From an uncultured Planctomycetaceae bacterium (lineage in GTDB: Bacteria; Planctomycetota; Phycisphaerae; SM23-33): a DNA stretch of 64,000 nt. The stretch is from NCBI GenBank assembly GCA_964427875.1, contig CAYRVX010000006.1, positions 47,222 through 111,221 of the forward strand, read 5' to 3'. The notes beneath the pieces were generated by a model, which saw nothing but the letters and a program-made list of their open reading frames with translations, had not been told where the DNA came from and did no database searches. How positions within the stretch are numbered: position 1 is the first letter of the stretch; every line of letters begins with the position of its first letter. The position numbers and the translations under genes were made by a program. Of this stretch, positions 1 to 64,000 are shown piece by piece.

Positions 1-343
1 CGCACTGGAAGAGGTCCAGGCCGGGGGGCTTCTCCATGAACACGTGGAAGCCGCCGTCCAGGCAGTGCCAGGTCACGTCGAAGAGGTTGCTCGGCTCGAC
101 GAGCACGAAGATCGCATCCAGCTCGTCTCGCTCGGCGGCGAGCATCTCCTTGTAGAGCGTGTAGACGCGCGGGATGGAGTGCTTCCGGGCCATCTCGGCG
201 GCCCTGGCCTCGATGATGTCGCAGATCGCCACGAGACTAACGTCCGCCATCTCGTCCAGCGAAGGCAGATGCGCCGACCGGGCGATTCCGCCGGCGCCGA
301 TTACGCCGACGTTGACGCTGGCTGGCTGATCGCCGTCCGTCAT
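1..343 (-). CDS. Gfo/Idh/MocA-family NAD(P)-dependent oxidoreductase, N-terminal part (C-terminus lies beyond the window edge)
   Basis: Reverse-strand translation from the ATG at 343 reads MTDGDQPASVNVGVIGAGGIARSAHLPSLDEMADVSLVAICD...FHVFMEKPP. It has the Rossmann GxGxxG motif and the EKP motif. GGGAGG lies 8 nt upstream (complement of 351-356). It is absent from the ORF track because no stop falls in the window. Confidence 0.8.
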   Translation of the reverse strand, partial: MTDGDQPASVNVGVIGAGGIARSAHLPSLDEMADVSLVAICDIIEARAAEMARKHSIPRVYTLYKEMLAAERDELDAIFVLVEPSNLFDVTWHCLDGGFHVFMEKPPGLDLFQC

Positions 344-519
344 CTTGCGACCTCCCTGGTGGCAGTCCGATGCGACCATCCTTTAGACGATCTGCCGGCG
401 GGAATCAACAGCGCGGCGCCGGCGCGCGAGCGGCGCGCGTCAGCGGATCGTGGGAGCCGCCGGCGTCGGGGGCAGGAAAGTTTGCTAAATATGCCACAGA
501 CTGCTAAGGTAGAGCCATC

Positions 520-1446
520 ATGAGCAGTCTCCCTGAGAACCCACACCCCAGGCCGGAAGACGCCGCCGCGCCGGTAAGCGACGCCTTTCTCGCCGCCGTC
601 CGGCGATTGATCGCACGCCGCGCCTGCAAGGCCTTGGGCTTTGCGAGGCTGGGCAAGGATGAGGTCGAGCAACTGCTGCCCGGCAAGATGCTTCGCACCC
701 GCCTGGCGGCGAGGCTGGCTGCGGCCGGGGCGACAACGGTGAATCGGCGGACGCTGCGGCATGCCTGTGCCGCGACCGAGCTGGTGCACACCGCCAGCCT
801 GTGCCACGACGACGTCGTCGATAACGCCGTGATCCGGCGCGCCAGGCCGGCCCTGTGGCAGACGACCGGGGCGTCGGCGGCGATCCTGATCGGCGACCTC
901 CTGCTGTGCGAGGCGCTGGGGCTGGTCACGGACGTCGAGGGCGGACGCCTCATGCCTGTGTTCGTCGCGAAGGTCAGGGAAGTGATCCGGACGGAGGTCG
1001 AGCAGGAGCTTCTGCTCCGCGGCCGGCGAGTGGACGAGGACGAGTGTATCCGCGTGGCCCGGGGCAAGACCGGGCCGCTGTTTGCCCTCGTCGCGCAGGT
1101 CTGCGGCGGCGAGGAGGCCGGGCTGTCGGAGGCGTTGGAGGAGGCGGGTTACCGGATCGGCACGGCCTACCAGCTCGCCGACGACCTGCTGGACGTGGCC
1201 GGCGACGAGGACGTGGCGGGCAAGACGCTGGGCACCGATTCAATGCGGAGGAAGTTCACGCTTCCCCTTTCCGCCGCCGGCGGGGGGCGCGTTGCGCGGC
1301 GGCACGTAGCCGAGCTGTGCGAATCGGCCCTGACGTGCCTTGACGCCTACCCCGCGGCGCGGAGAGCGTTGGCCGAATTCCTCGCGCGTGATCTCCAGCC
1401 GGTCCTCGACCGGCACCTGGACGTGTGCATGGAGCCTGCCGAATAG
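520..1446 (+). CDS. polyprenyl diphosphate synthase (trans-isoprenyl diphosphate synthase family)
   Basis: 308 aa. It carries both aspartate-rich motifs: LCHDDVVDN (first DDxxD) and QLADDLLDV (second DDxxD). Confidence 0.85.
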   Translation: MSSLPENPHPRPEDAAAPVSDAFLAAVRRLIARRACKALGFARLGKDEVEQLLPGKMLRTRLAARLAAAGATTVNRRTLRHACAATELVHTASLCHDDVVDNAVIRRARPALWQTTGASAAILIGDLLLCEALGLVTDVEGGRLMPVFVAKVREVIRTEVEQELLLRGRRVDEDECIRVARGKTGPLFALVAQVCGGEEAGLSEALEEAGYRIGTAYQLADDLLDVAGDEDVAGKTLGTDSMRRKFTLPLSAAGGGRVARRHVAELCESALTCLDAYPAARRALAEFLARDLQPVLDRHLDVCMEPAE

Positions 1447-1632
1447 CCCCGCCCGCCCGGCGGCAGCGGGGCGCGCCGGGCTGCGTGGCCGCGAGCCGAT
1501 CGATCGGCGCATCTCTCTACGATAACGACACTTGTTCTCCCTCGGCTCGCCTGGGGACGCTCCCTCCGCTCCCGCCGGCGAACCGTTGAGCAATCACCCC
1601 TGCGCGGCAAGGGCTCTCCTTCCGAAAAGGGC

Positions 1633-1659
1633 GGCCGGAACAGCACCGGACCGTTTTTT
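1633..1659 (+). terminator. candidate intrinsic terminator downstream of the polyprenyl synthase gene
   Basis: GGCCGG (1633-1638) pairs with CCGGaCC (1646-1652), with a 7-nt loop, followed by G+TTTTTT (1654-1659). Confidence 0.45.
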
Positions 1660-1686
1660 GTTAAATTTTTTACTTGTGCTTATGCT
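1658..1686 (+). promoter_or_regulatory. candidate sigma70-type promoter for the hdr/nuo/mvh operon
   Basis: TTGTTA (1658-1663), a 17-nt spacer, then TATGCT (1681-1686), inside a conspicuously AT-rich patch (1654-1700) of a GC-rich genome, about 145 nt upstream of the hdrC start. Confidence 0.35.
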
Positions 1687-1829
1687 ATGCTGAATGATGA
1701 AGTCGAACTATCCGTTTGGCATTGTTGTCGCAAGCGGCCGCCAGGTACTGTGCAGCCGTGGTCGGTCCCAGGCCACGGCGTCAGAGACGCGGCTTGGCTG
1801 AACGCAATACCCAGGCAAAGGAGCGTATA

Positions 1830-2399
1830 GTGGCTGCCACCGAGGCCAAGGATCTTAACCGGGAATTCCTGCGGCGGGTCCGCGAGCTGCCGCAGGGGGA
1901 GAAGATCGACCGGTGCATTCAATGCGGGACGTGCTCGGCGTCTTGTCCGACCAGCGGGGCGATGGACTACGGGCCGCGACAGATCATCGCTGCGCTGCGG
2001 GCGGGGATGATCGACCAGGTGCTCGGGTCCAACACCGTCTGGCTGTGCGCATCGTGTTACTCCTGCGCGGTGCGCTGCCCCGCGAAGATCCCCTTTACCG
2101 ACGTGATGTACGAGCTGAAGCGCCTCGGCACCGAGCACGGGATCTACCCCGGCAGGAGCACCAGCGCCGTGATGGCCAAGGCCTTCAGCGAAGTGGTCGA
2201 CAGCCATGGCCGAAACGCCGAACCGAAGCTGCTTCGCAAGTACTACCTGCGGACCAACCCGCTGAAGATGCTGGGGCAGATGAAGCTGGTCATGCGGATG
2301 ATGGCCCGGGGCAGGATCGACCTTTTCCCCCACACGATCAAAGGGATCGACGGTCTCCGCGAGATGATGACCGCGGCCGAGGAGAACGGAAGAAAATGA
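1830..2399 (+). CDS. hdrC: heterodisulfide reductase subunit C (2x[4Fe-4S] ferredoxin-like)
   Basis: CIQCGTCSASCP and CASCYSCAVRCP motifs. GTG start at 1830 is preceded by AAGGAG (1818-1823). The longer ORF from 1716 has an Arg/Ala-rich, non-protein-like N-terminus. Confidence 0.85.
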   Translation: MAATEAKDLNREFLRRVRELPQGEKIDRCIQCGTCSASCPTSGAMDYGPRQIIAALRAGMIDQVLGSNTVWLCASCYSCAVRCPAKIPFTDVMYELKRLGTEHGIYPGRSTSAVMAKAFSEVVDSHGRNAEPKLLRKYYLRTNPLKMLGQMKLVMRMMARGRIDLFPHTIKGIDGLREMMTAAEENGRK

Positions 2400-3289
2400 A
2401 CACGACCAACAAGACTGCCTTCCCTTATTTCCCCGGGTGTTCGGCCATGGCGGCGAACAGGGCGTACGACGTGTCGACCCGGAGCGTCGCCGGCGTCCTC
2501 GGGGTCGAGCTGGTGGAGCTGGACGACTGGAACTGCTGCGGCGCGACGGCTTACGTGGCGCTCAACGAGAAGCACGCTCTCGTCCTCTCGGCGCGAAACC
2601 TGGCCCTGGCCGAAAAGGCCGGCGACGACTTGGTGACGATCTGCAACGGCTGCTATCTGGCCCTCAGGAAGGCCAACGAGCACATCATCGAGGATGCCAA
2701 GGTGCAGGCCCAGGTCCAGGAGGCCCTGTCCGCTGGCGGCATGAGCTACGAAGGCGGCGTCCGCGTTCGGCACTTGCTCGACGTGGTGGTCAACGACCTG
2801 GGCGAGGAGGCCGTGCGCCCGCACGTCACCAACCCGCTGACCGGCCTGAAGGTGGCCCCGTATTACGGCTGCCAGATCACCCGGCCCTTCAGCGATATCG
2901 ACGACGCCGAAGACCCGCAGATGATGGACAGGCTCATCGAGTGGCTCGGCGCCGAGGCCGTGCCCTTTGGCATGAAGGCCAAATGCTGCGGGGGGTTGAT
3001 GATGACCACACAGCCGGAGATCGGTCTGGAACTCACCGGGAAGATCCTGAAGAACGCCCGGGACGGGGGCGCCGATTGTGTCATAACGACTTGTCCGCTC
3101 TGCCAGATCAACCTGGAGGCCTACCAGGCTGAAGTGGGCGAGGCGATGGGCGCCGACTGCGAGATTCCGGTCCTTTACTTCACGCAACTGATGGGCGCGG
3201 CCTTCGGGCTCGGCTCGGAGGACCTGGCCCTGAAAGATTCCCTCACGCCGGTTGAGGCGTTGTTTGCCGAGAAGGTGCAGGTTCCATGA
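2396..3289 (+). CDS. hdrB: heterodisulfide reductase subunit B (two CCG domains)
   Basis: MNTTNKTAFPYFPGCS..., with two CCG motifs (DDWNCCGATAY and KAKCCGGLMM) plus CPLCQINL. The ATG at 2396 overlaps the hdrC stop (ATGA). Confidence 0.9.
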   Translation: MNTTNKTAFPYFPGCSAMAANRAYDVSTRSVAGVLGVELVELDDWNCCGATAYVALNEKHALVLSARNLALAEKAGDDLVTICNGCYLALRKANEHIIEDAKVQAQVQEALSAGGMSYEGGVRVRHLLDVVVNDLGEEAVRPHVTNPLTGLKVAPYYGCQITRPFSDIDDAEDPQMMDRLIEWLGAEAVPFGMKAKCCGGLMMTTQPEIGLELTGKILKNARDGGADCVITTCPLCQINLEAYQAEVGEAMGADCEIPVLYFTQLMGAAFGLGSEDLALKDSLTPVEALFAEKVQVP

Positions 3290-4590
3290 ACAGCAACAAC
3301 GGAAAAGAGCGGATCGGGGTCTACATCTGCCACTGCGGGACGAACATCTCCCACACGGTGGACGTCAAGGCGGTCGCCGACTACGCCCGCACGCTCCCCG
3401 GCGTCGTTAAGGTGCGGGAGTACAAGTACATGTGCTCCGATCCGGGACAGGACCTGATCAAGAAGGACATCGAGGAGGACCGGCTCACTCGCGTGGTGGT
3501 CTCCTCGTGCTCGCCGCTGATGCACGAGGAGACTTTCCGCGACGCGTGTGAGGACGCCGGGCTGAACCGCTTCCTCTTCCAGATGTCCAACATCCGCGAG
3601 CAGTGCTCCTGGGTGCATTCGGACCGCGCAAAGGCCACCGCCAAGGCCAAGCGCCTGATCAGGGCGGCCGTCCGGCGGGTCAGTTGGCACAAGCCGATGG
3701 AGGTCCGCGAGGCACCCGTCCACCCCGACGCGCTCGTCGTCGGGGCCGGCATCGCCGGGATCGAGGCGGCCCTGAAACTCGCCGACGCCGGCAAGAAGGT
3801 CTACCTCGTCGAGAAGGAGCCCTCGATCGGCGGGCACATGGCCAAGTTCGACAAGACCTTCCCCACCCTGGACTGCGCCGCCTGCATCCTCACCCCCAAG
3901 ATGGTGCAGGTGGGCAAGCACCCCAACATCAAGCTGATGACCTACTCCGAGGTCGAGGAGGTCTCGGGGTACGTCGGCAACTTCAAGGTGAAGATCCGCC
4001 GGAAGGCGCGGTTCATCGACGAGGAGAAGTGCACCGGCTGCGGCGATTGCATCCAGAACTGCCTCGTCCGGAACAAGGCTTATCTCGAGCCGCCGGTCAT
4101 CCCGGAGGTCCAGATCGACGAAGATAAGCGCGCCCTCGTGGACCGGATCGCCGGCAAGTATGAGGGCGACGGCGCGACGCTGGTGCCCATACTTCAGGAC
4201 ATCAGCGCCGAACTGAACTGGCTGCCGCCGGAAGTGCTGGGGAGGGTCTCCGAGGTAAAGGGCATACCGCTGGAGCACGTGATCCGGCTGGCGACGTTCT
4301 ACAAGTCGTTCAGCCTCAAACCGAGGGGAAAGCACGTGATAAACGTGTGTCTCGGCACCGCCTGCCACGTGAGGGGCGCCCCGAGGATCGTGGACAGGCT
4401 CGAGCGGGAGCTGGGCATCAACGTCGGAGAGACTACCAGCGACATGAAGTTCACCCTGGAGACCGTTCGGTGCGTCGGCTGTTGCGGCCTGGCGCCGGTG
4501 GTCATGGTGGGCGACGAGTTCTACGGGAAACTGACTCCGGGCAAGGCGGCCAAGCTGATCGACACGCTCGCCGCAGCTGATAAAGGATGA
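3286..4590 (+). CDS. fusion protein: HdrA N-terminal half (N-terminal Cys domain, FAD-binding GxGxxG, first ferredoxin Cys motif) joined to a NuoE/HoxE-type thioredoxin-like [2Fe-2S] domain
   Basis: aa 1-260: IGVYICHCGTNI...YKYMCSDPGQ...NIREQCSWVH, VVGAGIAGIEAAL, FPTLDCAACILTPKM, EEKCTGCGDCIQNC (HdrA-like). aa about 280-434: LVPILQDI...VCLGTACHVRG...VRCVGCCGLAPVV (NuoE-like 4-Cys pattern). ATGA overlap with hdrB. Confidence 0.85.
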   Translation: MNSNNGKERIGVYICHCGTNISHTVDVKAVADYARTLPGVVKVREYKYMCSDPGQDLIKKDIEEDRLTRVVVSSCSPLMHEETFRDACEDAGLNRFLFQMSNIREQCSWVHSDRAKATAKAKRLIRAAVRRVSWHKPMEVREAPVHPDALVVGAGIAGIEAALKLADAGKKVYLVEKEPSIGGHMAKFDKTFPTLDCAACILTPKMVQVGKHPNIKLMTYSEVEEVSGYVGNFKVKIRRKARFIDEEKCTGCGDCIQNCLVRNKAYLEPPVIPEVQIDEDKRALVDRIAGKYEGDGATLVPILQDISAELNWLPPEVLGRVSEVKGIPLEHVIRLATFYKSFSLKPRGKHVINVCLGTACHVRGAPRIVDRLERELGINVGETTSDMKFTLETVRCVGCCGLAPVVMVGDEFYGKLTPGKAAKLIDTLAAADKG

Positions 4591-4593
4591 ACC

Positions 4594-4977
4594 ATGGCGA
4601 AGATCAAGATTGAGGACCTGGAGAACATCCGTGAGCGCATGGCGAAGACCATGTCTCTGCGTGGCGGCGAGACTCGCGCGAAGATCACCGTGCACATGGG
4701 CACGTGCGGGATCGCCGCCGGCGCCAGGAAGGTCATGAGCGCCCTGATGAAGCTGCTGGAGCAGCGGGACGAGACGGACATCGTCGTCACGACCTCGGGC
4801 TGCGCCGGGCTTTGCAGCCGCGAACCCATGATGACGGTGGAGATCGAGGGAAAGGCGCCGGTGAAGTACGTCGACCTCGATGAGGCCAAGGCGGAGAAGA
4901 TCTTCCGGGAACACGCCGTGTCCGGGACCGTGGTCGAGGAGTACGCACTCGCCGTCGGCAGCGAGCGGCGCGGATAG
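4594..4977 (+). CDS. thioredoxin-like [2Fe-2S] ferredoxin (HndB-like small subunit)
   Basis: 127 aa. KITVHMGTCGIAAGA...TTSGCAGLCSREPMM is the pattern typical of the small (2Fe-2S) subunit found in Hnd/HydABC-type operons. Confidence 0.8.
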   Translation: MAKIKIEDLENIRERMAKTMSLRGGETRAKITVHMGTCGIAAGARKVMSALMKLLEQRDETDIVVTTSGCAGLCSREPMMTVEIEGKAPVKYVDLDEAKAEKIFREHAVSGTVVEEYALAVGSERRG

Positions 4978-5004
4978 CAGCCTGGAAACCAAGGAGACAC
5001 GCCG

Positions 5005-6831
5005 GTGAAGTCATATCGAATGCACCTGATGCTCTGCGGCGGGACGGGATGCGTCTCCAACAGAGCGTTCGATGTCAGGGAAGCGCTGGAAAAAGAGCTC
5101 AAGAAGCACGACCTCCAGGATGAGATCGCCATCGTGGTGACGGGCTGCAACGGCTTCTGCGCGCAGGGGCCGGTGATGGTGGTCCAGCCCGACGGGATCT
5201 TCTATCAACTGCTTACCGTCAAGGACGTCCCCAACCTCGTGGAGGAGCATTTCCTCAAGGGCAGGCCCGTCGAGCGGCTGATGTTCACGCCTCCCGGCGA
5301 GGAGGCGCCCATGCCCAAGATGAGCGACATCGGCTTCTTCGCGAAGCAGCGGCTGATCGCCCTGAGGAATCGCGGGCTTATAGATCCCGAGAAGATCGAA
5401 GAGTACATCGGCCGCGGAGGCTACTCGGCGCTGGCCAAGGCCCTCACGCAGATGGAGCCCCAGGACATCGTGGAAGAGATCAAAAAGTCCGGGCTCCGCG
5501 GCAGGGGCGGCGCCGGGTTCCCCACCGGGCGAAAGTGGGAACTGTGCAGGAACGCCAAGGGCGACGTGAAGCACCTCGTCTGCAACGGCGACGAGGGCGA
5601 TCCCGGCGCGTTCATGGACCGCAGCATCATCGAGTCCGATCCCCACTCGGTCCTGGAGGGGATGATCATCGGCGCGCGGGCGATCGGCGCTTCTCACGGC
5701 CATGTCTACATAAGGAACGAGTACCCCCTTGCCCTCAAGAGACTCTCTCTGGCGATCGAGCAGGCCAGGGAGTACGGCCTGCTCGGCAAGGATATCCTGG
5801 TCGCGGGCTTCGACTTCGACATCTCGGTCCAGCGCGGGGCCGGGGCGTTCGTCTGCGGGGAAGAGACGAGCCTGCTCAGCTCGCTGCAAGGGCTGCCGCC
5901 GGAGCCTCGTGTCAGGCCGCCTTTCCCGGTGGAGTCCGGCATACGGGGCGAGCCCACCAACATCAACAACGTTGAGACCTGGGCCACCGTGGCTGAGATC
6001 ATCAGCCGCGGGGCCGACTGGTTCGCCGGCATCGGGACCGAGACGAGCAAGGGAACCAAGGTGTTCAGCCTCGTCGGCAAGGTGAGAAACACGGGCCTGG
6101 TGGAGGTCCCGATGGGCATCACCGTGCGCGAGATCGTCTTCGACATCGGCGGGGGGATACCCGAAGACAAGGAGTTCAAGGCCGTCCAGACCGGCGGGCC
6201 GTCCGGCGGCTGCATCCCCGCGAGCCTGCTGGACCTGCCCATCGACTACGAGAAGCTCGCCGAGGCGGGCTCGATGATGGGCTCGGGCGGACTGATCGTG
6301 ATGGACGAGGACACCTGCATGGTTGACCTGGCCAGGTACTTCCTCGACTTCCTGAACGACGAGTCCTGCGGCAAGTGCACCGCCTGCCGCGAGGGGGTGG
6401 ACGTGATGTGTGGCATCCTGACGAACATCTGCGAGGGCAACGGCAAGGAAGGCGACATCGAGCTTCTCGAGGAGCTGGGCAACGCGGTCAAGGACGGCTC
6501 TCTCTGCGGGCTCGGCGCGACGGCGCCGAACCCGGTCCTGACGACCATCCGCTACTTCCGCGACGAGTACGAGGCCCACATCAGGGACAAGAGCTGCCCG
6601 GCCGGCGTCTGCAAGGCCCTCTTCCACTACAAGATTGATGCGGAGAAATGCACCGCCTGCGGGCTCTGCAAGAAGCAGTGCCCCTACGATGCCATTGAGG
6701 GCGCGAAGGAAGTTCCTCACACGATCGACATGGAGAAATGCACCACGTGCGGTGCGTGCTATGACGCGTGCAATTTCGACGCCGTAATGAAGGTCCCGAA
6801 CGGCAAGGTGAGAGTGCCGGCTCAAGTGTGA
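5005..6831 (+). CDS. NuoF/HndC/HydB-like NAD(P)H-binding flavoprotein subunit (N-terminal [2Fe-2S] Trx-like domain, FMN/NADH core, C-terminal 2x[4Fe-4S])
   Basis: GRGGAGFPTGRKWE (FMN site), CNGDEGDPGAFMDR, ESCGKCTACREG (N3-type cluster), C-terminal CTACGLCKKQCP and CTTCGACYDACN. GTG start with AAGGAG 8 nt upstream. Confidence 0.9.
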   Translation: MKSYRMHLMLCGGTGCVSNRAFDVREALEKELKKHDLQDEIAIVVTGCNGFCAQGPVMVVQPDGIFYQLLTVKDVPNLVEEHFLKGRPVERLMFTPPGEEAPMPKMSDIGFFAKQRLIALRNRGLIDPEKIEEYIGRGGYSALAKALTQMEPQDIVEEIKKSGLRGRGGAGFPTGRKWELCRNAKGDVKHLVCNGDEGDPGAFMDRSIIESDPHSVLEGMIIGARAIGASHGHVYIRNEYPLALKRLSLAIEQAREYGLLGKDILVAGFDFDISVQRGAGAFVCGEETSLLSSLQGLPPEPRVRPPFPVESGIRGEPTNINNVETWATVAEIISRGADWFAGIGTETSKGTKVFSLVGKVRNTGLVEVPMGITVREIVFDIGGGIPEDKEFKAVQTGGPSGGCIPASLLDLPIDYEKLAEAGSMMGSGGLIVMDEDTCMVDLARYFLDFLNDESCGKCTACREGVDVMCGILTNICEGNGKEGDIELLEELGNAVKDGSLCGLGATAPNPVLTTIRYFRDEYEAHIRDKSCPAGVCKALFHYKIDAEKCTACGLCKKQCPYDAIEGAKEVPHTIDMEKCTTCGACYDACNFDAVMKVPNGKVRVPAQV

Positions 6832-6862
6832 AACAGGCCCCGGGAACGAGCAACAGGCGGGC

Positions 6863-7288
6863 ATGCAGATCGCAGCCGCCGCGTCCCGCGACGGGATGTT
6901 GGCTGTGGCCGGCCGGGAGATGATCACGCCGATGACGCTTGACGAGGCCCGAGACATCCTGGAAGCGGACGTCATTGTCGGCACCGATCTGGAGAAGATC
7001 GATGTGGAAATGGGCTGTGGGGCCGACCTGATGAGCGATGTGTTGGCCTTCACGAAAACGGGCGCCCTTCTCCTGACCGGGCTGACCAACGCCCAGGCGG
7101 TTCGCACCGCCGAGATGGCGGACGTCGTCGGCATCTGCTTCGTTCGAGGAAAGAGGCCGCCTCAAGAGACGGTCGAGCTGGCCAGGCGGAGCGGCATGCC
7201 GCTGCTGGCCACGCGACTGCCGATGTTTGAGAGCTGCGGCCGCCTCTATCGCAACGGGTTGGAAGGATGTTCTGAGAGGAACGAGTGA
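6863..7288 (+). CDS. DRTGG-domain protein (start may be the ATG at 6920 or 6932)
   Basis: ...MTLDEARDILEADVIVG...GCGADLMSDVLAF...ALLLTGLTNAQAVRTAEMADVVGICFVRG. It is a paralog of the ORF at 8231-8605. Confidence 0.7.
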   Translation: MQIAAAASRDGMLAVAGREMITPMTLDEARDILEADVIVGTDLEKIDVEMGCGADLMSDVLAFTKTGALLLTGLTNAQAVRTAEMADVVGICFVRGKRPPQETVELARRSGMPLLATRLPMFESCGRLYRNGLEGCSERNE

Positions 7289-8334
7289 GCTCCACCAAGG
7301 ATGTGCATGTGGGCCCGGACATAAAGACAACCAAGACCCAGGAGATGGTTTACGAGATGAAGGTCGGCGACGTGATGACCAAGGACGTCATCACGGTGCG
7401 ATCCAAGGACCCTTTGGGCTCCTTGCGAGACGTGTTCCGCTCGAACCGCATCTCCGGGCTGCCCGTGCTCGATCGGGGCCGGCTGGTCGGCCTCATCAGC
7501 CTCGAGGACTTCATCAAGTGGCTGGCCGACAGGCAGGAAGACTGTGCGATAGAAGACAAGATGACCGCAGACGTCGTGACCTTGTACGAGGATGACCCGC
7601 TGGTGCTGGCGGTCGGCCGGTTCGAGAAGAGCGGCCTGGGGAGGTTCCCCGTCATCGACCGCGATCAGGGCAAGCTCGTGGGGATACTGACCAAGGGCGA
7701 CGTCATCGAGGGGCTCCTGAAGGAGCTCGAGATCGACTATCAGGAAGAGGAGATCCACCGCTACCGGGCAAGTCACATTTTCCAGGACATTGAGGCGGAC
7801 GACACGACGCTCCTGTTCCAATACGATGTCAAGGGACAGGATTTCAGACAGGCCGGCTCCGGCGCCAGCCGCCTCAAACGGACGCTGAAGCACCTGGGCA
7901 TACGCCCCGACGTCGTGCGGCGGATAGCGATCGCCAGCTATGAGGCGGAAATGAACCTGGTCATCTTCACGGAGGGCGGACAGATGCGTGCCAGGGTCCG
8001 GCCGGCCAGGGTGTTCATCGAGATTGAGGACTCCGGGCCGGGCATACCTGACATCGAGAAGGCGATGGAGCCGGGCTACTCCACGGCCCCGGACTCGGTC
8101 AGGGAGCTGGGCTTCGGCGCGGGGATGGGCCTGGTCAACATCAAGAAGAGCGCCGATGTGTTCCACATTGATTCGAAACCAGGCAAGGGAACGATTCTGA
8201 AGGCCTCTTTCTTCACCAACGAGAAGAACCATGAAACTCAGTCGTCTGGTGAGCGAGCTCGGTCTGGAAGTAAGGTCAGCCCGGAGAAGCCTCGAAAACG
8301 AGGTGACCGGAGGCCACGCCAGCGATCTGCTTAG
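7285..8334 (+). CDS. CBS-pair + GHKL (HATPase_c, RsbW/anti-sigma-kinase-like) ATPase protein
   Basis: Two CBS repeats (VMTKDVITV...GLPVLD, MTADVVTL...RFPVIDRDQGKLVGILTKGDV), then IEIEDSGPGIPDIEKAMEPGYST...GFGAGMGLVNIKK (N-, G1- and G2-box-like). The GTG start overlaps the previous stop (GTGA). The last about 35 aa overlap the next gene. Confidence 0.75.
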   Translation: MSSTKDVHVGPDIKTTKTQEMVYEMKVGDVMTKDVITVRSKDPLGSLRDVFRSNRISGLPVLDRGRLVGLISLEDFIKWLADRQEDCAIEDKMTADVVTLYEDDPLVLAVGRFEKSGLGRFPVIDRDQGKLVGILTKGDVIEGLLKELEIDYQEEEIHRYRASHIFQDIEADDTTLLFQYDVKGQDFRQAGSGASRLKRTLKHLGIRPDVVRRIAIASYEAEMNLVIFTEGGQMRARVRPARVFIEIEDSGPGIPDIEKAMEPGYSTAPDSVRELGFGAGMGLVNIKKSADVFHIDSKPGKGTILKASFFTNEKNHETQSSGERARSGSKVSPEKPRKRGDRRPRQRSA

Positions 8335-8605
8335 CGACGTCATCGGCAACAGCCGGGAAGGTGATATCTGGATTACACTGCAAGTTCACGTGAACGTCGT
8401 GGCCGTGGCAAGCATGAAGGAGCTTTCCGGGATCATACTCGTCAATGGAAGAGAGCCGGACGGCGACACCATCGAGAAGGCAGAGGCCGAAGGCATACCG
8501 GTCATGGTGAGCGGGCTGCCCGCGTTTGAGCTCGTCGGGCGTCTTTACGGCCTCGGGCTCCGGGGCGTGAGCGCCGAAGGCGCAGCCGGGCCGGCCGGCG
8601 CGTGA
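8231..8605 (+). CDS. DRTGG-domain protein
   Basis: MKLSRLVSELGLEV...GGHASDLLSDVIGN...GIILVNGREPDGDTIEKAEAEGIPVMV. 124 aa, the typical size of stand-alone DRTGG proteins. Confidence 0.75.
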   Translation: MKLSRLVSELGLEVRSARRSLENEVTGGHASDLLSDVIGNSREGDIWITLQVHVNVVAVASMKELSGIILVNGREPDGDTIEKAEAEGIPVMVSGLPAFELVGRLYGLGLRGVSAEGAAGPAGA

Positions 8606-8627
8606 TGCAGGAGAAGTTTCGGCGGAC

Positions 8628-9818
8628 ATGAAAGAGCTGAGAGCGGACTTGCACGTACATACGTGCCTTTCGCCGTGTGCAGAGGCCGAGATGGTGCCCT
8701 CGGCGATCGTGAGGCAGGCAAGGGCCGCAGGCTTGGATATGATCGGGATATGTGACCACAATTCGGCTGAGAACGTCGCCGCCGTGGCGAGGGCCGGCGA
8801 GAGAGAGTCGATCTCCGTCCTGCCGGGGATCGAGATCACCTCTCGCGAAGAGGTGCATATCGTCGGCCTGTTCCCCACAGAGACCGAGGCCCTGCGCGTT
8901 CAGGCGGTGGTGGACCGGCGCCTGCCTGGAGAGAACGACGAGGAGGCGTTCGGCCCGCAGACGATCGTTGATGAATGGGACCGACAGACCGGCAGGAGCA
9001 CGAAGCTGCTGATAGGGGCCACCGACCTGGCCGTCGAGGAGGTCGTGGAGGCCATTCACGATTGCGGCGGCCTGGCCGTCGCGGCCCACGTCGACCGCGA
9101 GAGGTTCAGTATCGTCGGCCAGTTGGGCTTCATCCCGAAGGGGCTGAAGCTGGATGCGGTCGAGGTGTCGGCCGGAGCGTCGGCCAGAACGTGCTACGAG
9201 TTTCCCGTGATCACGTCCTCGGACGCCCACCGCCTTACGGACATCGGCCGGGGCTCAACCTTGTTCCTCGCCGAAGAGGCGAGCATCGGCGAGATCCGCA
9301 AGGCCCTGCGCGAGGAGGACGGCCGAAGGGTAGCCACCAATATGCAAGACCTCTCGCTGCACATCCTGGACATCGTGGAGAACTCCATCGCGGCGTCGGC
9401 GACCCGCGTCAAGATCGTGATCGAGGAGGACTCGCGAAGCGACCTGTTGTCGCTGGAGATCCAGGACAACGGCCGGGGCATGGACGCCAAGGCACGGGAG
9501 AAGGCCCTCGACCCGTTCTTCACCACGAGGACGACGCGGAAGGTCGGCCTTGGCCTTCCCCTGCTGGCCCAGGCCGCACGGGACACCGGCGGGGACCTCG
9601 AGCTGACTTCCGAACCAGGCCGGGGCACCACGATCAGGGCGGTCTTTCAGCTCAGCCACCCCGACTGCAAGCCACTGGGGGACATCACCGAAACACTGCG
9701 GACAATCCTGTGCGGTCAACCGGAACTGGACCTGGAGTTCGCATACAGGAAAGACTCGAAACTGATAGCCGCCCTTGGCGGCAACCAGTCGGCCAACGAG
9801 GAGTCAGAGAATGGTTAG
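8628..9818 (+). CDS. PHP (polymerase/histidinol-phosphatase) domain fused to a GHKL-type ATPase domain
   Basis: N-terminus: ADLHVHTCLSPCAE...GICDHNS...AAHVDRE...SSDAH (PHP metal ligands). C-terminus: LHILDIVENSI...LEIQDNGRGMD...GLGLPLL...EPGRGTT (HATPase_c). Confidence 0.8.
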   Translation: MKELRADLHVHTCLSPCAEAEMVPSAIVRQARAAGLDMIGICDHNSAENVAAVARAGERESISVLPGIEITSREEVHIVGLFPTETEALRVQAVVDRRLPGENDEEAFGPQTIVDEWDRQTGRSTKLLIGATDLAVEEVVEAIHDCGGLAVAAHVDRERFSIVGQLGFIPKGLKLDAVEVSAGASARTCYEFPVITSSDAHRLTDIGRGSTLFLAEEASIGEIRKALREEDGRRVATNMQDLSLHILDIVENSIAASATRVKIVIEEDSRSDLLSLEIQDNGRGMDAKAREKALDPFFTTRTTRKVGLGLPLLAQAARDTGGDLELTSEPGRGTTIRAVFQLSHPDCKPLGDITETLRTILCGQPELDLEFAYRKDSKLIAALGGNQSANEESENG

Positions 9819-11577
9819 TTTGACGATCGACGGCAACACCGTGGAAGTGGAAGAGGGCTCGACCCTTCTCCAGGCCGCCGAGAAGCTGGGGATACAGATC
9901 CCCACTCTCTGCCACAACAAGGCGCTGGCGCCCTACGGTGCGTGTCGCATCTGCCTGGTGGAAGTGGAAGATGAGCGCGGCTCGAAGCTCCAGGCCTCCT
10001 GCACGTATCCCGCCCAGGAGGGGCTCGTGGTCAAGACCTCGACCGACCGCGTGCTGAGGACCCGCAAGATCATGATGGAGCTCATGCTGGCCCGATGCCC
10101 GGAGGTCGAGTCGATCAAGCAGATGGCCGCGGAGATGGGGATCGAAGAGCCCCGCTTTCCCAAGAAGAACAAGGACTGCATCCTCTGCGGTCTCTGTGTG
10201 AGGGTCTGCCAGGAGAGGATGAACATAGGCGCGGTCAACTTCGTCAACCGGGGCACCGAGAAGCTGATCTCGCCCCCCTACGACAAGCACTCCCCCATCT
10301 GCATAGCCTGCGGGGCGTGCAAGGTGGTCTGCCCGACAGACTGCATCGATCTGTCGGAGATCACGGCCCACACGCCCAGGCCGATCCCCTTGGAGTTCGA
10401 CGAGGGGCTCAGCAGCCGCTCGAGCGTCTACGTCCCCTTCGCGCAGGCAGTGCCCAACGTGCCGGTCATCGACAAGGACAGTTGCATCCGTCTGAAGACC
10501 GGAGAGTGCGGGGCGTGCGAGGCGTTCTGCGAGGCCGGCGCGATCGTCTTCGACCAGGAGGACTCCATCGACGAGGTTGACGTCGGCGCGATCATCGTGG
10601 CGACGGGCTTCAGGCTCTTCGACAGCAGGCAGATCACGCGGTACGGCTACGGGAAGTTCGACAACGTCCTCAGCTCTCTGGAGTTCGAGAGGCTCAGCCA
10701 CGCCAGCGGGCCGACGGGGGGGCGGGTCCTCACGAAGGACGGCCGCGAGCCGCGGGCCGTCGCCATCCTCCACTGCGTCGGCAGCCGCGATGAGAACTAC
10801 GCCGAGTACTGCTCCCGTGTCTGCTGCATGTACTCGCTGAAGTTCGCACACCTCGTCAGGGAGAAGACCGACGCGGAGGTCTACAACTGCTACATCGACA
10901 TCCGGGCGTTCGGCAAGGGCTACGAGGAGTTCTACAAGCGCATCCTCGGCGAGGGGGTGCACTTCATCCGCGGCAAGTGCGCCGAGGTGACCGACGTGGC
11001 CGAGACGCCCGAGGAGGAGGGCAAGCTCGTCGTCGTCGCCGAGGACACCCTTCTGGGCATCACCCGCCGCTTGCCCGTGGACATGGTCATCCTCTCGGCG
11101 GCGTTGGTGCCGGGCGAGGACTCCGACAAGCTCGCCAGGACCTTCTCGATCAACTGCGCCCAGGGCGGGTTCTTCCTCGAGAAGCACCCCAAGCTCGCAC
11201 CGGTGGACTCCATCTCGGACGGCATCTTCCTCGCCGGCGCCTGCGTGGGCCCGAAGGACATCCCCGACTCGGTGGCCCAGGGCGCCGCGGCCGCGGCCGG
11301 GGCGCTCAGCCTCATCGACAGCGGAAAGGTCGTCCTCGAGCCCATCACCGCCGAGATCGACGAAGAACGCTGCGCCGGGTGTCGGCTGTGTATCGCCAAC
11401 TGCCCCTACGCCGCGATTGACTATGATGAAGAAAAGAAGGTCTCGGTGGTCACCGAGGAACTCTGCAAGGGATGCGGCACGTGCGTGGCCGGCTGCCCCT
11501 CCGGGGCCGCCCACCAGAAGAACTTCGAGGACGAGCAGATCTTCTCGGAGATCGAGGGCATCCTGATCGGAGCCTGA
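9811..11577 (+). CDS. fusion protein: plant-type [2Fe-2S] + 2x[4Fe-4S] module (NuoG/HydA/FdhA N-terminal-like) joined to the C-terminal half of HdrA
   Basis: aa 1-180: MVSLTIDGNTVEV...LCHNKALAPYGACRICLVEVE, CILCGLCVRVC, CIACGACKVVCP. aa about 195-588: VYVPFAQAVP, DVGAIIVATGF, HCVGSRDENYAEYCSRVCCMYS, FLAGACVGPKDIPDSVAQG, CAGCRLCIANCP, CKGCGTCVAGCP (HdrA-like). No H-cluster motifs. The ATG at 9811 overlaps the previous stop. Confidence 0.85.
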   Translation: MVSLTIDGNTVEVEEGSTLLQAAEKLGIQIPTLCHNKALAPYGACRICLVEVEDERGSKLQASCTYPAQEGLVVKTSTDRVLRTRKIMMELMLARCPEVESIKQMAAEMGIEEPRFPKKNKDCILCGLCVRVCQERMNIGAVNFVNRGTEKLISPPYDKHSPICIACGACKVVCPTDCIDLSEITAHTPRPIPLEFDEGLSSRSSVYVPFAQAVPNVPVIDKDSCIRLKTGECGACEAFCEAGAIVFDQEDSIDEVDVGAIIVATGFRLFDSRQITRYGYGKFDNVLSSLEFERLSHASGPTGGRVLTKDGREPRAVAILHCVGSRDENYAEYCSRVCCMYSLKFAHLVREKTDAEVYNCYIDIRAFGKGYEEFYKRILGEGVHFIRGKCAEVTDVAETPEEEGKLVVVAEDTLLGITRRLPVDMVILSAALVPGEDSDKLARTFSINCAQGGFFLEKHPKLAPVDSISDGIFLAGACVGPKDIPDSVAQGAAAAAGALSLIDSGKVVLEPITAEIDEERCAGCRLCIANCPYAAIDYDEEKKVSVVTEELCKGCGTCVAGCPSGAAHQKNFEDEQIFSEIEGILIGA

Positions 11578-11601
11578 ACCACTCGAACGGAGAACGCATA
11601 G

Positions 11602-12045
11602 ATGGCCGAAGAGCAGTTCCAACCGAAGATCGTCGGGTTCCTTTGCCGCTGGTGCTCGTACACGGGGGCGGACCTGGCCGGCACCAGCCGCATCCAGTAC
11701 CCCTCGAACCTGGCCGCCATCCGGGTGATGTGCTCGGGCCGCGTCGATCCCACGTTCGTGGTCAAGGCGCTCAGCGACGGCGCCGACGGCGTCCTGATCG
11801 CAGGCTGCCATCCCGGCGACTGTCATTACTCGGAAGGCAACTACAAGGCAATGCGCCGCTACCCGATGCTCCTGAAACTCCTGGAGCAGTTCGGCATCGA
11901 GCGCCAGCGCGTTCGCCTCGAGTGGATCTCGGCCTCCGAGGGCGAGCGGTTCGCCGAGGTCGTCAGGGAGTTCACCGAGCAGATCAGGTCGCTGGGCCCG
12001 CTCAACTGGAACGAGAGGGTCGCGGCCTGTTGCGAAGCAACATAG
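11602..12045 (+). CDS. mvhD: MvhD/FlpD-type hydrogenase delta subunit ([2Fe-2S] electron-transfer adaptor)
   Basis: KIVGFLCRWCSYTGADLAG...VMCSGRVDP...LIAGCHPGDCHY, the characteristic MvhD Cys pattern. Confidence 0.85.
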   Translation: MAEEQFQPKIVGFLCRWCSYTGADLAGTSRIQYPSNLAAIRVMCSGRVDPTFVVKALSDGADGVLIAGCHPGDCHYSEGNYKAMRRYPMLLKLLEQFGIERQRVRLEWISASEGERFAEVVREFTEQIRSLGPLNWNERVAACCEAT

Positions 12046-12054
12046 GGACGAGAA

Positions 12055-13023
12055 ATGGCAAAACCGAAAGTGGCATTCTATTGGTGTGCCTCCTGCGGCG
12101 GCTGCGAAGAGACCGTCGTGGACCTGGCCGAGGACATCCTCAAGGTCGTGGAGGCGGTGGACATCGCGCTCTGGCCGGTGGCCCTGGACTTCAAGCTCAA
12201 GGACGTCCGCGCCTGGGAGCCGGGCGAGGTGGCCGTGGCCTTCATCAACGGGGCCGTGCGCCTCAGCGAGCAGGAAATGTGGGTCAAACTGCTGCGGGAG
12301 AAATGCCCGCTGGTGGTGGCCTTCGGCTCGTGCGCCCACCTGGGCGGGATTCCCGGCCTGGCGAACTTCACCAGCCGGGAGGAGATCTTCGCGAACAAGT
12401 ATCACCGTTCGCCCTCGGTGGACAATCCCGACGGCGTGGTGCCGCAGGAAGAGACGAACGTGGCCGGCTACGACCTCGAGCTGCCCAGGTTCTGGAAGGA
12501 CGTCAAGGCGCTCGACCAGGTGATCGACGTGGATTACTACCTCCCGGGCTGCCCGCCGCCGCCGGAACTGGTGGCCAAGGCCATCAACGCCATCCTCGCC
12601 GGCGACCTGCCGCCCAAGGGCTCGGTCCTCGCCCCGGAGAAGGCCCTCTGCGAGACCTGCCCGCGAAACGACTCCAAGCCCGAGGACCTGACCATCGCCT
12701 CCTTCAAGCGGGTCGCGACAAGCACGCCGGACCCGGAGAAGTGCTTCCTGGCCGACGGCTTCCTGTGCATGGGGCCGGCCACCCGCGGCGGCTGCGGCGA
12801 ACGCTGCATCAACGCCAACATGCCCTGCCGCGGCTGCTTCGGGCCCACGCCCGACGCCCTCGACGCCGGCCTCAAGATCCTCAGCGCCGTCGCCTCCCGC
12901 GGCGAGGCCGACACCGCCGAGTCCGCCGAGGCGCTGGCAGAGTCCCTTGTCGATCCGCTGGGCACGTTCTACCGTTTCTCCCTGCCGGCTTCCATGCTCA
13001 GGCGGCGAGTCAGTAAGGAATGA
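12055..13023 (+). CDS. mvhG: [NiFe] hydrogenase small subunit, cytoplasmic group-3 (MvhG-like)
   Basis: KVAFYWCASCGGCEE...AFGSCAHLGGIPG...GCPP...CRGCFGP. No Tat signal. Adjacent to mvhD and the large subunit. Confidence 0.85.
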   Translation: MAKPKVAFYWCASCGGCEETVVDLAEDILKVVEAVDIALWPVALDFKLKDVRAWEPGEVAVAFINGAVRLSEQEMWVKLLREKCPLVVAFGSCAHLGGIPGLANFTSREEIFANKYHRSPSVDNPDGVVPQEETNVAGYDLELPRFWKDVKALDQVIDVDYYLPGCPPPPELVAKAINAILAGDLPPKGSVLAPEKALCETCPRNDSKPEDLTIASFKRVATSTPDPEKCFLADGFLCMGPATRGGCGERCINANMPCRGCFGPTPDALDAGLKILSAVASRGEADTAESAEALAESLVDPLGTFYRFSLPASMLRRRVSKE

Positions 13024-14489
13024 AGACCATGAGTAAGCGAATCACCATAGACCCCATCACCCGCCTCGAAGGCCACGGCAAGATCGAGATCTTCCTCAAC
13101 GACGCCGGCGACGTGGAGCGGGCCTTCTTCCAGGTGCCCGAGCTGCGCGGCTTCGAGACGTTTTGCCTCGGCCGGCCGGCCGAGGAGATGCCGCGCATTA
13201 CGCCGCGGATCTGCGGCGTCTGCCCCACGGCCCACCACATGGCGTCCACCAAGTGCCTGGACGACCTCTGGAAGGTCGACCCGCCTCCGGCGGCGAAGAA
13301 GCTCCGCGAGCTGGCATACAACGCGTTCATGCTCGAGGACCACTATATCCATTTCTTCTACCTCGCCGCCCCCGACTTCGTCGTCGGACCCACCGCGCCC
13401 GCGGCGGAGCGCAACATCCTCGGCGTCATCGGCAAGGTCGGCCTGGAGATCGCCGGGAAGGTCATCCGCGTCCGCCGCGAGACGCGCCAGATGATGCAGA
13501 CCATGATGGGCAAGGTGATCCATCCGGTCTTCGGCCTGCCGGGCGGCGTGTCGCGCGGCATCAGCGAGGAGGAGCGCGGCGAGTTCCTCAAGACGGCCGA
13601 TTTCGCCGTCGAGTTCGCCCAGTTCGCCCTCCAGCTCTTCGACGACGTGGTCCTGAAGAACGAGGATTACCTCAACCTCGTCCTGAACGACGCGTACGCC
13701 CACAAGACGTACTACATGGGCCTGGTGGACGAGGACAACAAGGTCAACTTCTACGACGGGAAGGTCCGCGTCGTCAGCCCCACGGGCGAGGAGGTGGCCA
13801 AGTTCGCGCCGCGGGAGTACCTCGATCACATTGCCGAGCACGTCGAGCCTTGGAGCTACGTCACCTTCCCCTACCTCAAGAACATCGGCTGGAAGGGCTT
13901 CGTGGACGGCCCCGACAGCGGCGTCGTCCGGGCCGCGCCGCTGGCGCGGCTCAATGCCGCCGACGGCATGGCCACGCCGCTGGCCCAGCAGGCCTACGAG
14001 AAGATGTACGAGACGCTCGGCGGCAAGCCCGCCCACGCAACGCTCGCCTTCCACTGGGCGAGGCTCGTCGAGGCGCTCTACTCCGCCGAACGCATGAAGG
14101 AGCTGCTCGAGGACCCCGAGATCACCAGCGACGAGATCCGCAACGAGCCCACGGAAACGCCCTCCGAAGGCGTCGCCATCGTCGAGGCCCCGCGAGGGAC
14201 CCTCGTCCACCATTACTTCACCGACGACGACGGCATCCTGACGAAGGTCAACCTCATCGTGGCCACCAACTTCAACGCCGCGCCCATCGCGATGTCCGTC
14301 GAGAAGGCCGCCAAGGGCATGATCCACGGCGGCGAGGTCAACGACGGGCTGCTGAACATGGTGGAGATGGCCTTTCGCGCGTACGATCCGTGCCACGCCT
14401 GCGCCACCCACAGCCTGCCCGGGCAGATGCCGCTCGTGGCCACGATCCGCGACAGCTCCGGGAAGGTGATCCGGGAAATCCGGCGGTGA
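13020..14489 (+). CDS. mvhA: [NiFe] hydrogenase large subunit, cytoplasmic group-3 (MvhA-like)
   Basis: N-terminal ITRLEGHG and RICGVCPTAHH (L1 motif). C-terminal DPCHACATHS (L2 motif), followed by a cleavable extension. The start may instead be the ATG at 13029. Confidence 0.9.
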   Translation: MKTMSKRITIDPITRLEGHGKIEIFLNDAGDVERAFFQVPELRGFETFCLGRPAEEMPRITPRICGVCPTAHHMASTKCLDDLWKVDPPPAAKKLRELAYNAFMLEDHYIHFFYLAAPDFVVGPTAPAAERNILGVIGKVGLEIAGKVIRVRRETRQMMQTMMGKVIHPVFGLPGGVSRGISEEERGEFLKTADFAVEFAQFALQLFDDVVLKNEDYLNLVLNDAYAHKTYYMGLVDEDNKVNFYDGKVRVVSPTGEEVAKFAPREYLDHIAEHVEPWSYVTFPYLKNIGWKGFVDGPDSGVVRAAPLARLNAADGMATPLAQQAYEKMYETLGGKPAHATLAFHWARLVEALYSAERMKELLEDPEITSDEIRNEPTETPSEGVAIVEAPRGTLVHHYFTDDDGILTKVNLIVATNFNAAPIAMSVEKAAKGMIHGGEVNDGLLNMVEMAFRAYDPCHACATHSLPGQMPLVATIRDSSGKVIREIRR

Positions 14490-14971
14490 CTTCCCCCCCG
14501 CGGCCAATCCTGCTGCTTGCCCTCGGCAATGACATCATGGGCGACGACGGGGCGGCCCTGGCCGCCGCGCGGGCGCTCAAGCAGGATCCCGTCGACGACG
14601 TCGATCTTGTAGAGTCGGGCGAGGCGGGCCTGGCCCTGCTGGATGCCATGGCGGGCTACGATCGCGTCCTGCTGCTGGACTCGATCACCACCGGCCGGCA
14701 TCGGCCGGGAACGGTCCTGGAGTTCTCGAGCGAGGACTTCGACAATGTCGTCGGGCCCTCGCCCCACTACGCCGGGCTTCCGGAAGTGCTCGAGCTGGCC
14801 AGGCGTCTGAACGTCGACTTCCCCGAGGAGGTCCGCGTGCTGGCCTTGGAGATCGAGCGGCCGATGGACTTCCGCGAGACGCTCAGCCCGCGGATCGAGC
14901 AGGCCCTGCCCGCCTACGTGGAACGGGCCTTGGAGATCCTTCGCCAATGGAAAGGAGCACAGGACCGATGA
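14486..14971 (+). CDS. hydrogenase maturation endopeptidase (HycI/HoxW/FrhD family)
   Basis: ILLLALGNDIMGDDGAALAAA...VLLLDSI...SPHYAGLPEVLELA. The GTG start overlaps the large-subunit stop (GTGA). It lies inside the longer spurious ORF 13163-14971. Confidence 0.8.
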   Translation: MTSPPRPILLLALGNDIMGDDGAALAAARALKQDPVDDVDLVESGEAGLALLDAMAGYDRVLLLDSITTGRHRPGTVLEFSSEDFDNVVGPSPHYAGLPEVLELARRLNVDFPEEVRVLALEIERPMDFRETLSPRIEQALPAYVERALEILRQWKGAQDR

Positions 14972-16434
14972 ACAGACGCGAGTTCCTTCGGATACTGACC
15001 GGCTCGGCCGCCCTGGCTGTCGGGCGTCGTTTCGCACCGGCCGCCGCGGACCGAGAGAAGACCGACCCGCCCCTCAACTTCCTGCTGATCACCGCCGACG
15101 ACATGAACTGGGACTCCGTCGGCGTCTACGGCTGCAAGGTGCCGGGCATCACGCCGAACATCGACCGGCTCGCCGCCGGGGGGCTGCGGTTCCAGCGGGC
15201 GCACATAACCATCGCGGTCTGCCAGCCGTGCCGGCAGGTCCTCATGACCGGCCGATACCCCCACCGAAACGGCGGCATGGGCTTCTACGGCATCCGCCAG
15301 AACGTGCCCACGCTCCAGGAGGCGCTGCGGGAGGCCGGCTACTTCCAGGGCATCCTCGGCAAGGTGCCCCACCTCGCGCCCGCCGGGAAGTTCCCCTGGG
15401 ACGTGATCGTAAAGGCCGGTCAGCTCCGCAACGGCCGGGGGCCGGAGCTCTATCGCAAGGCCGCCGCCGACTTCTTCGCCAAGGCCAAGGCGGCCGGAAA
15501 GCCGTTCTTCCTGATGGCCAACTCGCACGACCCGCACCGGCCGTTCGTGGGGGCCCGGCGCAGGAGAAAGAAGCCCCGACCCGGCGCCGCCCAGAAGGCG
15601 TCCGCACCTGCCGCCAGCCGGATCTACGAGCCCCAGGAAGCCATCGTGCCCGCCTTCCTGCCGGACATCCCCAACGTGCGGAGAGAGGTCGCCCAGTACT
15701 TCGGGTCGGTCCATCGCTGCGACGAGACGGTGGGCGCGGTGCTGTCGGCGCTGGCGGAGTCCGCCCTGGCCGACAACACGCTGGTGATGTTCTTCAGCGA
15801 TCACGGCATGGCGTTTCCCTTCGCCAAGACGAACTGCTACTTCAACTCGACGCGCACGCCGTGGATCTGCCGCTGGCCGGGCAGGATCAAGCCCGGCACG
15901 GTCGATCGCGAGCACTTCATCTCGGGCATCGACTTCATGCCGACGATCCTCGCCGCCGCGGGCGTCACGGCGCCTGCGGGCATGGACGGAAAGAGCTTCC
16001 TGCCGCTGCTGACCGGCGGCAAGCAGGCCGGGCGCGAGGAGGTCTTCACCGTCTTCCACGAGACCGCCGGCCGGAAGAAGTACCCCATGCGGTGCCTCCA
16101 GGACCGCCGCTTCGGGTACATCTACAACGCCTGGGCCGACGGCAAGACGGTCTTCCGGAACGAGTCGCAGTCGGGGCTGAGCATGAACGCCATGAAGGCC
16201 GCAGCCCAGACGGACGAGAGGATCGCCGCCCGCGTGAAGCTCTTCCTCTACCGCGTGCCGGAAGAGCTCTACGACTTCGAGAACGACCCCGCCGCGCTGA
16301 AAAACCTCGTCGACGACCCGAAGTGCAAGGACGTGCTCAAGAGGATGCGCGCCAGGGCCCTGGCGACCATGACCGACAAGAAGGACCCCCTCGCGCCGAC
16401 GTTCCGCGAGTTCCTGGGCGGCCTCAGCGCTTGA
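14968..16434 (+). CDS. Tat-exported sulfatase (formylglycine-dependent arylsulfatase family)
   Basis: MNRREFLRIL Tat-like signal. LLITADDMNWD and the CQPCRQVLMTGR (CxPxR) active-site motif. The ATG overlaps the protease stop (ATGA). Confidence 0.85.
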   Translation: MNRREFLRILTGSAALAVGRRFAPAAADREKTDPPLNFLLITADDMNWDSVGVYGCKVPGITPNIDRLAAGGLRFQRAHITIAVCQPCRQVLMTGRYPHRNGGMGFYGIRQNVPTLQEALREAGYFQGILGKVPHLAPAGKFPWDVIVKAGQLRNGRGPELYRKAAADFFAKAKAAGKPFFLMANSHDPHRPFVGARRRRKKPRPGAAQKASAPAASRIYEPQEAIVPAFLPDIPNVRREVAQYFGSVHRCDETVGAVLSALAESALADNTLVMFFSDHGMAFPFAKTNCYFNSTRTPWICRWPGRIKPGTVDREHFISGIDFMPTILAAAGVTAPAGMDGKSFLPLLTGGKQAGREEVFTVFHETAGRKKYPMRCLQDRRFGYIYNAWADGKTVFRNESQSGLSMNAMKAAAQTDERIAARVKLFLYRVPEELYDFENDPAALKNLVDDPKCKDVLKRMRARALATMTDKKDPLAPTFREFLGGLSA

Positions 16435-16972
16435 GCAGCATGTCGCCGTAGGATTCGGCGATCAGGTCTTCCCGGCGGATGCCGAACAGCTCGAGGTACT
16501 CGTTGCACTGGGCCAGGAGCACTTCCTCGGATGCGCCGGCGCCCTGTCGTGAGCCCGTCGAACGGTCGTGGCTCTGGGCCTCGATCTCCACGAACCCGCC
16601 GAGGCCGTCCACCGCGTCGATGTGGAACTTCACGTTGTCGATGAAGTAGATCTCTCGCCGCTTGTCCACGACGACCCGCACGCCCAGCGCCCGGGCGAGG
16701 ATCTCCTTCAGGGCGTTGGTCTGTGGGCCGGGTGGGGCCTCCAGCAGGAGCACGTCGGCCCGCCTCGGTCCGGCGACGTCGGCGCGGTGATAGTGGATCA
16801 GGTGGTTTTCGAGTCCCCCTTCGCGCAGCTTCAGGCGCCCGGTGGCGACCTGGAAATAGGTGTCCACCTGGTGGTCGGTCCCCCGGAACTCCGCCCCGCG
16901 GGCCCGCAGGAGCCGGCGGATCGGGTCGGGATCCTCGCAGGCGGCCTTGATCTCGACATTCACGTGCTTCAT
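16424..16972 (-). CDS. CYTH-domain protein / class IV adenylyl cyclase (CyaB-like)
   Basis: MKHVNVEIKA (the ExExK signature of CYTH)...VDTYF...RLKLRE...FVEIE. The internal ATG at 16972 was chosen because the upstream part of ORF 16424-17257 is Pro/Arg-rich junk. Confidence 0.75.
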   Translation of the reverse strand: MKHVNVEIKAACEDPDPIRRLLRARGAEFRGTDHQVDTYFQVATGRLKLREGGLENHLIHYHRADVAGPRRADVLLLEAPPGPQTNALKEILARALGVRVVVDKRREIYFIDNVKFHIDAVDGLGGFVEIEAQSHDRSTGSRQGAGASEEVLLAQCNEYLELFGIRREDLIAESYGDMLLKR

Positions 16973-17247
16973 TTCGGCTGTCTCCCGGCCGCTGAGGGTC
17001 CGGCCAATGGACATACGCCCCGCCGCGAGGGAGGTCAAATCAATTCGCGCCGGTCGTCGGCCGGGAATCGGGGGCTTGCGGCCAGCGGGTCGTGCCGCCT
17101 CTTTTTGGGGGGTCTGATCCCGAAGGGATCGGATAGGATATGGGCGCAGCGAGGAGGAGGCGGCCGGCGGGTTCGGCGGCAAAACGCGAGCTGGGTCACC
17201 AGATGAAGGCAATATCGCCCGGGCGCGGGCGTTAAACGGAATGGCAC

Positions 17248-17832
17248 ATGGACCCACAGCGGCTTCGTGCTGTGATTGCGTCGGCCCAAGCCGGCGACCC
17301 CGAGGCCTATCGGGCGCTGCTGGACGCCTACGGGCGCCGGCTGTATGGTTACTTTCTCCGCGCCACGGGAAAGCACCACGACGCGGAGGATCTTCTGGGT
17401 GAGTTGATGCTGCGCTTGGTGGCGAGAATCGGCAAGTACGACCATCGCGGGCGGTTCGAGCCGTGGGTGTTCCGGATCGCGGCCAACATGGTCCGGGACC
17501 GGATCCGCAGGATGAAGGCCAGTCCCGCGCCGGCGAGCCTGTCGGCCGAGACCGAATCGGGCACGACGCGGGCCGACCAGCTCCCGGCCGAGACGGACGA
17601 GATCGAGACGGGCCTTCTGGCCGCGGAGGCCTCGGCCAAGCTGCACGCGGCCCTGGGAAAGCTCGACGTCACCACGCGGCAGATGATCCTGCTGCGGCAT
17701 TTCGGTCAAATGAGTTTCAAGGAAATCGCCGAACTATTTGAATGTCCGCTCGGCACGGCCCTGGCGAAGGTGCACAGGGGCCTGCGCAGCCTGCGACGAC
17801 AGATGGACAGGGAACATGATGCTGACGAATGA
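17248..17832 (+). CDS. ECF-type RNA polymerase sigma-70 family factor
   Basis: Region 2 (DAEDLLGELMLRLV...FEPWVFRIAANMVRDRIRR) and region 4 HTH (MSFKEIAELFECPLGTALAKVHRGLRSLR). Confidence 0.85.
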   Translation: MDPQRLRAVIASAQAGDPEAYRALLDAYGRRLYGYFLRATGKHHDAEDLLGELMLRLVARIGKYDHRGRFEPWVFRIAANMVRDRIRRMKASPAPASLSAETESGTTRADQLPAETDEIETGLLAAEASAKLHAALGKLDVTTRQMILLRHFGQMSFKEIAELFECPLGTALAKVHRGLRSLRRQMDREHDADE

Positions 17833-18448
17833 GCAATACGAACGGATCGGACGGTACCTGGACGGCGAGAAGCTCCCCTTGAGCGAGGCCGAGCGCGGAG
17901 TGGCCCGGCAGATCCGCGACGACGAGACCCGCGTTGCGGGCATGCTGGGCGCAGCCGTGCCCGCCGGTGCCGTCGCACGCACCCGCCAAGGCCTCTTGTT
18001 GGCCCAGATCCGGCGCGACGAGGCCGCCCTGGCGAATCTGCTGGACGCGCCCGTCCCGCCGCAGACATTCCAGCGAGTGCACCGGCGCGTGGTGGCGGAG
18101 CTAGCCAGGCCGCAGCGCAGGCTGGTGCGCATCGGCGCCGCGGCTGCGTCCGTCGCCGCTGCCGCCGCGGTCCTGCTGGTGGCGGTCCTCTCGACCACGC
18201 AACTGAACCGGGACAAGCACAGCGAGGTCGCGGCCGGGCCGGAACTCCGCACGGTGCCGGTCGAAGTTATCTCGGCGTCCGTCGAGGAGCCGAGGGACGT
18301 GGCCGTCGAGCTGCTGGCCAGGGAGATCGACCAGCTCGAGTACGACATTCTGGCAGCGGCGCCGCCGGCAGAAGTGGAAATGGGCATCGACCAGGTCGAG
18401 CGGGCACTGGAGGAGTTCTGGCTGGACCTGGACGAGATGCTGGAGTAG
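17816..18448 (+). CDS. putative single-pass anti-sigma factor
   Basis: The start overlaps the end of the sigma gene. There is one hydrophobic segment (AAAASVAAAAAVLLVAVL). The call rests on position and topology only. Confidence 0.5.
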   Translation: MMLTNEQYERIGRYLDGEKLPLSEAERGVARQIRDDETRVAGMLGAAVPAGAVARTRQGLLLAQIRRDEAALANLLDAPVPPQTFQRVHRRVVAELARPQRRLVRIGAAAASVAAAAAVLLVAVLSTTQLNRDKHSEVAAGPELRTVPVEVISASVEEPRDVAVELLAREIDQLEYDILAAAPPAEVEMGIDQVERALEEFWLDLDEMLE

Positions 18449-18492
18449 CCGCTGTCCGCCGCGAAGGGCGGAGAAAAGCGCAAGGTGAGAAC

Positions 18493-19251
18493 ATGCGGAG
18501 AATCTCGATCGCAATCCTGGCGGCCGCGGTCGTCGCGGCCGTCGTTGTGCTTGCCGTGAACGCCCCGAACCCCGCGTGGTCGGCCCCGGAGAGAACAGAG
18601 CCCGCCGGGCCGCCTCCCCCGCGTCGCGGCCGACCGACAACCCACCCCGCGCCCGGCAGGCCCGGGCCGCGCCCGGGGGGCACGATGTACCGCCGCTACG
18701 GCAAGCCGCTCACCAAGGAGCAGGAAGAGGAGGTCCTGCAGTATCTCAAGAAGAAGCGCCCGGATCTCTTCCAGCAGGCCACCAGCGAGCGGGAAAAGGA
18801 CCCCCGACGGTACCAGAGGACGATCCGCTCGATGTGGTACTTCATCTCGGGGCTCAAGAGCCTCCCCGAGCCCGTCCGCGATGCCGAGGAAGCGCGCCAC
18901 ATGCTGCGTATCCAGATGTGGCGCCTCGCCAAGGAGCTGAAGGACACCCAGAGCCCCGGCCGGAAGAAGGAGCTCACGAAGCAGATCCACGAACTGGCGG
19001 ACAAGCACTTCGACGCCGACCAGATCATCCGCCAACACCGTCTGAGCCAACTCGAGGGGTACATAGAACGGCTCAAGCGTGAGTTGAAGGAACGAGCGCA
19101 GGACCGCCAGGCCGTCGTCCGGGAAACGGTCGAGCGCATGATCAGCAGCGCCGAACGATACCGCCAGCGGAGCGAGAGGGGCCCGCGGTCGCGTCCCAGC
19201 TCGCGCCCCAGCACGGGCGCCTCCTCCCACCACAAGCCGCCGGCGAAGTAG
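18493..19251 (+). CDS. hypothetical exported/anchored coiled-coil protein
   Basis: N-terminal hydrophobic segment MRRISIAILAAAVVAAVVVLAV, then a charged helical region. AGGTGA RBS. Good GC3 codon pattern. Confidence 0.6.
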   Translation: MRRISIAILAAAVVAAVVVLAVNAPNPAWSAPERTEPAGPPPPRRGRPTTHPAPGRPGPRPGGTMYRRYGKPLTKEQEEEVLQYLKKKRPDLFQQATSEREKDPRRYQRTIRSMWYFISGLKSLPEPVRDAEEARHMLRIQMWRLAKELKDTQSPGRKKELTKQIHELADKHFDADQIIRQHRLSQLEGYIERLKRELKERAQDRQAVVRETVERMISSAERYRQRSERGPRSRPSSRPSTGASSHHKPPAK

Positions 19252-19376
19252 CGTCGTCGGCGCCCGCCGCCGGGCCGGCGGTTTCCGCTTGTCCCCGGCC
19301 GTAGCCACTCCTACGATCGTGAGCGCAGCGGTGCCGACTGTGCGCCGGTTTCCTGCATCTCACCCGGACGTCAGGA

Positions 19377-19593
19377 GTGCGGCCCATGGGCGACATCGCC
19401 ATCATCCTGCTCGTCCTGTTCGGCCTCTTAGCCGCGGCCGGCGTCGTGGGCGGCAGCATCCTCGGCATCATTGCCTTCATTCGCGGCTTCAGGCTGAGCA
19501 AGGAGCTTTCGCGGATTCGGCGCAGCCTGGATGCCGTGGAATCCGGATTGAGCGCTCTGGGAATGCCGGCCGCGCCGGCGGAAGCAGGGCGCG
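19377..19593 (+). other. protein-like N-terminal membrane segment with no in-frame stop; probable 5' part of a frameshifted gene
   Basis: MGDIAIILLVLFGLLAAAGVVGGSILGIIAFIRGF... has high GC3 up to about 19590. After that the same frame becomes Arg/Pro junk all the way to 20444. Confidence 0.4.
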
Positions 19594-20193
19594 ATGTCCT
19601 TCGGGGACGCGAACTTCCTTCGCCGCGTGGAGGTCCTCGGCCGCAACCGCCCTACACGCACCGTCGTCGAGTCCGTCGAGGACGCCCCGCCCCGGAAACG
19701 CGAGGTCCCAGTGCCGTGGCGCAGGTTGACCGACGGCACTCTACACCGTTTCTCCTCGCCGGATGGCCGGGCCGAGTCCTCCAGCCTGCGCCTGCCCGTC
19801 GACGGGAGGTGCCGCTATCTGCTCGTCAGGATCCACAACGGCGACAACGCCCCGCTGAAGTTCACCGGCTTGAAGGTCAGCAGGCTTCAGTACCATCTCG
19901 CATTCCAGCCGAAGGCCGGGGGGACCTATCGCCTTTACTTCGGCAACGAAGCGGCCGGCAAGCCCCAGTACGACCTGGCGCACTTCATCGACCGCCTTCG
20001 GGCCGAGCGCGTGACCACGGTGGCCCTCGCCCCCGCGTCGGCGAATCCGTCGTTCGCCGTCAAGGAAAAGGCCGCGCCCTGGAGCGAGCGATACAGGGCG
20101 CTCTTATGGGGCGTCCTCATCGCCGTGCTGGTGATCCTCGGCGTGCTGGTCGTCCGCCAGGCCAGGCGCGCCCGCCCGGCGAGCGGCGAGTAG
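19594..20193 (+). CDS. DUF3999-like domain protein with C-terminal transmembrane anchor
   Basis: ...RCRYLLVRIHNGDNAPLKFTGLKV...YRLYFGN...ALLWGVLIAVLVILGVLVV. It resembles the C-terminal half of DUF3999 proteins (recognised from memory, not searched). Confidence 0.55.
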   Translation: MSFGDANFLRRVEVLGRNRPTRTVVESVEDAPPRKREVPVPWRRLTDGTLHRFSSPDGRAESSSLRLPVDGRCRYLLVRIHNGDNAPLKFTGLKVSRLQYHLAFQPKAGGTYRLYFGNEAAGKPQYDLAHFIDRLRAERVTTVALAPASANPSFAVKEKAAPWSERYRALLWGVLIAVLVILGVLVVRQARRARPASGE

Positions 20194-20310
20194 CCATTCC
20201 GCGGCAAGGCTTGCCGCTTGGCGGGACCCCGCGCGCCGGCCGTGTTCCGCCTGTGGCCCGACACCCGGAACCATGGCGCGTCACCATGCGCGGTCCTATA
20301 GAATGCTGTA

Positions 20311-21474
20311 ATGCCCGACGACCGTTCGACATCGTCTCCGGGCCGCGGCGAGGGCGCGAGTGCCTTCGCCAGCGAGCTGATCGATCGCATTCGCTCCGCG
20401 GGCAACGTCTGGGCCCTGTCGGGGGGCCAGATCCGTCTGCCTGAAGTGTTCGGCTTCTGCCGCGGCGTCAAGCAGGCCCTGGCGATGCTCCAGAAGGCCG
20501 TCGCCACGCACGCCGACCGCGGCGGGCGGCTGTTCCTGCTCGGCCAGATCATCCACAACCCGTGGGTCAACTCCTACTTCCAGGCCCGCGGCGTGCGGAT
20601 CCTGTCGAGGGACCAGACCCAGCAGCTCGAGCGGCACATCGGTCCGGGCGACTGTGCGGTGATCCCCGCCTTCGGCGTGGAGCTGCCCGTGGAGAAGCGC
20701 CTCCGCGCGATCGGTTGCGAGATCGTGGACACCTCCTGCGGCGACGTCCGCCGGCTGTGGCGCTGGGCGGGGCGGGCGGCCGAGGACGGCTACGGCGTGC
20801 TGATCCTCGGCCGGGCCAACCACGACGAGACGGTCGTCACGAAGAGCCGCCTCGCGGCCGTCGGGGGACGATACCTCGTCGTCGGCGACATGGACCAGAC
20901 CCGCCTGTTCTGCGACCTCGTCACGGGCAGGCGCCCCGTAGCGGCCTTCCGCGACCACTTCCACGCCGAGGCCACCAACGCCGACGCGCTCCAGCCGTTC
21001 GAGCGCCTCGCCCAGGTCAGCCAGACCACCATGCTGTACGACGAGACCCTGACCGTCCGCGAGCTGATCCGCCGGGCGTACGCCGAGCGTTTCGGCGAGG
21101 CGGGGCCGGACGAGCGGCTCGTCTTCCAACCGACCGTCTGCCGGGCGACCCAGGCGAGGCAGGCCGCCGCCGTCGGGCTGTGCCGGTCCGGCTGCGACTT
21201 GGCCGTCGTCGTGGGCGGGTTCGGCTCCTCCAACACCCGTCACCTGTACGAACTGGCCAGCGGCTTCGCCCCCGCGTGGTTCATCGAGGACGCCCGCGCG
21301 ATCCGCTCGGCGCGGGAGCTGGAGACGATCGACATCGCCGACGACCGCCGCTACGTGGCCGCCGACTGGCTGCCCGGCCGCCGCCCCCTGCGGATCGCCG
21401 TCCTCGCCGGCGCCTCCAGCCCGGAGATCGTCGTCGGAGAGGTCGTCCGGCGGCTTGGTGAGTTCCTGAGCTGA
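20311..21474 (+). CDS. ispH: 4-hydroxy-3-methylbut-2-enyl diphosphate reductase
   Basis: FGFCRGVKQA, IIHNPWV, DTSCGDV, GRANHDETV, QVSQTT, TVCRATQARQ, VVVGGFGSSNTRHL: the three Cys ligands and conserved IspH/LytB blocks. Confidence 0.9.
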   Translation: MPDDRSTSSPGRGEGASAFASELIDRIRSAGNVWALSGGQIRLPEVFGFCRGVKQALAMLQKAVATHADRGGRLFLLGQIIHNPWVNSYFQARGVRILSRDQTQQLERHIGPGDCAVIPAFGVELPVEKRLRAIGCEIVDTSCGDVRRLWRWAGRAAEDGYGVLILGRANHDETVVTKSRLAAVGGRYLVVGDMDQTRLFCDLVTGRRPVAAFRDHFHAEATNADALQPFERLAQVSQTTMLYDETLTVRELIRRAYAERFGEAGPDERLVFQPTVCRATQARQAAAVGLCRSGCDLAVVVGGFGSSNTRHLYELASGFAPAWFIEDARAIRSARELETIDIADDRRYVAADWLPGRRPLRIAVLAGASSPEIVVGEVVRRLGEFLS

Positions 21475-21486
21475 CCGGGCGCGCTG

Positions 21487-22374
21487 CTACTCGGCCGCGA
21501 CGCGGCGGTCTTGGATAATCTGGGCGATGGTGGTCTCCCGGCGTTTCTTGGCGGCGGCGAAGAAGCGCTCCAGGCCCCTGGCGTCGGCCAGCTCGAGAAG
21601 GTCGCGGAGGGCCATCAGCGACTCGTCGAAATCGTCGATGGCCGCGAGGATCCGCCTGCGGTTGGTCAGAAAGATGTCCCGCCACATCTCCGGGTCGCCG
21701 CTGGCCAGCCGGGTGGCGTCGCGGAAACCCGTGGCGGAAACGTCCAGGTCGGCGGGCCTCGGCAGGCGCATCAGCAGGCTGGCCAGCGCGTGAGGCAGAT
21801 GGCTTACGCGAGCCACGGCGCGGTCGTGGGCGGCCGGCAGCATCCGGAACGTCCGCATGCCCATCTTCCGCCAGAGCCGCTCGACGCGGGCGGTGACGGA
21901 CTGCGGCGTCTTGGCCGTGGGCGTCACGACGCACGTCGCGGCGGCGAACAGGTCCGCCCGCGCGAAGCTCGGGCCCTTCTGTTCGCTGCCGGCCATCGGG
22001 TGGCTGCCGACGAAGCGGCGGTGCCCCAGCGTCCGCCCGGCCGCCCGGACGACGCCGCTCTTGGTCGAGCCCACGTCCGTCACGATCGCCCGCCGAGAGA
22101 GGACCGGCCCGATCGCCCGCATGTATCGCTCGAACGCGCCGACCGGCGTGGCCAGGATCACCAGGTCCGTCCGGCCGACGGCCTCGGCTGCGTCGAGGTG
22201 GGCCGTGTCGATCGCCCCTATCTCCAGCGCCGTCTGGAGGCTCGCCTGCCGCCGCCCGACGCCCGCGATGCGAACGTGCGGGTCGTGGGCCTTGATGGCC
22301 AGCCCGGCCGACCCGCCCAGCAGGCCCACGCCGATGATCGTCACGTGATGGAGCTTCTCGCCTGTGTCAGCCAT
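21487..22374 (-). CDS. tyrA: prephenate dehydrogenase
   Basis: HVTIIGVGLLGGSAG (NAD site)...DVGSTK...FVGSHPMAGSE. The ATG at 22374 was chosen over the longer ORF. Confidence 0.85.
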   Translation of the reverse strand: MADTGEKLHHVTIIGVGLLGGSAGLAIKAHDPHVRIAGVGRRQASLQTALEIGAIDTAHLDAAEAVGRTDLVILATPVGAFERYMRAIGPVLSRRAIVTDVGSTKSGVVRAAGRTLGHRRFVGSHPMAGSEQKGPSFARADLFAAATCVVTPTAKTPQSVTARVERLWRKMGMRTFRMLPAAHDRAVARVSHLPHALASLLMRLPRPADLDVSATGFRDATRLASGDPEMWRDIFLTNRRRILAAIDDFDESLMALRDLLELADARGLERFFAAAKKRRETTIAQIIQDRRVAAE

Positions 22375-22498
22375 CTTTCCGCGGGCAAGCGTAGGGCAAG
22401 AGGGGCCGGTCCGCAAGTGCCTCTGGCATTGCGGAGCGGGCGGCGTATAATGTCCGCTCTGCCGGCCGGCGGGCCGGACAGGAAAGGCCAGACAGGAC

Positions 22499-23878
22499 AT
22501 GGGCTCGCTGGAAGCGCTTCAGGATCGGTTCCGCCGCAACGTGGTCTTCAGGATGACGGTGCGGCTGTCGGGCGGCGCCGAGGCGCTGGCCGCGGTCTTA
22601 TCGGCCGTCGGCGAGGCGGGCGCCGCCGCCGGCGAGATCGAGCTGGCCGACGTCCTTGCCGACGGCGCGGCGTACGAGATCCAGGTCTTCGCAGCCGACG
22701 ACGACCAGATGGCCGCCGTCCGGGCGGCTGTGGGCTCCCTCCGCTGCGCGGAAATCGCCGAGGTCCTGGACCTGGCGATGGAGACGCATCGCGGCGGGTC
22801 GTGCGAGCTTCGCAGCCGCACGCCGATCCGCTCGAACACGGACCTCCGCATCGTCTACACGCCGGGCGTGGCGCGGGTGTGCAGGGCGATCGAGGCCGAG
22901 CCGCACCTCGCGCGCGAGTACACCAACCTGGCCAACAAGGTGGCGATCGTCACGAACGGCACGGCGATCCTGGGCCTGGGCGACATCGGGCCCGTCGCGG
23001 GCCTGCCCGTGATGGAGGGCAAGGCGGCGATCTTCTGGGAGTTCGTGGGCATCTCGGCCGAGCCGATCCTGATCGACACGCGCGACCCGGCCGAGTTCAT
23101 CCACGTCTGCGAAAGAATCGCCTGCACGTTCGGCGCGATCCAGATCGAGGACGTCGCCGCCCCGGAGTGCTTCGAGATCACCCGGACGCTGGACGAGCGG
23201 CTTGATATACCGGTCTTCCACGACGATCAGCACGGCACGGCGACGATCGTCCTGGCGGGGCTCTTTAGCGCCTTGAAGCGAACGGGCAAGCGGATCGAGG
23301 ACATGACCTGCGCCATCAGCGGGGCCGGCGCGGCGGGCACGGCGGTGGCCGACCTGATCATGCAGGCCGGCGTGCCCGACATCGTGTTGTGCGACTCCGC
23401 CGGCGTGCTCTACCGCGGGCGCAGCGAGAACATGAACCCCGAGAAGCAGGCCCTGGCCGAACGGACCAACGCCGACAACATCCGTGGCACGCTGGCCGAC
23501 GCGATGAAAGGACGCGAGCTCTTCATCGGCGTCAGCCGGCCGAACCTGGTCTCGCAGGACATGGTCCGCTCGATGGCGCCGGGGCCGATCGTTTTCGCCC
23601 TGGCCAACCCCGTCAGCGAGATCAGCGTGCCGGAGGCGTACGAGGCGGGCGCCTCGCTGGCGGCCGACGGGCGAATGATGAACAACGCCCTGGCCTATCC
23701 GGGCATCTTCCGCGGCGCGCTGGACGCGGCGGCCGAGGCGATCACCAACGAGATGCTCACCGCCGCGGCCGACGCGCTGGCCCGCGCCGTGCCGGAAGGT
23801 GAATTCATGCCCGAGATGATGGACCTCGCGACCCACAAGGCCGTCGCCGAGGCGGTGCGGAAGGCGGCCAAGCAATGA
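22499..23878 (+). CDS. NAD(P)-dependent malic enzyme with N-terminal ACT-like domain
   Basis: VYTPGVARVC, VTNGTAILGLGDIG, PVMEGKAAIF, FHDDQHGTA, SGAGAAGTA. Confidence 0.85.
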   Translation: MGSLEALQDRFRRNVVFRMTVRLSGGAEALAAVLSAVGEAGAAAGEIELADVLADGAAYEIQVFAADDDQMAAVRAAVGSLRCAEIAEVLDLAMETHRGGSCELRSRTPIRSNTDLRIVYTPGVARVCRAIEAEPHLAREYTNLANKVAIVTNGTAILGLGDIGPVAGLPVMEGKAAIFWEFVGISAEPILIDTRDPAEFIHVCERIACTFGAIQIEDVAAPECFEITRTLDERLDIPVFHDDQHGTATIVLAGLFSALKRTGKRIEDMTCAISGAGAAGTAVADLIMQAGVPDIVLCDSAGVLYRGRSENMNPEKQALAERTNADNIRGTLADAMKGRELFIGVSRPNLVSQDMVRSMAPGPIVFALANPVSEISVPEAYEAGASLAADGRMMNNALAYPGIFRGALDAAAEAITNEMLTAAADALARAVPEGEFMPEMMDLATHKAVAEAVRKAAKQ

Positions 23879-23939
23879 CCCCGCGGCGAGGCGTTTGGCG
23901 GTGGGCGGCACGCCCGCCAGACTATCGGAAAGACAAACC

Positions 23940-24581
23940 ATGAAAGCACTTATCGTTTTCGGCGGATGGGACGGGCACGAGCCCGGGCCGGTCAGCGAGG
24001 TCCTGGCCAAGGCCCTTCGTGACAGTGGCGTGGAGGTGGAACTGTCGGACACGCTCGATTCGGTCAACGAGCTGAAGCCCCTGCTGGAGCTCGACCTGAT
24101 TGTGCCGGTCTGGACGATGGGCGAGATCGAGCCCCAGCAGGCCCAGAACCTCTGCGAGGCCGTCAAGCAGGGCGTGGGGCTCGCCGGCGTGCACGGGGGC
24201 ATGGGCGACGCCTTCCGGGAGGCCACCAACTACCAGTTCATGGTCGGCGGGCAATGGGTAGCCCATCCCGGCGGCATCGTGGACTACCGCGTGCACGTCG
24301 TCGATCACGCCGATCCGATCACCGCCGACATGGACCACTTCCAGGTGCACAGCGAGCAGTACTACATGCACGTCGATCCGTCCAACCACGTGCTGGCGAC
24401 GACGACGTTCGAGTACAACGGCTGCACCATGCCCGTCGTGTGGAAGCGGATGTGGGGCAAGGGGCGGGTGTTCTACTCGTCGCTCGGACACGTGGCCAAG
24501 GACTTCGACGTGCCGGAGGTGCTCACGCTCATCACCCGGGGCATGCTCTGGGCGGCCGAAGGGCGAAAGGCAGGCAGGTAG
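23940..24581 (+). CDS. ThuA-domain protein (trehalose-utilisation-like, class-I glutamine-amidotransferase-like fold)
   Basis: MKALIVFGGWDGHEP...GLAGVHGG...VFYSSLGH. Confidence 0.7.
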   Translation: MKALIVFGGWDGHEPGPVSEVLAKALRDSGVEVELSDTLDSVNELKPLLELDLIVPVWTMGEIEPQQAQNLCEAVKQGVGLAGVHGGMGDAFREATNYQFMVGGQWVAHPGGIVDYRVHVVDHADPITADMDHFQVHSEQYYMHVDPSNHVLATTTFEYNGCTMPVVWKRMWGKGRVFYSSLGHVAKDFDVPEVLTLITRGMLWAAEGRKAGR

Positions 24582-24634
24582 CCGCGGGCCGCCCGTCGGC
24601 TTGCGGCCGGGAGATTTCCCTTGCAGGAAGAACG

Positions 24635-24700
24635 CAGGCTGCGATAGGCTCTGTGGTTAGTCATCGCAGCCTGACTGAAAGGACGCCGCCCGCGTCCTTT
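24635..24700 (+). terminator. two tandem hairpins downstream of the ThuA-like gene (the second is terminator-like)
   Basis: CAGGCTGCGAT (24635-24645) pairs with ATCGCAGCCTG (24663-24673), an 11-bp stem. AAAGGACGC (24678-24686) pairs with GCGTCCTTT (24692-24700), a 9-bp stem. There is only a short T tract. Confidence 0.4.
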
Positions 24701-24763
24701 CTTGGTATAGAAGGCCCGGTGGGGCTTTGGCCGACCGGTGCCGGCCGGCAAGATCGGAACATC

Positions 24764-25789
24764 ATGGCCAGGCAGAGCAACTCCGCCCCCGAGAACGGCT
24801 ACCACCTGCCGTTCGAGAAGCCGATCATGCGGCTTCAGCGGCAGGTGGCGGACCTGGAGGCCGAGCAGGTCAAGGCGGGGCGGGACTTCTCCGCCGAGAT
24901 CCGGCAGCTTCGGGCCCAGTACGTATCGCTGCTCCGCAAGACGTACCGGAACCTCACGCCCTGGGAGACGGTGCAGGTCGCGCGGCACCCGCAGCGCCCG
25001 ATTGCGGGGGATTACATCGAGCGGATCGTGAAGAATTTCGTGGCGCTCCACGGCGACCGCCGCTTCGCCGACGACAAGGCCATGCGCTGCGGGCTGGGGC
25101 GGATCGGTACGGAGAAAGTGGCCATCGTCGCCCAGCACAAGGGGCGGGAAACGAAGGAGAAGATCGCCTGCAATTTCGGATGCCCGCATCCGGAAGGGTA
25201 TCGCAAGGCGCTGCGGGTGATGAGGCTCGCGGAGAAGTTCTCGCTGCCGGTGGTGACGCTGCTGGACACGGCCGGGGCGTATCCCGGCATCGGCTCGGAG
25301 GAGCGCGGCGTGGCGGAGTCCATCGCGCGGAACCTGATGGAGATGAGCCGGCTGCGCACGCCGATCGCATGCGTGGTCATCGGCGAGGGCGGGTCGGGCG
25401 GGGCGCTCGGGATCGGCGTGGGCGACCGCATCGCCATGATGGAGTTCGCCTGGTATTCGGTGATCAGCCCGGAAGGCTGCGCGGCCATTCTCTGGCGAAC
25501 GGGCGAGAAGGCGGCCGAGGCCGCCGCGGCCATGAAGCTCACCGCTCGAGACCTCAAGGCCCTCGACGTCATCGACGACATCATCCCTGAACCGCTGGGC
25601 GGGGCCCATCGAAACCCCGCCGAGGCCGCCAATAACCTCGAACGGCACGTCGTCCACACGCTGCGCGAGCTGGCCCGCGTGCCCATCGACAACCTGCTCA
25701 AGCACCGATACGCCCGCTGGCGGCGAATGGGCAAGGTCATTCGCCTCCGGGAGGAAACGGCCGAAGAGGGCCGCACCGAGGCGCAGTAG
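24764..25789 (+). CDS. accA: acetyl-CoA carboxylase carboxyltransferase alpha subunit
   Basis: PWETVQVARHPQRP..., FGCPHPEGYRKALR, DTAGAYPGIGSEERG, IGEGGSGGALGIG, VISPEGCAAILW. Confidence 0.9.
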   Translation: MARQSNSAPENGYHLPFEKPIMRLQRQVADLEAEQVKAGRDFSAEIRQLRAQYVSLLRKTYRNLTPWETVQVARHPQRPIAGDYIERIVKNFVALHGDRRFADDKAMRCGLGRIGTEKVAIVAQHKGRETKEKIACNFGCPHPEGYRKALRVMRLAEKFSLPVVTLLDTAGAYPGIGSEERGVAESIARNLMEMSRLRTPIACVVIGEGGSGGALGIGVGDRIAMMEFAWYSVISPEGCAAILWRTGEKAAEAAAAMKLTARDLKALDVIDDIIPEPLGGAHRNPAEAANNLERHVVHTLRELARVPIDNLLKHRYARWRRMGKVIRLREETAEEGRTEAQ

Positions 25790-25823
25790 CGTGCCGGCCG
25801 ACGCACGCCCGGGAGAACCCACG

Positions 25824-27311
25824 ATGAAGACGATGAACCGACGGGATTTTCTGCACTCCGCCATTCGTGCCGCGGCGGCCCTGGCCGGCGGCGCGGGCCT
25901 TGCGCGCCTGACCCGAGCGGCCGCGTTGAGAAAGGCCGCGCCCCCGGGCGAAAGACCGAACTTCGTCTTCATCCTCATCGACGACCTCGGCTGGAAGGAC
26001 CTCGGCTGCTACGGCAGCAGGTTCTACGAGACGCCGGGCGTGGACCGCCTCGCGAGGATGGGCATGCGGTTCACCAACGGATACGCCGCCTGCACCGTCT
26101 GCTCGCCGACCCGCGTGAGCATCCTGACGGGCAAGTACCCCGCGAGGGTGCACCTGACCGACTGGATCTCCGGCCACAAACGCCCCTACGCCAAACTCAA
26201 GGTCCCCGACTGGACCATGCACATGCGCCACGAAGAGGTCACGCTCGCCGAGGCGCTCAAGCCGGCCGGCTACACGACGTGCTTCATCGGCAAGTGGCAC
26301 CTGGGCGGCCAGGCGTACTACCCGAAGACGCAGGGCTTCGACATCAACATCGGCGGGTACTCCCGCGGCTCGCCGCCGAGCTACTTCGCGCCGTATCGCA
26401 TCCCGACGATGACCGACGGCCCCAAGGGCGAGTACCTCACCGACCGCCACGCCGACGACGCCGAGAAGTTCCTCGACGATCACAAGGACAAGCCGTTCCT
26501 GCTGTACCTGTCCACCTACGCCGTACACACGCCCCTGCAATCCAAGAAGGAGCTGACGGACAGATACAAGGCCAAGGCCGAGGCAATGAAAGGCTACCCG
26601 CAGAAGAACCCCGTCTACGGCGGCATGGTCCACAGCATGAGCGAGTGCGTCGGGCGGGTGATCGACAAGCTCCAGCGGCTGAGGCTGCTGGACCGAACGG
26701 TCATCATGTTCATCGGCGACAACGGCGGGCTGGTCCTGCGGAACATCACGTCCAACGTGCCGCTGCGTGCGGGCAAGGGCTCGGCCTACGAGGGCGGCGT
26801 CCGCGAGCCGTTCATCATCTGCGCGCCCGGCGTGACGAAGCCGGGCAGCGTCTGCCACGAGCCGGTCATCAGCGTGGACTTCTACGCGACTATCCTGGAG
26901 CTGGCCGGCGTGCGCGGCGACGCGAAGCACAACCGCAACGTGGACGGCGTCAGCCTCGTGCCGCTGCTGAAGGGCGCCAAGAAGCTCAACCGCGACGCGA
27001 TCTACTGGCACTACCCGCACTATCACCCCGGCGGGGCCACGCCGTACGGCGCCGTCCGGGCGGGCGACTGGAAGCTCATCGAGTTCTACGAGGACATGCA
27101 CGTGGAGCTCTACAACCTCCGCGAGGACATCTCCGAGAAGAACGACCTTGCCGCGAAGATGCCCGCCAAGGCCCAGGAGCTGCGCAAGAAGCTCCACGCC
27201 TGGCGAAAGGGCGTAGACGCCCAGATGCCCGCGCCCAACCCCAAGTACGACCCGCGGCGGGGCAGGCGCCCCGGCGGGCGGCCCAAGGGGAAAGGCCGGA
27301 AGGGCGGATAG
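25824..27311 (+). CDS. Tat-exported sulfatase
   Basis: MKTMNRRDFL signal. FILIDDLGWKD and CTVCSPTRVSILTGK (CxPxR). Confidence 0.85.
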   Translation: MKTMNRRDFLHSAIRAAAALAGGAGLARLTRAAALRKAAPPGERPNFVFILIDDLGWKDLGCYGSRFYETPGVDRLARMGMRFTNGYAACTVCSPTRVSILTGKYPARVHLTDWISGHKRPYAKLKVPDWTMHMRHEEVTLAEALKPAGYTTCFIGKWHLGGQAYYPKTQGFDINIGGYSRGSPPSYFAPYRIPTMTDGPKGEYLTDRHADDAEKFLDDHKDKPFLLYLSTYAVHTPLQSKKELTDRYKAKAEAMKGYPQKNPVYGGMVHSMSECVGRVIDKLQRLRLLDRTVIMFIGDNGGLVLRNITSNVPLRAGKGSAYEGGVREPFIICAPGVTKPGSVCHEPVISVDFYATILELAGVRGDAKHNRNVDGVSLVPLLKGAKKLNRDAIYWHYPHYHPGGATPYGAVRAGDWKLIEFYEDMHVELYNLREDISEKNDLAAKMPAKAQELRKKLHAWRKGVDAQMPAPNPKYDPRRGRRPGGRPKGKGRKGG

Positions 27312-27335
27312 CGCCTGGATCATGCCCGGCGGGCT

Positions 27336-30014
27336 TCAGCTCCGCGCCGCCAGCAGTCGGGCCAGGGACTCCGCCAGCCCGTCCACCGCCGATGCGTCCG
27401 GAAGGCTCAGGGTCAGCTTCAGTTGGCCCTGCTCGTCGGTCTCCATGCACTTGGCCAGGCGGTCCTTCATCAGTGCGGCCATCCGCCTGGACTCGTCGGT
27501 TTCCGCCTGGGCGGGCAGCAGCTCGCCGAGGAAGGCGAAGGCCGCGTTGAGGAGCTGTCCGCCGGCGGCGCCGACCTTCTCTCGCCGGGCGAGTCGTTCG
27601 GCCTCGGCCGCCTGCCTGGCCAGTTCGCTTTCATCCACCGGCGCCTCGGGCCTGGCCCCCAGGAGGACCTCGAGCCGGCGCCGCAGCTCCTCCATGCCGC
27701 TGACGAGATCGACGGCGTCCACGTCGGATTCCGTGTCCAGGGCGGCAAGGGCAAGCTCGTGCTTTGCCGAGAGCGTCTGGAGTAGTTTCTCCTCCAGCGT
27801 CTGTTCCGTGACGAGGATGAACACCTGCACGGGCCGCTTCTGCCCCATGCGGTGCGCGCGGGAGATGCGCTGCTCAAGCACGGCGGGGTTCCACGGCAGG
27901 TCCACGTTGACGACGGTATTGGCGGCCTGGAGGTTCAGGCCGGTCGCCCCGGCGTTCGTGCTGATGAACGCCTGGCACTGTGCGTCGTTCCGGAAAGCGT
28001 GGACCAGTTGCTGACGTTTCTTCTGGGGGACCGAGCCGTCGAGACGGACGTAGCCCATGCCTCGGGTCTCCAGCAGCGGCTCGACCAGGTCGAGCATGGT
28101 CGTCCACTCGGAGAAAAGGACGGTCTTGCGGTCGTCTTCCTGGGAAAGCCCATCCAGCAGGTTGTCCAGTTCCTCCAGCTTGCTGGAATAGCCCGGAGGC
28201 TGCTTGTCCACGAGGAAGGTGCTGTCGGCCGTCATGCGGCACATCAGCAGCGCCTTCTGGAGCCGCAGCAGGTCCATCTCGCTGATGTACCTCTTGTTGA
28301 CGATCGTCTGCACGGTCAGCATGTGTCCCCTGTGGATCTCGAGCTGCTCGCCCGTGGGGGTGATGCGCACGACCTCGGTCGCTCTCGGCGGCAGGTCCCG
28401 CATGACCGAAGCGCGGGTGCGGCGCAGCAGGACCGGCTGGAGCTGTCTTCGCAGCTCGGAGAGGTTCTTGTAGCCCAGGACCCTGCCTTTCTCATCGACG
28501 ACGCGGTGGCGGTTGAAGAACCTAAACGCCGGCCCGAGGCGGCGATCGTCGATGAACTCGGCCACGGAGAACAGGTCGTCCAACCGGTTCTCCAGCGGCG
28601 TGCCCGACAGGACCAGCGCAAAGGGCGACCTCAGCGACTTGACGATCCGGCTGGTCTTGGCCTGCCAGTTCTTGATGCGCTGGCCCTCGTCCAGAACGAT
28701 CAGGTCCCACGGCACCTTCTCGATCGACAGGATGTCCCGCAGGACCTGCTCGTAGTTGCAGATGGTGAAGAAGCAGTCGTTGTCGTACTGGCCGGCGCGG
28801 TCCTTGGCGCTGCCCAGGACGAGTTGGCAGGTGCGGTCGGAGAAGCGGTGGATCTCGCTTCGCCACTGCGCCTTCAGCGTGGCCGGGCAGATCACCAGCA
28901 CCTTGGAGATGTCCGCTTCCTGCGCGAGGAGCTCGGCGATGCCGATGCCCTGGATCGTTTTGCCCAGTCCCATGTCGTCGGCGAGGATGGCACGGCCGGC
29001 GCCGACGGCGAACGCGACGCCGTCCATCTGGTACGGCAGCAGTTCGGCCTTGAGGAGCCCCGTGCGGAGCGGATGGCCGGCGGGGTCCCGGCGGATCTCG
29101 GCGACCTTGGCGGCGATCCGCTGCTCGAAGAGCCGGCGGTTGATGTGCTCTTCGGCGTCGGGGTAGACCGCCACGTCGCAGCCCATCGCCGCCAGCTTTC
29201 GGAGGCGGGCGAGGAGGTCGTTCACGTCGCGAATGGCGCGCTCCCGGATCGGCCGCACGACCGCCGACACAGCCCGGTCGAGCTTGGCCGGGATCAGCAG
29301 GCGCAGCTCCCATTCCTTCCCGTAGGCGACGTACACGGCCAGGCCGTCCGGCTCGTAAGGCCGGTTCCGCACCGCCGCGGGAAACCGCGCCTTGACCTTG
29401 CGCTGCGCGTGGAGCACGTGTTTGCAGATCCCGAGCGTGTTCTTCCGGAAGTCGGGGCAGGAGCAGTAGGACTCTCCCGGCTGCCAGCCGCGGAGCGCGA
29501 CGCGATACGTCTTGCCCGACTCGGCGTTCGTCACCAGGTAGTCCGTCCACAGGAGGTCGGGGTCCGTGGATCGGACGATCATCTTCTCCGTCGAGGCCCG
29601 CTCTCGCCTTTCCTCCATCGCCCGGCGGACCAGCTCCTCCTCGCCGAGGCTCTCGACGGGGACCCGCTCCGGCGGCGGGGCGGCCAGGCCCAGCGCCATC
29701 TTCTCTTCCAGGATCAGCGAAAAGGCCGCTCCCACGTGCTCGCATGCCCCGTCACAGGCCGTGCAGTGCCAATGCAGCCGCTGATGCGCTTCGGGCCTCT
29801 GGGTGATCGTCACGACCGCTTCCGGAAGGCTCAGGCGGAAAACGCCCCCGTCGAGATGCACGTCCTCGTCGATGTTGATCGCGTACTTGCCGCCCTGAAG
29901 GATCAGCTTGTCGCCCCCCTCGCCCAGCAGCTTGCAGGCCTGGCGAAAGCCCAGCCGAGAAAGCCGGTCCTTGAGCGTCAGCTCCCGTTTCTTCGGTCTC
30001 GCCTTTGTTGGCAT
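27336..30014 (-). CDS. SNF2-family helicase/ATPase with N-terminal SWIM zinc finger
   Basis: SWIM: YCSCPDFRKNTLGICKHVLH. Helicase motifs: DDMGLGKT (I), DEGQRIKN (II), LSGTPLEN (III), RAHRMGQKRPV (VI). Confidence 0.9.
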   Translation of the reverse strand: MPTKARPKKRELTLKDRLSRLGFRQACKLLGEGGDKLILQGGKYAINIDEDVHLDGGVFRLSLPEAVVTITQRPEAHQRLHWHCTACDGACEHVGAAFSLILEEKMALGLAAPPPERVPVESLGEEELVRRAMEERRERASTEKMIVRSTDPDLLWTDYLVTNAESGKTYRVALRGWQPGESYCSCPDFRKNTLGICKHVLHAQRKVKARFPAAVRNRPYEPDGLAVYVAYGKEWELRLLIPAKLDRAVSAVVRPIRERAIRDVNDLLARLRKLAAMGCDVAVYPDAEEHINRRLFEQRIAAKVAEIRRDPAGHPLRTGLLKAELLPYQMDGVAFAVGAGRAILADDMGLGKTIQGIGIAELLAQEADISKVLVICPATLKAQWRSEIHRFSDRTCQLVLGSAKDRAGQYDNDCFFTICNYEQVLRDILSIEKVPWDLIVLDEGQRIKNWQAKTSRIVKSLRSPFALVLSGTPLENRLDDLFSVAEFIDDRRLGPAFRFFNRHRVVDEKGRVLGYKNLSELRRQLQPVLLRRTRASVMRDLPPRATEVVRITPTGEQLEIHRGHMLTVQTIVNKRYISEMDLLRLQKALLMCRMTADSTFLVDKQPPGYSSKLEELDNLLDGLSQEDDRKTVLFSEWTTMLDLVEPLLETRGMGYVRLDGSVPQKKRQQLVHAFRNDAQCQAFISTNAGATGLNLQAANTVVNVDLPWNPAVLEQRISRAHRMGQKRPVQVFILVTEQTLEEKLLQTLSAKHELALAALDTESDVDAVDLVSGMEELRRRLEVLLGARPEAPVDESELARQAAEAERLARREKVGAAGGQLLNAAFAFLGELLPAQAETDESRRMAALMKDRLAKCMETDEQGQLKLTLSLPDASAVDGLAESLARLLAARS

Positions 30015-30268
30015 GGCATCTCCTCGGGTTCTCTCGACCTCCCTCCTTTACCACCAGCCCGGCGGCCACGCCAGCCCCTGCCGCGCATGGCCGGGCACTT
30101 CCCGCCAATTTGCCCGGACAGGATCCGGCGGCTGCCGCTGAGCACGGGGCGGCGCGGATTGTGCAGAACGCTCCGGGGCGAGGAATCTGCCCGAGCACCC
30201 CATCCAAGACGATCGCTCAGTCTGCCGTATCGGCTCTGGCAAGTTCGGGACAGGCTTGTCTGACGGCT

Positions 30269-30427
30269 TCAAGAATGTCCGTGGAGAGCGAACAACGCTG
30301 TCAGGGCATGGAAAGCGGCATAGTATGCTCGGGATGCCGCCGAATCGGAGTCCGTCTCGGCAAGCTGTTCGCCGGAAGCCAACGTCCGGGTCGCACGCTG
30401 CCATTCTGCGGCGGCGAACTCCTTCAT
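30269..30427 (-). pseudogene. decayed HEPN-domain toxin (N-terminal 52 aa only)
   Basis: MKEFAAAEWQRATRTL...SRAYYAAFHALTALFALHGHS*. The ATG overlaps the MNT stop (ATGA). No Rx4-6H motif is present. A HEPN-tail-like peptide (DILEAVRQACPEL...) sits in another frame just downstream (30208-30270). Confidence 0.6.
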
Positions 30428-30747
30428 ACCGCGATCCCTTCCCGCCGTGCGACCTGATACAGGGGACACGCCACCGTCTCGTACTCCAGCGCCGACACCG
30501 GCTTCGCGCTGATCCGCCGCCCGATCTCCAAGGAAAGGGGATAGAGCGCGTCGAGATTCGTCTCCAGGTCCCGGCCGTATTCCACCGGATCATCGAGCAG
30601 GACGAGCAGGTCTATGTCGCTGTCCGGCTGCGCGTCGCCGCGGGCCTCCGAGCCGTAGAGCACCACGCCGCGCAGTCGCCGGCCGTACGCTTCGCGCAGG
30701 CGCGCCTTGATCTCCCATAAAAGCTGCTCTCTGGTCACGTCGCCCAT
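30424..30747 (-). CDS. MNT-type nucleotidyltransferase (antitoxin of HEPN/MNT modules)
   Basis: VVLYGSEARGDAQPDSDIDLLVLLD (the GSx10-ish DxD nucleotidyltransferase signature). 107 aa. Confidence 0.8.
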   Translation of the reverse strand: MGDVTREQLLWEIKARLREAYGRRLRGVVLYGSEARGDAQPDSDIDLLVLLDDPVEYGRDLETNLDALYPLSLEIGRRISAKPVSALEYETVACPLYQVARREGIAV

Positions 30748-30809
30748 TCTACTGAGGCCGGTTCAGCGGCACAATGTCACTCCGGGCCTTCTCGTGGCCG
30801 TGCGTGCGG

Positions 30810-32441
30810 CTACTTCCGGGAGCCGGGTCCGGGCTTGCTGCCGGCAGCGGCGGGCTTTCCGTCGGCGGGGTCCTCTTCCGTGTCGCGCTGCTGTGCGGGG
30901 CCGCCGCTGGCCTGGTTCGCCTGGCGTTCGGCGGCGGAGGGCTTCTCGCCGGCGGGCGTGGGGTAGGACAGCCGGGCGTGGTACATGCTGCACAGGCTCT
31001 TGGTGAGCGAGGACTCGATCCGGTGGACCTCCATGAGCGTCAGCTCGCACTCGTCAAGCTGCCCGTCCATCAGCCGGCGGTTGACCATGGTGTGCACCTG
31101 GTTCTCGATCCGCCCCGGCGTCGGCTCGCTCATGGACCGCACGGAGCTTTCGGCGGCGTCGGCGAGCATGAGGATGGCCGACTCCTTCGAGTGGGGCTTG
31201 GGGCCCGGATAGCGAAACTCCATCTCGTCGGGCGCCCGGTCGGTGTCGTTCTTGCGCTGTTCGGTGGCGGCCTGGTAGAAGTACTGCACCAGCGTCGTGC
31301 CGTGATGGGTGGCGATGAACTCGTGAAGGACCTTCGGCACGCCGTATTCCCGCGCCATCTCGATGCCGTCCTTGACGTGCCCGACAATGATCAGCAGGCT
31401 CATCGCCGGCGAGAGCTTCGCGTGCTTCGAGGCCGTGCCGTCCTGGTTCTCGATGAAGTAGTCCGGCTTGTTGATCTTCCCGATGTCGTGGTAGTACGCC
31501 CCGACTCGGGCCAGCAGGCCCCCCGCCCGGGTGGCTTCGGCCGCGGCCTCGCACATCGCGCCCAGTTGAAGCGAGTGGTTGTACGTGCCCGGCGCCTCCA
31601 TGGCCAGACGCTTCAGCAGCGGCTTGGACGCGTCGCACCATTCCAGCAGCGTCAGGCTGGTCGCCACGTGGAAGACGCGCTCGATCAGCGGGAGGATTCC
31701 CTGAACGACGAAGCCGACGCCCGCGGCGCACCCGGCCGCCCAGAAGGCGTCCACGATCGACAGCGACCACGGCACGGCCTCTGCGAGCCCGGTGATGCAC
31801 ACGGCGAGGAACACCACGCCCGCGGAGACCCCCGCGGCGCGAATCATCTTGGTTCGGGTCCGGATCTCGTCGAGCTGGAAGACGGTCGACGCCAGGGACG
31901 CCAGCAGGACCAGGAACAGCCCGATGCTTCCTCGGGTCTGGAGGACCACGATCATGGCCACCGCCGAGCCCACGGCGAGCGCGAAGCGCTGGTCCCATGC
32001 AATGGCGAGGATCGCCCCGGTCATCACCGTCGGGAGGATCGCCACGTGCGGGTTCAGGCCCACCGCGCCCACCAGGACCTTGTTCACCGAGACCATCAGC
32101 ACCAGGACGATCAGGAGGCCGAGCATTCGCCGGATCTCTTTCGTCAGCCTGGCGTGGTATCGCGCCAGGTAGAGCCCCAGCAGCGCAACCGCGATGGCCA
32201 GGACACCGGCCTGTCCGGCGATCCTGCCCCAGAAACGAAGCGGCGCGGCCGCCTCTTCGGTCCGAAGGGCCTCCAGGGGGTAGAGCTCTATCCCCAGCGC
32301 CGCCAGGTACAGCGCAGCCGCGGCCAGGGCCCCGCCGATCCCGCCGGCCCGGCGGAATCGGACCCACGCCGACTCGCCCGTCCGCGCAGGTCTAAGCGCC
32401 CCCAGACGCCGCTGCCGAGCTGTCTTCTTGAACGGCCACAT
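30810..32441 (-). CDS. 7TM-HD membrane phosphohydrolase (PgpH/YqfF-like, HDIG domain)
   Basis: Multiple TM helices, then HSLQLGAMCEAAA...GAYYHDIGK...ATHHGTTLVQYFY. It lies directly downstream of phoH, as in many bacteria. Confidence 0.8.
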   Translation of the reverse strand: MWPFKKTARQRRLGALRPARTGESAWVRFRRAGGIGGALAAAALYLAALGIELYPLEALRTEEAAAPLRFWGRIAGQAGVLAIAVALLGLYLARYHARLTKEIRRMLGLLIVLVLMVSVNKVLVGAVGLNPHVAILPTVMTGAILAIAWDQRFALAVGSAVAMIVVLQTRGSIGLFLVLLASLASTVFQLDEIRTRTKMIRAAGVSAGVVFLAVCITGLAEAVPWSLSIVDAFWAAGCAAGVGFVVQGILPLIERVFHVATSLTLLEWCDASKPLLKRLAMEAPGTYNHSLQLGAMCEAAAEATRAGGLLARVGAYYHDIGKINKPDYFIENQDGTASKHAKLSPAMSLLIIVGHVKDGIEMAREYGVPKVLHEFIATHHGTTLVQYFYQAATEQRKNDTDRAPDEMEFRYPGPKPHSKESAILMLADAAESSVRSMSEPTPGRIENQVHTMVNRRLMDGQLDECELTLMEVHRIESSLTKSLCSMYHARLSYPTPAGEKPSAAERQANQASGGPAQQRDTEEDPADGKPAAAGSKPGPGSRK

Positions 32442-32458
32442 TCCCTGACGATGCTCCC

Positions 32459-33406
32459 TCAGCCTGTTTCCTCATCGGCCCGGTCGGCGTAGGCCTCCAC
32501 GATTCTCTGAACTAACTGGTGGCGAACAATATCGGCGGTTTCCAGGCGGATGACGGTCAGCTTCTTGATGCCTCGCAGCCGCCGCATGGCGTCCAGCAGC
32601 CCGCTGGGAACATCCTCCGGCAGATCGATCTGGCTGTCGTCGCCGGTGACGATCACCTTGGACCCGTGGCCCATCCGCGTCAGGAACATCAGCATCTGCG
32701 GCACGGTCGTGTTCTGGGCCTCGTCCAGGATGATGACCGAGTCGTTCAGCGTCCTGCCTCGCATGAACGCCAGGGGGATCACCTCGATGAGGTCGTTCGC
32801 CATGAAGCGGCGGATCTGGTCGAAGTCCATCATGTCGTGAAGCGAATCGAACAGCGGGCGGAGGTACGGGTTGACCTTCGCCTGCATGTCGCCCGGCAGA
32901 AAGCCCAGCTTCTCGCCCGCCTCGACCGCCGGGCGGACCAGGATCATACGCCTCGCCTGCTGGTGCTTGAGCATGTGCACCGCGATCGCCACGGCCAGGT
33001 ACGTCTTGCCCGTGCCAGCCGGACCGGTGGAGAAGATCAGGTCGTGCGTGCGCATGGCCTCGATGTAGCGTTTCTGGCCGGGCGTCTTGGGCCGGACGAG
33101 CTGCCCGGCCGCATAGACGTCGAGTACCTCGGAGGCCTGTTTTTCGCGCTCGACCGCCGCGGCGCTGATGGCCTCGGTGACGGCATCGAGCGTGATGGGG
33201 CGGTCGTGGCGAATGCTCCGCTGGAGCGTTTCGAGCACGGCCGCCGCCCGGGAGACGTTCTCCGCCGACCCGGTTATCCTCACCTGCCCCTCCCGCGCGA
33301 ACACCTGCACGCCGAGCACCTCCCGGATCATCTTCAGATGCCGGTCCATCGGGCCGAACAGAATGTCCGCCTTGTGGGGATGCTCCAGCTTGATGCTCAA
33401 TTCCAC
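32459..33406 (-). CDS. phoH: PhoH-family ATPase (start uncertain; GTG at 33406 proposed)
   Basis: FSTGPAGTGKTYLAVA (Walker A), ILVRPAVEAGEKLGFLPGD, IILDEAQN (Walker B). The upstream 74 codons of the ORF are Arg/Gly-rich. Confidence 0.85.
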   Translation of the reverse strand: MELSIKLEHPHKADILFGPMDRHLKMIREVLGVQVFAREGQVRITGSAENVSRAAAVLETLQRSIRHDRPITLDAVTEAISAAAVEREKQASEVLDVYAAGQLVRPKTPGQKRYIEAMRTHDLIFSTGPAGTGKTYLAVAIAVHMLKHQQARRMILVRPAVEAGEKLGFLPGDMQAKVNPYLRPLFDSLHDMMDFDQIRRFMANDLIEVIPLAFMRGRTLNDSVIILDEAQNTTVPQMLMFLTRMGHGSKVIVTGDDSQIDLPEDVPSGLLDAMRRLRGIKKLTVIRLETADIVRHQLVQRIVEAYADRADEETG

Positions 33407-33642
33407 GGGTCGCTTCCCAGCAGTGCGCCCCGCGCCCTCGCCGCCCGGGCCGCCCAAGGCGCCCCCGACCGCCGCGGTCGCACCACGATAAGGATAGCAC
33501 GAAAGCCCCGTTCTTGCACGGCGACTCGGCACATTTCCGGGACGAAGCGCCCGACGCGGTGTTACTATATGAAGGCCCGTGGCGGCCTTGCGAGACCGCG
33601 CTGTAGAGACGATTCGTTTCAGGTTCAAAGGAGATCGGACAG

Positions 33643-35235
33643 ATGCGTAGAGATCAGTTCATCAGGATCACCGCGGCGTTGTTGACGATCGGGTTGGCAG
33701 TTCATGCCGCACCCGCCGACGTGAAGCTGCCCGGCGTGTTCGGCGATCACATGGTGCTCCAGCGGGACGCGGCCGTGCCTGTCTGGGGCTGGGCCGGGGC
33801 GGGAGAGAAAGTGACCGTCACCCTTGCCGGGCAATCCAAGACCGCCACGGCCGGCAAGGACGGGAAGTGGTCCGTCAGGCTCGACGCCATGAAGGCCGGC
33901 GGGCCGCACACGCTGAAAGTCCAAGGCAACCCTTCGACGGGCTCGGGGCAGGCAAGCACCATCGAACTGACGGACGTGCTCGTGGGTGAGGTGTGGCTCG
34001 GCTCGGGCCAGTCGAACATGGCGATGTCGGTTCGCGGCAGCAACAACTACGAGGCCGAACAGGCCGCCGCCAAGCTGCCCAAGGTCCGCATGATGACCGT
34101 CACCCGCACACCCGCCGAGACGCCGCAGGCCGACTGCAAGGGCACGTGGGCGGTGTGCAGCCCGGAGACGGTGGGCGGCTTCTCGGCCACCGCGTACTTC
34201 TTCGGGCGCGAGCTGCACAGGCAGCTCGGCGTGCCGGTCGGGCTGATCAACTCCTCGTGGGGCGGCACGCCGGTCCAGACTTGGACCGCCCTGGCCGATC
34301 AGCAGGCCGAGCCGAAGCTCAAGGAACTGCTGGACGGCTGGAAGCAGAGGATCGACGCGTACGATCCCCAGAAGGCCAAGGCCGCCTACGAGAAGCAGCT
34401 CGCCGCGTGGCAGGAGCGGGCGAAGAAGGCCAAGGCCGCCGGCAAGCGCCCCCCGCGCAAGCCACGCAAGGCGAGCGATCAGCGGCTCAGCCCGCACCGC
34501 CCGGGGAACCTCTACAACGGCATGATCACCCCGCTGGCGCCGTATGCCATCCGCGGGGCCATCTGGTACCAGGGCGAGAGCAACGCCGGCCGTTACAACG
34601 CCGGCCTCTACGGCATGCAGCTCGCCATGATGATCCGGAACTGGCGCCGCCTCTGGGGCCAGGGCGATTTCCCGTTCGAGTGGGTCCAACTGCCCAACTT
34701 CCGCGCCCCGCAGACCGAGCCGGCCGAGACCAGCGGCTGGGTGATCGTCCAGGAGGAGATGCTCAAGACGCTGAAGGTCCCCAACACGGGCATGGCCGTG
34801 ACCATCGACATCGGCGCGGCCAACAACATCCATCCGAAGAACAAGCAGGACGTCGGCAAGCGGCTGGCCCTCTGGGCGCTGGCCAAGACCTACGGCAAAG
34901 ATGTCGTCGCGTGCGGGCCGCTGTACAAGTCGATGGCCAGGCGGGGCGATGAGATCGTCGTGAAGTTCGATTACGTCGCCGGCGGGCTCGTGGCCAAGGG
35001 CGAGAAGCTCAAGGGCTTCGCCATCGCCGGGGCGGACAAGCAGTTCGTCTGGGCCGACGCGAAGATCGAAGGCCAGACCGTGGCCGTCTCCTGCCCCAAG
35101 GTGAAGGACCCCGCGGCGGTCCGTTACGCCTGGGCGACCAACCCGGACTGCAACCTCTACAACAAGGCCGACCTGCCGGCATCGCCGTTCCGCACCGACG
35201 ACTGGGAGCTCCTGACACCGCAGCCGAAGAAGTGA
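33643..35235 (+). CDS. sialate O-acetylesterase-family (SASA/SGNH) carbohydrate esterase, secreted
   Basis: Signal peptide. GEVWLGSGQSNM, INSSWGGTP, IRGAIWYQGESN. Confidence 0.85.
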   Translation: MRRDQFIRITAALLTIGLAVHAAPADVKLPGVFGDHMVLQRDAAVPVWGWAGAGEKVTVTLAGQSKTATAGKDGKWSVRLDAMKAGGPHTLKVQGNPSTGSGQASTIELTDVLVGEVWLGSGQSNMAMSVRGSNNYEAEQAAAKLPKVRMMTVTRTPAETPQADCKGTWAVCSPETVGGFSATAYFFGRELHRQLGVPVGLINSSWGGTPVQTWTALADQQAEPKLKELLDGWKQRIDAYDPQKAKAAYEKQLAAWQERAKKAKAAGKRPPRKPRKASDQRLSPHRPGNLYNGMITPLAPYAIRGAIWYQGESNAGRYNAGLYGMQLAMMIRNWRRLWGQGDFPFEWVQLPNFRAPQTEPAETSGWVIVQEEMLKTLKVPNTGMAVTIDIGAANNIHPKNKQDVGKRLALWALAKTYGKDVVACGPLYKSMARRGDEIVVKFDYVAGGLVAKGEKLKGFAIAGADKQFVWADAKIEGQTVAVSCPKVKDPAAVRYAWATNPDCNLYNKADLPASPFRTDDWELLTPQPKK

Positions 35236-35238
35236 CCC

Positions 35239-36258
35239 ATGACGCCGCGCGACCGCGTTCTGGAACAGATCCACCACCACGAGACGCATCCGGTGCCGTT
35301 TACGCTGGGCTTCGACGACGACGTGGCCCGCCGGCTCGACGGGCACTACGGCCACCCGCGATGGCGGGAGAAGCTCACGCCGTACATGGCCCACGTGGGG
35401 GCCGTGGACATGTGGCCCACCGAGGAGATCGGAGACGGGCGAATCCGGGACGTGTACGGCACGGTGTGGCGGGCCGACCGCCTGCCGTGGCACGTCGAGG
35501 CACCCGGCCTGGCGACGCCGTCGTTCGACGACTACGACCTCCCCGAGCCGCAGCGGTTCTTCCGCAGCGAGGAAGACCTAGCTGCCGCGCGAGAGACCTG
35601 CCGCCAAATGGCCGACAGCTTCCGGGTCGCCTGGCTCGGCTGGGGCCTCTTCGAGCGAAGCTGGACCATCCGCGGCTTCGAGAACGCCCTCACCGACGTC
35701 GTCGCCGAGCCGGACTTCTACGAAGAGCTGCTCGACAGGCTGACCGAACTGTACTCCGCCTTCGTGGCCGAGACCGTCAAGCTGCCGGTCGACGCGATCA
35801 TGTTCGGCGACGACTGGGGCGATCAGCGCGGCGTGATCATCGGCCCGGACCGCTGGCGGAAGCTCCTCAAGCCGCGATGGGCCCGCCTCTACGAGCAGGT
35901 CCACGCGGCCGGCAAGCTCGTCGTCAGCCACTGCTGCGGAAACGTCACGGACATCATGCCGGACATCATCGAGATCGGCCTGGACGTGCTGGAGAGCTGC
36001 CAGCCCGAGGCCATGGACGTCTACGAGCTGAAGGCCAGCTACGGCCCGGAGATCACGTTCTGGGGCGGCCTGGGCAGCCAGCGGATCATCCCGTTCGCCG
36101 CGCCGGGGGAGATTCACCGGGAGGTCCGCCGGTTGTGCGGCGAGATGGGCCGCGGCGGCGGCTACATCCTCGCCCCCGCCAAGGCCCTCCGGATCGAGAC
36201 CCCCACCGAGAACGCCGTCGCCGTCCTCGAGGCGCTCACCAAGCAAGGAGTCGGGTGA
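35239..36258 (+). CDS. uroporphyrinogen-decarboxylase (URO-D) family protein
   Basis: DAIMFGDDWGDQRG..., SHCCGNV..., WGGLGSQR..., GGGYILAPA. This is a URO-D/MtaA-like TIM-barrel pattern; the substrate is unknown. Confidence 0.7.
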   Translation: MTPRDRVLEQIHHHETHPVPFTLGFDDDVARRLDGHYGHPRWREKLTPYMAHVGAVDMWPTEEIGDGRIRDVYGTVWRADRLPWHVEAPGLATPSFDDYDLPEPQRFFRSEEDLAAARETCRQMADSFRVAWLGWGLFERSWTIRGFENALTDVVAEPDFYEELLDRLTELYSAFVAETVKLPVDAIMFGDDWGDQRGVIIGPDRWRKLLKPRWARLYEQVHAAGKLVVSHCCGNVTDIMPDIIEIGLDVLESCQPEAMDVYELKASYGPEITFWGGLGSQRIIPFAAPGEIHREVRRLCGEMGRGGGYILAPAKALRIETPTENAVAVLEALTKQGVG

Positions 36259-36397
36259 GGGGGGCGAACACGAAGTCAACGACCGAAGCCTCCCCGGGCG
36301 AGCCGAAGCATATCCGCATTACGCTCTGTGAGAGGGGACCCATCGATTCGCTCGATCCGTCCGTGACATCGACTTCCATGACAGCGCCTGCCTGCGG

Positions 36398-37357
36398 CTA
36401 CAAGGGGACTCTCCGGAAGCTCAGCACGAGCCATTCCCTTGCCCGGGGGTCTGTGAGTTTCTTGCGCAGCCGATCGACCATCCTCTCCGGCTCGGCCAGA
36501 TACAGGGCGAGGAATGCATCGGCGGCTTGCTCGGGCGTCATTCCATGGGCTCTCCGGTCGCGGAACGACCCGAAGTAACCATTCATTTTCCTGCGCAGGA
36601 CGATGTCGCCCTCGAACAGCCACATCGAAAGCTCGTTGCGGCGTTCCTCCGGCGTCTGCGTAAGCGCCAGGTCCTCGGGGAGGACCTGAACGAACAGCGT
36701 GGAGAACGTCTTGGCGCGGATCACGGACGCGCAGACGACGTGCCCGTCCGGGCGAGGTTCCCGATGGAGGTTCGGTCCCGCGGCTGTCGCTCGCTCGAAC
36801 AATCGCTTCACGGCGGCGTCATCCAGCCCCCGGAGCGTTTCCGACCAGCGCCAGCGGGGCTCGCCTGCCTCGAAGCCAATGACTGCCGCGTTGTCGAGAC
36901 CGATCGCACCTGCCAGCGAGGCGGCCCTGCAAGCCGCCATGACCTGGCTGACCCTTGCCCTGCGGGAAAGCCTGCGCAACGTCGGCGCGTCCACTGGCGT
37001 AGAGGTGAGGACCTCTCGGACGCGATCCACCGGAAGCAGGAGCTCGGCAGCCAACTTGTTGGCCTCTGTCTCGTCATCCGATTCCGCTCGGTAGGCACCG
37101 CTTCGGGAACCGACAATGTGGCCTGTGGTGCCCAGGATTATGTGCGAGATCTCGTGGGCCAGAGTGAACCTTTGCCTGCCCCCGGAGTTGGCCGTGTTGA
37201 GCCTGATGATGGCGAAGGAACGGCAGCGTACACACCAACCGTCGCATCCCTCTAACTGCTGTTCCCTTACCGATATGCCGAGGTGTTCTGCGAGATACTC
37301 CGGCCCCCTGGGGAAGTGGGCCTCGCAAAGCGCGATCGCCTTGGCCCTTCGGATCAT
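36398..37357 (-). CDS. ImmA/IrrE-family (COG2856-like) zinc metallopeptidase fused to an about 190-aa C-terminal domain of unknown function
   Basis: FTLAHEISHIIL (HExxH) followed by ETEANKLAAELLLP. The ATG overlaps the stop of the upstream small ORF (ATGA). Confidence 0.75.
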   Translation of the reverse strand: MIRRAKAIALCEAHFPRGPEYLAEHLGISVREQQLEGCDGWCVRCRSFAIIRLNTANSGGRQRFTLAHEISHIILGTTGHIVGSRSGAYRAESDDETEANKLAAELLLPVDRVREVLTSTPVDAPTLRRLSRRARVSQVMAACRAASLAGAIGLDNAAVIGFEAGEPRWRWSETLRGLDDAAVKRLFERATAAGPNLHREPRPDGHVVCASVIRAKTFSTLFVQVLPEDLALTQTPEERRNELSMWLFEGDIVLRRKMNGYFGSFRDRRAHGMTPEQAADAFLALYLAEPERMVDRLRKKLTDPRAREWLVLSFRRVPL

Positions 37358-37635
37358 AGTGTGCTGCGTCTTAGCGGCTTGATTCCCAGGGCCTCTCGCA
37401 TGTCCTGAAGCAGGGCGAGCTTCGTTTCTCCGCTCATCGAGTTGAGGTCCCTGTCCCTGAACTCAAGTTGAAGGTCTGGGTGGAGAGCCTTAAGTGCAGC
37501 GATTTCTCTGGCAAGCTCGTCTCCCGACTGACAGAGCGTGCCGTTCTGGCGCGCACCGTTATCAGGCCACCCGGTTCCCGCGGGCGGCAGCGAATCTTCT
37601 CGCGCCGGATCTGATGTCTCTGCATGCCGAGTCAT
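37354..37635 (-). CDS. hypothetical 93-aa protein (middle gene of the GNAT-X-ImmA operon)
   Basis: MTRHAETSDPARED... Disordered N-terminal half and helical C-terminal half. ATGA overlaps at both ends. No recognisable HTH. Confidence 0.5.
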   Translation of the reverse strand: MTRHAETSDPAREDSLPPAGTGWPDNGARQNGTLCQSGDELAREIAALKALHPDLQLEFRDRDLNSMSGETKLALLQDMREALGIKPLRRSTL

Positions 37636-38231
37636 TTTATGAGTCCTTCTCGTATGAGCCAATCCTTGGCGTTATCGGCACTCAACGCCATAGAGATTGT
37701 ACCATCCTCTTTGCGGCCTGCCATCACAAATCCTCTGACCCCGTAGAATCGGAGAGTCCGATCCGTCGAGATGGCGTCAAGGGCTGTCACTCCATCGAGC
37801 CCCAACAGATAGCTATGTGCTACGGCGTAAAGGAGCAGCTTCGTGCCTGTTCCGCGATACTCAGGCTGTTGGAACAGCCAAGCCCGATTCCATGGGGCTG
37901 TGGCGATCCTTCCGATGTGGACAAGGCTCCCTCCGCCCTCTTTGCCTGTTGTCACCGTGTAGGCCATTGCCCCCTGAATTCGCCGATCGCCTGTCTCCAA
38001 CCCAACGCACCAGCCGCCCCTCACCGCATACCTGTCGGCAATGGCGCTCCACTGCCAATGCTCGTCGTCCTCTTTCTGTTGCCTGCGGCCGACCCTTCGG
38101 TTCAGTTCCGGCCACCACACGGCGTCGATCTCGGCTGCAACGGTGGGGCGGGTGAGTCTCACGAACGCCGCCTCGATCTCTTCGCCTGTGCTGCATTGGG
38201 TGAGAACTGCTTTGTCAGGCAGGCCGATCAT
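37632..38231 (-). CDS. GNAT-family N-acetyltransferase-like protein
   Basis: ...IGRIATAPWNR...YRGTGTKLLLYAVAHS (R/Q-x-x-G-x-G/A acetyl-CoA loop)...RFYGVRGF. 199 aa. Confidence 0.65.
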   Translation of the reverse strand: MIGLPDKAVLTQCSTGEEIEAAFVRLTRPTVAAEIDAVWWPELNRRVGRRQQKEDDEHWQWSAIADRYAVRGGWCVGLETGDRRIQGAMAYTVTTGKEGGGSLVHIGRIATAPWNRAWLFQQPEYRGTGTKLLLYAVAHSYLLGLDGVTALDAISTDRTLRFYGVRGFVMAGRKEDGTISMALSADNAKDWLIREGLIK

Positions 38232-38263
38232 GCAGTGCCCCAGAGGGGTTGACGTTGACGCGT

Positions 38264-38292
38264 GTTGTAAGAGGCGGGCATTGGCAAGTCAA
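38264..38292 (-). promoter_or_regulatory. candidate promoter of the GNAT-X-ImmA operon, followed by a GTCAAC tandem repeat
   Basis: On the minus strand: TTGACT (38292-38287), a 17-nt spacer, TACAAC (38269-38264). GTCAACGTCAAC (complement of 38248-38259) lies between the -10 and the ATG at 38231. Confidence 0.35.
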
Positions 38293-38441
38293 GCGTTCGG
38301 TCCGCGAAGACGTGGGGCTTGGCGGGTCGCGGGATGTGCGGTCCGGCCCGTGGGGGGCAGCGAAAGGCGTTGTGCGCCCCGGCGGGATCACGTAGCATCG
38401 CCCCCTGCAGTTTCGGATGCCCTCAGCCGGAGAACCTGCCC

Positions 38442-39728
38442 ATGCCAGGACGATCGAAGCACTACGACGAGCTGCGGGAGTTCTGCGAGGGCACGCCGAT
38501 CGTGGACTGCCACGATCACAGCGGCGAGTGCGGGCCGAAGTATGAAGACCCGATCCACGTCGTCCGCGGCGGGTACTTCCACAGCGACCTGTACAGCGCG
38601 CTGTCCGACGCGGAGAACGAGAAGCTCGCCGATTCGAGCCTGTCACTGGAGCAGCGCTGGCCGATCCTCGAGAAGGCCTGGAAGCGGACGTGCCACACCG
38701 GCTATGCCATGGTCACCCGGATGGTGCTCAAGAAGTGCTACGGCGTCGAGGAGCTCTCGCTGGATGCGCTGAAGTCGATGGAAGGCCGGCTGACCGACCT
38801 GACCGACGAGGAGGTCTTCGACGGCCTGCTCGAGGAGGCGAAGATCGTCGCGCGCCTGGGCGACGTCTGGCCGGACGTCCGGAAGGTGCTCGACGGCACG
38901 CTCAAGCTCGCCCCGCGCACGCGACTGGTGATCAGCCTGCCGGGCTATCACAACGTCCGCAGCCACGCCGACGTGCAGGACCGCGTTGCCCCGCTCGGGC
39001 GGACGGTGACCACGCTCGACGAGTACGCCGCCGCCTGCCGCGAGATCTTCGAGGCCCACAAGCGCTTCGGGGCCGTGGCGTTCAAGGACCAGTCGGCGTA
39101 CTCCCGGCCGATCGACTACGGCAATCCGACCCGCGCCGAGGCCGAGGCGGTGTTTAACTGGTTCATGGAGGACCCGACGCGCAGCGCCTCGTACCCCGAC
39201 GGCGTCCGGCCGCTGGACGACTGGCTGTTCCACCAGTTCCTCCGCATGGCGGCCCAGATGGATCTGCCCGTGCAGGTCCACACGGGGCACATGGCGGGCA
39301 TTCGCAACGAGATCAGCAAGACCAACGCCGTCGGCCTGACGAACGTGATCGCCCTGCACCGCGACGTTCGGTTCGACCTGTTCCACGCGAACTGGCCTTA
39401 CGGCGACGAGCTGATGTTCCTGGGCAAGAACTACCCGAACGTGGCGATCGACTTCTGCTGGACGAACATCATCGACCCGGTCTACTGCCGGCGGCTCTTC
39501 CAGCAGGCGCTCAGCGCCGTGCCGCACGGGAAGGTTCACGCCTACGGTTCGGACTTCGGCGGCCACGCCGACCGCGCCTGGGCCCACGCGTCGATCGCGC
39601 GGGACAACGTCGCCGTCGCGCTCTCGGAGATGATCGACGTGGAATACCTCGGCATGGACGAGGCGAAGGCCGTCGCGCGGGCGTGGCTGTTCGAGAACCC
39701 CAACGAGTTCTTCCGCCTGGGATTGTGA
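38442..39728 (+). CDS. amidohydrolase-superfamily (TIM-barrel metal hydrolase) protein
   Basis: IVDCHDH..., VQVHTGH..., FHANWPY..., GSDFGG: metal-ligand His/Asp pattern. The ATG at 38442 was chosen over the longer ORF. Confidence 0.7.
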   Translation: MPGRSKHYDELREFCEGTPIVDCHDHSGECGPKYEDPIHVVRGGYFHSDLYSALSDAENEKLADSSLSLEQRWPILEKAWKRTCHTGYAMVTRMVLKKCYGVEELSLDALKSMEGRLTDLTDEEVFDGLLEEAKIVARLGDVWPDVRKVLDGTLKLAPRTRLVISLPGYHNVRSHADVQDRVAPLGRTVTTLDEYAAACREIFEAHKRFGAVAFKDQSAYSRPIDYGNPTRAEAEAVFNWFMEDPTRSASYPDGVRPLDDWLFHQFLRMAAQMDLPVQVHTGHMAGIRNEISKTNAVGLTNVIALHRDVRFDLFHANWPYGDELMFLGKNYPNVAIDFCWTNIIDPVYCRRLFQQALSAVPHGKVHAYGSDFGGHADRAWAHASIARDNVAVALSEMIDVEYLGMDEAKAVARAWLFENPNEFFRLGL

Positions 39729-40624
39729 GGAGAGCCATCGTGCGCGGTTTCCGGTATGACACGTCCGGCGAGTGGTACAAGGGCAACGTTCACATTCACA
39801 GCACGGCCAGCGACGGGGGCAAGACGCTCGCCGAGATCGCCGGGATGTACGCCTCCGCCGGCTACGATTTCCTCTGCTGCACGGACCATTGGGTCGCGTC
39901 GGACATCGCGGCCGGGGGGCAGGATCACCCGCTGCTCTGGCTGGACGGCATCGAGCTGGACGGCCGGGACGACGCCGGGTCGTCGTATCACGTGGTTTGC
40001 CTGGGGCGATTGGAGGGCATCACTCGCGAGATGGGCTTCGCGGCCGCCCTGGCCGCCGCCCGGGCGCAGGGCGCCCTGCTGATCCTCGCCCACCCGCACT
40101 GGTGCGGCAACAGCCTTCAAGACGCCCTGCGACACGGCTTCGACGGCGTGGAGATCTACAACCACGTCTGCCGGTGGCTCAACGGCAAGGGCGACGGCGG
40201 CGTGTACTGGACGGCCATGCTCGACCGCTCGCCCGACACGCTCGCCTTCGCCGTCGATGACGCGCACCTCAAGCCGGAACACCCCGGCTGGAACGGCGGG
40301 TGGATCGCCGTCAACGCCCCCGCCCGAACGCGAGCGGACATCGAAGCCGCCATTCGCTCGGGGAACTTCTACTCGACCTGCGGGCCGGAGTTTCACTCCA
40401 TCGCCCTCGACGGCGACACCGTGAAGGTCACCACCTCGCCGGCGGCCTTCGTTCGCCTCGTCGGGCCAGGCTGGCTCGGACAGCGGATCGGCTCCTTCGA
40501 CGGCGAGCCGGCCACCGAGGCGGCTTTCGAGATTCCCCCGGACTGGCCCTGGGCGTACATCGAGCTGGAGGACGCCCGCGGCCGGCGGGCATGGACCAAC
40601 CCGCTGCTGGCACAGGCACGGTGA
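39725..40624 (+). CDS. PHP-like/CehA-McbA-type metallohydrolase (start 39725 or 39740)
   Basis: GNVHIHSTASDGG...CCTDHW...ILAHPHW.... Confidence 0.65.
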   Translation: MRRAIVRGFRYDTSGEWYKGNVHIHSTASDGGKTLAEIAGMYASAGYDFLCCTDHWVASDIAAGGQDHPLLWLDGIELDGRDDAGSSYHVVCLGRLEGITREMGFAAALAAARAQGALLILAHPHWCGNSLQDALRHGFDGVEIYNHVCRWLNGKGDGGVYWTAMLDRSPDTLAFAVDDAHLKPEHPGWNGGWIAVNAPARTRADIEAAIRSGNFYSTCGPEFHSIALDGDTVKVTTSPAAFVRLVGPGWLGQRIGSFDGEPATEAAFEIPPDWPWAYIELEDARGRRAWTNPLLAQAR

Positions 40625-40652
40625 CCGAACCGCCCCAGGGCGACAAGATTTA

Positions 40653-40781
40653 GTGGCACGGGCGTCCCGCCCGTGCGCCTGCCTGCCGCAGGCAGGTCGC
40701 AGGGCCGTCCCGGCCCTGCACTTCCGGTCGACTCCACGACCGAGACGGTCGTGGGACGCACGGGCAAGATGCCCGTGCCAC
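40653..40781. repeat. 129-bp nested palindromic (REP/BIME- or MITE-like) element
   Basis: Five consecutive 7-9-bp stem hairpins (40656-40676, 40678-40696, 40699-40719, 40734-40754, 40758-40778), bracketed by the inverted ends GTGGCACGGG (40653-40662) and CCCGTGCCAC (40772-40781). Confidence 0.7.
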
Positions 40782-40923
40782 CGTGGGTGCCGCCAGAATC
40801 GGCAGTCACACACAACCTCCCCAGGACGACCTTGTTTTCGTGACAGGGCGCCGGTTTCGATCTACAGTGAACGGGCACCATGCACGCACGGCGGTGCCGG
40901 AGCTCAAAGGAAGGAAGCGCGGG

Positions 40924-41850
40924 ATGGAAGGCCGTTTCGCACAGCTCACATTGGCGTGGCTGCTGTTGTGGCCGCTGCTGGGGACGGGGTGCCGGGAGAC
41001 GGCGCCCCCGCGGCCGGACCCGTCAACGAAGCCGGCCACCAAGCCCTCGGCGGGCGGCGGCTCGGCCCGGGACCGGGTGCCTGGTCGGCCCCCGCGGCGG
41101 GCCTACCGCGCCGTGCACGTGTTCGTCGCGCTCTGCGACAACGTGCACCAGGGCGTCGCGCCGGTGCCGAAGGCGCTCGGCAACGGGCAGGACCCGAAAA
41201 GCAACCTGTACTGGGGCGCGATGTACGGGGTGAAGACGTTCTTTCAGCAGAGCGGGCACTGGCGGCGGATCCCGCCCGGCGAGGTCGCGGTGGCGCGGGA
41301 CGACGGCCGGGCGATCCTCGACACGGCCGTGTTCCAGTCGGCCGCACCCGGCGCGAAGGTCTACGTCCTGGCGGAGGCGTTCGACGGGGCGAAGATGGAC
41401 GCGGCGCTTCGGGACTTCCTCGATGCGGCGGCGGGTCGGCTCAGCCGCGCCGTCGTCTGGGGCTCCGGGCCCGAGCGGGTCGTCGTCCTCGCCGGCGGGG
41501 CGGCGGACATGGTCTGCTTCGTCGGGCACAACGGGCTGATGGACGGCAAGCCGGAGCACCTCCCGAGCAGGGCACCCGGGGCGGACCCGTCCTGCGCGGT
41601 CGTCCTGGCGTGTAAGAGCCGGGAGCACTTCACCGAGCCGCTGCGCCGGGCCGCCTGCCCGCCGCTGATCACCACGACCGGGCTGATGGCACCCGAGGCG
41701 TACACGCTCGAGGCCGTCGTGCGAAGCTGGGCCGCCGGCGAGGCCACGACGACGATCCACCTCCGCGCCGCGGAGGCCTACGCGAAATACCAGAAATGCT
41801 CCCTGCCGGCCGCGAAGCGGCTGTTCGCCGTCGGGGGGGAAGCGCGTTGA
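40924..41850 (+). CDS. hypothetical lipoprotein
   Basis: MEGRFAQLTLAWLLLWPLLGTGC lipobox. Protein-like composition thereafter. No family recognised. Confidence 0.6.
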   Translation: MEGRFAQLTLAWLLLWPLLGTGCRETAPPRPDPSTKPATKPSAGGGSARDRVPGRPPRRAYRAVHVFVALCDNVHQGVAPVPKALGNGQDPKSNLYWGAMYGVKTFFQQSGHWRRIPPGEVAVARDDGRAILDTAVFQSAAPGAKVYVLAEAFDGAKMDAALRDFLDAAAGRLSRAVVWGSGPERVVVLAGGAADMVCFVGHNGLMDGKPEHLPSRAPGADPSCAVVLACKSREHFTEPLRRAACPPLITTTGLMAPEAYTLEAVVRSWAAGEATTTIHLRAAEAYAKYQKCSLPAAKRLFAVGGEAR

Positions 41851-41936
41851 GTGATTGGGAGGAACGCGGCCGGCAAGCCGGCCCGCTAAACGGCAAGCCT
41901 ATGTCGAGCGGGCGCCTGGCGGCCGCGGCGGGCAGG

Positions 41937-42926
41937 TCAGGCGCCCAGGGCGGACTGCTCTTTGGCGATGCGGTCCAGGAAGGCGTGGCGTTGGGGGTCC
42001 GGTTGGTAGGCGTCGGCGCGTCGGCGGTAGTGCTCGGCCGCCCGGCGCATGGCCTCGTCCAGGCCGACCTTGCACTCGAAGCGCCCCGCGACGGACATCA
42101 CCTTCGTGTTGTCGAACAGGACCGACCAGGTCTTGTCGCCCAGCAGCGGCCCGGCCCATTCGGCGTTGTACTGAACGAGCGTCTCGGTGGGCACGTGGAC
42201 GATCCGCGGCTCGGCCCCGATCGCCCGCCCGGCGGCGGCGAAGATCTCGTTCCACGTGAACGACTCCATGTGACGCGTGATGTGAAACGCCTCGCCGAGG
42301 GCCCGCCCGTTGCCGAGCAGGTCGCAGAAGCACGCCGCGAAGTCGCTGCTGTGCGTCAGCGTCCAGAGGCCCGTGCCGTCGCCGTGGACGATGATCGGCC
42401 GGCCGTTGAGCATTCGCCAGGCCCAGTCGTCGCCGCGCCCGATGCCGCCGGGAAAGCGCGTCCGGAGCGTGTGGCTGGGGCGGACGACCGTCACCGCCAG
42501 CCTGCCCGCCGCGTGCTCCCCCATCAGGTACGCCTCCATCTCGGCCTTCGTGCGGCTGTACTGCCAGTAGGGGTTCTCCAGCGGCGTTTCCTCGGTGACC
42601 ACGTAGTGCCTCGGCGGCTTCTGGTACGCCGAGGCCGTCGAGATGAACACGTACTGCCCGCAGTTGCCCGCGAAGACCTCCACGTCCCGCCGGACCGTCG
42701 CGAGGTCGTACGCGAGGAACTGGCAGACGACGTCCCAGGTCTCCCTGCCCAGCTCGGCGTAGGCCGCGTCGTCGGCCAGGTCGCCGGTGATCCGCCGCAC
42801 GCCGTCGGGCAGCGGCTCGGGGTTCCGCCCGCGGTTGAAGACCGTCACGTCCCGCCCGAGCCGGGCATCGCGCCTCACGCACTCGTACGAGATCTCGCCC
42901 GTCCCGCCAACGTAAAGCACCTTCAT
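41937..42926 (-). CDS. NAD-dependent epimerase/dehydratase (extended SDR) family protein
   Basis: MKVLYVGGTGEIS (GxxGxxG)...STASAY...YSRTK (YxxxK). Confidence 0.8.
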   Translation of the reverse strand: MKVLYVGGTGEISYECVRRDARLGRDVTVFNRGRNPEPLPDGVRRITGDLADDAAYAELGRETWDVVCQFLAYDLATVRRDVEVFAGNCGQYVFISTASAYQKPPRHYVVTEETPLENPYWQYSRTKAEMEAYLMGEHAAGRLAVTVVRPSHTLRTRFPGGIGRGDDWAWRMLNGRPIIVHGDGTGLWTLTHSSDFAACFCDLLGNGRALGEAFHITRHMESFTWNEIFAAAGRAIGAEPRIVHVPTETLVQYNAEWAGPLLGDKTWSVLFDNTKVMSVAGRFECKVGLDEAMRRAAEHYRRRADAYQPDPQRHAFLDRIAKEQSALGA

Positions 42927-42930
42927 CCTG

Positions 42931-44304
42931 TCAGCCTCCTGTCCTCACATCTCTGATCGCCTGGGCGACCCTCTTGTCCGCCAGCTCGTTGACGTAGAAC
43001 TCGATCCACGTGTACCCGCGGTGGCGGTCGCCCTTGGATGCGCCGGGCGGGACGACTGCCGAGGCGTCGGCCGGGTCCTCGGGGTCGAGCTTGTGGGCAC
43101 GTTCCCACTTGTCCGGCATGCCGTCGCCGTCGGTGTCCCTCGGCGCGCTCGGCGGCAGTTCGGGACCTTTCAGTCCGCCGGCGGGCTCGTGGCGGCCCCA
43201 CCGGCCCGTGCCGCCGCGGACCTCCTCGACCATCCGCCGGCTGACGGCGTCGCGGGGCAGGCAGCCGGCCCGGGCGAGGACTACCTCGTAGGCCTCCTTC
43301 GCGCCGTGCGTCTTGACCGGCGGGGCGGGCCAGGGCCGCCCGGCCAGCGGCTTCGACGTCGATTCGGCCACCCCGCCCAGCCACGTGCAGACGTTGCCCG
43401 CCGCGTGCAGCGCCGCGTTCTGCCGGTGATAGAAGAGCTTATCGAGCGTCCGGCCCCGCACGTGTCGGCGGACGTCCGGGCCGTCCTTGAAGTAGTTGGC
43501 GATCAGGTTCACGCGGAACGGCCCGCCGACAGAGCGGCGGTTCATGCTCAGCGGGTGCATCGTGAACGGCAGGAGGTAGTTGTAGATCACGTTGTTGCGG
43601 TGGTCCACTACGTCGCAGCCGATCAGCGGGGCTCGCTTGGAGTGATGGGCGAAGAGGTTGTGATGGATCGTCACGCTGCCCGTCGGCGTGTACCCGATGA
43701 TCATGCCGTAGTTGTGCCGCCCCTTCGTGTGCCCCACCGTGTCGGACTCCTCGATCGCGCACCACTGAACCGTCATGTTGCTCGAGCCGCAGAGGTCCAT
43801 GTTCTCGTCGGAGCCCCACGAGCAGGAGACGTGATCGATGATGAGCGAGTCGGTGTTGGTGATCTGGAGGCAGTCGCCTCCCGCCCAGCGCCGCGTGGCC
43901 CGGGGCGGGCGGGACCGGATGAAGCGGATGACGACGTTGCGGACCGGCGGCTGAATGCGGTACCGCGTTCGCAGCATCCCCTCGATCGTGATCCCCTCGC
44001 CCGGCGCGGTCTGCCCGGCGACGGTCAGGCCGCCCTCGGTGATGGTGACGTGCCCGCGGATGACGCCGCTGACGTCGAAGACGACGATTCGCGGCCCCTT
44101 TGCCTGGCACGCGGCCTGAAGGCTGCCCGCCCCGGACGTCTTCAGGTTGGTGACCTTGATGACGCGTCCGCCGCGCCCGCCGGTGGCGGCGGCCCCGAAC
44201 CCCTCGGCGCCCGGGAAGGCCGGGACCTTCTCCTCCCGGCCCGCTGTCTCCAAGCCGACCGTCGCGAGCGCCACCGTCAGACACACCGCCGCCGCAGAAT
44301 GCAT
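42931..44304 (-). CDS. secreted pectate-lyase-like right-handed beta-helix protein with C-terminal calcium-binding (DxDxDG) repeat
   Basis: Signal peptide. FPGAEGFGAAATGGRGGRVIKVTNL (typical PL1-like N-terminus). DTDGDGMPDKWE near the C-terminus. Confidence 0.7.
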   Translation of the reverse strand: MHSAAAVCLTVALATVGLETAGREEKVPAFPGAEGFGAAATGGRGGRVIKVTNLKTSGAGSLQAACQAKGPRIVVFDVSGVIRGHVTITEGGLTVAGQTAPGEGITIEGMLRTRYRIQPPVRNVVIRFIRSRPPRATRRWAGGDCLQITNTDSLIIDHVSCSWGSDENMDLCGSSNMTVQWCAIEESDTVGHTKGRHNYGMIIGYTPTGSVTIHHNLFAHHSKRAPLIGCDVVDHRNNVIYNYLLPFTMHPLSMNRRSVGGPFRVNLIANYFKDGPDVRRHVRGRTLDKLFYHRQNAALHAAGNVCTWLGGVAESTSKPLAGRPWPAPPVKTHGAKEAYEVVLARAGCLPRDAVSRRMVEEVRGGTGRWGRHEPAGGLKGPELPPSAPRDTDGDGMPDKWERAHKLDPEDPADASAVVPPGASKGDRHRGYTWIEFYVNELADKRVAQAIRDVRTGG

Positions 44305-44437
44305 GTCAGTTCCTCAGCGGGGAATGGTATCGGAAGGTCCGCCGCAACACAAACCAAGCCGATTGCCTTTGATCGCCCGCCGGCCGCGGGGCATTGGTAG
44401 GACCGCATGACACGAGACTCACGAAAAGCGCACGGAA

Positions 44438-44830
44438 ATGGCTGAGAAACTTGCGGCACCGGGCGGTCCGAGGGCGATCCCCGAGGGCGCGATCAAGCCC
44501 TGGCCGTCGTCGGCCGCCTGCTGCATTCACCACAACTGCATCCCGGTCCTCGTGGACATCGACTGGGATACGACGAACATCGACGCCGACCGGATCGCCG
44601 CGGCCGTCACGCACCGCACGAAGGCGATCGTGGCGGTTCACCTGCACGGCCACGCCGACGACGCCGCGGGCCTTCGCGACAGGATCGTCTGGGCCCTGAA
44701 GGCCGAGGGCGCCGGCGTCGGCACCTGGCAGGGCTGGCCCGTGCCGCAGATGACCGCCTTCCAGGCGAAGAACGCCTACGGCAGGGGCTGTCCCTGGTCG
44801 TGCTGGGCCGGGCGGAAGAGATCGACTCAA
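44438..44830 (+). pseudogene. remnant of a DegT/DnrJ/EryC1-type PLP aminotransferase (three short conserved blocks only)
   Basis: LAAPGGPRAIPEG..KPWP (N-terminal block). IPVLVDIDWDTTNIDADRIAAAVTHRTKAIVAVHLHGHADD (mid block). ALKAEGAGVGTWQGWPV...GRGCPWSC (C-terminal block). These are joined in about 130 aa instead of about 400 aa, and the PLP-lysine region is missing. Confidence 0.6.
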
Positions 44831-44835
44831 ACAAG

Positions 44836-44867
44836 GCTCCTGCGGCCCGGCCAGGGGAGCTTTTTTT
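44836..44867 (+). terminator. intrinsic terminator-like hairpin + T7
   Basis: GCTCC (44836-44840) pairs with GGAGC (44856-44860), with inner GC pairs, followed by TTTTTTT (44861-44867). Confidence 0.5.
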
Positions 44868-44985
44868 GGCGTGGTTCAGATGCGGGTAACATTCCGCCGC
44901 CGCTTCGCCCGCAGCCCGCGGCGCCGCCCGGGGGAGGCCCAACTCGTGCTTCGCAGCGAAGTACTGCTTCGCAGAGTAGCAAGGG

Positions 44986-45023
44986 CCGGAAGGACCTGCC
45001 TGCCGGCAGGCAGGTCCTTTCGG
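44986..45023. repeat. 38-bp near-perfect palindrome sharing its core with the 40678-40696 hairpin
   Basis: CCGGAAGGACCTGCCTGCC|GGCAGGCAGGTCCTTTCGG (18 of 19 positions complementary). The core CCTGCCTGCCG(G)CAGGCAGG also occurs at 40678-40696. Confidence 0.7.
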
Positions 45024-45065
45024 CCCGCCGTGTGCGAGGACAAATCCGGGGAGCTTTCCTCTTCG

Positions 45066-45252
45066 CCCCGTACGGGGCGGTACGTGGGTAGCCCAGGGCG
45101 ACCGGAGGGAGCCCTGGGTACGCGTCACCCTTTGTGCGGAGCCTCGTATGGGGCGACCGTGAGGTACGGTCACCCCTGCCGGGGTTCCGCGAAATACACG
45201 CCCTGCAAACCCAGGGCTTGCGGCAAACAGCGCCGCGGCGCCCTGGGCTACC
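45066..45252. repeat. cluster of palindromic junk repeats bounded by inverted GGTAGCCCAGGGCG copies
   Basis: GGTAGCCCAGGGCG (45087-45100) and its reverse complement (45239-45252). Internal hairpins include CGCCCCG/CGGGGCG (45064-45079), TA(G)CCCAGGG/CCCTGGGTA (45089-45120) and GCGACCGT/ACGGTCAC (45153-45173). Confidence 0.6.
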
Positions 45253-45441
45253 AACGTCCGCTCCTCCGGAGCTAACAGATTACAGAAACAATCGTTACGG
45301 ACCGCCGGGAAACATTCTCACACACGGCCCGCCGGGCCTCGTCTGTAGACTCGTGGGTTCCCAAGACTCGCAGGCGCTGTTACGTGGGAACTATCGTTTC
45401 TGAACCAGGCCGCTTTTTTTGAAAAATCCCTGCAATAATCA

Positions 45442-45470
45442 ATGACATGGCTGCGTTTATTGTATATAAT
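45442..45470 (+). promoter_or_regulatory. near-consensus sigma70-type promoter in an AT-rich, ORF-poor stretch
   Basis: ATGACA (45442-45447), a 17-nt spacer, TATAAT (45465-45470). A hairpin plus short T tract follows at 45515-45549. Confidence 0.35.
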
Positions 45471-45914
45471 ACTATCAAGGGGCATGGTTGTGGTCTGACC
45501 TGATCGCAGGATGCAAGAGCCTGGGGGAGAACGCCGCAGAAGCTCTTTTACGAAACAAAGCCATTTTTCCGAAAACCATCTATAAGCGCTTTTTATATAA
45601 GCACTTGTGTCGGCCGGCCCCGAGTTTTGCCTTGAGCGCAACTCCGCTGGCGGAACCGAGCGGGGCGGCCTGTCGGCCGGAGCCGCCGCGTCCCTCGGCG
45701 ATCCGGCGGGGGGTGGATCCCGGTGCGGATGCCGCCTGACGGGGCCCTCGCGGCCGCCGGCACCATCGTCCCGGACCAGCCGGAAAGACTTCGTGCATTC
45801 TCGCATGGATTCACTATAATGGTTGGCACACCGGGTCGCGGGCGATGGGGAGTGTTGTCGGCCGCATGATCTCAACCGGGAACTTGTCTGCCGCCGGGCG
45901 GCGTGGAGGTAGCC

Positions 45915-48900
45915 ATGAAGCCTGTCTGGCGTTCGTTGTGCTGCGCGGCCGTTGTGTGTGCGGTCCTGTTCGGCGCTGCTGTGGCCGAGGAAGCCGAGCA
46001 GGTGTTCAACTCGCTCTACGGCAAGGACTATCGCAGGGTCCTCTCGACGAGTGACCGGGCCGATGACATCGCGCTGGCCAGGCAGTTGGTCGAGGCGACC
46101 AAGGCAGCCGCCAACCATCCGAAGCTCTTCGCACTGCTCTGCGAGAAGGCCCACCTTCTCGCCGGCAAGCATCCCGTCGGATACGAGACCGCCATCGAGG
46201 CGATGAAGCTCCTGGCCGAGAAGGTGCCGGAAAAGAGGAAGGACTGCCGTGAGAAGCTCCTGACGTTGTACCAGGTGCGGTACGGTTCCAGCCCGCGTGA
46301 CGCCCGCGCCGCCGCCGGCGAGGACCTGATCGACTACCTCATGACGGTGGCCGAGGAATGCGGCACCGAGGGCGATTGCACGTCGGCCGTGCGGTATCTG
46401 CGCCGGGCGTCCTACGTGGCCCGGGCCGTCCGCTCCGGCAGCAGCGACGCCATCATCGAGAAGCTCAAGCGTTTCATCGCCCTGGACCGAACGGCCAAGG
46501 ACATCCAGCGGGCGAAGGCCCTTCTGAGAGCCGACCCGCTGGACTCCGCCGCCCGCCCCCGGCTGGTCCGGCTGTACCTCGTGGAGAAGGACGATCCGGC
46601 CGAGGCGGCCAAGTACCTCGGCACCGCCTGCGACGAGGCGATGAAGACCTGCGTTCCCCTCGTGGTGAAGGACGCGAGCTCACTGGCCGACGCCGTGTGT
46701 CTGGAGCTGGCCGAGTGGTACCGCAGCCTGTCGGCAAAGGCCTCGGCGTTCGCCAGGCCGGCCATGCTCCGCCGCGCGAGGGGCTACTACGAGGTCTTCC
46801 TGGCCAAACACGCCGCCAGGGACATGTCCCGCACGAAGGCGGAACTGGCGCTGGATAAGGTCAAGCAGGCGCTGGCGGCATACGAGGCGAGCGCGGCGCC
46901 GAGGCCGGCGAGCGGCACGCGGACCGTGCGGCTCCCGCCGCGAGCCGGGCAAGCGGGCGGGCCCTTCGGCGCCTTGGCGCTGGTGAGTCAGCCCGGGCCG
47001 GTGACGGGCGGGCAGCCCTGGACGATCGAGACGAGCCGCCCGCGCGGAAGGCTGCTGGCCGTGGCCTTCAGCCGCGATGGGAAGCACGTTGCCATGGGCG
47101 GCCGCAGCGGCGTCATCCGCATCTGCGACGCGGCCACGGGAAAGCTCGCCCGGGTCCTCATGGGCCACGACGGGGGCATCCACGCCCTGGCCTACTCGCC
47201 GAGGGGCGGCACGCTGGCCTCGGCGGGCTCCGACAAGACGATCCGGCTGTGGAACGCCCAGACCGGTCGATGCCTGCGAGCGCTGACCGGCCACAAGCGG
47301 GCCGTAACCTCCGTCTCGTGGTCGCCGGACGGCAGGACGCTGGCAACCGGGAGCTGGGACAGGCGCGTGGCGCTGTGGGACGTCCGGTCGGGCAAGGCGA
47401 CGCTTCTGCTTCCGGAGCACGGGCACGAAGTGCGGGCCGTGGCGTGGGCGCCGAACGGCAAGTGGCTGGCGACCGCGGGGGACTACAGCGACGGCCAGGT
47501 CGCCGTCTGGGATGCCCGCGGCCGGTGTCGCGACGTCATCAAGGGCGGCTCAGCCATCTGCGCCTTTGCGTGGTCGCCCGACAGCAGGTACCTGGCCTTC
47601 GGGGGAAAGCACCGCCACGACGTCGCGGTGTACGTGTGGCACTGCGCCCTGCGAAAGGTCGTCAAGGAGCTCAAGGACAACGTGAAGGAGACGTCGGTCC
47701 TCGCGTGGTCGCCGGACGGGAAGAAGCTCGCCTCGGAGGGAACGCAGGGGACGATCATTGGCTGGGAGACCAAGTCCTGGCGGATCGCCTTCAGCCTGGC
47801 GTTCATGGAGAAGTCCGGCGGCGACGAGGGAGCGGCCGACCTGGCATGGTCGCCGGACGGCAAGACCATCGTCGCCTGCGGCAACGAGCACCGCAATCAC
47901 GGCGTGGTGAAGGCGGGGCTCTGGAACATAGAGACCGGGCGGAACGTCTGGCTGACCGACATGCGCATCCCCCGCATCACCGCCATGGCCTATTCCTCGG
48001 ACGGCCGGAAGCTGGCCTACTGCTCCTACCAGAAAGACAAGAGGCCGGTGATCTGGACTTGCAGCGGCCAGTCGGGACAGGTGCACAAGCGGTGGGAAGC
48101 CCACGAGGGAGAGGCCGGCGTGCTGGCGTGTTCGCCGGACGGCAAGACACTGGCCGCCGGAACGAAGGACACGCTGCAACTGTGGGACGCGAACTCCGGC
48201 GTCTTGCAGCACAAGATCGAGGGCCAGCGCGGCGAGGTCTCGGGCGTCGCGTGGTCGCCGGACGGCAAGAAGGTGGCCGAGTGCAGTGCGGACGCTTCGC
48301 CTCGGATCTTCGACGCCCACTCCGGCGAGGTCCGCAAGCAGATGACGGAGAAGCAGGGCTCCGGCCACGACCTCGCCTGGTCGCCCGACGGCAAGTGGCT
48401 GGCCGTCCCCACGTCCCACTCCGGGGACCGGATCTACGTGTGGGATTGCGGCGCCGACCGCCCCCCGGACGTGTTCCCCGGGCCTCGCGGGGGAGTCTAC
48501 GCCGTCGTCTGGTCGCCCGACAGCAAGATGCTGGCCACCGGCTCCGGCGACGGAACCGTAGGGATATGGGGCGTCAGGCCGTGCCGGCCGATCAAAACGC
48601 TCGCCGGCCACGAGCGCCAAGTCCGTGCGGTGGCCTGGTCGCCGGACGGCAAGACGCTCGCCTCCGGCCAGCGCGGCGACAGGGAGACGCCGGAGATCCG
48701 GCTGTGGGACATGCGCCAGGGGGAGCTGCTGGCCACGCTCGGCGGGCACACCCGCGACATCGTCAACCTCGCCTGGTCGGCGGACAGCAAGGTACTGGCC
48801 TCGGCGTGCCAGAAGATCATCCGCCTGTGGGACGCCAAGGGCCGCCGGGCGGTCCTCACCGTCCTGCCGGTCGCCGACGTCGGTCACATCGCCGTCAACT

Positions 48901-49046
48901 ACAACGGCCACTTCCGCGCGCCCAAGGGCCTCGACGCCGAAAAGGACATCGTCTACGTCAGCGCCGAGGGCCCCGACGTGCTCGCGCCGTCGGAGTTCGC
49001 CAAGAAGTACGGCTGGAAGAACGACCCCGACAAGGTCGGCCGGTGA
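45915..49046 (+). CDS. exported WD40 protein: signal peptide, about 330-aa helical N-terminal region, about 14 WD40 blades (two 7-bladed propellers)
   Basis: MKPVWRSLCCAAVVCAVLFGAAVA signal, with GGAGGT RBS before the ATG at 45915. There are 14 recurrences of the (W/Y/F)SPDG(K/R)xLA(S/T)G-type blade signature. Confidence 0.85.
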   Translation: MKPVWRSLCCAAVVCAVLFGAAVAEEAEQVFNSLYGKDYRRVLSTSDRADDIALARQLVEATKAAANHPKLFALLCEKAHLLAGKHPVGYETAIEAMKLLAEKVPEKRKDCREKLLTLYQVRYGSSPRDARAAAGEDLIDYLMTVAEECGTEGDCTSAVRYLRRASYVARAVRSGSSDAIIEKLKRFIALDRTAKDIQRAKALLRADPLDSAARPRLVRLYLVEKDDPAEAAKYLGTACDEAMKTCVPLVVKDASSLADAVCLELAEWYRSLSAKASAFARPAMLRRARGYYEVFLAKHAARDMSRTKAELALDKVKQALAAYEASAAPRPASGTRTVRLPPRAGQAGGPFGALALVSQPGPVTGGQPWTIETSRPRGRLLAVAFSRDGKHVAMGGRSGVIRICDAATGKLARVLMGHDGGIHALAYSPRGGTLASAGSDKTIRLWNAQTGRCLRALTGHKRAVTSVSWSPDGRTLATGSWDRRVALWDVRSGKATLLLPEHGHEVRAVAWAPNGKWLATAGDYSDGQVAVWDARGRCRDVIKGGSAICAFAWSPDSRYLAFGGKHRHDVAVYVWHCALRKVVKELKDNVKETSVLAWSPDGKKLASEGTQGTIIGWETKSWRIAFSLAFMEKSGGDEGAADLAWSPDGKTIVACGNEHRNHGVVKAGLWNIETGRNVWLTDMRIPRITAMAYSSDGRKLAYCSYQKDKRPVIWTCSGQSGQVHKRWEAHEGEAGVLACSPDGKTLAAGTKDTLQLWDANSGVLQHKIEGQRGEVSGVAWSPDGKKVAECSADASPRIFDAHSGEVRKQMTEKQGSGHDLAWSPDGKWLAVPTSHSGDRIYVWDCGADRPPDVFPGPRGGVYAVVWSPDSKMLATGSGDGTVGIWGVRPCRPIKTLAGHERQVRAVAWSPDGKTLASGQRGDRETPEIRLWDMRQGELLATLGGHTRDIVNLAWSADSKVLASACQKIIRLWDAKGRRAVLTVLPVADVGHIAVNYNGHFRAPKGLDAEKDIVYVSAEGPDVLAPSEFAKKYGWKNDPDKVGR

Positions 49047-49067
49047 CGCCCGCGACGCGCCTCCGGC

Positions 49068-49904
49068 TCACCGGAGAGTCACGCCCGCCTCGGCCGCGAC
49101 GGCTCGGACGTGCTCGGCCGCCCGGGCGTACTCCTCGGCCGTCGGCAGGTGCTCGAGCAGCAGGGGCGTGTCCTCGTCCAGCTTGTCCAGCTCCTTGAGA
49201 TACGTGCGATAGTCCAGCCCGCCCAGGCCGGGCCGCACCTCGTCCAGGTGCGTGGTGAGCTGGCCGGACAGGGAGATGTCCTTGGCGTGGCAACTGCGGA
49301 TGTGCGGGCCGAGCCTCGCGACGAACTCGCGGATCACCTCGCCCGTGGCGAAGTACCGCCGCGGGCAGTTGATCAGGTTCACCGGGTCGAAGTGCACGGC
49401 GAATCGCTCGCGGTCGATCGCCTTCATCAGGCGGACGTACTCGCCCGTCGAATCGGGCGGCGCCCACGGCATCGTCTCGAGCGTGTAGTACGTCCGCGCG
49501 GGGCCGACCGAGTCGATGATGTCCCGGACGCACTCGACGATCATGTCGAACGTCTCGTCCGAGAAGTTCTCCCGGCCGGGACCGTCCCACGAGAGCCCGC
49601 GGGAGCCGGCAATGTTCACACAGCACCGGGCGCCGATGCGGTCGGCCAGCGCCAGGGCGGCCTTGCACTTCTCGACGGCCGCGGCGCGCGTCTCGCCGTC
49701 CGGGCTGAGCGGGTTGCTCCACGCGCCCACCTCGGCGATGATGAGGCCCGCCTTCCCCGCCGCGGCGGCGTAGGCGGCGACCACGTCGTCGCCGTCGTCG
49801 GCCCGGGCCGGGCAGTAGGCGGCCCCGTAGCCAAGTCCCCGCACGGCCGCCGCCCAGTCGTCGGGGCCGTCCCACTTCTCGAGAACCGGTCCGCCGAATC
49901 TCAT
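49068..49904 (-). CDS. sugar phosphate isomerase/epimerase (xylose-isomerase-like TIM barrel) family protein
   Basis: ...LIIAEVGAWSNP...CCVNIAGS...YTLETMPW...HFDPVNL...CHAKD. AAGGAGG RBS (complement of 49914-49920) before the ATG at 49904. Confidence 0.75.
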   Translation of the reverse strand: MRFGGPVLEKWDGPDDWAAAVRGLGYGAAYCPARADDGDDVVAAYAAAAGKAGLIIAEVGAWSNPLSPDGETRAAAVEKCKAALALADRIGARCCVNIAGSRGLSWDGPGRENFSDETFDMIVECVRDIIDSVGPARTYYTLETMPWAPPDSTGEYVRLMKAIDRERFAVHFDPVNLINCPRRYFATGEVIREFVARLGPHIRSCHAKDISLSGQLTTHLDEVRPGLGGLDYRTYLKELDKLDEDTPLLLEHLPTAEEYARAAEHVRAVAAEAGVTLR

Positions 49905-50776
49905 GGGGCGCGGCCTCCTTCCTCGAGCACCTTGCAGCTCACTCGCCCCAGCGCCCCGCAGTCGCCGACGTACGTGCCGGCCGCCTGCGGCCTCGCGGGC
50001 GAATAGGCGCCGGCCGCCGCGCCGGCCAACACGACGTCGCCGGCCCTGAGTGCATGGCCGCGGCCCAGCAGCGAATTGGCCAGCCACAGCAGCGATCTCC
50101 ACGGGCTGCCCATCACGTTGGCCGACTCGCCCCGGTAGACCTCCCTGCCGTCGTGCCTCACCGCCAGCGTGAGCCTGTCCACGTCCACCTTGGCGGGGTC
50201 CATCGCCGGGCCCAGCACGAAGCGGCTCGCCGCGGCGCCGTCGGCGATGACGTCGGCGGCCTTCGGCCTGGCGATGCTGAAGTCGAACCGCCGGGTCGGG
50301 ATGTCGAAGCCGGCGTGGACGCTCCTGACCAGCGGCTTGAGCCGCTCGACGTCCCGGACGGGCCTGTCGATCGGCTTGTCCATGACGAACGCGACCTCCA
50401 CCTCGATGTGAAAGGTGATGCAGCTCGCCGGGTCGATCGTCCCGGCGTCGGAGACAGCCTGGCTCTTGAACAGCCGCCCGTAGACGGGCTCGTCGACGCC
50501 CCAGGCGGCCCGCGAGGCCCTGCCGGCGAAGGCGATCTTGTAGCCGACCACCTCGTCTCCGGCCTCGACGATCATCCGCGTCAGCCCGTCCTGTACGCGA
50601 TAGGCCTCATCGACGGAGAACGGGCAGTACATGTGAGTCAGCGGCGGGATGGGCTGCCTCGTGATCCGCACGCTGACGAGGTGGGCCACCATCGCCTCGC
50701 GCTCGGCCGGGCAGCAGCACCCGGCTGACAGCCAGGTCAAGACGCTCGCGACCAGAAGAACCCGCCGGCGTCTCAC
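49901..50776 (-). CDS. 2-keto-4-pentenoate hydratase / fumarylacetoacetate-hydrolase-family protein with lipoprotein-type signal
   Basis: MRRRRVLLVASVLTWLSAGC; AYRVQD...VVGYKIAF...EVEVAF. ATGA overlap with the downstream gene. Confidence 0.65.
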   Translation of the reverse strand: MRRRRVLLVASVLTWLSAGCCCPAEREAMVAHLVSVRITRQPIPPLTHMYCPFSVDEAYRVQDGLTRMIVEAGDEVVGYKIAFAGRASRAAWGVDEPVYGRLFKSQAVSDAGTIDPASCITFHIEVEVAFVMDKPIDRPVRDVERLKPLVRSVHAGFDIPTRRFDFSIARPKAADVIADGAAASRFVLGPAMDPAKVDVDRLTLAVRHDGREVYRGESANVMGSPWRSLLWLANSLLGRGHALRAGDVVLAGAAAGAYSPARPQAAGTYVGDCGALGRVSCKVLEEGGRAP

Positions 50777-50885
50777 GGTGGATGTCCTTTCCTCTTGGGG
50801 GCCGCAGCCCGGGGCTGACAGTGTATTCTCCCTGCGCGACGGACGGCAAGGATGGCTGTCACGTGAACTGTCGTGCCGGCGGCGA

Positions 50886-53141
50886 CTACCGCCCGCCGGA
50901 GGACCTGACCTTGCGTATCAGAACGACCCAGTCCTCATCGGGCTTGTCGGGGGCCCGGCCCAGGTCCGGCGTGCCCCCTCCGTTGACGCGCCGTACCGAG
51001 CCATCCCGCAACCGGCTGCCGTTGCGAGGGTCATACCATCTCACGTCGAAGGCCCCGGTCACGCCGCTGAGGTCCAGGCTCGTCGTCCCGCCGTTCTTGA
51101 GGTAGACGACGTACACCTGGCCCGGCTTGCAGAAGCAGTAGTCGTTCGACGCGGCGCTGATGGTGTCGTCGTTGGCCATCTCCCAGAAGGGGACGTCGTT
51201 GTCGCGGAAGAACGACAGCGCGTGACGGCAGTAGTCCCAGAACCTGTCGCGGCTGCGGAAGTCTTCGCACGTCAAGTCCGAGTGCCCGTGCGCATATCCG
51301 AAGTAGAACTCCAGTCCGGCCCCGCCGGCCATGAGGTTACCCCAGAGGGCGTTCTTGCGTCCGTCGGTGTGGCTCTGTCCGGCGTCGTTGTCCGGCCGCA
51401 ACGCGTGCTGGGCGTCGCCCGGCTCGTCGCAGGCCACCACCCACGGTTTGCCCGCGGCCGCCGAGCGGTCGATGTAGTCCCTGGTCCGGCTGTGGACCCG
51501 GCTGAAGTCGCTCCGATTCGTCTGGAGGGAGAAGCCGGTCAGTTTCGAGGCGCTGCCGAGCAGGTCGTAATGGTTCGCGCCGTTGTGGATCACGATGTGG
51601 TTCCGGTAGGGATCGTGGTCCCAGAAGTACCGGGCCCAGGCCTGCTTCTGAGTTGTGGTCGCGTTGTTGATCTCCTCGCCCAGGTTCCAGTTGAGCGCAA
51701 GGTGGTGCCCGAAGCGTGCAATCAGCTCACGGTAGTAGAGCTTGCGCTCGTTTCCGAGGTCGCCGTTGTCCAGCAGCAGTTCGTTCTCGGTCTCCAGCGT
51801 CTTGAAGTGCAGGTACATGCCGAGGTGGTCGGCGTGCTCGAAGACGATCTCCCACTGGGCGAGCTTGGAGCAGTCGAAGCGCGTGTAAGGCGGGCGGTCC
51901 GTGAGATAGGGAAAGACGTTCCTGTCGTCGCCGCGGATGTTCATCGGGAGGAAGGAGAAGGCGTTCATGTGCTCCTCGCGGGCGAGGTAGTTGAGGGCGC
52001 CGATGACGCCCTTGCCCTTCCCGCCCCGCCAGGTCGGATCGCCGGGCCTCCAGTCCTTCACGTGGGCGGCCCACGACTTCCGCCGGCCGCCGTAGTCGGG
52101 CGTGTTGTCGAAGTCCTCGTACGCCAGGAAGTTCTCCGGCGCGTCCGCGCCGCACTTGAGGAAGTACTCCCCCGTCTCGGCAAAGCGGAGATGATGCTTG
52201 CCCACGTACCTCAGCCGCCCCTTGGCGCGGTGGTCACGTCCCTTCTTGTCGGTGGGGGAAATCTTGAGCGTTCCGGTCGCCCCGTCCAGGGGGCCGGCCC
52301 CGGCGCCCGCATCGGGATCGTCGCTCACGGCCACGTTGCTCCCCTTGCGGAAGGACGCCGCCCATGTCCACGTGCCGGTCCTGTCGGGGCAGAAGTGGGC
52401 CATCCACACGTTCCCCGCGGCGGCGCCGCTCTCAGCGGCGTTCCCGTCGGCGGCGTAGTAGCCGGGCACCGCGTACGTGCTGTCACCGCCTCGGAACGTG
52501 ACGCTCAGGCGATAGTCGGTGAACGGGTTGGGCTTTGCCGTCTCGCTGGCGGCGGGGCCGGCGAACGCGATCGTGACCTTGTGCCACTTCCTCATCTCGC
52601 CGCTGACCTTGACCGGGCCCGGCTTCATGGTGACGGCGGGCTGCACCGGGCGCACGGGCGGGACGATGCTCTTGCCTGCCTTACGGCCCCGCTTCCGCGC
52701 CGCGGTCGCTTTGGCCCGGCCGACGATGGTGAAGGTGATGCTCACGCCCGTGCCCACGGCGCCCTGTCCGCCCGCCCGCCCGTAGGGCGTGGCCGTGAGA
52801 GTGTGGCGGCCGGCCCTGAACTTCCAGGCGGAGTAGTCGCCCCGGCTGTCGCCTGCCAGTGAGTACGGCGCGACGTTCTCGGTCTTGATGTCCTCCCCGT
52901 CGAGGACGAACCGAACGCTGCCGACCTCGCCGGACACGTCGGCCCGGATGTTGAGGCGTTCGCCGTCGCTCTTCGTGCTCACGGTCGCGCCGTCCTTGAG
53001 CGCTCTAATGTCGCGGTCCGTCTCGGCGTTGACCAGCGTGAGCTGCGTTACTTCCCCTGGGGCCCCGGCGGCCGCCGCGACCCAACTCAGTAACACGCCA
53101 ACCCCCGCCGCCCTAGCGTATCCCGTCGATCTGCCTGCCAT
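50886..53141 (-). CDS. secreted DUF5060-containing glycoside hydrolase-like protein (N-terminal CBM-like module, DUF5060, GH5-like catalytic region, C-terminal beta-sandwich)
   Basis: Signal peptide. NPFTDYRLSVTFRGGDSTYAVPGYYAADG...WMAHFCPDRTGTWTW (DUF5060-like block). The family is recognised from memory only. Confidence 0.65.
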   Translation of the reverse strand: MAGRSTGYARAAGVGVLLSWVAAAAGAPGEVTQLTLVNAETDRDIRALKDGATVSTKSDGERLNIRADVSGEVGSVRFVLDGEDIKTENVAPYSLAGDSRGDYSAWKFRAGRHTLTATPYGRAGGQGAVGTGVSITFTIVGRAKATAARKRGRKAGKSIVPPVRPVQPAVTMKPGPVKVSGEMRKWHKVTIAFAGPAASETAKPNPFTDYRLSVTFRGGDSTYAVPGYYAADGNAAESGAAAGNVWMAHFCPDRTGTWTWAASFRKGSNVAVSDDPDAGAGAGPLDGATGTLKISPTDKKGRDHRAKGRLRYVGKHHLRFAETGEYFLKCGADAPENFLAYEDFDNTPDYGGRRKSWAAHVKDWRPGDPTWRGGKGKGVIGALNYLAREEHMNAFSFLPMNIRGDDRNVFPYLTDRPPYTRFDCSKLAQWEIVFEHADHLGMYLHFKTLETENELLLDNGDLGNERKLYYRELIARFGHHLALNWNLGEEINNATTTQKQAWARYFWDHDPYRNHIVIHNGANHYDLLGSASKLTGFSLQTNRSDFSRVHSRTRDYIDRSAAAGKPWVVACDEPGDAQHALRPDNDAGQSHTDGRKNALWGNLMAGGAGLEFYFGYAHGHSDLTCEDFRSRDRFWDYCRHALSFFRDNDVPFWEMANDDTISAASNDYCFCKPGQVYVVYLKNGGTTSLDLSGVTGAFDVRWYDPRNGSRLRDGSVRRVNGGGTPDLGRAPDKPDEDWVVLIRKVRSSGGR

Positions 53142-53379
53142 GGTTTCACCGTCCGCCTGACTGACCCGCCGCCATTGCACCGGCCGCGCGCCCAATCGAG
53201 GAGTCCCTGCATGAAGTCCCGCGCCACGACCGTCGCGGCACACCAAGACGCATTCTCGCCCGCCCGGCGCGGCGCATCAAGCGCTGGCGCCCACGTACCC
53301 CGCGACCCCAACGAGCCGTTTCATTCCAGGGACACCCATGAGAGCAGATAGCCGACCCAAGTGCGGGGCAGGCGCCGGA

Positions 53380-54978
53380 TCACTCGCCGCGTACGGACCA
53401 GTCCGGGTCGGTGCGGAACGGCACGGCGGGCAGGCCTTCCTTGTTGTAGAAGTTGCAGTGATCGGTGTTGGTGGTGAAGGCGTACCGCGCGGCGACGGGC
53501 TTGCTGACCTTGTCGCTGGAGACGACGATCGCCTTGCCGTCGATCCTCGCGTCGGCCCAGTACCACTTGCCGTCGGCGCCCTTGATCGAGAAGCCCTTCA
53601 GCGTGCCCCCGGCGACTTCCTGCGCGGGGGCCAGCCCCTCCTTCTTTCCCACCATCAGCCCACTGCCGGCGTGGTCGAAAGAGAGGACCATCCTGCCGCC
53701 GTCGACCTTGGAGCCGCTGTAGATCGGGCCGCTGTGGACGAGGTCCTTCCTGCCGTAGTCCTTGGCCAGCGCCCAAAGGGCCAGGCGATCGCCGACATCC
53801 TGCTTGTTCTTCGGGTGGATGTTCCGCCCGTCGCCTATATCGGTCAGCACGGCCATGCCGGTGTTGGGGATGGACAGGCAGGCGGCCTGGGCCTCGCGGA
53901 CGCGCGCCCAGCCGTCGCCGCCCTCGGGCTTGCTGTTGGGCTGCATGAAACTGGCGAGCTGGGCGAAGTAGAACGGAAAGTCGCCTTGACCCCAGAGCTT
54001 CCGCCAGCCGCCGATCAGGGCCCTCTTCTTCTCGTAGTAGCTCTTGCCTTCGCCGCCGTTGGACTCGCCCTGGTACCACAGCGCACCGCGCATGGCGAAC
54101 GGAATGAGCCCGTGGATCATGCCGTTGTAGAGCCCCGTCGGCGAGCCGGAGGAGTTCAGCGAGTGCTTGGGCATGCTCGGGGCCGGCGGGATCTCGCCGT
54201 TGTCGGCCAGGGCTTGTTTGGCCTTCGGCAGCCAGGCCTCCACGCGAGAGATCGCCTCGCCGACACCCTTGCGGTACCGCGCGGGGGCCTGATCGATCTG
54301 CTTGACGAACGACTGGAGCGACCCGACGGCCTGAAAGCCGCAGGGCGGCGTCCACGGCTCGATGCGCGTGCCGCCCCAGGAGGAGTGGATCAGCCCGACG
54401 GGCACGCCAAGCTCCTTGTGGATTCGCCGGCCGAAGAAGTACGCCACGGCCGAGAAGCCCCGCACGCTGGATGGGCTGCAGACCTGCCATCGCCCGGAGA
54501 CATCGTCGCGCGGCTGGCCGGCGGGCTTCTTGGCGACGGTGAACATGCGGACGGCGGGGTACTTCGCCTCCTTGCAGAACTTCCCGGACTCCAGGCAGCC
54601 GCCGACGCTCATCTCCATGTTGGACTGCCCCGACCCGAGCCAGACCTCGCCCACCAGAATGCTCTTGAGCTTCCGGGTCTTGCCGCTTCCGTCGGCGATG
54701 GTCATCTCGGCGGGCGTGTCGCTGGCCTCCATCGCGTCGAGCTTTGTCATCCACTTGCCGTCCGCGCCGGCCGTGGCGACCTTCTCCTGCCCCGCAAACT
54801 TCACGGTGACCTTCTCGCCCGCTTCCGCCCAGCCCCAGACGGGCACGGACACCCCGCGCTGAAGGACCATGTTGTCGCTGAACACACTGGGCAGCCTCGT
54901 CGCCGCCGGCGCCGCCGAGACGGCGACGGCCGTCAACGCCGCCGCGACCACGAACAACCTCGCCTTACTTGTTCTCAT
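53380..54978 (-). CDS. sialate O-acetylesterase-family (SASA/SGNH) esterase, secreted; paralog of 33643-35235
   Basis: Signal peptide. GEVWLGSGQSNM, IHSSWGGTR, MRGALWYQGESN. Confidence 0.85.
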   Translation of the reverse strand: MRTSKARLFVVAAALTAVAVSAAPAATRLPSVFSDNMVLQRGVSVPVWGWAEAGEKVTVKFAGQEKVATAGADGKWMTKLDAMEASDTPAEMTIADGSGKTRKLKSILVGEVWLGSGQSNMEMSVGGCLESGKFCKEAKYPAVRMFTVAKKPAGQPRDDVSGRWQVCSPSSVRGFSAVAYFFGRRIHKELGVPVGLIHSSWGGTRIEPWTPPCGFQAVGSLQSFVKQIDQAPARYRKGVGEAISRVEAWLPKAKQALADNGEIPPAPSMPKHSLNSSGSPTGLYNGMIHGLIPFAMRGALWYQGESNGGEGKSYYEKKRALIGGWRKLWGQGDFPFYFAQLASFMQPNSKPEGGDGWARVREAQAACLSIPNTGMAVLTDIGDGRNIHPKNKQDVGDRLALWALAKDYGRKDLVHSGPIYSGSKVDGGRMVLSFDHAGSGLMVGKKEGLAPAQEVAGGTLKGFSIKGADGKWYWADARIDGKAIVVSSDKVSKPVAARYAFTTNTDHCNFYNKEGLPAVPFRTDPDWSVRGE

Positions 54979-55087
54979 CCGTTCGTCTTTCCTATGCAAG
55001 TTGCCCACGACTGCTCCCGGCCGCACACGGCCGGGGAACGCCCATTGTGCCCTCAGCCGCCGGCGCATGCAACCCCCCGCTATTTCG

Positions 55088-55111
55088 CTATTTCGGGGAC
55101 AGATACCATAA
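55088..55111. repeat. left RAYT-flanking repeat
   Basis: CTATTTCGGGGACAGATACCATAA lies 1 nt beyond the RAYT stop. It is the inverted partner (22/24) of 55832-55858. Confidence 0.7.
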
Positions 55112-55112
55112 C

Positions 55113-55793
55113 TCACCTCTTCGCTCTTTTCCTTTGCTCCTTCTTCGGCTTCGGGCCGCGCTTGCGGGGGCGGAGGACGCGGCCGAGTAGCGATTCGAGG
55201 TGCTCAACGAATCCGGTCGAGCCGCACGGACGCCCCGTGCGCGTCTGCCGGCGGATCGCCTCGACGGCCGCCTCGTCCTCGTTCCGCAGGTACGCCGACC
55301 AGTCCGGCACCGGCCAGGGCATCTCGACCTGCGACAGCAGCGCGTCGCGGCGAAGCCCGCAGTGCGCCGCCGCGCTGGACCACGGCCAGTCCTCCGCACG
55401 TGCCACCAGGCCCGCTCGCAGCGGGTTGCGCTCGACGTATCGCACGGCCGACCACAGGTGGGCATCGTCCAGGATGCACGAAAAGAAGCGGCCCTGCCAC
55501 AGGTGGCCCGTCTCGTGCGTCTTGTCGTTGAACCACGATGCGTACGCCTGGTGGGTGTCGCGGAACGTTCGGCCGAGCGACTCGGCCTCATCGGGCACGG
55601 CCACGAAGTGCACGTGGTTGCCCATCAGGCAGTACGCCCAGATTCGCAGCCCGTACCGCCCGGCGTACCTGCCCAGCAGGAACAGGTACCGCCGGCGATC
55701 CTCATCGGCGAGAAAGACATCCGCCCGCCGGTTGCCGCGCTGCGTGACATGGTGCGGACAGCCCGGCACGACCACCCGTGCGATGCGAGGCAT
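55113..55793 (-). CDS. REP-associated tyrosine transposase (RAYT; IS200/IS605 Y1-transposase-like, COG1943)
   Basis: PGCPHHVTQRGNRR, AYCLMGNHVHFV (HUH motif), WQGRFFS, RYVERNPLRAGLV (catalytic Tyr region). Confidence 0.85.
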   Translation of the reverse strand: MPRIARVVVPGCPHHVTQRGNRRADVFLADEDRRRYLFLLGRYAGRYGLRIWAYCLMGNHVHFVAVPDEAESLGRTFRDTHQAYASWFNDKTHETGHLWQGRFFSCILDDAHLWSAVRYVERNPLRAGLVARAEDWPWSSAAAHCGLRRDALLSQVEMPWPVPDWSAYLRNEDEAAVEAIRRQTRTGRPCGSTGFVEHLESLLGRVLRPRKRGPKPKKEQRKRAKR

Positions 55794-55831
55794 GTCGCGA
55801 GCCTACGCCGTGCCGGCGTCCGGTGCAAGGG

Positions 55832-55858
55832 CTATTTTGGTATCTGTCCCCAAAATAG
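55832..55858. repeat. right RAYT-flanking repeat (itself a hairpin)
   Basis: CTATTTTGGTATCTGTCCCCAAAATAG. A 9-bp stem (CTATTTTGG/CCAAAATAG). It contains TGGTATCTGTCCCC, the exact reverse complement of 55095-55108. Confidence 0.7.
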
Positions 55859-55903
55859 GCTCGTAAGATCGCCGGGCCGGTACACCGGAACCGGGAGGTT
55901 CTA

Positions 55904-56826
55904 GGCTCTGTCTGAAAAGTCGATATTTAGCCGATATGTCGAATGGTAGCGACCCGTGTTGACAGATGAAAGGAGTCATCATGATTCGACATCGGCTGAC
56001 GGACGAACAATGGGAACTGATCGCGGACCTGTTTGCCCCACCCAAGCGGATGGGGCGACCGCCACGGGATCGACGAAAGATCATGGATGGCATTTTGTGG
56101 ATTCTGCGAACCGGTTCTCCCTGGCGAGACTTGCCGGAGGTTTTGGGCCCATGGCAGACGGCGTGGGACTTGTTCAATCGCTGGAATCGGGACGGAACGC
56201 TGGAGAGGATCCTCGAACGTCTGCGCCTGAAACAGCAACTCGATCCAGAGCTGTGGTGTATTGACGGAACGATTGTCCGCGCGGCGCGATGTGCGTCGGG
56301 CGGCGGGAAAAAAACGATCCGAACGAACCGGGCGACCATGCGCTCGGGCGTTCGCGCGGCGGTATAAGCACTAAAATTCACATTTTGTGCGATGCGCAAG
56401 GCCATCCGTTAGACGTGGTGGTGACGGCTGGGCAGGTCCATGAATCCACCGCCTTGGACACGTTGCTGGTCCAGGCGGACCGGGACTTGCTCGACGTCCA
56501 GGGCGATCCGGTTCCCTGGCCGGTCGCGTTGGCCGGCGACAAGGGCTATCGCGCCGATTGGATTGATGACTATCTGTTGGACTTGGAGATTCGTCCGGTG
56601 ATTCCCTCGAAGGAGAACGAGGATCGGGAGGGACGGCCGGTGGCGTTCGACCGAGAGCAATATCGTCGCCGAAACATTGTGGAACGATTGATCGGCTGGC
56701 TGAAGGAAAGCCGGCGCGTGTTCTCTCGCTTTGAGAAAACCGCCCTGAACTTCGTCGGGATGATAAAAATGGCGTTCATCGACCGATACCTGAGACTGGC
56801 AACAAAATGACTTTTCAGACAGAGCC
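55904..56826 (+). mobile_element. intact IS5-family insertion sequence (IS427-like group), 923 bp
   Basis: Terminal inverted repeats GGCTCTGTCTGAAAAGTC (55904-55921) and GACTTTTCAGACAGAGCC (56809-56826). TA flanks both ends (55902-55903 and 56827-56828), reconstituting a CTAG target. Confidence 0.85.
55981..56810 (+). CDS. IS5-family DDE transposase, produced from two frames by a -1 frameshift
   Basis: ORFA: MIRHRLTDEQWELI...PWRDLP (HTH). ORFB: ALGRSRGGISTKIH...DKGY...RNIVERLIGWLKESRRVFSRFEK. The frames are offset by -1 and overlap at the A7 slippery run 56308-56314 (GGG AAA AAA A). Confidence 0.85.
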
Positions 56827-57371
56827 TAGTCCTCCACATGAGCTTTGGTTCGAACACCATCGACTGTGATGTAGACGTCTGGTGGAGGCGTGACGGAAAC
56901 ATGCACGGTCTGCTTGCGCTCTTCGCCTTGGTAAACGTCCCAACTGAAATGCCAATCCCGCTTTGCGGCGTTCATGTTCATCACCATCAGCACCATGCGG
57001 AACGTTCCTTTGGCCCAGTCGGGCGGAAACACTACCGCCTCGCTTTCCTCCGGAGCAGTAAAGTTCCGTACCGACAGCCCACGGCGGGCATAGCCCGGGT
57101 AGCTCTTGGGGATCATGTCGACGATTATCTGTCCCTCGATATGCGGGATGTAACTGCCTACTTCTACGCCATGCAACTGCCCACCGCTTACAAACGGGCT
57201 GTAAGCCTCAATAACTGGCGGCTGCCAGCATCCACCAACCACCATGGCAATTCCGAGCATGCACACCATCAGAGGACCGGCTCTCTTCAGTGCGATGGCC
57301 AAGGCAAAACCAGCATCACAATGCCACTGAGACCAAAGTTCGTGCCCATTCGGCTCCATCATTGCGGACAT
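56826..57371 (-). CDS. hypothetical membrane/lipoprotein-like orphan protein in a lower-GC patch
   Basis: 181 aa. One hydrophobic segment (PLMVCMLGIAMVVGGC). Its stop codon TAG lies in the CTAG target of the IS. Confidence 0.45.
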   Translation of the reverse strand: MSAMMEPNGHELWSQWHCDAGFALAIALKRAGPLMVCMLGIAMVVGGCWQPPVIEAYSPFVSGGQLHGVEVGSYIPHIEGQIIVDMIPKSYPGYARRGLSVRNFTAPEESEAVVFPPDWAKGTFRMVLMVMNMNAAKRDWHFSWDVYQGEERKQTVHVSVTPPPDVYITVDGVRTKAHVED

Positions 57372-57426
57372 CCTTGCGGTCAGGGGGATGGGGTCAGGTC
57401 TTGATTAGTGATTAGTGGGCGCCGGC

Positions 57427-58404
57427 TCATGGTGTCGTTGGGTCGCACGATCGACCCGTCTTCATCGTCCGGTTGGTCTCGCGGCCGAAGCCGAGCAGCC
57501 TCAGGCGGTCGCAGTACGCTTCCATGATCCCGAATGAGTTGAAGTGCGTCTCCACGATGCCCTTCATGGTCAGGTAGTGGACGCCCTTTCTCGATGCGTA
57601 GCTGCCGGCGTGGCGGTGGCCGGCGAGCCAGGCGACGACGTTGGGATGCTTGTCGATGATCTCCAGCACCTGCACGTCATTGTAGAGGTTGTGGTTGTTG
57701 TCGGGGAAGACGGGCATGTGGCAGAAGAGGATGACCCGCTGTTTGGCCTTGGCGGCCGCAGCCAGCTTCCGCGCGAGCCAGGCGATCTGCTCGTCGCCGA
57801 GGCCGCCGTTGTAGTACGCCAGGTTGCGCCGCCTGCGTTTCCTCAGCTCGTCCATCATGGCCTTGGCCTGCTTGTGCTTCCCGGTGCCGGGCGCGTTGGC
57901 GTAGAGGCTGACGTCGGTGCCGTTGAGCACGACGAACCGCCAGCGGCCGACCGTGAAGTCATAGTGGCCCTTCTTCGTTCCGAGCTTGTCCAGGTGCAGC
58001 GCGCCGAGGACCTTCGGCTTGGCGGCCTCGCTCACGGAGAAATCGTGATTCCCCAGCACGTGGTAGTGCGGCATGGTGAGCTTCTCGTAGATGGGGCGGA
58101 CCACGTTGAAGCTGGCGAAGTCGCGGTCGATGAAGTCGCCGAGATGGATCGTGAAATCGAGCTTGTGGGTGTTCAGCTCCTTCACGCAGTCGGCGAGCTT
58201 TCCGGCCGAGGCGCGGTACTGCCGGTTCACCCACGGTCTGGCGTCGGCGTACTGCACGTCGGCGAGGACGCCGAAGGAAAGCTCGGGCTTCCCGCCGGCC
58301 TCCTCGGCGGCAAAGGCGCGCCCGTCGAGGCCGAGGCAGATCGCCCCGCCCGCGAGGCCGCCGAACAGCTCGCGTCGCGACAGCCCGACTCGACCGCGCC
58401 TCAT
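57427..58404 (-). CDS. Tat-exported calcineurin-like metallophosphoesterase
   Basis: SRRELFGGLAGG signal. DVQYAD, HLGDFID, GNHD, HMPVF, GHRH metal-ligand blocks. Confidence 0.8.
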   Translation of the reverse strand: MRRGRVGLSRRELFGGLAGGAICLGLDGRAFAAEEAGGKPELSFGVLADVQYADARPWVNRQYRASAGKLADCVKELNTHKLDFTIHLGDFIDRDFASFNVVRPIYEKLTMPHYHVLGNHDFSVSEAAKPKVLGALHLDKLGTKKGHYDFTVGRWRFVVLNGTDVSLYANAPGTGKHKQAKAMMDELRKRRRRNLAYYNGGLGDEQIAWLARKLAAAAKAKQRVILFCHMPVFPDNNHNLYNDVQVLEIIDKHPNVVAWLAGHRHAGSYASRKGVHYLTMKGIVETHFNSFGIMEAYCDRLRLLGFGRETNRTMKTGRSCDPTTP

Positions 58405-58513
58405 ATGCCCTCCCTGCGTGCTCTGGGACCTTGAGGACATTCACCCATGTTAGGTCCCGGCGTTCTCTTCGGCAAGCGATTCGCGCGAGGCGGCGGGCCT
58501 CCTCGCCGGTCGC

Positions 58514-61500
58514 TCAGCGCTTCGGCGGCTTGGCCTCGCGGACGGTCGAGCCGTGCTTCTCGCTGAGGATCAGCACGGCGAACTTGCCGACGCCGCCGAG
58601 CTGGCCCGTGTTCAGCGAGGTGTAATCGAACCGCCCGCGGAGGTCGGTGTAGCCGTCCTTGTAGAACTCGACCTGCCCGCGGCCCATCTGGGCGTAGACC
58701 TTCACGTAGGCCTTCGCCAGCGGCTTGCCGGTCTCGTCGTGCGCGACCCTGAGCTGGCCGTAGTTCTCCATCATCTGCACGACCAGCGAGTGCGAGTAGT
58801 ACGCCGCGGAGCGCGTCTTGCCGCCGGCGACGATCTCGACCATCACGTTGCGGTTGTGCAACTCGGCGGGCAGGTCGATCGTCAGCGTCTTCTTCTCGGC
58901 CGGGAGCTTCACCTCCTGCGTGCGGTTCGGCTGGATATACGCGAACTGCCCGCCGCGATCGGCCACGAACGGCTGCCGGGAGAACATCAGCTCGATGTCC
59001 ATCAGGTAGTAGTTCACCGTCGCGGCATCGAGGTTCTGGTAGTTCAGCGTGATCTTCTTCGCCTCGACGGTGAACTCGAAGGTCTTCTCGGTGGCGGCGA
59101 GGTCGGTCTGGACCTCGTCGCGGTCCTTCTTGTCGAGGACCTTCGGGGCCTTGCCGGCGATCTCGTCGAGCTGTGTCAGCACGGCGGCGAAGAGGTTCCG
59201 CCATCGCTCGACCGGATGGTCGGCGTACCTGGCGGCGATCTTGCCGGCCGCGCCGGGCTTGTCGTTGAAGAAGTCCAGGTACGCCGTGAAGTAGTCGTGC
59301 TGCAACCGCGTCGGCAGGTTGGCGGGGTTGACCCGCCGGAAGAGCCCGATCGCCTCCTCGACGCGGTCCTGGAGCAGCAGGTAGCACGTGACGGCCATCA
59401 GGTCCTCGTCCGCCAGGTCGTTGCGGTAGCGCAGGACGTTCATCAGCTCGTGGTACTGCCCGTGGAACCGCTGAACGAGGATCTTGCGCCTCGCGCCGAA
59501 GGCGTGTGCCCGGGCGTTGACCAGCGGCCAGTACTCGATGTGCTGGTAGGTCTTCCGCACCACGGGATCGATCGTCAGGAGGGGCGAATCGAGCGTCCTG
59601 CCGCACTGGCCGACGAACGATCCGCTGTGCTTGAGGTACTCGCGGACGGCGGGCGGGTCGTTGTGCTTGATGCCGTACGACCACAGCGTTTGGTTGTAGA
59701 CGTGCCGCCGCGCCAGCAGCTCGACGACGGCCTTGAAAAACGCCTTGTCCCTGGCGCGCCAGGCGATGAGGCCCAGGTCCAGGCGGTTGACGTTGTTGTC
59801 CCTCAGGTACGCCAGCACCTCGTCGCGCCCGCCGTTCTGCGAGACGAAGTCCCACGACGTCTTGTCCACCTTGGTGAGCTGGCTGACGACCTTGAGCGTC
59901 GCGGGCCTGGCGAAGGCGACCAGCTCGCCCCGCCGGGCCACGTGGACCGGGTAGTGGTCGAAGCCCCCGGCCGCGGGGAAGTAGAAGAAGCTGTCGAACG
60001 TCTGCGTGCGGTAGGGCTCCAGCACGATGTAGAACGTGCGGGTGTACTTGCCGGAACTGACGGGCACGGCCCCGCGGGGCACCTGCGTGAGCACCTGGAG
60101 CTTCCGCCGGGAGCTGGTGGGGTTCGTCACCACCACGTGGCAGCCGTAGACCTCGCCCAGCAGGAACTCGTCGGTCACGAAGTTATCGAGCTTCTCGCCG
60201 CCCACGTGGCGGTATCGGCTGCCGTGGCGATAGTAGTTCTGGCTGACGAGGATGGGCATGACCTTCGGCACGGCCCGGGTCTGGTTGATCTCCTCGTGGA
60301 AGACGACGGCCGCCTCGCCGGGCGTGATGGTCATCGAGTTGGCCTTGACGGCCGCCTTGTGCTTGGGCGCCTCGAAGGGCAGGTCCAGCACGGCCAGGGC
60401 GAACATCATCTCGGGGAAGCTGCGGGACGCCTCGGCGAAGTTCGTCGAGAAGAACTCGCCCTTACCGTCGAAGGCGGCGTAGTCGTGCCAGAAGGCGTTG
60501 ACGGTGATCAGAGAGGCGTTGGCCTGCTGGATGGGCAGGTGGTAGTAGTTGCTCTCGACCCACTCCTGGACCTGTCCGAGCATCCGGTAGAACTGGCGGG
60601 CCCGCCCGCGCGCGGTCTTCCTGGCGTCGTAGTACTTCTCCGCGCGGGTCGCGGGGACCAGGGGGGGGGCGGGCGCAGGGGCCGGCTTGGGCGGCGCCTT
60701 CGGCTTCGCCGCTGGCCTGGCACCCCTTGCCAGCGTCGCCAGACCCGTGCGCGCCTTGGCGCTTTCCGTTGCCCTCTCGGCCATCTCCCTGAGCTCCATG
60801 TCGGACAACACCGACCCCTTGTCCCGGTCCTCGCCCGGCCTCCTCCCGCCCAACTTGCCCCAGACCGGGCGCAGGCCGCTGAGCCCCAGCGCGGTGTCGA
60901 ACAGCCGGTTGTACCGGTCCACGTCGGGCGGGAGCAGGTCATGGAGGTCCTTGACGTGCCTGGCCGTGTGCGGCCGCTCGGCCGCCAGGCGCCGGCCCAG
61001 CAGGATGCGCTCGACGATATTGAGCTGCGCGTGCCGCCACGGCTTGAGGTACTCGCCGAGGTCCTCTCCGCACAGCCAGTGATCCAGGAACGTCTTGTCC
61101 TTCTTGTTCTTCAGGTACGGCAGGACGACCCGGCGGAAGAACTGCGGGTCCTTCCTGTAGAGGAAGAAGTGCAGCTCGTGGCAGGCGTACTTGGAGTACT
61201 TGGCCCGCTTTTCCTCGTCCTTGAGCTTCGGCCACTGGAGAACGAAGGCGAACTCGCGCAGGTTGGCGTTGCGGCTGAGCGTCGTGTACAGGCGGTAGAC
61301 CTTCGCGAGGCTGTCGAACGTCTCGAAGCGCGTGGTGGTCACGTCGCGGAGGACGAACGGTTTGCCCTTGGGCGCGACGGTGATCTTCTTCTGCTGGGTG
61401 TAGTGCTTCTTCGGGTCCAGTGCCGCCGTGTCGTCCAGGCGGAGGTCGCGAAGCGCCGCTTTGGCCTCCGGCAGCGTCAACTCACGAACGGCCGTGTTCT

Positions 61501-64000
61501 CGGGGTCGGCGGCCAGCACGCGCAGGTGCTGCTTGTCGAGCAGGTCTTTCCGCTGGACGGTGACGACGCCGTTCTTGTCCGGCCTCAGGTTGGCGAGCAG
61601 GACGGCGCCGTTGGCGAGGAAGTCAAGGTTGGCGAAGTTCGTCGACGGCCGCCGGACGGCGCGGCCGGGGGCGAACCGGACGCTCGGGGCCCGTTTGGCC
61701 GCTTCCCGTGGGCCGCCGATCGTCTCGCCCACCCCACCGCGTGCCCGGCCGGTGTCCGTCTTGCGGATCGACCAGGGGTTCAGGATCAGGCTCGGGCGCT
61801 TGAGCATGTTGCCCGGGAGCTTCCTGGCGTACCGGCGGTCGAGGATGTAGCGGTACTCGTCGCTGATCCGCCGCCCGGCGACGTACAGCGACTGGGGCTT
61901 GGAGACCGGGCCCTCCATTGGCGCCAGCCAGCCGAACGGATGCAGCGAGGCGAACAGGTCGTACTCCGGCATGTAGCGGGCGGCGATCACGTGAACGCGC
62001 GTGAACTTCGTGGCGCCCGCGAGCTGGATCTTCACCGCGTTCTTGTCGGCCGTGACGGCCTTGATCTGGACGACCTTGGCGTCGCGGCGCTCGAGCTTCC
62101 TCGTCGCGGAGACCTGGAAGCCCGCCACGGCCTTGCCGCCGGTGATGCGGATGTCGATCTCCCGGGCGATTCGCTTCAGCACCAGGCGATGATGGCCGGC
62201 CGGCAGGCCGGCGATCTCCAGCATCCCGTTTCGCAGACGCAGCGCCTTGAACCAGTCGGCCACCGGCCCGCCGCCGCGATACTCCAGCAGCGAGAGCTCC
62301 CTGCGCAGCACCCTGTCCACGCCACCGGGAGCGGGCAGCGTCAGCACCTCGCCGACGGTCCCGTGCAGCGTCCGCGGGTAGGTGTTGCGGGCCTCTTGGA
62401 GCACCCAGGTGTGCTTGACTTCCATCTTCGGGCCGTGGGACGTGCCGATCCGCGCGATGTCCTTCAGCGCCCCCAGCAGGATGCGCCCCCTCGCGTCGGT
62501 CTTGAGCGACACGTCCACCGTTCGCTTGAAGTCGCGGTGCTTCAGCCGCAGCGTAACCGGCCGCTCGGAAAGCGGCTCGCCGTTGCGGCCGAGCATCTCC
62601 AGGAGGTACCTCCCGTCGGCCCGCAGCAGGTGCAGGTCGCCCACGGTGGCCGTGGCGTCGATGCCGTTGAGCTGGAAGGTCCCCGAGGCCGACAGGGCGT
62701 CCTCGCGGTTCCTGCTGAGGTTCTTCACCTTCGCCGTCAGGCCAAACGCGATCCGGCTGAGCCGATCCGGCACGCGGAGCTCGTGCGTCGATTCCCGGTC
62801 CTCGAAGAGCTTGAAGTCCTTCACCCGCTGCGTGGTGTTGATGCCGTCGCGGTCCCGGCTGGTAATCGTCAGCTCCACCTCCTTCAGCAGCGACAGCGAG
62901 ATGGGCGTGCCGCCGAGCCGCAGTTGCGGCCGGACGACCAGCTTCGCCTGCCTGCGCCTCAGCAGCGCCTCGCGATCGACGTAGAAACCGCACTGAAAGC
63001 CGTAGCTCTCCGATTGATGGTTGAACGCCGCCAGCGACGCGGCGCCCTTGTGCATCAGCACGATGTCCTGCCGCTTCGGGCTGTTCGTGAACGGCACGGT
63101 GATCGTGCCGTCGTCCTTGTCGGCCGCGTAGAGATGCCCGGCCATCCAGAGCGCGGCGTCGGGCACCTTCGCGCCGGACTCGTCCAGCACGGTGAACTCG
63201 TGACCGGCCGGCGTGGTGCGGACCACGTAGTCGAGCTTGCCCTTGCGGACGAGCGCGCGGCTGCGCTTGCCCGACCCGATGAGCTCGATGACGTACACCC
63301 CGGGCGCCGAGAGGCCGGGAAACTCGAATCGCCTGCGGATGCGGCGGGCCGGCGGGTCCTTGTAGGCGTGCGTCTTCTGCTCGTTGGCGACGAGGCCGTC
63401 GAGGTCCAGGCCGATGGGCACGGCCGCACCCTTCTGCTGGTAGTACTTCAGCGCGTTGATGCGATAGACCTTGACGATCAGCTTGGGCACGTTCTTGACG
63501 TGCACGTCGAGCTTGATCCTCTCGTCGGGCGCGAAGAAGCGGCGGTTCGTGTGGGCGAAGTCCAGGTCCACGCGGCCGGTCAGGGCCTTGTACGCCGCGG
63601 CCGAGAGCATGCGGGCCCACTTCTCCGGGTCGCCGATGCCGTTGAGGATTTTCGTCTCGGCGAAGACCTCCTTGAGGTACGAGTCCTTCAGGTACGTTGC
63701 GTACGGATCGTACGTGTCCTCCTTGAGGAAGAAGTGCGCCAGGTAGCTTCGCACGAGCGGCTCGTCCGTGCCGACCGGCGGCATGAGCGTGTGCGGCTGG
63801 TAGTTGCTGCTCAGCGACGCCGGCCAGTTGCGGTTGGCCTTGCTCGCCAGGAACTCCGGGCGCACGTACGGGACGCGCCGCGGCAGCTTGAGGTACTCCA
63901 TGAACAGGTCCTTGTCCCAGACGCCGCGGGCGCGGTCGAAGGTCAGGCGGTGGTAGAGCACGTGGGCCTTGAGGGAGTTGAAGGCCGGCTCGAGGCCCTT
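58514..64000 (-). CDS. very large (>1828 aa) conserved-looking protein of unknown function, N-terminus beyond the window edge
   Basis: A single uninterrupted frame with good GC3 that is still open at 64000. It has a C-terminal CarboxypepD_reg-like beta-sandwich (AKAYVKVYAQMGRGQVEFYKDGYTDLRGRFDY) and an internal Pro/Ala/Lys linker. No family recognised. Confidence 0.8.
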   Translation of the reverse strand, partial: KGLEPAFNSLKAHVLYHRLTFDRARGVWDKDLFMEYLKLPRRVPYVRPEFLASKANRNWPASLSSNYQPHTLMPPVGTDEPLVRSYLAHFFLKEDTYDPYATYLKDSYLKEVFAETKILNGIGDPEKWARMLSAAAYKALTGRVDLDFAHTNRRFFAPDERIKLDVHVKNVPKLIVKVYRINALKYYQQKGAAVPIGLDLDGLVANEQKTHAYKDPPARRIRRRFEFPGLSAPGVYVIELIGSGKRSRALVRKGKLDYVVRTTPAGHEFTVLDESGAKVPDAALWMAGHLYAADKDDGTITVPFTNSPKRQDIVLMHKGAASLAAFNHQSESYGFQCGFYVDREALLRRRQAKLVVRPQLRLGGTPISLSLLKEVELTITSRDRDGINTTQRVKDFKLFEDRESTHELRVPDRLSRIAFGLTAKVKNLSRNREDALSASGTFQLNGIDATATVGDLHLLRADGRYLLEMLGRNGEPLSERPVTLRLKHRDFKRTVDVSLKTDARGRILLGALKDIARIGTSHGPKMEVKHTWVLQEARNTYPRTLHGTVGEVLTLPAPGGVDRVLRRELSLLEYRGGGPVADWFKALRLRNGMLEIAGLPAGHHRLVLKRIAREIDIRITGGKAVAGFQVSATRKLERRDAKVVQIKAVTADKNAVKIQLAGATKFTRVHVIAARYMPEYDLFASLHPFGWLAPMEGPVSKPQSLYVAGRRISDEYRYILDRRYARKLPGNMLKRPSLILNPWSIRKTDTGRARGGVGETIGGPREAAKRAPSVRFAPGRAVRRPSTNFANLDFLANGAVLLANLRPDKNGVVTVQRKDLLDKQHLRVLAADPENTAVRELTLPEAKAALRDLRLDDTAALDPKKHYTQQKKITVAPKGKPFVLRDVTTTRFETFDSLAKVYRLYTTLSRNANLREFAFVLQWPKLKDEEKRAKYSKYACHELHFFLYRKDPQFFRRVVLPYLKNKKDKTFLDHWLCGEDLGEYLKPWRHAQLNIVERILLGRRLAAERPHTARHVKDLHDLLPPDVDRYNRLFDTALGLSGLRPVWGKLGGRRPGEDRDKGSVLSDMELREMAERATESAKARTGLATLARGARPAAKPKAPPKPAPAPAPPLVPATRAEKYYDARKTARGRARQFYRMLGQVQEWVESNYYHLPIQQANASLITVNAFWHDYAAFDGKGEFFSTNFAEASRSFPEMMFALAVLDLPFEAPKHKAAVKANSMTITPGEAAVVFHEEINQTRAVPKVMPILVSQNYYRHGSRYRHVGGEKLDNFVTDEFLLGEVYGCHVVVTNPTSSRRKLQVLTQVPRGAVPVSSGKYTRTFYIVLEPYRTQTFDSFFYFPAAGGFDHYPVHVARRGELVAFARPATLKVVSQLTKVDKTSWDFVSQNGGRDEVLAYLRDNNVNRLDLGLIAWRARDKAFFKAVVELLARRHVYNQTLWSYGIKHNDPPAVREYLKHSGSFVGQCGRTLDSPLLTIDPVVRKTYQHIEYWPLVNARAHAFGARRKILVQRFHGQYHELMNVLRYRNDLADEDLMAVTCYLLLQDRVEEAIGLFRRVNPANLPTRLQHDYFTAYLDFFNDKPGAAGKIAARYADHPVERWRNLFAAVLTQLDEIAGKAPKVLDKKDRDEVQTDLAATEKTFEFTVEAKKITLNYQNLDAATVNYYLMDIELMFSRQPFVADRGGQFAYIQPNRTQEVKLPAEKKTLTIDLPAELHNRNVMVEIVAGGKTRSAAYYSHSLVVQMMENYGQLRVAHDETGKPLAKAYVKVYAQMGRGQVEFYKDGYTDLRGRFDYTSLNTGQLGGVGKFAVLILSEKHGSTVREAKPPKR

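Follow-up and report, generated by a model that had tools for sequence, protein, structure and literature searches.

In methanogen Hdr and in BamE, the inserted ferredoxin domain of the HdrA-type subunit is the low-potential exit (PMC13518236; bioRxiv 10.64898/2026.04.10.717634), and Type-2 BfuA enzymes with clusters A1/A2/A4 take in electrons via A4 (PMC9304861, PMC12318220). For the coupling of both platforms, Bam-Bfu/BCRII (BamBCDEFGHI) is the earlier precedent (PMC9304861; bioRxiv 10.64898/2026.04.10.717634) and the only characterised complex in which Bfu, an HdrA-type module, an MvhD-like adaptor and an HdrBC-like subunit are joined. The operon described here was analysed within a 64-kb stretch of DNA from the MAG of an uncultured planctomycete (the window). 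Its HdrA is cut in two inside the inserted ferredoxin domain, the predicted site where low-potential electrons leave, and both pieces carry a fused portion of a second, unrelated bifurcating module (NuoEF-like Bfu). No description of this architecture was found in the literature searched, and Schut et al. 2022, who left out metagenomic data, list no type arranged in this way.

Operon layout

Positions 1830-14971 hold 14 co-directional ORFs, as given in the initial annotation of the window, and none of them has an internal stop. The features were assigned as follows, genes being numbered in this order from hdrC:

1447..1829, + strand, upstream intergenic region (read from sequence)
1830..2399, + strand, hdrC (Pfam Fer4_8; HdrC best NCBIfam family)
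2396..3289, + strand, hdrB (Pfam CCG, two stretches, E = 1.5e-30)
3286..4590, + strand, HdrA N-half::NuoE/BfuC fusion (PDB and Pfam matches)
4594..4977, + strand, HndB/HydD-like small thioredoxin-like [2Fe-2S] protein (Pfam 2Fe-2S_thioredx, weak match)
5005..6831, + strand, BfuB, NuoF/HydB-like (PDB 7t2r_B; Pfam Complex1_51K and NADH_4Fe-4S)
6863..7288, + strand, DRTGG-domain protein, accessory/regulatory (Pfam DRTGG weak; conserved in 11 loci)
7285..8334, + strand, CBS-pair and GHKL ATPase protein, regulator-like (Pfam CBS, two stretches, and HATPase_c)
8231..8605, + strand, second DRTGG-domain protein (Pfam DRTGG weak; orthologue N-termini conserved)
8628..9818, + strand, PHP-domain and GHKL ATPase protein, regulator-like (Pfam PHP, PHP_C, HATPase_c)
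9811..11577, + strand, BfuA N-domain::HdrA C-half fusion (PDB matches)
11602..12045, + strand, mvhD, [2Fe-2S] adaptor (Pfam FlpD 1-123 of 123, 188 bits)
12055..13023, + strand, mvhG, [NiFe] small subunit (PDB 5odc_E)
13020..14489, + strand, mvhA, [NiFe] large subunit (NCBIfam VhuA; PDB matches)
14486..14971, + strand, maturation endopeptidase, HycI/HybD family (Pfam HycI; TIGR00072 98 bits, above cutoff)

The junctions quoted in the initial annotation, which had counted six overlaps and gaps of at most 35 nt, were correct (ATGA at 2396, 3286 and 13020, GTGA at 7285 and 14486, an 8-nt overlap at 9811), and the remaining intergenic gaps are 3, 27, 31, 22, 24 and 9 nt. Genes 7 and 8 overlap as well, by up to 104 nt, and its total was therefore one too low. 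Because the N-termini of orthologues are conserved from residue 1, the start of gene 8 is most likely ATG 8231, which makes it overlap gene 7 by 104 nt, out of frame; with a start at 8303, as set by the JGI caller, 32 nt are shared. Junctions are tight along the operon, and internal promoters or terminators that would separate the hdr, nuo and mvh parts were looked for without any signal above chance.

In the upstream region a GC stem with a T-run (~1629-1660), a promoter-like AT-rich stretch (~1650-1700) and an RBS (AAGGAG, 1818-1823) were read from the sequence; a sigma-70 consensus scan and an Rfam search of 1447..1829 gave no match. Among the 40 ORFs called in the window there were no hyp genes, as previously reported, and no CoM/CoB or other substrate-related genes were seen in it. 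The gene directly after the protease encodes a sulfatase (ATG 14968, in ATGA overlap with the protease stop), the N-terminus of which, MNRREFLRIL, resembles a twin-arginine signal. With genes for sulfatases, esterases and a pectate lyase, the surroundings are those of a heterotroph that degrades polysaccharides.

Subunits and fusion points

In gene 3, the HdrA part (residues 1 to ~268) matches residues 2-262 of HdrA in PDB 8rvu_a/5odc_A (E = 1e-101) and bears the N-terminal cluster cysteines, the FAD loop GxGxxG, TLDCAAC and motif 1 of the inserted ferredoxin domain (C249-C259, nt 4030-4062). The NuoE/BfuC part (~276-434) matches HydC 8a6t_C (E = 1e-44) and holds the thioredoxin-like [2Fe-2S] domain of a BfuC almost in full (Pfam 2Fe-2S_thioredx, 2-144 of 145, E = 5.7e-48). 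Motif 2 of the inserted domain (C225/233/236/240) is found in gene 10, the HdrA C-half of which (~189-588) matches residues 256-642 of 643 of HdrA 8rvv_A (E = 5.5e-117) and contains a CVGSRD...CSRVCC motif and the C-terminal 2x[4Fe-4S] domain. The break point lies between both Cys motifs of the inserted domain. The FAD and six [4Fe-4S] motifs that define a single-polypeptide HdrA are here shared by two ORFs, which lie 5.2 kb apart, keep all FAD and cluster motifs between them, and are separated by NuoF/BfuB, the HndB-like gene and four regulator-like genes. The HdrA FAD platform that the initial annotation had claimed is present, but HdrA is split and not ordinary; the title of that annotation had named only HdrCB.

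The first part of gene 10 (residues 1 to ~185) is a NuoG-like Type-2 BfuA N-domain that matches those of WorA 9mqx_A and HydA 8a6t_A (E ~1e-38). A BfuA is recognised by A1 and A2 plus an A3 or A4 entry; the domain has the A1 [2Fe-2S] cysteines (C34/45/48/64) and two [4Fe-4S] motifs, from C123 and C164, which correspond to the A1/A2/A4 set of Type-2 enzymes. The His-ligated cluster is absent from it, the A3 segment being deleted as in WorA (PMC12318220). BfuB aligns over its full length with the bifurcating A. mobile NiFe-HydB 7t2r_B (834 bits) and comprises an N-terminal thioredoxin-like [2Fe-2S] domain (C11/16/48/52), an FMN/NAD(H) site, the B1 cluster, the B2/Zn site and two C-terminal [4Fe-4S] clusters (motifs at residues 549 and 579). 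The FMN loop, the cysteines for B1 and B3-B5 and the five C/C/H/C/C residues of the B2/Zn site (C438, C476, H525, C531, C536) are all retained, the alignment with 7t2r_B being gapless over residues 410-536; the loop GRGGAGFPTG and C455/C458/C461/C501 are the FMN and N3 motifs that had been called intact. In the HndB-like protein, H34, C38, C70 and C74 are conserved in an alignment of 17 orthologues. Four of the 14 genes are regulator-like and non-redox (DRTGG, CBS-HATPase, DRTGG, PHP-HATPase), a point missed in the initial annotation; they are regarded as accessory or regulatory and probably came in with the Bfu cassette.

HdrC contains two CxxCxxCxxxCP motifs (C29-C39 and C73-C83) for [4Fe-4S] clusters, and the two CCG domains noted in HdrB, for non-cubane clusters, were located at residues 47 and 197, as expected of a heterodisulfide reductase. 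HdrB scored 218 bits against NCBIfam CoB_CoM_SS_B (cutoff 345), and the scores of HdrB, HdrC and VhuA all lie under the equivalog cutoffs.

The hydrogenase is assigned from its sequence to the Mvh type, group 3c, and not to a class outside groups 3c/3d; genes for MvhD and a maturation protease accompany it. The best NCBIfam family of MvhA is VhuA (436 bits; cutoff 800), and its PDB scores are 412 bits for 7t2r_D (A. mobile HydL), 365-408 for Vhu/Mvh and 339 for HoxH. The motifs reported for it, with the N- and C-terminal CxxC ligands, were found at residues 63 (RICGVCPTAHH) and 456 (DPCHACATH); a presumably cleavable C-terminal extension of 25 further residues follows, and the HycI-family protease gene comes next. 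MvhG has the full three-cluster Mvh/Vhu architecture (235 bits to 5odc_E, residues 5-316), while HoxY and A. mobile HydS match its first 188 residues only; it begins with MAKPKVAFYWCASCGGC, has no twin-arginine (RR) motif and, as stated before, no Tat signal. MvhD is linked to hdrABC, and the order hdrC...mvhD-mvhG-mvhA is conserved. Loss of cofactor ligands was looked for in the Hdr, Bfu and hydrogenase parts, and none was lost.

Proposed electron flow and alternatives

With both HdrA halves fused to components of Bfu, it looks as if two energy-coupling machines are wired directly to each other, in series. We put at about even odds that Mvh, Hdr and Bfu form a single complex coupling H2, a disulfide, NAD(P) and ferredoxin, in which HdrA bifurcates first and Bfu takes the low-potential electrons. 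This supercomplex is a prediction, its wiring drawn from homology and fusion points; the electron direction and the HdrA-then-Bfu order we infer solely from the fusion point. The merger of HdrA-type and NuoF/FMN-type platforms with a group-3 [NiFe] hydrogenase, put forward in the initial annotation, is strengthened by the covalent HdrA-N::NuoE and BfuA::HdrA-C fusions and by a NuoF of full Bfu type. Of its substrates, H2, NAD(P)H and a disulfide are kept, and ferredoxin, which it left out, is a probable fourth. The conserved gene order, purifying selection on all 14 genes, the tight junctions and a parallel insertion in HdrL-type relatives (below) also speak for the single complex.

The enzyme would be soluble, with eight predicted redox polypeptides and, as a possible further member, the HndB-like protein; the regulator-like proteins and the maturation protease would be non-redox accessories. 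H2 would be oxidised at MvhAG and the electrons passed via MvhD to the FAD of HdrA, which two polypeptides would form, together rebuilding the putative inserted ferredoxin domain. At this FAD the electrons would bifurcate, the high-potential one moving through HdrC and HdrB to the disulfide and the low-potential one leaving by the inserted domain. This exit would be closed to free ferredoxin or polyferredoxin; its halves being joined covalently to BfuC (NuoE) and Type-2 BfuA, the low-potential electron would run through A4, A2 and A1 into the BfuB/BfuC core (FMN and FeS clusters), where NAD(P)+ and ferredoxin would be reduced. The net reaction would be reversible: 4 H2 + 2 RS-SR' + NAD(P)+ + Fd(ox) -> 4 thiols + NAD(P)H + Fd(red).

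Against this order stands that passing electrons of ~-500 mV or lower via Bfu to NAD+ would waste energy under standard conditions, that split loci without nearby mvh genes (L015-L017, L021, L022, L029, L031) may draw their electrons from Bfu alone, and that in BCRII, the sole solved Hdr and Bfu complex, Bfu is the input, via the C-terminal ferredoxin domain and MvhD. Such a Bam-like order, in which Bfu confurcates NAD(P)H and reduced ferredoxin to supply mid-potential electrons to the HdrA FAD, with Mvh as alternative input or H2-evolving outlet, would make the enzyme mainly an NAD(P)H/Fd:disulfide oxidoreductase or a fermentative H2-producing enzyme. BCRII operates so (bioRxiv 10.64898/2026.04.10.717634; PMC9304861). 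Further points in its favour are a MetV-like gene after one mvh-less locus, which recalls the NADH-dependent HdrABC-MvhD-MetFV complex, regulator genes similar to those of fermentative Bfu hydrogenase operons, a HydS-like sensor gene in one locus (L020) and the polysaccharide-degrading host. We nevertheless consider it unlikely: Bfu is fused here at the inserted, output domain, not at the BCRII input side, and MvhD/MvhAG are encoded directly beside the input side. Moreover, the low-potential branch alone does not easily reduce a bifurcating flavin.

A Bfu-type [NiFe] hydrogenase (H2 <-> NAD(P)H + Fd(red)), with the HdrA FeS clusters mainly a wire between Mvh and Bfu and HdrBC a side branch, a redox-sensing thiol switch or vestigial, would fit A. 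mobile NiFe-HydABCSL, the nearest solved structure for BfuB and the large subunit, the operon of which also includes hydD- and hisK-type accessory genes (PMC9304861). It is made quite improbable by the retention of every HdrA FAD and cluster motif and of all HdrB and HdrC ligand motifs, by purifying selection on HdrB and HdrC (dN/dS 0.16) like that on the other genes (0.11-0.32 across all 14), and by the long Mvh-type small subunit, which is not the short HydS/HoxY kind. That there is no joint function at all, either because a foreign nuoEF cassette disrupted hdrA (pseudogene or assembly artefact) or because independent enzymes share a transcript, we hold to be hardly credible. The cassette between the halves does look as if a segment of a Bfu operon had been brought in together with its regulators, and these are missing from a short operon form in 4-5 further loci. 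However, the ORFs are intact, the gene order is the same in 11 species-level MAG loci and one 91%-identical relative, and of 80 related genome loci, 34, belonging to at least 8 phyla, carry BfuA::HdrA-C, always as a single ORF and with the breakpoint at the same position; HdrA-N::NuoE is a single ORF in 15 loci (Planctomycetota, Nitrospiraceae). Clustering at 90% identity gives over 120 clusters that contain the full-length fusion, an identical protein is encoded on four independent contigs, and dN/dS is 0.11 and 0.19 for the two HdrA-half fusions.

Comparison with known systems

All six subunit types and ligand motifs of methanogen MvhADG-HdrABC/Vhu-Hdr (5ODC, 8RVU) are present; the long three-cluster MvhG, the MvhD adaptor, the two-CCG HdrB, and the HdrA FAD site with six cluster motifs are common to both. 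In contrast to these complexes, HdrA consists of two polypeptides split inside the inserted domain, the exit is fused to BfuC and BfuA where it otherwise serves ferredoxin or polyferredoxin, and the host is a planctomycete. With the BfuABC family, above all A. mobile NiFe-HydABCSL (7T2R) and WorABCSL (9MQX), the locus shares complete BfuB and BfuC domains, a WorA-like A1/A2/A4 set in the BfuA N-domain, and HydD-like and GHKL-ATPase accessory genes (PMC9304861); here, BfuA would be fed by a whole HdrA-HdrBC-Mvh unit rather than a simple catalytic subunit, and BfuA and BfuC are covalently fused to HdrA halves. The NAD-reducing Hox enzyme (group 3d, 5XF9) likewise pairs NuoE/NuoF/NuoG-like subunits with a [NiFe] hydrogenase of group 3, but its small subunit is short, HoxF has no extra Bfu clusters, and Hdr and MvhD are lacking.

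HdrL, an HdrA/glutamate-synthase fusion of Desulfobacterium autotrophicum and relatives, has an NAD(P)H-binding module at the same HdrA site (PMC2702500), and HdrL-type relatives of the present locus (L032, L034, L026, L045), otherwise similar in hdrCB and mvhDGA, carry a GltD/NfnB-like module there, so that this site repeatedly accepts pyridine-nucleotide modules. In HdrL this is a single domain within one polypeptide, whereas here a multi-gene Bfu cassette splits the gene. In BCRII, BamI joins the C-terminal ferredoxin domain of BamE, so that Bfu is the input and confurcation precedes bifurcation, and the inserted domain passes electrons to a tungsten enzyme; the present locus has no tungsten subunit, places Bfu on the inserted domain and the hydrogenase at the input side, and differs in its subunit fusions and splits. 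The order proposed here, HdrA and then Bfu, would be the reverse of the BamB-I benzoyl-CoA reductase wiring.

Gene order, junctions and surroundings

Fourteen + strand ORFs, all free of internal stops, fill window positions 1830-14971 and were assigned as listed.

Operon genes with window coordinates and strand, assigned by Pfam, NCBIfam and PDB sequence searches
1830-2399, +, gene 1: HdrC
2396-3289, +, gene 2: HdrB
3286-4590, +, gene 3: HdrA N-half fused to NuoE/BfuC
4594-4977, +, gene 4: HndB-like small [2Fe-2S] protein
5005-6831, +, gene 5: NuoF-like BfuB
6863-7288, +, gene 6: DRTGG protein
7285-8334, +, gene 7: CBS-HATPase
8231-8605, +, gene 8: DRTGG protein
8628-9818, +, gene 9: PHP-HATPase
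9811-11577, +, gene 10: NuoG-like BfuA N-domain fused to HdrA C-half
11602-12045, +, gene 11: MvhD
12055-13023, +, gene 12: MvhG
13020-14489, +, gene 13: MvhA
14486-14971, +, gene 14: maturation protease

The six overlaps listed in the initial annotation were recovered exactly (ATGA at 2396, 3286 and 13020; GTGA at 7285 and 14486; 8 nt at 9811), all protein motifs quoted there were found, and its statement that the window holds no hyp gene agreed with the 40 called ORFs, none of which was one. Missing from its junction list was an out-of-frame 104-nt overlap of gene 7 with gene 8, whose start most likely lies at ATG 8231, because conservation among orthologues extends over the N-terminal 24 residues of its product; the JGI gene caller placed it at 8303 instead. 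The CBS-HATPase and second DRTGG genes also overlap by ~101 nt in four related genome loci (L001, L002, L004 and L005), and a frameshift-fused CBS-HATPase-DRTGG product of genes 7 and 8 is possible. The other operon gaps measured 3-31 nt.

Upstream of hdrC, in a genome of 67% GC, a GC stem with a T-run, an AT-rich stretch (1650-1700) and a strong RBS were located. A sigma-70 promoter scan returned 0 matches, using a consensus that may not fit planctomycete promoters; a terminator scan returned 8 matches against 10 ± 3 expected, with no internal terminator signal above chance, and Rfam gave no match on 1-17500. At the 3′ end, a sulfatase gene (14968-16434) begins at ATG 14968 and may be a fifteenth co-transcribed gene, because its start forms an ATGA overlap with the protease stop and is preceded by GGAAAGGAG; its N-terminus, MNRREFLRIL, resembles a twin-arginine signal. 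The same junction was present in L085, a relative of 91% identity that shares these flanks, and the sulfatase was absent from this place in more distant relatives.

Elsewhere in the window, an IS200-like (Y1_Tnp) transposase gene (55113-55793, - strand) adjoins the stretch of lowest GC (56-58 kb, 0.595 vs about 0.67), and a 1815-residue ORF (58514-63961, - strand, GC3 0.95) had no Pfam match at E ≤ 1e-4. A 1047-residue protein with many WD40 repeats (45903-49046), two sulfatases, two SASA esterases and one pectate-lyase-like gene fit a polysaccharide-degrading planctomycete.

The HdrA halves, Bfu subunits and hydrogenase

The initial annotation had overlooked that hdrA is split. In PDB sequence searches, gene 3 aligned to residues 2-262 of methanogen HdrA (E = 1e-101) and gene 10 to residues 256-642 of 643 (E = 5.5e-117), the two together leaving no portion of HdrA missing. 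The break falls between both cysteine motifs of the inserted ferredoxin domain, with motif 1 (C249-C259) in gene 3 and motif 2 (C225/233/236/240) in gene 10. Motif 1 of gene 3 is followed by ~16 residues and then a complete NuoE domain, and in gene 10 a BfuA-type N-domain passes directly into the HdrA segment that usually comes after motif 1.

At this same site, four related loci (L032, L034, L026 and L045) carry a GltD/NfnB-like NAD(P)H-FAD insertion of ~480 residues within a single-polypeptide HdrA, recognized in L032 by Pfam (Fer4_20 and Pyr_redox_2) and in the other three by sequence. The hdrCB and mvhDGA genes beside these HdrL-type HdrA genes (1569-4961 in L032) are otherwise similar to those of the window. 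The one-chain insertion matches HdrL, the heterodisulfide reductase/glutamate synthase fusion of Desulfobacterium autotrophicum (PMC2702500). Pyridine-nucleotide modules are therefore attached repeatedly at HdrA's low-potential exit. A split of hdrA by an inserted, complete Bfu operon cassette, set beside polyferredoxin docking and the HdrL-type GltD insertion, is suggested tentatively, as part of the cascade considered below.

BfuB aligned at 834 bits along its whole length with bifurcating HydB from the A. mobile NiFe-HydABCSL enzyme. It retains all five residues of the B2/Zn site (C438, C476, H525, C531 and C536), as well as the [2Fe-2S] domain at its N-terminus and the 2×[4Fe-4S] domain at its C-terminus. 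The BfuA part of gene 10 resembles the N-domains of WorA (9MQX) and HydA; it holds the [2Fe-2S] cysteines and two [4Fe-4S] motifs, and the segment of the His-ligated cluster is deleted. The resulting A1/A2/A4 cluster set is shared with ‘Type 2’ Bfu enzymes, where electrons enter through A4 (PMC9304861, PMC12318220). Judged by these residues, the Bfu parts look functional. The HndB/HydD-like protein (4594-4977) has only three cysteines (C38, C70 and C74), against four in the related domain at the N-terminus of BfuB; since these three and His34 are invariant in 17 orthologues, a 1-His/3-Cys [2Fe-2S] site is suggested.

MvhG is of the long Mvh/Vhu type, and HoxY and the A. mobile small subunit aligned to its first 188 residues only; on this HoxY alignment, a Hox-type group 3d enzyme was rejected. 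With MvhD present and VhuA as the best family match of the hydrogenase, the enzyme was assigned by proxy to group 3c.

Conservation among related loci

A genome scan was performed with gene 10 as query, and 80 of 534 related loci were compared by tblastn with sixteen window segments, followed by a check of ORF continuity. The BfuA::HdrA-C fusion was a single ORF in 34 of the 80, from Planctomycetota, one Nitrospiraceae MAG, Dehalococcoidia and other Chloroflexota, Aminicenantes, Armatimonadota, Coatesbacteria, Fidelibacterota and Eubacteriales-labelled MAGs; the 46 loci lacking it were mostly ordinary hdrCBA-mvhDGA operons. The HdrA-N::NuoE fusion was limited to 15 Planctomycetota and Nitrospiraceae loci, outside which HdrA-N formed its own ORF of 280-300 residues ending just past motif 1. 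Eleven loci had the full gene order of the window, and four or five had a short form lacking both the HndB-like gene and all four regulator genes (DRTGG, CBS-HATPase and PHP-HATPase). The A. mobile operon comes with comparable genes, hisK and hydD, whose products are absent from the purified enzyme (PMC9304861). In L020, an Aminicenantes MAG locus, the regulator block (3856-5710) lies between hdrA-N and nuoE and contains a gene for a HydS-like sensory [FeFe]-hydrogenase-like protein (Fe_hyd_lg_C and a putative Fe-S domain) beside that of a GHKL ATPase.

Full-length gene 10 homologues formed > 120 clusters at 90% identity, with generic names only and every named one from MAGs; none of the examined loci came from a cultured organism. 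A protein identical to the gene 10 product was encoded on four independent metagenome contigs, and dN/dS between the window and L085 was 0.11-0.32 for all fourteen genes; on the grounds of the clusters, the identical copies and the dN/dS values, a pseudogene or assembly artefact was rejected. The flanking polyprenyl synthetase and sulfatase had no tblastn matches among the 80 loci; conservation of the flanks thus stops at the closest relative. In a neighbour-joining tree of HdrA C-halves, computed without support values, the split forms were polyphyletic, whereas the HdrA-N tail, shared and derived across five phyla, points in the opposite direction.

Some split-HdrA loci had no mvh genes nearby. 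One is L017 (11917-16103, Dehalococcoidia MAG), where the split Hdr-Bfu genes are followed by genes for a HoxU-like protein, NuoE, a short non-Bfu NuoF, a MetV-like protein (DUF5981) and a PAS histidine kinase; this gene set hints at a link to methylene-tetrahydrofolate reduction.

Proposed electron path and known enzymes

In the solved methanogen complexes and BamE, the inserted ferredoxin domain takes the low-potential electron from the bifurcating FAD, and input runs through the C-terminal ferredoxin domain and MvhD (PMC13518236; bioRxiv 10.64898/2026.04.10.717634). In the operon, the MvhD and MvhAG genes adjoin the input side of HdrA and each half of the output domain is joined covalently to a Bfu subunit; a path from HdrA to Bfu is therefore proposed. 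Electrons from H2 would pass via Mvh and MvhD to HdrA-FAD, the high-potential electron going through HdrC and HdrB to a disulfide and the low-potential one through the inserted domain and BfuA A4/A2/A1 to the BfuBC core, where it would be split again between NAD(P)+ and ferredoxin. We infer the wiring, direction and substrates from sequence, and this two-stage cascade, in the order opposite to benzoyl-CoA reductase, is offered only tentatively. With potentials from the literature (H2, -414 mV; heterodisulfide, -140 to -281 mV; Fd, about -500 mV; NADH, about -280 mV, physiological), it is downhill under standard conditions and better matched at low H2 pressure, and the reaction should be reversible. 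If so, disulfide reduction at low sediment H2 pressures would fund both NAD(P)H and reduced ferredoxin.

Were Bfu the donor, in an order like that of Bam, the mvh-less variants and the heterotrophic context would fit, but the fusion point speaks against it. Also disfavoured is a Bfu-type [NiFe] hydrogenase for which Hdr serves as a wire or switch, as HdrBC are intact and under selection; given the observed conservation and selection, a disrupted gene or a set of unrelated enzymes is effectively excluded. Returning to the proposed cascade, the gene fusions mark which ports of the HdrA and Bfu modules touch, and the wiring is therefore a directly testable hypothesis. The operon also sharpens the question of the bacterial HdrB substrate, and metagenomic bacterial ‘Mvh-Hdr’ genes, routinely taken as ferredoxin-reducing hydrogenases, may need to be read anew.

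Electron bifurcation, carried out by four enzyme families, supplies strict anaerobes with low-potential reductant without ATP cost. To our knowledge, only one characterised enzyme, the class II benzoyl-CoA reductase BamBCDEFGHI (BCRII), couples two bifurcating families in series. The operon and its relatives in Planctomycetota, Chloroflexota, Aminicenantes, Armatimonadota, Coatesbacteria, Fidelibacterota and other phyla point to a second series arrangement, widespread, differently wired and H2-linked. The full-text literature searched yielded no account of an HdrA that is split and fused to NuoE/NuoG, and an earlier mention is possible in a review outside that search. HdrL, Flx-Hdr and Hdr-MetFV are known variants of HdrA with a link to NAD(P)H, and coupling of HdrA-type and Bfu-type bifurcation is already known from BCRII, in which Bfu confurcates first and feeds HdrA via its C-terminal domain, whereas the order proposed here is reversed; the new features are a Bfu cassette that splits hdrA, two fusions meeting at its low-potential port and linkage with an Mvh hydrogenase.

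Follow-up and report, generated by a model that had tools for sequence, protein, structure and literature searches.

A split HdrA enclosing Bfu-type subunits in a [NiFe]-hydrogenase and Hdr operon of an uncultured Planctomycetaceae bacterium

The operon described here lies in a stretch of DNA of 64,000 nt (the window) from an uncultured Planctomycetaceae bacterium (GCA_964427875.1 CAYRVX010000006.1:47222-111221). It covers positions 1716-14489 and consists of 13 tightly packed genes, all on the plus strand, in the order hdrC-hdrB, P1, HndB-like, BfuB, four sensor-type genes, P2 and mvhD-mvhG-mvhA. Neighbouring genes overlap at their starts and stops or are spaced by 3-31 nt. The hdrC-like gene (1716..2399, start codon uncertain) encodes a 2x[4Fe-4S] subunit that matches the NCBIfam profile CoB_CoM_SS_C with 81 bits (E 6e-23; equivalog cut-off 160), and in 27 of 31 related loci it directly precedes hdrB. 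The hdrB-like gene (2396..3289) encodes the CCG-domain subunit with the disulfide-reducing site and matches CoB_CoM_SS_B with 218 bits (E 1e-64; equivalog cut-off 345). Since both scores are below the cut-offs, the disulfide substrate is undetermined and is probably not CoM-S-S-CoB. The start of hdrB (MNTTNK) overlaps the stop of hdrC, and its own stop overlaps the start of P1 (ATGA, 3286-3289). A longer hdrB reading frame, listed as 1913-3289, was rejected; its N-terminal extension is spurious. The last three genes encode the [2Fe-2S] adaptor from hydrogenase to HdrA, mvhD (11602..12045; Pfam FlpD E 5e-56, VhuD E 5e-38), and the small and large subunits of a [NiFe]-hydrogenase of group 3c type, mvhG (12055..13023; NCBIfam VhuG E 1e-63, Pfam Oxidored_q6) and mvhA (13020..14489; NCBIfam VhuA E 1e-130). 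The mvhA translation contains the metal-site motifs RICGVCPTAHH and DPCHACATH and has a VhuU-like C-terminus.

The first fusion protein, P1 (3286-4590, 434 aa), consists of the N-terminal 40% of HdrA followed by a NuoE/HydC [2Fe-2S] domain. Its HdrA section (3286..4068) contains the N-terminal Cys domain, the FAD GxGxxG and the FPTLDCAAC block, and in phmmer searches aa 8-268 align with the solved HdrA structures 8rvu (12-273, E 1e-101) and 5odc_A (4-258, E 4e-100). Residue C200, located in the FPTLDCAAC block, is the equivalent of Cys197 in M. thermolithotrophicus HdrA. C249, C252, C255 and C259 make up the first Cys motif of the inserted ferredoxin domain, and the Cys residues of this N-half are invariant in all 14 homologues in the alignment of the fusions. 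The HdrA homology stops at aa ~261-268 and NuoE begins at aa ~283, which places the junction at nt ~4069-4131. This linker (4069..4131, aa ~262-282) matches neither parent family; its length and sequence vary in the homologue alignment and its pLDDT is low. The remaining section (4132..4590) is a thioredoxin-like [2Fe-2S] domain of the NuoE/HydC/BfuC type (Pfam PF01257, 2Fe-2S_thioredx, aa 286-428, E 6e-48), in which aa 283-428 align with HydC 8a6t_C (E 1e-44) and NiFe-HydC 7t2r_C (E 2e-41) and residues C355, C360, C396 and C400 are invariant among homologues.

The second fusion protein, P2 (9811-11577, 588 aa), starts with a BfuA/HydA-type module and continues with the rest of HdrA. The module (9811..10365; Fer2_4 E 4e-21) carries a [2Fe-2S] cluster (A1) and two [4Fe-4S] clusters, with the motifs C123..C133 and C164..C174. 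Residues 1-181 align without gaps with WorA 9mqx_A 5-185 (E 4e-37), a protein with clusters A1, A2 and A4 and lacking A3, and also with HydA1 8a6t_A 3-204, which is ~20 residues longer; in the alignments to WorA and HydA1 the His-ligated cluster segment is absent from P2. The best profile match of the N-terminus is NCBIfam [FeFe] hydrogenase group A6, positions 1-206. The A4 motif is located ~15 residues ahead of the point where HdrA resumes, and the junction is at nt ~10354-10377. In the HdrA C-half (10375..11577), aa 189-585 align with 8rvu 265-653 (phmmer, E 6e-117). This half opens with what is left of the inserted ferredoxin domain, including the second Cys motif (C225, C233, C236, C240); the FAD/TrxR-like domain is then completed (CVGSRD..CSRVCCMYSLK), and the C-terminal 2x[4Fe-4S] domain follows. 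By residue mapping, K344 corresponds to Lys409 of M. thermolithotrophicus HdrA; this residue and the Cys residues of the C-half, those of motif 2 included, are invariant in 23 of 23 homologues.

P1 and P2 are complementary halves of one HdrA and not complete paralogues. On the NCBIfam HdrA2 profile (777 positions), P1 covers positions 1-257, P2 covers 253-640 and mvhD covers 643-774; the E values of the P1 and P2 alignments, 1e-37 to 1e-117, are far past chance. The cut lies inside the inserted ferredoxin domain, after the first CxxCxxCxxxC and before the second, at approximately residue 258-265 of Methanothermococcus HdrA, where the quoted boundaries of this domain are approximately residues 237-314. 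This domain is accepted as the point where low-potential electrons leave HdrA. The FAD fold is also divided, with GxGxxG on P1 and the CVGSRD/CCMYxxK part on P2. Neither chain has the complete fold, so neither could hold FAD by itself. A first-pass annotation had described the split hdrA with its two reading frames, domains and coordinates, had placed the switch points at nt 4069-4126 and 10351-10396, and had proposed that the two products reconstitute one HdrA. All its sequence statements held in the Pfam and phmmer searches: the first junction was recovered with a slightly later end, the second falls inside the proposed range, and the paralogue alternative is ruled out.

The 5.2 kb between P1 and P2 contain six genes. 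The first (4594..4977) encodes a HndB-like small thioredoxin-like [2Fe-2S] protein of 127 aa that matches PF01257 only weakly (E 4e-5; 23.9 bits, cut-off 24.8), and it is found in only some related loci. The second (5005..6831, 608 aa) is a NuoF homologue of the BfuB/HydB type by its Pfam domains. It aligns end to end with A. mobile NiFe-HydB 7t2r_B (2-597 of 597, E 6e-250) and with HydB 7q4v_B and WorB 9mqx_B. It starts with a Trx-like [2Fe-2S] domain, has the FMN/NADH site and the NuoF [4Fe-4S] cluster, and ends in a 2x[4Fe-4S] ferredoxin domain. It is full length and, bearing both domains that mark bifurcating HydB, belongs by sequence to the bifurcating HydB/BfuB type. It could be argued that the module does not bifurcate and that the NuoF-like subunit is simply a dehydrogenase for NAD(P)H or a diaphorase; the enzyme would then be an H2:NAD(P)+/disulfide oxidoreductase, with NAD(P)+ replacing ferredoxin. 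According to review text, many non-bifurcating enzymes contain NuoF homologues and some HydABC enzymes do not bifurcate, and NfnB-like insertions at the same place of HdrA suggest as a general theme an exit coupled to pyridine nucleotide. However, the subunit keeps the N-terminal [2Fe-2S] domain and the C-terminal ferredoxin-binding domain that distinguish HydB/BfuB from NuoF/HoxF, and its end-to-end partners are structurally characterised bifurcating enzymes, which makes this alternative very improbable.

The other four genes are of sensor type. They encode a DRTGG-domain protein (6863..7288; PF07085 E 8e-5, weak and below the cut-off) that is syntenic across Planctomycetota loci; a CBS-CBS-HATPase_c protein (7285..8334; CBS E 8e-28, HATPase_c E 4e-8, HATPase_c_2 E 2e-6), in which a Pfam search found no HisKA domain; a second DRTGG-like protein (8231..8605; weak PF07085, E 1e-3), whose gene overlaps the preceding one by 104 nt, an overlap kept in Planctomycetota loci; and a PHP-HATPase_c protein (8628..9818; HATPase_c E 4e-17, PHP and PHP_C E 1e-7). 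The last has at least 120 homologues with 59% identity or more, and the single genomic context looked at was again a Hdr-Bfu-Mvh operon.

The arrangement is kept across many phyla of uncultured bacteria. Of 80 genome loci examined, 31 carry the same operon; they come from about ten phyla, and all 31, which have a fused P2, also have a nuoF homologue and an upstream HdrA N-half. In 27 of them hdrC-hdrB is the directly preceding gene pair. Directly downstream, mvhD and mvhA occur in 20 of the 31, and contig ends truncate most of the others. There are three forms: a minimal operon without sensor genes, one with a free N-half and a separate NuoE gene, and an NfnB-like insertion among close relatives. 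Three Sumerlaeota loci have the split HdrA and Bfu without adjacent hdrCB, and some related loci have a HydS-like Fe_hyd_lg_C gene within the sensor block. In several phyla the N-half is free-standing (~280-310 aa), always with Cys motif 1 retained, and NuoE is a separate gene. The fusion of the N-half to NuoE, reported by the first-pass annotation, is only one of two conserved states. BfuA is always fused ahead of the C-half. Unsplit hdrC-hdrB-hdrA-mvhD-G-A operons with the same flanks occur in other genomes (loci L035, L039, L047-49, L066 and L079), and it is therefore fair, at the gene level, to describe the 5.2-kb block as sitting inside hdrA, as had been claimed. Among close relatives, an NfnB-like insertion is found in the same inserted ferredoxin domain; one Planctomycetota HdrA of this kind (L031, 1130 aa) has the same operon around it and shares 76-77% identity with the P1 and P2 halves. 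The split forms do not make up one clean clade in a rough NJ tree. Public databases contain many examples of the architecture under generic names, and no description of the split-HdrA/Bfu arrangement was found in the literature searched; the first-pass annotation had allowed that it might exist in databases.

A referee might ask whether the HdrA fragments ever reassemble. They could be remnants that now serve as iron-sulfur or scaffold parts in two separate enzymes, one containing NuoE and the other BfuA, or the split could be an assembly or frameshift artefact. The single-chain structure models of P1 and P2 have low confidence (mean pLDDT 63 and 64), and they are weak exactly in the half-domains, as decaying sequence would give. 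However, the halves are 57-94% identical across phyla with every cofactor ligand invariant, and for each fusion protein the junction is found again in more than 120 independent clusters at 90% identity. The junctions also recur in the 31 loci, always with the N-half upstream. This recurrence over about ten phyla excludes an assembly artefact. Together with the division of the FAD fold between the chains, these observations all but eliminate the relic reading too.

What is established is how the domains are laid out, that the halves are complementary, that the ligands are conserved and that synteny extends across phyla. We propose that the operon probably encodes a single cytoplasmic Mvh-Hdr-Bfu supercomplex in which the low-potential branch of HdrA feeds a Bfu core. 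The physical assembly, electron path, flow direction, substrates and physiological role are inferred, and there is no direct evidence that P1 and P2 associate or that the 13 gene products assemble into a single complex. HdrA would be made as two polypeptides needing reassembly, with P1 contributing the N-terminal cluster domain, the beginning of the FAD fold and Cys motif 1. Cysteines of both P1 and P2 would then ligate the two [4Fe-4S] clusters of the inserted ferredoxin domain. A complete BfuCBA module would be joined topologically at the cut, with BfuC fused to the N-half or encoded right after it, BfuB as a free subunit and BfuA in front of the C-half. The [NiFe]-hydrogenase would occupy the electron-input position. 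After bifurcation at FAD, high-potential electrons would pass through HdrC and HdrB to a disulfide of undetermined identity, and low-potential electrons would leave by the inserted ferredoxin domain, not to free ferredoxin but to A4 of BfuA, then through A2 and A1 to the flavin/iron-sulfur site of BfuBC, where NAD+ and ferredoxin would be reduced. In a survey of the Bfu family, enzymes with BfuA of the A1/A2/A4 class feed the core via A4. A wiring of the HdrA FAD to an FMN/NAD(P)H module, suggested earlier, fits the full-length HydB/BfuB between the halves but is still an inference. If the proposal is correct, part of the low-potential output would be delivered as NADH, and H2 oxidation should be feasible at low H2 pressure with both reductants supplied; this thermodynamic rationale, like the flow direction, is inferred.

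The machine may also work in reverse. The sequence does not settle in which direction electrons flow. In the opposite direction, Bfu would confurcate NADH and reduced ferredoxin into HdrA via the inserted ferredoxin domain, with the hydrogenase evolving H2 and/or HdrBC reducing the disulfide, as a fermentative redox valve and not an H2-uptake enzyme. In favour of this, Bfu/HydABC enzymes are reversible, and a HydBC-type module is the confurcating input in benzoyl-CoA reductase. The host resembles a Planctomycetota fermenter that degrades polysaccharides, and the window encodes sulfatases; a gene for a Rex-like NADH sensor follows the operon in one related locus (L081); and sensor-type genes lie within the operon in Planctomycetota. 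However, MvhD and MvhAG occupy here the adaptor route that feeds HdrA in benzoyl-CoA reductase, and full reversal means thiol oxidation at HdrB, which needs a disulfide sink. We regard this reading as unlikely and prefer the H2-oxidising supercomplex.

It is important to compare this putative supercomplex with known systems. With MvhAGD-HdrABC, the methanogen H2:heterodisulfide/ferredoxin oxidoreductase (5ODC, 8RVU, 7BKB), it shares all six subunit types, the flanking gene order of the unsplit bacterial and archaeal operons, and the HdrA ligands Cys197 and Lys409. However, HdrA is here in two chains, and BfuCBA sits at the presumed site of free-ferredoxin reduction. To our knowledge, the only described complex that unites HdrA-type FAD bifurcation with HydBC/Bfu-type modules is the class II benzoyl-CoA reductase BamB-I (Bam-Bfu; cryo-EM preprint 10.64898/2026.04.10.717634), whose BfuA-type subunit is of the same A1, A2, A4 class. 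In BamB-I, HdrA is an unsplit, fused tandem dimer, and a tungsten ring reductase forms the output. Electrons enter from BamGHI and reach the FAD through BamI, the C-terminal ferredoxin domain and MvhD-like BamF. This nearest known case, and the only one with a solved structure, is therefore wired differently from the arrangement proposed here, in which a [NiFe]-hydrogenase is the input and Bfu is grafted on the inserted ferredoxin domain; the present operon has no BamB/BamC. In ANME-1 HdrA9-11 (Chadwick et al. 2022, PMC9012536), the inserted ferredoxin domain is likewise interrupted, by an NfnB-like module that is pyridine-nucleotide-linked and potentially bifurcating. There the insertion is a single domain of a continuous polypeptide, whereas here a three-subunit module is involved and the host gene is physically split.

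Within the Bfu (HydABC) family (FeFe-HydABC, NiFe-HydABCSL, NfnABC, WorABCSL), the full-length BfuB and BfuC have close counterparts among solved members (E 6e-250 and 1e-44), and the conserved N-terminal cluster domain of BfuA is shared. A Hdr- or Mvh-linked type was not found in the text and supplementary material of the 2022 family survey. Here, in contrast, BfuC and BfuA are fused to the halves of another bifurcating flavoprotein, and the proposed 'third substrate', an inference, would be the low-potential arm of HdrA and not a small molecule. The order of a NuoE-like, a small [2Fe-2S], a NuoF-like and a [2Fe-2S]+2x[4Fe-4S] subunit mirrors hndA-B-C-D. The block may be derived from an operon of the hndABCD/hydABC-type NAD(P)-linked [FeFe]-hydrogenases. 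The H-cluster domain is absent here, and the HdrA C-half stands in its place.

The operon occupies window positions 1716-14489 and consists of thirteen genes on the plus strand, which overlap or lie 3-31 nt apart in a region with a G+C content of 62-71%. Domains were assigned with Pfam and NCBIfam. The operon begins with an hdrC-like gene (1716-2399), an hdrB-like gene (about 2396-3289) and the gene for P1 (3286-4590), followed by genes for a small HndB-like [2Fe-2S] protein (4594-4977) and a NuoF-like protein of the BfuB/HydB type (5005-6831). Four sensor-type genes come next, the first DRTGG gene (6863-7288), CBS-CBS-HATPase (7285-8334), the second DRTGG gene (8231-8605) and PHP-HATPase (8628-9818), and then P2 (9811-11577), mvhD (11602-12045), mvhG (12055-13023) and mvhA (13020-14489). 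The flanks are unrelated, with a polyprenyl synthase gene upstream and a sulfatase gene downstream. A promoter and terminator scan of window 1300-15100 gave no signal exceeding the shuffled expectation. The listed ORF 1913-3289 (458 residues) carries an Arg/Asp-rich N-terminal extension of about 160 residues (window 1913-2395) that overlaps hdrC in another frame; the true start of hdrB is at about 2396 (MNTTNK...), overlapping the hdrC stop.

Residues 8-268 of P1 align with residues 12-273 of 8rvu (E 1e-101) and 4-258 of 5odc_A (E 4e-100), both solved HdrA chains, and residues 189-585 of P2 align with HdrA residues 265-653 (E 6e-117). On the 777 positions of the NCBIfam HdrA2 profile, P1 covers 1-257, P2 covers 253-640 and MvhD covers 643-774. 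Because the alignments and the profile coverage are complementary, P1 and P2 are pieces of one HdrA and not paralogues. This supports the reading of the first-pass annotation that the two polypeptides make up one HdrA, and the possibility it had left standing, of two complete and independent paralogues, is rejected on the same alignments. A continuous HdrA polypeptide is not encoded: there are two genes, 5.2 kb apart, whose products reach only 389 and 444 bits on the HdrA2 profile, for which the cut-off is 1100.

The chain is cut at about residue 258-265 in the numbering of Methanothermococcus thermolithotrophicus HdrA. This position falls within the inserted ferredoxin domain, which spans approximately residues 237-314 and separates the two parts of the flavin domain (boundaries as given in the literature). 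P1 retains the first four-cysteine motif of this domain, motif 1 (CxxCxxCxxxC; Cys249, Cys252, Cys255 and Cys259), while P2 retains the segment that follows motif 1 in a normal HdrA (PIPLEFDEG...VYVPFAQAVP) together with motif 2 (Cys225, Cys233, Cys236 and Cys240). All eight cysteines are invariant, in 14 of 14 P1 homologues and 23 of 23 P2 homologues. The possibility that P2 alone completes the domain was rejected, since its two upstream motifs already serve the 2x[4Fe-4S] part of BfuA; it is also opposed by the conservation of the P1 motif even in free-standing N-terminal halves.

The other parts of HdrA are present as well. The N-terminal Cys-ligated [4Fe-4S] domain aligns with P1 residues 8-135, with Cys15, Cys17, Cys50 and Cys75 invariant, and the likewise invariant Cys200 of P1 corresponds to the trans-acting Cys197 of M. 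thermolithotrophicus HdrA. The TrxR-like FAD domain is divided between the chains, with GxGxxG in P1 (residues 153-158) and CVGSRD..CCMYSLK in P2. The flavin-N5 lysine, Lys409, is Lys344 in P2 and is invariant in 23 of 23 homologues, and the C-terminal 2x[4Fe-4S] domain corresponds to P2 residues 514-566. Separate AlphaFold models of P1 and P2 were of low confidence (mean pLDDT 62.9 and 64.0; the half FAD domain and the junctions scored lowest) and were given little weight.

The segment between the two halves contains the parts of an electron-bifurcating enzyme of the BfuABC/HydABC family. The NuoF-like protein has the domains that define BfuB: Complex1_51K and NADH_4Fe-4S, an N-terminal thioredoxin-like [2Fe-2S] domain (2Fe-2S_thioredx, residues 5-81) and a C-terminal 2x[4Fe-4S] domain (two Fer4 matches, residues 542-593) by Pfam. 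It matches the NiFe-HydB of A. mobile, 7t2r_B, end to end (residues 2-597 of 597, E 6e-250), and further end-to-end matches are to the BfuB/HydB chains 7q4v_B, 8a6t_B, 9mqx_B and 9n5u_B. The BfuC equivalent is found in P1, fused to the HdrA N-half: residues 283-428 align with HydC 8a6t_C (E 1e-44), with 7t2r_C and with NfnC 9n5u_C, and its four cysteines are invariant. The N-terminal domain of BfuA is found in P2, residues 1-181 of which align without gaps with residues 5-185 of WorA 9mqx_A (E 4e-37), and also with HydA1 8a6t_A 3-204. Its clusters are of the types A1, A2 and A4; like WorA, which is described in the literature as lacking cluster A3, it has no A3 segment. The gapless alignment with WorA therefore places P2 with the Bfu enzymes that have only A1, A2 and A4, which, according to the Bfu-family survey, feed the core via A4. 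The A4-type motif of P2, CIACGACKVVCP (residues 164-175), lies only about 15 residues ahead of the point where HdrA resumes. Topologically, the entire BfuC-BfuB-BfuA unit interrupts HdrA in the loop that follows motif 1 of its inserted ferredoxin domain. The ability to reduce NAD+ and ferredoxin in a coupled reaction with a third substrate is attributed to these parts by inference from sequence alone.

The hydrogenase genes correspond to MvhAGD of a group 3c [NiFe]-hydrogenase, with matches to VhuA (E 1e-130), VhuG (E 1e-63) and FlpD (E 5e-56). The metal-site motifs RICGVCPTAHH and DPCHACATH are found in the translation of mvhA, and the scores of all three subunits are under the methanogen equivalog cut-offs. 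The products of hdrB and hdrC are homologous to methanogen HdrB and HdrC but are not identified as specific for CoM-S-S-CoB (218 bits against a cut-off of 345 for HdrB, 81 against 160 for HdrC), and the substrate cannot be assigned from these scores. Pfam annotation of 20 other window genes revealed housekeeping functions and sulfatases and gave no hint of the disulfide substrate.

No hydrogenase maturation protease gene was found after mvhA in the window (14490-17257), while a related locus from JGI metagenome 3300033148 (L081) has one. The window instead has a sulfatase gene at 14947-16434, followed by a CYTH-domain gene on the minus strand (16424-17257); in L081, too, the operon is followed by these two families. 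Another sulfatase gene lies at 25791-27311, and the sulfatases fit a polysaccharide-degrading Planctomycetota host. Elsewhere in the window, an ORF of 1815 residues on the minus strand (58514-63961) has a third-position G+C of 0.95.

The sensor-type genes encode CBS domains and anti-sigma-kinase-type HATPase domains, and a HisKA domain was not detected in any of them. They may point to post-translational or transcriptional control by the energy or redox state, such control being itself an inference. With the PHP-HATPase protein as query, the hits were all close homologues, at least 59% identical. The CBS-HATPase and second DRTGG ORFs share 104 nt (window 8231-8334), and a similar overlap, 47-55 nt between tblastn hit ends, is seen in seven of the related loci (L001, L003, L004, L009, L014, L021 and L027). 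Possibly the basic low-complexity tail of the CBS-HATPase ORF is non-coding, or the second DRTGG gene starts farther downstream.

The first-pass annotation had observed an hdrA split with each half fused to an iron-sulfur module, and this is confirmed. It had proposed a database search for the same fusions, and had allowed that the architecture might already exist in databases; it does, under generic names such as 'NAD(P)H-dependent oxidoreductase subunit E', '2Fe-2S iron-sulfur cluster-binding protein' and 'HdrA-like polyferredoxin'. With full-length coverage, each fusion recurs in more than 120 clusters at 90% identity, with identities of 63-94% for P1 and 57-92% for P2. Clustering at 50% gives four full-length representatives of the P1 fusion (P0059, P0241, P0244 and P0271), and also free-standing HdrA N-halves of about 290 residues. 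A profile-based scan, with each GTDB species represented by one genome, yielded 80 loci. By tblastn with the window proteins, a fused P2 is preceded by nuoF and an HdrA N-half in 31 of the 80; hdrC-hdrB lies directly upstream in 27 of these 31, and mvhD and mvhA directly downstream in 20, most of the others being truncated by contig ends. The host MAGs are labelled Planctomycetota (several orders), Nitrospirales, Gemmatimonadales, Armatimonadota, Zixibacteria, Fischerbacteria, Zipacnadia, Coatesbacteria, Eisenbacteria and Sumerlaeota, with one Pseudomonadota MAG and some 'archaeon' MAGs. An assembly chimera was rejected because the junctions are conserved in hundreds of assemblies; since the split arrangement is conserved across clusters and loci, a pseudogene is ruled out as well.

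Several forms of the operon can be distinguished. The minimal form, hdrCB-P1-nuoF-P2-mvhDGA, found for example in L005, L006, L011-13, L018 and L075, lacks the sensor genes, and the form with four sensor genes, that of the window, was seen only in Planctomycetota among these loci. In a third form (L019, L020, L022, L023, L053, L060, L032/34, L080 and L036/37) the N-half is free-standing, has 280-310 residues and ends 20-35 residues past motif 1, and NuoE is encoded by a separate gene. P2 is fused in every form. Unsplit hdrC-hdrB-hdrA-mvhD-G-A operons with the same flanks also occur (L035, L039, L047-49, L066 and L079), and close relatives have an NfnB/GltD-like in-frame insertion in the same HdrA domain and operon context. 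One such Planctomycetota HdrA (L031:1572-4964) has 1130 residues, with Fer4_20 and Pyr_redox_2 at residues 298-690 approximately by Pfam. A neighbour-joining tree of concatenated HdrA halves (62 sequences, no support values) shows the split, NfnB-insert and canonical forms interleaved, and it supports no conclusion on a single or multiple origin of the split.

Further variants were noted. In another Planctomycetota HdrA (L045:9384-12383, 999 residues), an NfnB/GltD-like insertion, judged by eye, appears to be shortened; this protein and that of L031 are encoded in hdrCB-hdrA-mvhDGA operons, and L045 also has nuoE-nuoF upstream of hdrC. At L081 (4290-13418), P1 has 292 residues, lacks the HdrA N-terminal Cys domain and begins at the FAD GxGxxG, with motif 1 and NuoE kept. 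Its P2 has 1082 residues and consists of the BfuA N-domain, the HdrA C-half and then a second complete HdrA-like unit, in tandem as in BamE. Downstream follow mvhD, mvhG, mvhA, a HycI protease gene, a Rex-like gene (Put_DNA-bind_N and CoA_binding), CYTH and sulfatase. At L034:3076-16618 and L032:1971-12556 the split set is directly followed by a second HdrA with an insertion of about 1.6 kb between its halves, assigned to the NfnB type by gap size only. L034 has one hdrC-hdrB pair upstream and one mvhD-G-A set after both HdrAs, and at such loci two HdrA variants could share one HdrBC and one hydrogenase. In three Candidatus Sumerlaeota MAGs (L038, L042 and L046) and two of Eisenbacteria (L036 and L037), a sensor block lies between the free-standing N-half and the separate NuoE gene. 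The block of L037 includes a HydS-like [FeFe]-hydrogenase-type protein (Fe_hyd_lg_C and a PF04060 'FeS' domain), and the three Sumerlaeota loci lack hdrC-hdrB upstream.

The operon products probably form one complex, which we call Mvh-Hdr-Bfu, in which an HdrA assembled in trans feeds, or is fed by, the Bfu core; both the assembly and the electron path are inferred. Electrons would be bifurcated at the HdrA FAD, and the low-potential ones would pass through the clusters of the inserted domain to A4, A2 and A1 of BfuA and on to a BfuBC site that reduces NAD+ and ferredoxin. A low-potential route into Bfu is the simplest reading because the exit domain is where Bfu attaches on both sides. Our own estimate takes E0'(H+/H2) as -414 mV, or about -296 mV at 10 Pa H2, NAD as -280 mV and, from the literature, the disulfide as -140 mV and ferredoxin as -500 mV. 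Sending half of the low-potential electrons to NAD+ would shift the mean acceptor potential from about -320 to about -265 mV. At the H2 levels of natural environments, hydrogen oxidation would then remain favourable, with NADH and reduced ferredoxin as products. Uptake of H2 and this low-H2 rationale, taken jointly, remain a tentative proposal that we are slightly disinclined to accept, and reverse operation of the complex is equally conceivable.

Alternatively, the second stage could serve potentials well below -500 mV. This bolder reading, which is no more than possible, is of a natural two-stage bifurcation cascade, at the HdrA FAD and then at the Bfu flavin/iron-sulfur centre. The HdrA FAD would split the electrons of H2, and the low-potential ones would reach the mechanistically different Bfu site while staying within the protein; there, reduction of NAD+ by one half would drive the other half well below -500 mV. 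The two sites would be connected by a ferredoxin domain with two [4Fe-4S] clusters, each ligated by two different polypeptides. If true, this would be a new kind of inter-subunit ferredoxin domain, and coupled bifurcation would have, besides benzoyl-CoA reductase, a second example that is wired independently and is far more widespread.

The hand-over of low-potential electrons and the chaining of bifurcation modules are open questions in anaerobic bioenergetics. The operon suggests that a second, differently wired coupling, with a Bfu module plugged into the ferredoxin exit of a hydrogenase-driven HdrA, is a common feature of uncultured Planctomycetota, Nitrospirota, Gemmatimonadota, Armatimonadota, Zixibacteria and others. 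It would follow that the many 'Mvh-Hdr' (group 3c hydrogenase) annotations in bacterial MAGs from sediment and groundwater should be re-read as H2-linked producers or consumers of NADH and ferredoxin. The system would also serve as a natural test for identifying the HdrA domain through which low-potential electrons leave, and the free-standing, fused and NfnB-insert forms would be an evolutionary series with this domain as a hot spot for docking and insertion.

The Bfu-family survey recognizes hydrogenase, formate, NADPH, F420, aldehyde, CO, pyruvate, quinone, rubrerythrin and Bam types and leaves 17 BfuB clades without an assigned type; no Hdr- or Mvh-linked type is named in its text or available supplement. 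An NfnB-like insertion in HdrA has been described for ANME-1 (PMC9012536). No description of a split HdrA or of an Hdr-Mvh-Bfu type was found in the literature searched, to which access was limited, so that absence is not proven. Among complexes with a described structure, two different bifurcation modules are present only in class II benzoyl-CoA reductase, for which a 2026 cryo-EM preprint (10.64898/2026.04.10.717634) reports a HydBC-type module coupled to an HdrA-type module and states that two such modules in one complex were previously unreported. In that enzyme electrons enter through the Bfu-type module, which is connected to the FAD by an MvhD-like adaptor, whereas in the window the input is a [NiFe]-hydrogenase and it is at the inserted ferredoxin domain that the Bfu parts are fused. 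Further differences are the HdrBC output, the physical split of HdrA and the fusions, and the operon has no AOR-type gene that would correspond to the tungsten AOR-type BamB/BamC. The system in the window combines known modules in a way that is new, conserved and widespread.

Follow-up and report, generated by a model that had tools for sequence, protein, structure and literature searches.

Three minus-strand genes in the 64,000-nt stretch of DNA analysed here (the window) form a real, conserved three-gene cassette. Its products, A, B and C, combine a divergent GNAT with a small partner and an M78 peptidase, and no account of a GNAT plus M78 peptidase system was found among the papers searched. 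The cassette has no DNA-binding partner and is predicted to be an undescribed variant of protease-gated toxin-antitoxin/defence modules.

Linkage and genomic setting of the cassette

The three open reading frames lie exactly where the original prediction placed them and are joined by an ATGA start/stop overlap at both the A/B and B/C junctions. The flanking plus-strand genes, described earlier as URO-D and amidohydrolase genes, were identified as URO-D-family and Amidohydro_2. A 210-bp intergenic region lies 5' of A, followed by the divergent amidohydrolase. The genes and upstream elements are as follows.

37632..38231, minus strand: gene A (199 aa), divergent GNAT-fold acetyltransferase heading the operon; from the ORF, AF2 model, Foldseek and family profile
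37354..37635, minus strand: gene B (93 aa), no known family; from the ORF and homologue alignments
36398..37357, minus strand: gene C (319 aa), IrrE/CapP-type M78 zinc metallopeptidase; from Pfam, PADLOC, AF2 and Foldseek
38264..38292, minus strand: promoter-like TTGACT-17-TACAAC, 32 nt 5' of the ATG of A; from sequence
38248..38259, minus strand: tandem hexamer GTCAACGTCAAC between the -10 element and the A start codon; from sequence

Conserved co-occurrence of the three genes, a check proposed at the outset, held strictly: every recovered locus, most of them in Planctomycetota, has A, B and C side by side in that order. The linkage set took in all full-length C homologues, all B homologues looked up and all close A homologues whose contigs were long enough to show the neighbours (the window, L001-L003, L006-L014, L090, L214-L220, two loci without DNA and ~13-18 metagenome loci). 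The A-to-B gap was -4 in 10 of 18 loci, and the B-to-C gap was -4 or -8 in 12 of 13. Several copies have decayed. Among near-identical genomes, a single C>T change creates a nonsense mutation in A of L214 and L216, while the L215 copy is intact. L219 and L220 have a frameshifted C next to intact A and B, and L011 has damage in both A and C. No decay is seen in B at any locus, including those with decayed A or C.

The trio has a GC content of 0.619 versus 0.672 in the rest of the window (0.59, 0.60 and 0.64 for A, B and C, respectively), with a lowest 400-bp value of 0.565, and ranks 21st lowest among 622 equal-sized windows. The GC dip noticed at first is therefore real, although at 0.62 versus 0.67 it is milder than the 52-60% versus 65-70% then claimed. 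Of 12 distinct loci measured, 11 have a trio lower in GC than its own flanks. A defence-island, prophage or mobile-element setting was considered and rejected, as the neighbours are housekeeping genes that differ from genome to genome, and each trio is solitary; nor did the trio lie in defence islands elsewhere in the loci examined. The trio was not found in phage records, and the one viral contig that matched a degenerate DNA pattern for the family turned out not to hold the gene. In three related genomes the trio occupies the same chromosomal site. L001 and L003 keep it beside the same amidohydrolase, and in L003 its GC is ameliorated. Synteny in L001 and L003 and the L003 base composition thus resemble the vertical conservation at normal GC that the original prediction had set against its own reading, but the divergence of the trio, with 49-60% identity between genomes versus 80% for the adjoining amidohydrolase, does not. 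Low GC, differing neighbours and fast divergence are behaviour like that of a selfish or conflict module.

The upstream promoter and direct repeat reported earlier are both present, with differing fates on comparison. TTGACT-17-TACAAC was not called by a consensus promoter scan because it lacks T at position 6 of the -10 element, but the L001 homologue keeps TTGACA-17-TACAAG amid otherwise diverged DNA. The GTCAACGTCAAC repeat is not kept upstream of the L001 homologue, and its significance is therefore doubtful. An Rfam scan of the window returned no RNA family, and no tRNA genes were found within it.

Predicted structures and conserved residues

Residues and domains referred to below map to the window as follows.

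37887..37898, minus strand: A residues 112-115 (APWN), family signature motif; A112, P113 and N115 invariant or nearly so
37833..37859, minus strand: A residues 125-133 (YRGTGTKLL), acetyl-CoA pyrophosphate-binding loop of GNAT motif A; aligns with solved GNATs
37743..37745, minus strand: A Y163, nearly invariant; aligns with catalytic Tyr144 of AtaT in a profile alignment
37456..37461, minus strand: B F59-R60, dipeptide invariant in 13 diverse sequences; candidate scissile bond
37142..37156, minus strand: C H68-E69-I-S-H72 (HExxH), zinc-binding and catalytic; invariant columns
37043-37045, minus strand: C E105, third zinc ligand, in AAELLLP; invariant
36665..36892, minus strand: C residues ~156-231, GAF-like alpha/beta domain; from model secondary structure and CapP/PprI structural matches
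36416..36652, minus strand: C residues ~236-314, subfamily-specific helical C-terminal extension with five predicted helices

Structure prediction gives A a complete GNAT fold, though a very divergent one. The AF2 model (pLDDT 77, pTM 0.79) gave 170 Foldseek matches to the PDB at E<=1e-3, and all 50 of the 50 listed were GNATs at probability 1.00. The best of these were 7byy ('bacterial toxin'), TacT3 and AtaT (E 6e-7 to 3e-6), upholding at the level of fold the suspected resemblance to toxin GNATs, with toxin-antitoxin (TA) toxins ranking first in the PDB. Foldseek scores put GNAT toxins barely ahead of ordinary GNATs, and identity of A to known GNAT toxins is only 12-18%. Sequence searches with A found no match in Pfam, NCBIfam, PADLOC or PHROGs, no Pfam or NCBIfam GNAT model at E<1, and only chance-level matches in the PDB; individual Pfam GNAT models weakly match 15, 11 and 6 of 80 A-family members. 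A viral structure library yielded generic phage GNATs only.

The acetyl-CoA loop YRGTGTKLL, recognized from the outset, aligns with motif A. It reads R126-G-T-G129-T-K, with G129 invariant in the family and K, not G/A, at the sixth position, and an 'FY..GF' segment aligns with motif B of solved GNATs. Catalytic tyrosines of GNAT toxins include Y144 of AtaT and Y140 of TacT. An N-terminal extension of ~70 aa had also been proposed for A, but no extra domain exists there: 160-195 columns of the 199-aa model align to GNATs of 160-180 aa, and the one insert, at residues 36-58, is of low confidence and bears family-invariant Trp residues. An RHH (DUF1778) antitoxin gene upstream of A is absent from the window, and no RHH-like upstream ORF occurs in the 10 trio (type II) loci scanned.

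B matches no family in Pfam, NCBIfam, PADLOC or PHROGs, and its sequence has only chance-level matches in the PDB. None of these libraries revealed an HTH or other DNA-binding domain in B, in agreement with the first description of the middle protein. The B family comprises 67 clusters; five outliers span 58-133 aa, the rest fall within 87-99 aa, and no Pfam domain is on record for any of the 67. The N-terminal half is variable, with a GG/GT-x-x-(L/W)-P-D patch, and conservation lies in the C-terminal ~50 residues (HP..L.FR..DL..M...TK..LL.D...LGI.PL). CapH is cleaved by CapP at F82|R83 (PMC13228613), and by analogy the invariant F59-R60 of B may be the cleavage site for C.

C is, on its predicted structure, a full IrrE/CapP-type protease with peptidase, helical (HTH-like) linker and GAF-like domain. 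Its AF2 model (pLDDT 87) matches CapP and PprI/IrrE along almost the entire chain; CapP 7t5t is the best fold match in the PDB (Foldseek E 2.8e-8, 288 columns), and 8sln, 3dte and 3dti also match. Among PADLOC models capP is best at 1.1e-27, with PD-Lambda-2_B at only 1.5e-5 and RmrA at 1.9e-12 and weaker. The HEISH and ImmA-type Glu motifs first noticed in the sequence proved genuine (H68/E69/H72 and E105), with a Pfam Peptidase_M78 (PF06114) match at 5.7e-16 and 58.9 bits versus a cutoff of 22. The HExxH region agrees residue for residue with RQRFTLAHEISH in IrrE, and the triplet G40-W41-C42 is invariant. Also invariant is R61, 7 residues before the first zinc His, at the position of CapP R90, which is needed for ssDNA binding (PMC13228613). 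No Cys of the kind used in the CapP cysteine switch, present in many, not all, CapPs (PMC13228613), occurs between H72 and E105 of C, and thus regulation may differ from that of CapP. Of ~190 aa of C originally left without a family, most is recognizable as linker and GAF-like domain; only residues ~236-314 fall outside any recognized domain, an extension conserved across the C family at positions such as F248, D251 and F282.

Sister operons and known systems

An exhaustive profile search assigned 1,482 clusters at 50% identity to the A family, disposing of the notion of a tiny family, which came from a word-indexed search that returned 6 proteins only. No specific Pfam, NCBIfam or PADLOC model was found for this family, whose members occur in Planctomycetota, Cyanobacteria (on plasmids), Proteobacteria and other phyla. 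Several operon types are headed by A-family GNATs, and an M78 peptidase is encoded in three: the commonest, RHH-GNAT-Xre-peptidase; GNAT plus PD-lambda-2 B/C homologues; and the A-B-C trio. Family loci were picked with a hand-built degenerate DNA pattern that is specific, as 112 of 123 loci carry the GNAT. In these, the GNAT is followed by a capH-like Xre gene in ~50, with a capP-like M78 gene also seen in 28, and by a PD-lambda-2_B homologue (9.6e-55) in ~13, with PD-lambda-2_C (5e-41) also in 11. An upstream RHH gene of ~70 aa overlaps the GNAT start in sister operons. One type I operon is the RHH-GNAT-HTH-ImmA cassette of Bradyrhizobium pBb1S5b. Some family members were found on conjugative plasmids, and one adjoins ThiF and JAB genes.

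We regard the trio as a pared-down relative of this larger GNAT-headed operon family, with RHH absent from the layout and B in the place of the HTH protein. B keeps at most the C-terminal segment of the latter: its only local match by hhalign set 'vrF..R..dL..L' on the C-terminal tail of the sister-operon Xre partner (P = 0.007, probability 5%, 19 columns), so that derivation of B by truncation of an Xre partner is a weak lead at most. Second-gene products of sister operon types I and IV share an N-terminal motif (hhalign probability 91%). Presence of this putative GNAT-binding motif in B was rejected, there being no detectable similarity.

Three-component Xre-COG2856-toxin systems were predicted by Makarova, Wolf and Koonin in 2009 (PMC2701414). 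With them the trio shares a COG2856/M78 peptidase, a toxin-like gene and a small partner in one operon, as well as the proposed logic of a protease removing an antitoxin or repressor. Their toxins are RelE and PIN and their partner is an Xre-HTH protein, often fused to the peptidase, whereas the trio has a GNAT candidate and a B without HTH. Relative to that layout, the toxin-like gene and peptidase are coupled, Xre is absent and B aligns weakly with the sister Xre tail. GNAT-Xre pairs in the same study were not linked to a peptidase (PMC2701414).

C has the three-part architecture of CapP and IrrE together with their RQRFTLAHE..H active-site block, and the invariant F-R of B is like the CapH cleavage site. 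CBASS is among the immune operons that CapH/CapP regulate, and Deinococcus is the source of IrrE(PprI)/DdrO. Both CapH and DdrO are HTH repressors with transcriptional output, whereas B has no HTH, and these pairs are separate regulatory units, whereas B and C are coupled downstream of a putative effector gene. C differs further from CapP in lacking the cysteine switch and in bearing the extra ~85-aa helical tail. TacAT, AtaRT, KacAT and GmvAT share with A the GNAT fold, acetyl-CoA loop and aligned catalytic Tyr; at 12-18% identity, A differs from their toxins also in its family-specific Trp-rich insert, and the trio lacks DUF1778/RHH, places the candidate toxin gene first and adds a protease gene.

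PD-lambda-2 has been validated by experiment as an anti-phage system (Vassallo et al. 2022; PMC9519451). Like the trio, it is a three-gene operon whose second or last gene encodes the M78 peptidase protein, and another A-family branch lies directly upstream of clear PD-lambda-2_B/_C homologues, the GNAT there replacing the HigB-like first gene. PD-lambda-2 consists of a HigB-like A, an Xre-peptidase fusion B and a P4 beta-like (PF14350) C, whereas the trio has only M78 in common with it; PADLOC detected no PD-Lambda-2_A or _C match among the trio proteins of the window. RosmerTA (RmrT/RmrA) resembles the trio in that the M78 domain gives weak PADLOC matches to RmrA. It differs in being a two-gene system in which RmrA is an HTH-peptidase fusion of ~370-400 aa, and only the peptidase core matches.

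Proposed mechanism and alternatives

The reading we favour, tentatively and at a little under an even chance, is that the trio is a self-contained, translationally coupled module of toxin-antitoxin/abortive-infection type in which C cleaves B and frees A. A would be the effector, a GNAT that stops growth by acetylating a cellular target, and the precedent of TacT and AtaT makes charged tRNA the obvious candidate. A small non-DNA-binding protein, B, would restrain A. C would act as a sensor protease triggered by a stress or infection cue, possibly ssDNA by analogy with IrrE and CapP, and would release A by cutting B, the probable site being the invariant Phe59-Arg60. We infer the toxicity of A, its binding by B, the cleavage of B by C and the nature of the trigger. 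The tripartite TA/defence module first proposed for this locus gains from the gene linkage, the GNAT fold of A, the IrrE/CapP-type C, the Phe-Arg of B and the survival of B where A or C has decayed; it loses from the position of the trio outside defence islands and from the reversed roles within PD-lambda-2.

To our knowledge, IrrE/CapP-type sensor proteases have so far acted solely as transcriptional de-repressors, and we know of no mechanism established for PD-lambda-2. It is possible, though doubtful, that here such a protease is wired directly to an effector, C cutting a non-DNA-binding B to free a GNAT toxin post-translationally, and that the A family (~1,500 clusters at 50% identity) is a common effector of protease-gated systems, PD-lambda-2 relatives included. 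Such wiring, if true, would let the cell answer DNA damage or infection quickly and independently of transcription. As the trio has three genes and no DNA-binding protein, it offers a clean test of an IrrE/CapP-type protease controlling an effector via cleavage of an inhibitor, not a repressor. An unannotated GNAT family that consistently heads M78-peptidase operons also represents an uncharacterized class of candidate TA/defence systems.

Role assignment in the trio is made uncertain by PD-lambda-2, the one relative of this layout studied by experiment, where the peptidase-containing B protein is toxic when overexpressed alone and the first gene product rescues (PMC9519451). By that precedent C, or C with B, would inhibit growth and A would neutralize or modulate it, for example by acetylating C or B; the A family indeed holds the same first position before PD-lambda-2_B/_C-like genes in ~11-13 loci. 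We consider this reversal quite unlikely. C is frameshifted in two loci with A and B intact, and A carries a nonsense mutation elsewhere with C intact; as both losses are seen, both are tolerated and C is not singled out as the toxin. Moreover, the nearest structural relatives of C, IrrE and CapP, are specific regulators, not toxins. It is also unlikely, if somewhat less so, that the trio holds no toxin and that A serves as an ordinary acetyltransferase in protection or metabolism, for example in antibiotic or xenobiotic detoxification or in protein modification after DNA damage, with B and C as the post-translational stress switch that controls it. Resistance modules were the function favoured by Makarova et al. 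for GNAT-Xre and GNAT-RHH pairs (PMC2701414). The fold-level-only likeness of A to TA toxins, the housekeeping neighbours and the synteny in three related genomes would suit such an enzyme, but the trio is patchy, low in GC, diverging fast and repeatedly pseudogenized, and its sister operons carry RHH in the classical antitoxin position or validated defence genes. GNAT-RHH pairs such as TacT and AtaT have, furthermore, since been proven to be toxins.

The structural closeness of C to IrrE and CapP, and the absence of any known characterized equivalent in Planctomycetota, could also suggest a purely regulatory, IrrE/DdrO-like DNA-damage switch, in which cleavage of B by C would set the transcription of genes elsewhere, with A as a passenger. 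We judge this highly improbable, as no library scanned shows an HTH or other DNA-binding domain in B, and A is present in every recovered trio locus and translationally coupled to B in most.

Architecture of the trio in the window

The original prediction of a tripartite toxin-antitoxin or defence module placed three coupled minus-strand genes between unrelated metabolic genes. The three ORFs lie exactly where they were claimed, and the stop of each gene overlaps the next start (ATGA) at both the A/B and B/C junctions. Flanking genes also agree: one flank holds a URO-D-family gene, accompanied by a PhoH gene and a SASA esterase gene, and the other holds an Amidohydro_2 gene with a probable true start at M42 (38442). 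No integrase, tRNA or defence gene adjoins the trio in the window.

Features of the trio and its upstream region
38292-38264, minus strand: promoter-like sequence TTGACT-17-TACAAC
38259-38248, minus strand: hexamer repeat GTCAACGTCAAC
38231-37632, minus strand: A, ORF of 199 aa
37635-37354, minus strand: B, ORF of 93 aa
37357-36398, minus strand: C, ORF of 319 aa

The claimed GC dip exists but is shallower than proposed (0.619 for the trio versus 0.672 elsewhere in the window), with A and B at ~0.59-0.60 and C at 0.64; the trio ranks 21st lowest of 622 equal-size windows. The promoter and repeat are both present in the sequence. A consensus scan did not call the promoter because its -10 element lacks the final T. 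TTGACA-17-TACAAG is found 5' of the homologue in L001, a locus recovered by homology, in DNA that has otherwise diverged, and the hexamer repeat is not conserved upstream of that homologue.

Folds and motifs of the three proteins

A had no match at E<1 in any library scanned (Pfam, NCBIfam, PADLOC, PHROGs). Of 170 PDB structures matching an AF2 model of A built from six sequences (pLDDT 77, pTM 0.79) at E<=1e-3, the 50 listed were exclusively GNATs, with the toxin-antitoxin (TA) toxins 7byy ('bacterial toxin'), TacT3 (7ak9) and AtaT (6gtr) ranked top (E 6e-7 to 3e-6, TM 0.5-0.66). Scores for these toxins exceed those of ordinary GNATs by a small margin, so the similarity is suggestive but does not prove kinship. 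The model indicates that A is a complete, very divergent GNAT. Because structural alignments cover nearly the whole protein, what had been described as an N-terminal extension is instead the N-terminal arm of the GNAT fold, with one low-confidence insert at residues 36-58. In alignments of the A-family profile, motif A (YRGTG) and motif B (FY..GF) coincide with those of solved GNATs, and catalytic Y144 of AtaT falls on Y163 of A.

A belongs to a large, unnamed family. A word-indexed search returned five relatives only; an exhaustive profile search recovered 1,482 clusters at 50% identity (E<=1e-3), 731 of them with E<=1e-10, and nearly all of the best 150 are ~200 aa in length. Invariant or near-invariant positions are W39, W59, W61, A112-P113-x-N115, G129, S140, G147-R148 and Y163. 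Among 80 members scanned, three Pfam GNAT models weakly matched 15, 11 and 6, and PADLOC models matched none. Plasmid copies are labelled 'GNAT family N-acetyltransferase' or 'hypothetical protein' by NCBI, and searches of phage records and viral contigs found no members.

B had no match in Pfam, NCBIfam, PADLOC, PHROGs or a PDB sequence search. At 90% identity its family falls into 67 clusters, of which nearly all are 87-99 aa long and five are outliers of 58-133 aa; none of the 67 has a recorded Pfam domain, and named members are labelled 'hypothetical'. Conservation is concentrated in the C-terminal ~50 residues, where F59 and R60 never vary and T71, K72 and L75 are nearly invariant; the N-terminal half is variable except for a G-G/T-x-x-(L/W)-P-D patch. 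CapP cuts CapH at the F82/R83 bond (PMC13228613), which makes F59-R60 the obvious candidate for an analogous cleavage site in B.

C matches Pfam Peptidase_M78 (residues 23-144) and PADLOC capP (residues 13-174, E 1.1e-27). Its AF2 model (pLDDT 87) aligns with CapP 7t5t over 288 columns (E 2.8e-8), with further structural matches to PprI/IrrE (8sln, 3dte) and the Mycobacterium tuberculosis regulator 6cyy. C is thus identified as an IrrE/CapP-type sensor peptidase, more than an ImmA core. Given the CapP and PprI matches, most of the 190 aa originally assigned to no family is a helical linker plus a GAF-like domain (~residues 156-231) typical of the IrrE/CapP subfamily; the claim holds for ~85 C-terminal residues (236-314), which are unmatched helices conserved within the C family. 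Family alignment shows invariant zinc ligands H68, H72 and E105, catalytic E69 and, in a beta strand, G40-W41-C42. R61, also invariant, precedes the first zinc His by 7 residues, as does CapP R90, a contributor to ssDNA binding (PMC13228613). No cysteine-switch Cys is present in the C loop equivalent to that of CapP.

Linkage and decay across genomes

The trio is real and conserved. One-strand A-B-C order was found at every located full-length C homologue or B homologue and at every close A homologue whose contig was long enough to show neighbours. The gene overlaps are likewise conserved across loci. A Pyrinomonadaceae (Acidobacteriota) homologue of B is also on record.

Loci with A-B-C order
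L001, L002 and L003
L006, L007 and two loci without DNA
L008-L014: seven GTDB genomes (Planctomycetaceae, Planctomycetia, Phycisphaerales, Planctomycetota and one Armatimonadaceae)
L090 and L214-L220
About 13-18 metagenome loci

GC content of the trio is below that of its flanks in 11 of 12 distinct loci measured (for example, 0.44 versus 0.59 in L012 and 0.54 versus 0.68 in L013). Neighbours are housekeeping genes that differ by genome, including GlmS, alkaline phosphatase, MTHFR, GidA, IleRS, NUDIX and Y-family polymerase. The same amidohydrolase adjoins the trio in the window, L001 and L003, and its identity between the window and L001 is 80%, versus 60% for A, 56% for B and 49% for C. The trio has thus been inherited at the amidohydrolase site within this clade while evolving much faster than its neighbour.

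Several copies are decayed. In L214 and L216, A carries a single C>T nonsense mutation (Gln to stop) at position 8540; the copy in L215, which differs by 30 mismatches in 11.5 kb, is intact. L214-L216 are nearly identical assemblies from a single planctomycete population that has been widely sampled (P0215, found in 108 index blocks). C is frameshifted in L219 and L220, and L011 has a truncated A and a frameshifted C. B is intact in all five decayed loci.

Wider operon family and proposed function

The main value of the trio is that it exposes a large unannotated family of GNAT-peptidase operons. A degenerate DNA pattern (A.AP.NR-x8-Y[RK]G.G) retrieved 120 metagenome loci, making 123 with three fetched earlier, and 112 of the 123 contain an A-family gene. 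Clustering of genes downstream of the GNAT gave four operon types.

Operon types headed by an A-family GNAT
Type I, about 50 loci (both genes seen in 28): GNAT, ~164-aa Xre-HTH protein, ~303-aa M78 peptidase, often a 121-aa fourth gene
Type II (the window's), about 18 loci: GNAT, B, C
Type III, about 13 loci: GNAT, M78 protein without HTH, Beta_protein
Type IV, about 15 loci: GNAT, ~177-aa unknown protein

The type I Xre protein matches HTH_19/HTH_3 and capH (4e-4), and its peptidase matches capP (5e-15); type III proteins match PD-Lambda-2_B (9.6e-55) and PD-Lambda-2_C (5e-41, PF14350). In 37 of 39 loci, type I operons begin with an RHH gene of ~70 aa that overlaps the start of the GNAT gene, the classical antitoxin position occupied by TacA and AtaR. 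Type II has neither an RHH gene nor an HTH. The type I Xre protein has an N-terminal motif in common with the type IV ~177-aa protein (hhalign probability 91%). B could be linked to the type I Xre protein only through the C-terminal tail of the latter, to which 'vrF..R..dL..L' of B aligns weakly. Bradyrhizobium plasmid pBb1S5b provides an annotated type I example (CopG-RHH, GNAT, HTH regulator, ImmA/IrrE peptidase).

Type I, the commonest GNAT-headed operon, with four or five genes (among L091-L210, e.g. L112, L131, L162; also L213 3786-6038), appears undescribed as a system; its extra 121-aa protein is Cys/His/Trp-rich. In L213 (B. barranii pBb1S5b), genes for a ThiF-family adenylyltransferase, MPN/JAB and metal-binding proteins (903-3114) adjoin the cassette and resemble a cluster for ubiquitin-like conjugation or defence, and a DUF4238 gene lies downstream. 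Ten loci (L098, L103, L113, L122, L129, L139, L140, L142, L173, L183) have the GNAT in place of the HigB-like first gene of PD-lambda-2, an experimentally validated defence system, directly 5' of strong PD-Lambda-2_B/_C homologues, the B homologue being without HTH. In L110 (~885-3671) and L170, the GNAT is followed by a 929-aa protein resembling a type I restriction R subunit (HsdR), which hints that some A-family members reside among defence genes. Large plasmids of the cyanobacterium Nostoc (L211, L212), including pCC7120alpha (44749-45315), carry type IV cassettes (small upstream gene, GNAT, ~175-aa unknown protein); all three PCC 7120 genes are annotated hypothetical, with a second, unrelated GNAT gene just 3'. 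The L004 ORF at 1-246, 5' of distant A homologue P0006, resembles a polyketide-synthase ketosynthase fragment at its beginning and the type I RHH C-terminus at its end (…RQALKLYQAIDERLSRGEKLFAEDIDKKEKAELVVL); it is probably an assembly chimera at a shared 'VIRQAL' stretch.

From the folds, motifs, linkage, genomic distribution and wider operon family documented here, the best-supported reading of the trio is a protease-gated toxin-antitoxin-like module, of which we infer every functional step. A would be the effector, B its proteinaceous inhibitor, and C a sensor that cleaves B upon a cue, which by analogy with IrrE and CapP may be ssDNA produced by DNA damage or infection. The decay pattern, in a small sample, is as a toxin/antitoxin/trigger arrangement predicts. 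Roles could nonetheless be reversed, since in PD-lambda-2 the peptidase protein is toxic and is rescued by the first gene product (PMC9519451), or A may be a non-toxic, regulated acetyltransferase. The trio is probably a conflict module.

The absence of an RHH antitoxin places the trio outside TacAT/AtaRT, and the absence of an HTH substrate places it outside CapH/CapP and IrrE/DdrO; it is a member of neither PD-lambda-2 nor RosmerTA. In outline it resembles the three-component systems with a COG2856 protease that were predicted in 2009 (PMC2701414), relative to which the GNAT effector family, the partner protein without HTH, and the peptidase subfamily with an extra C-terminal domain are new. 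None of the papers searched describes the trio.

Elsewhere in the window, a second low-GC patch (55113-56810), the window's lowest at 0.576, contains transposase-like ORFs recognized by eye from translation, with a 181-aa ORF beyond the IS5-like pair.

55113-55793, minus strand: IS200/REP-associated tyrosine-transposase-like ORF, 226 aa
55966-56367 and 56289-56810, plus strand: IS5-like transposase, two overlapping ORFs

Two paralogous SASA-type (sialate O-acetylesterase-like) genes (33643-35235 and 53380-55116) lie 20 kb apart on opposite strands and carry long spurious antisense ORFs typical of this high-GC genome.
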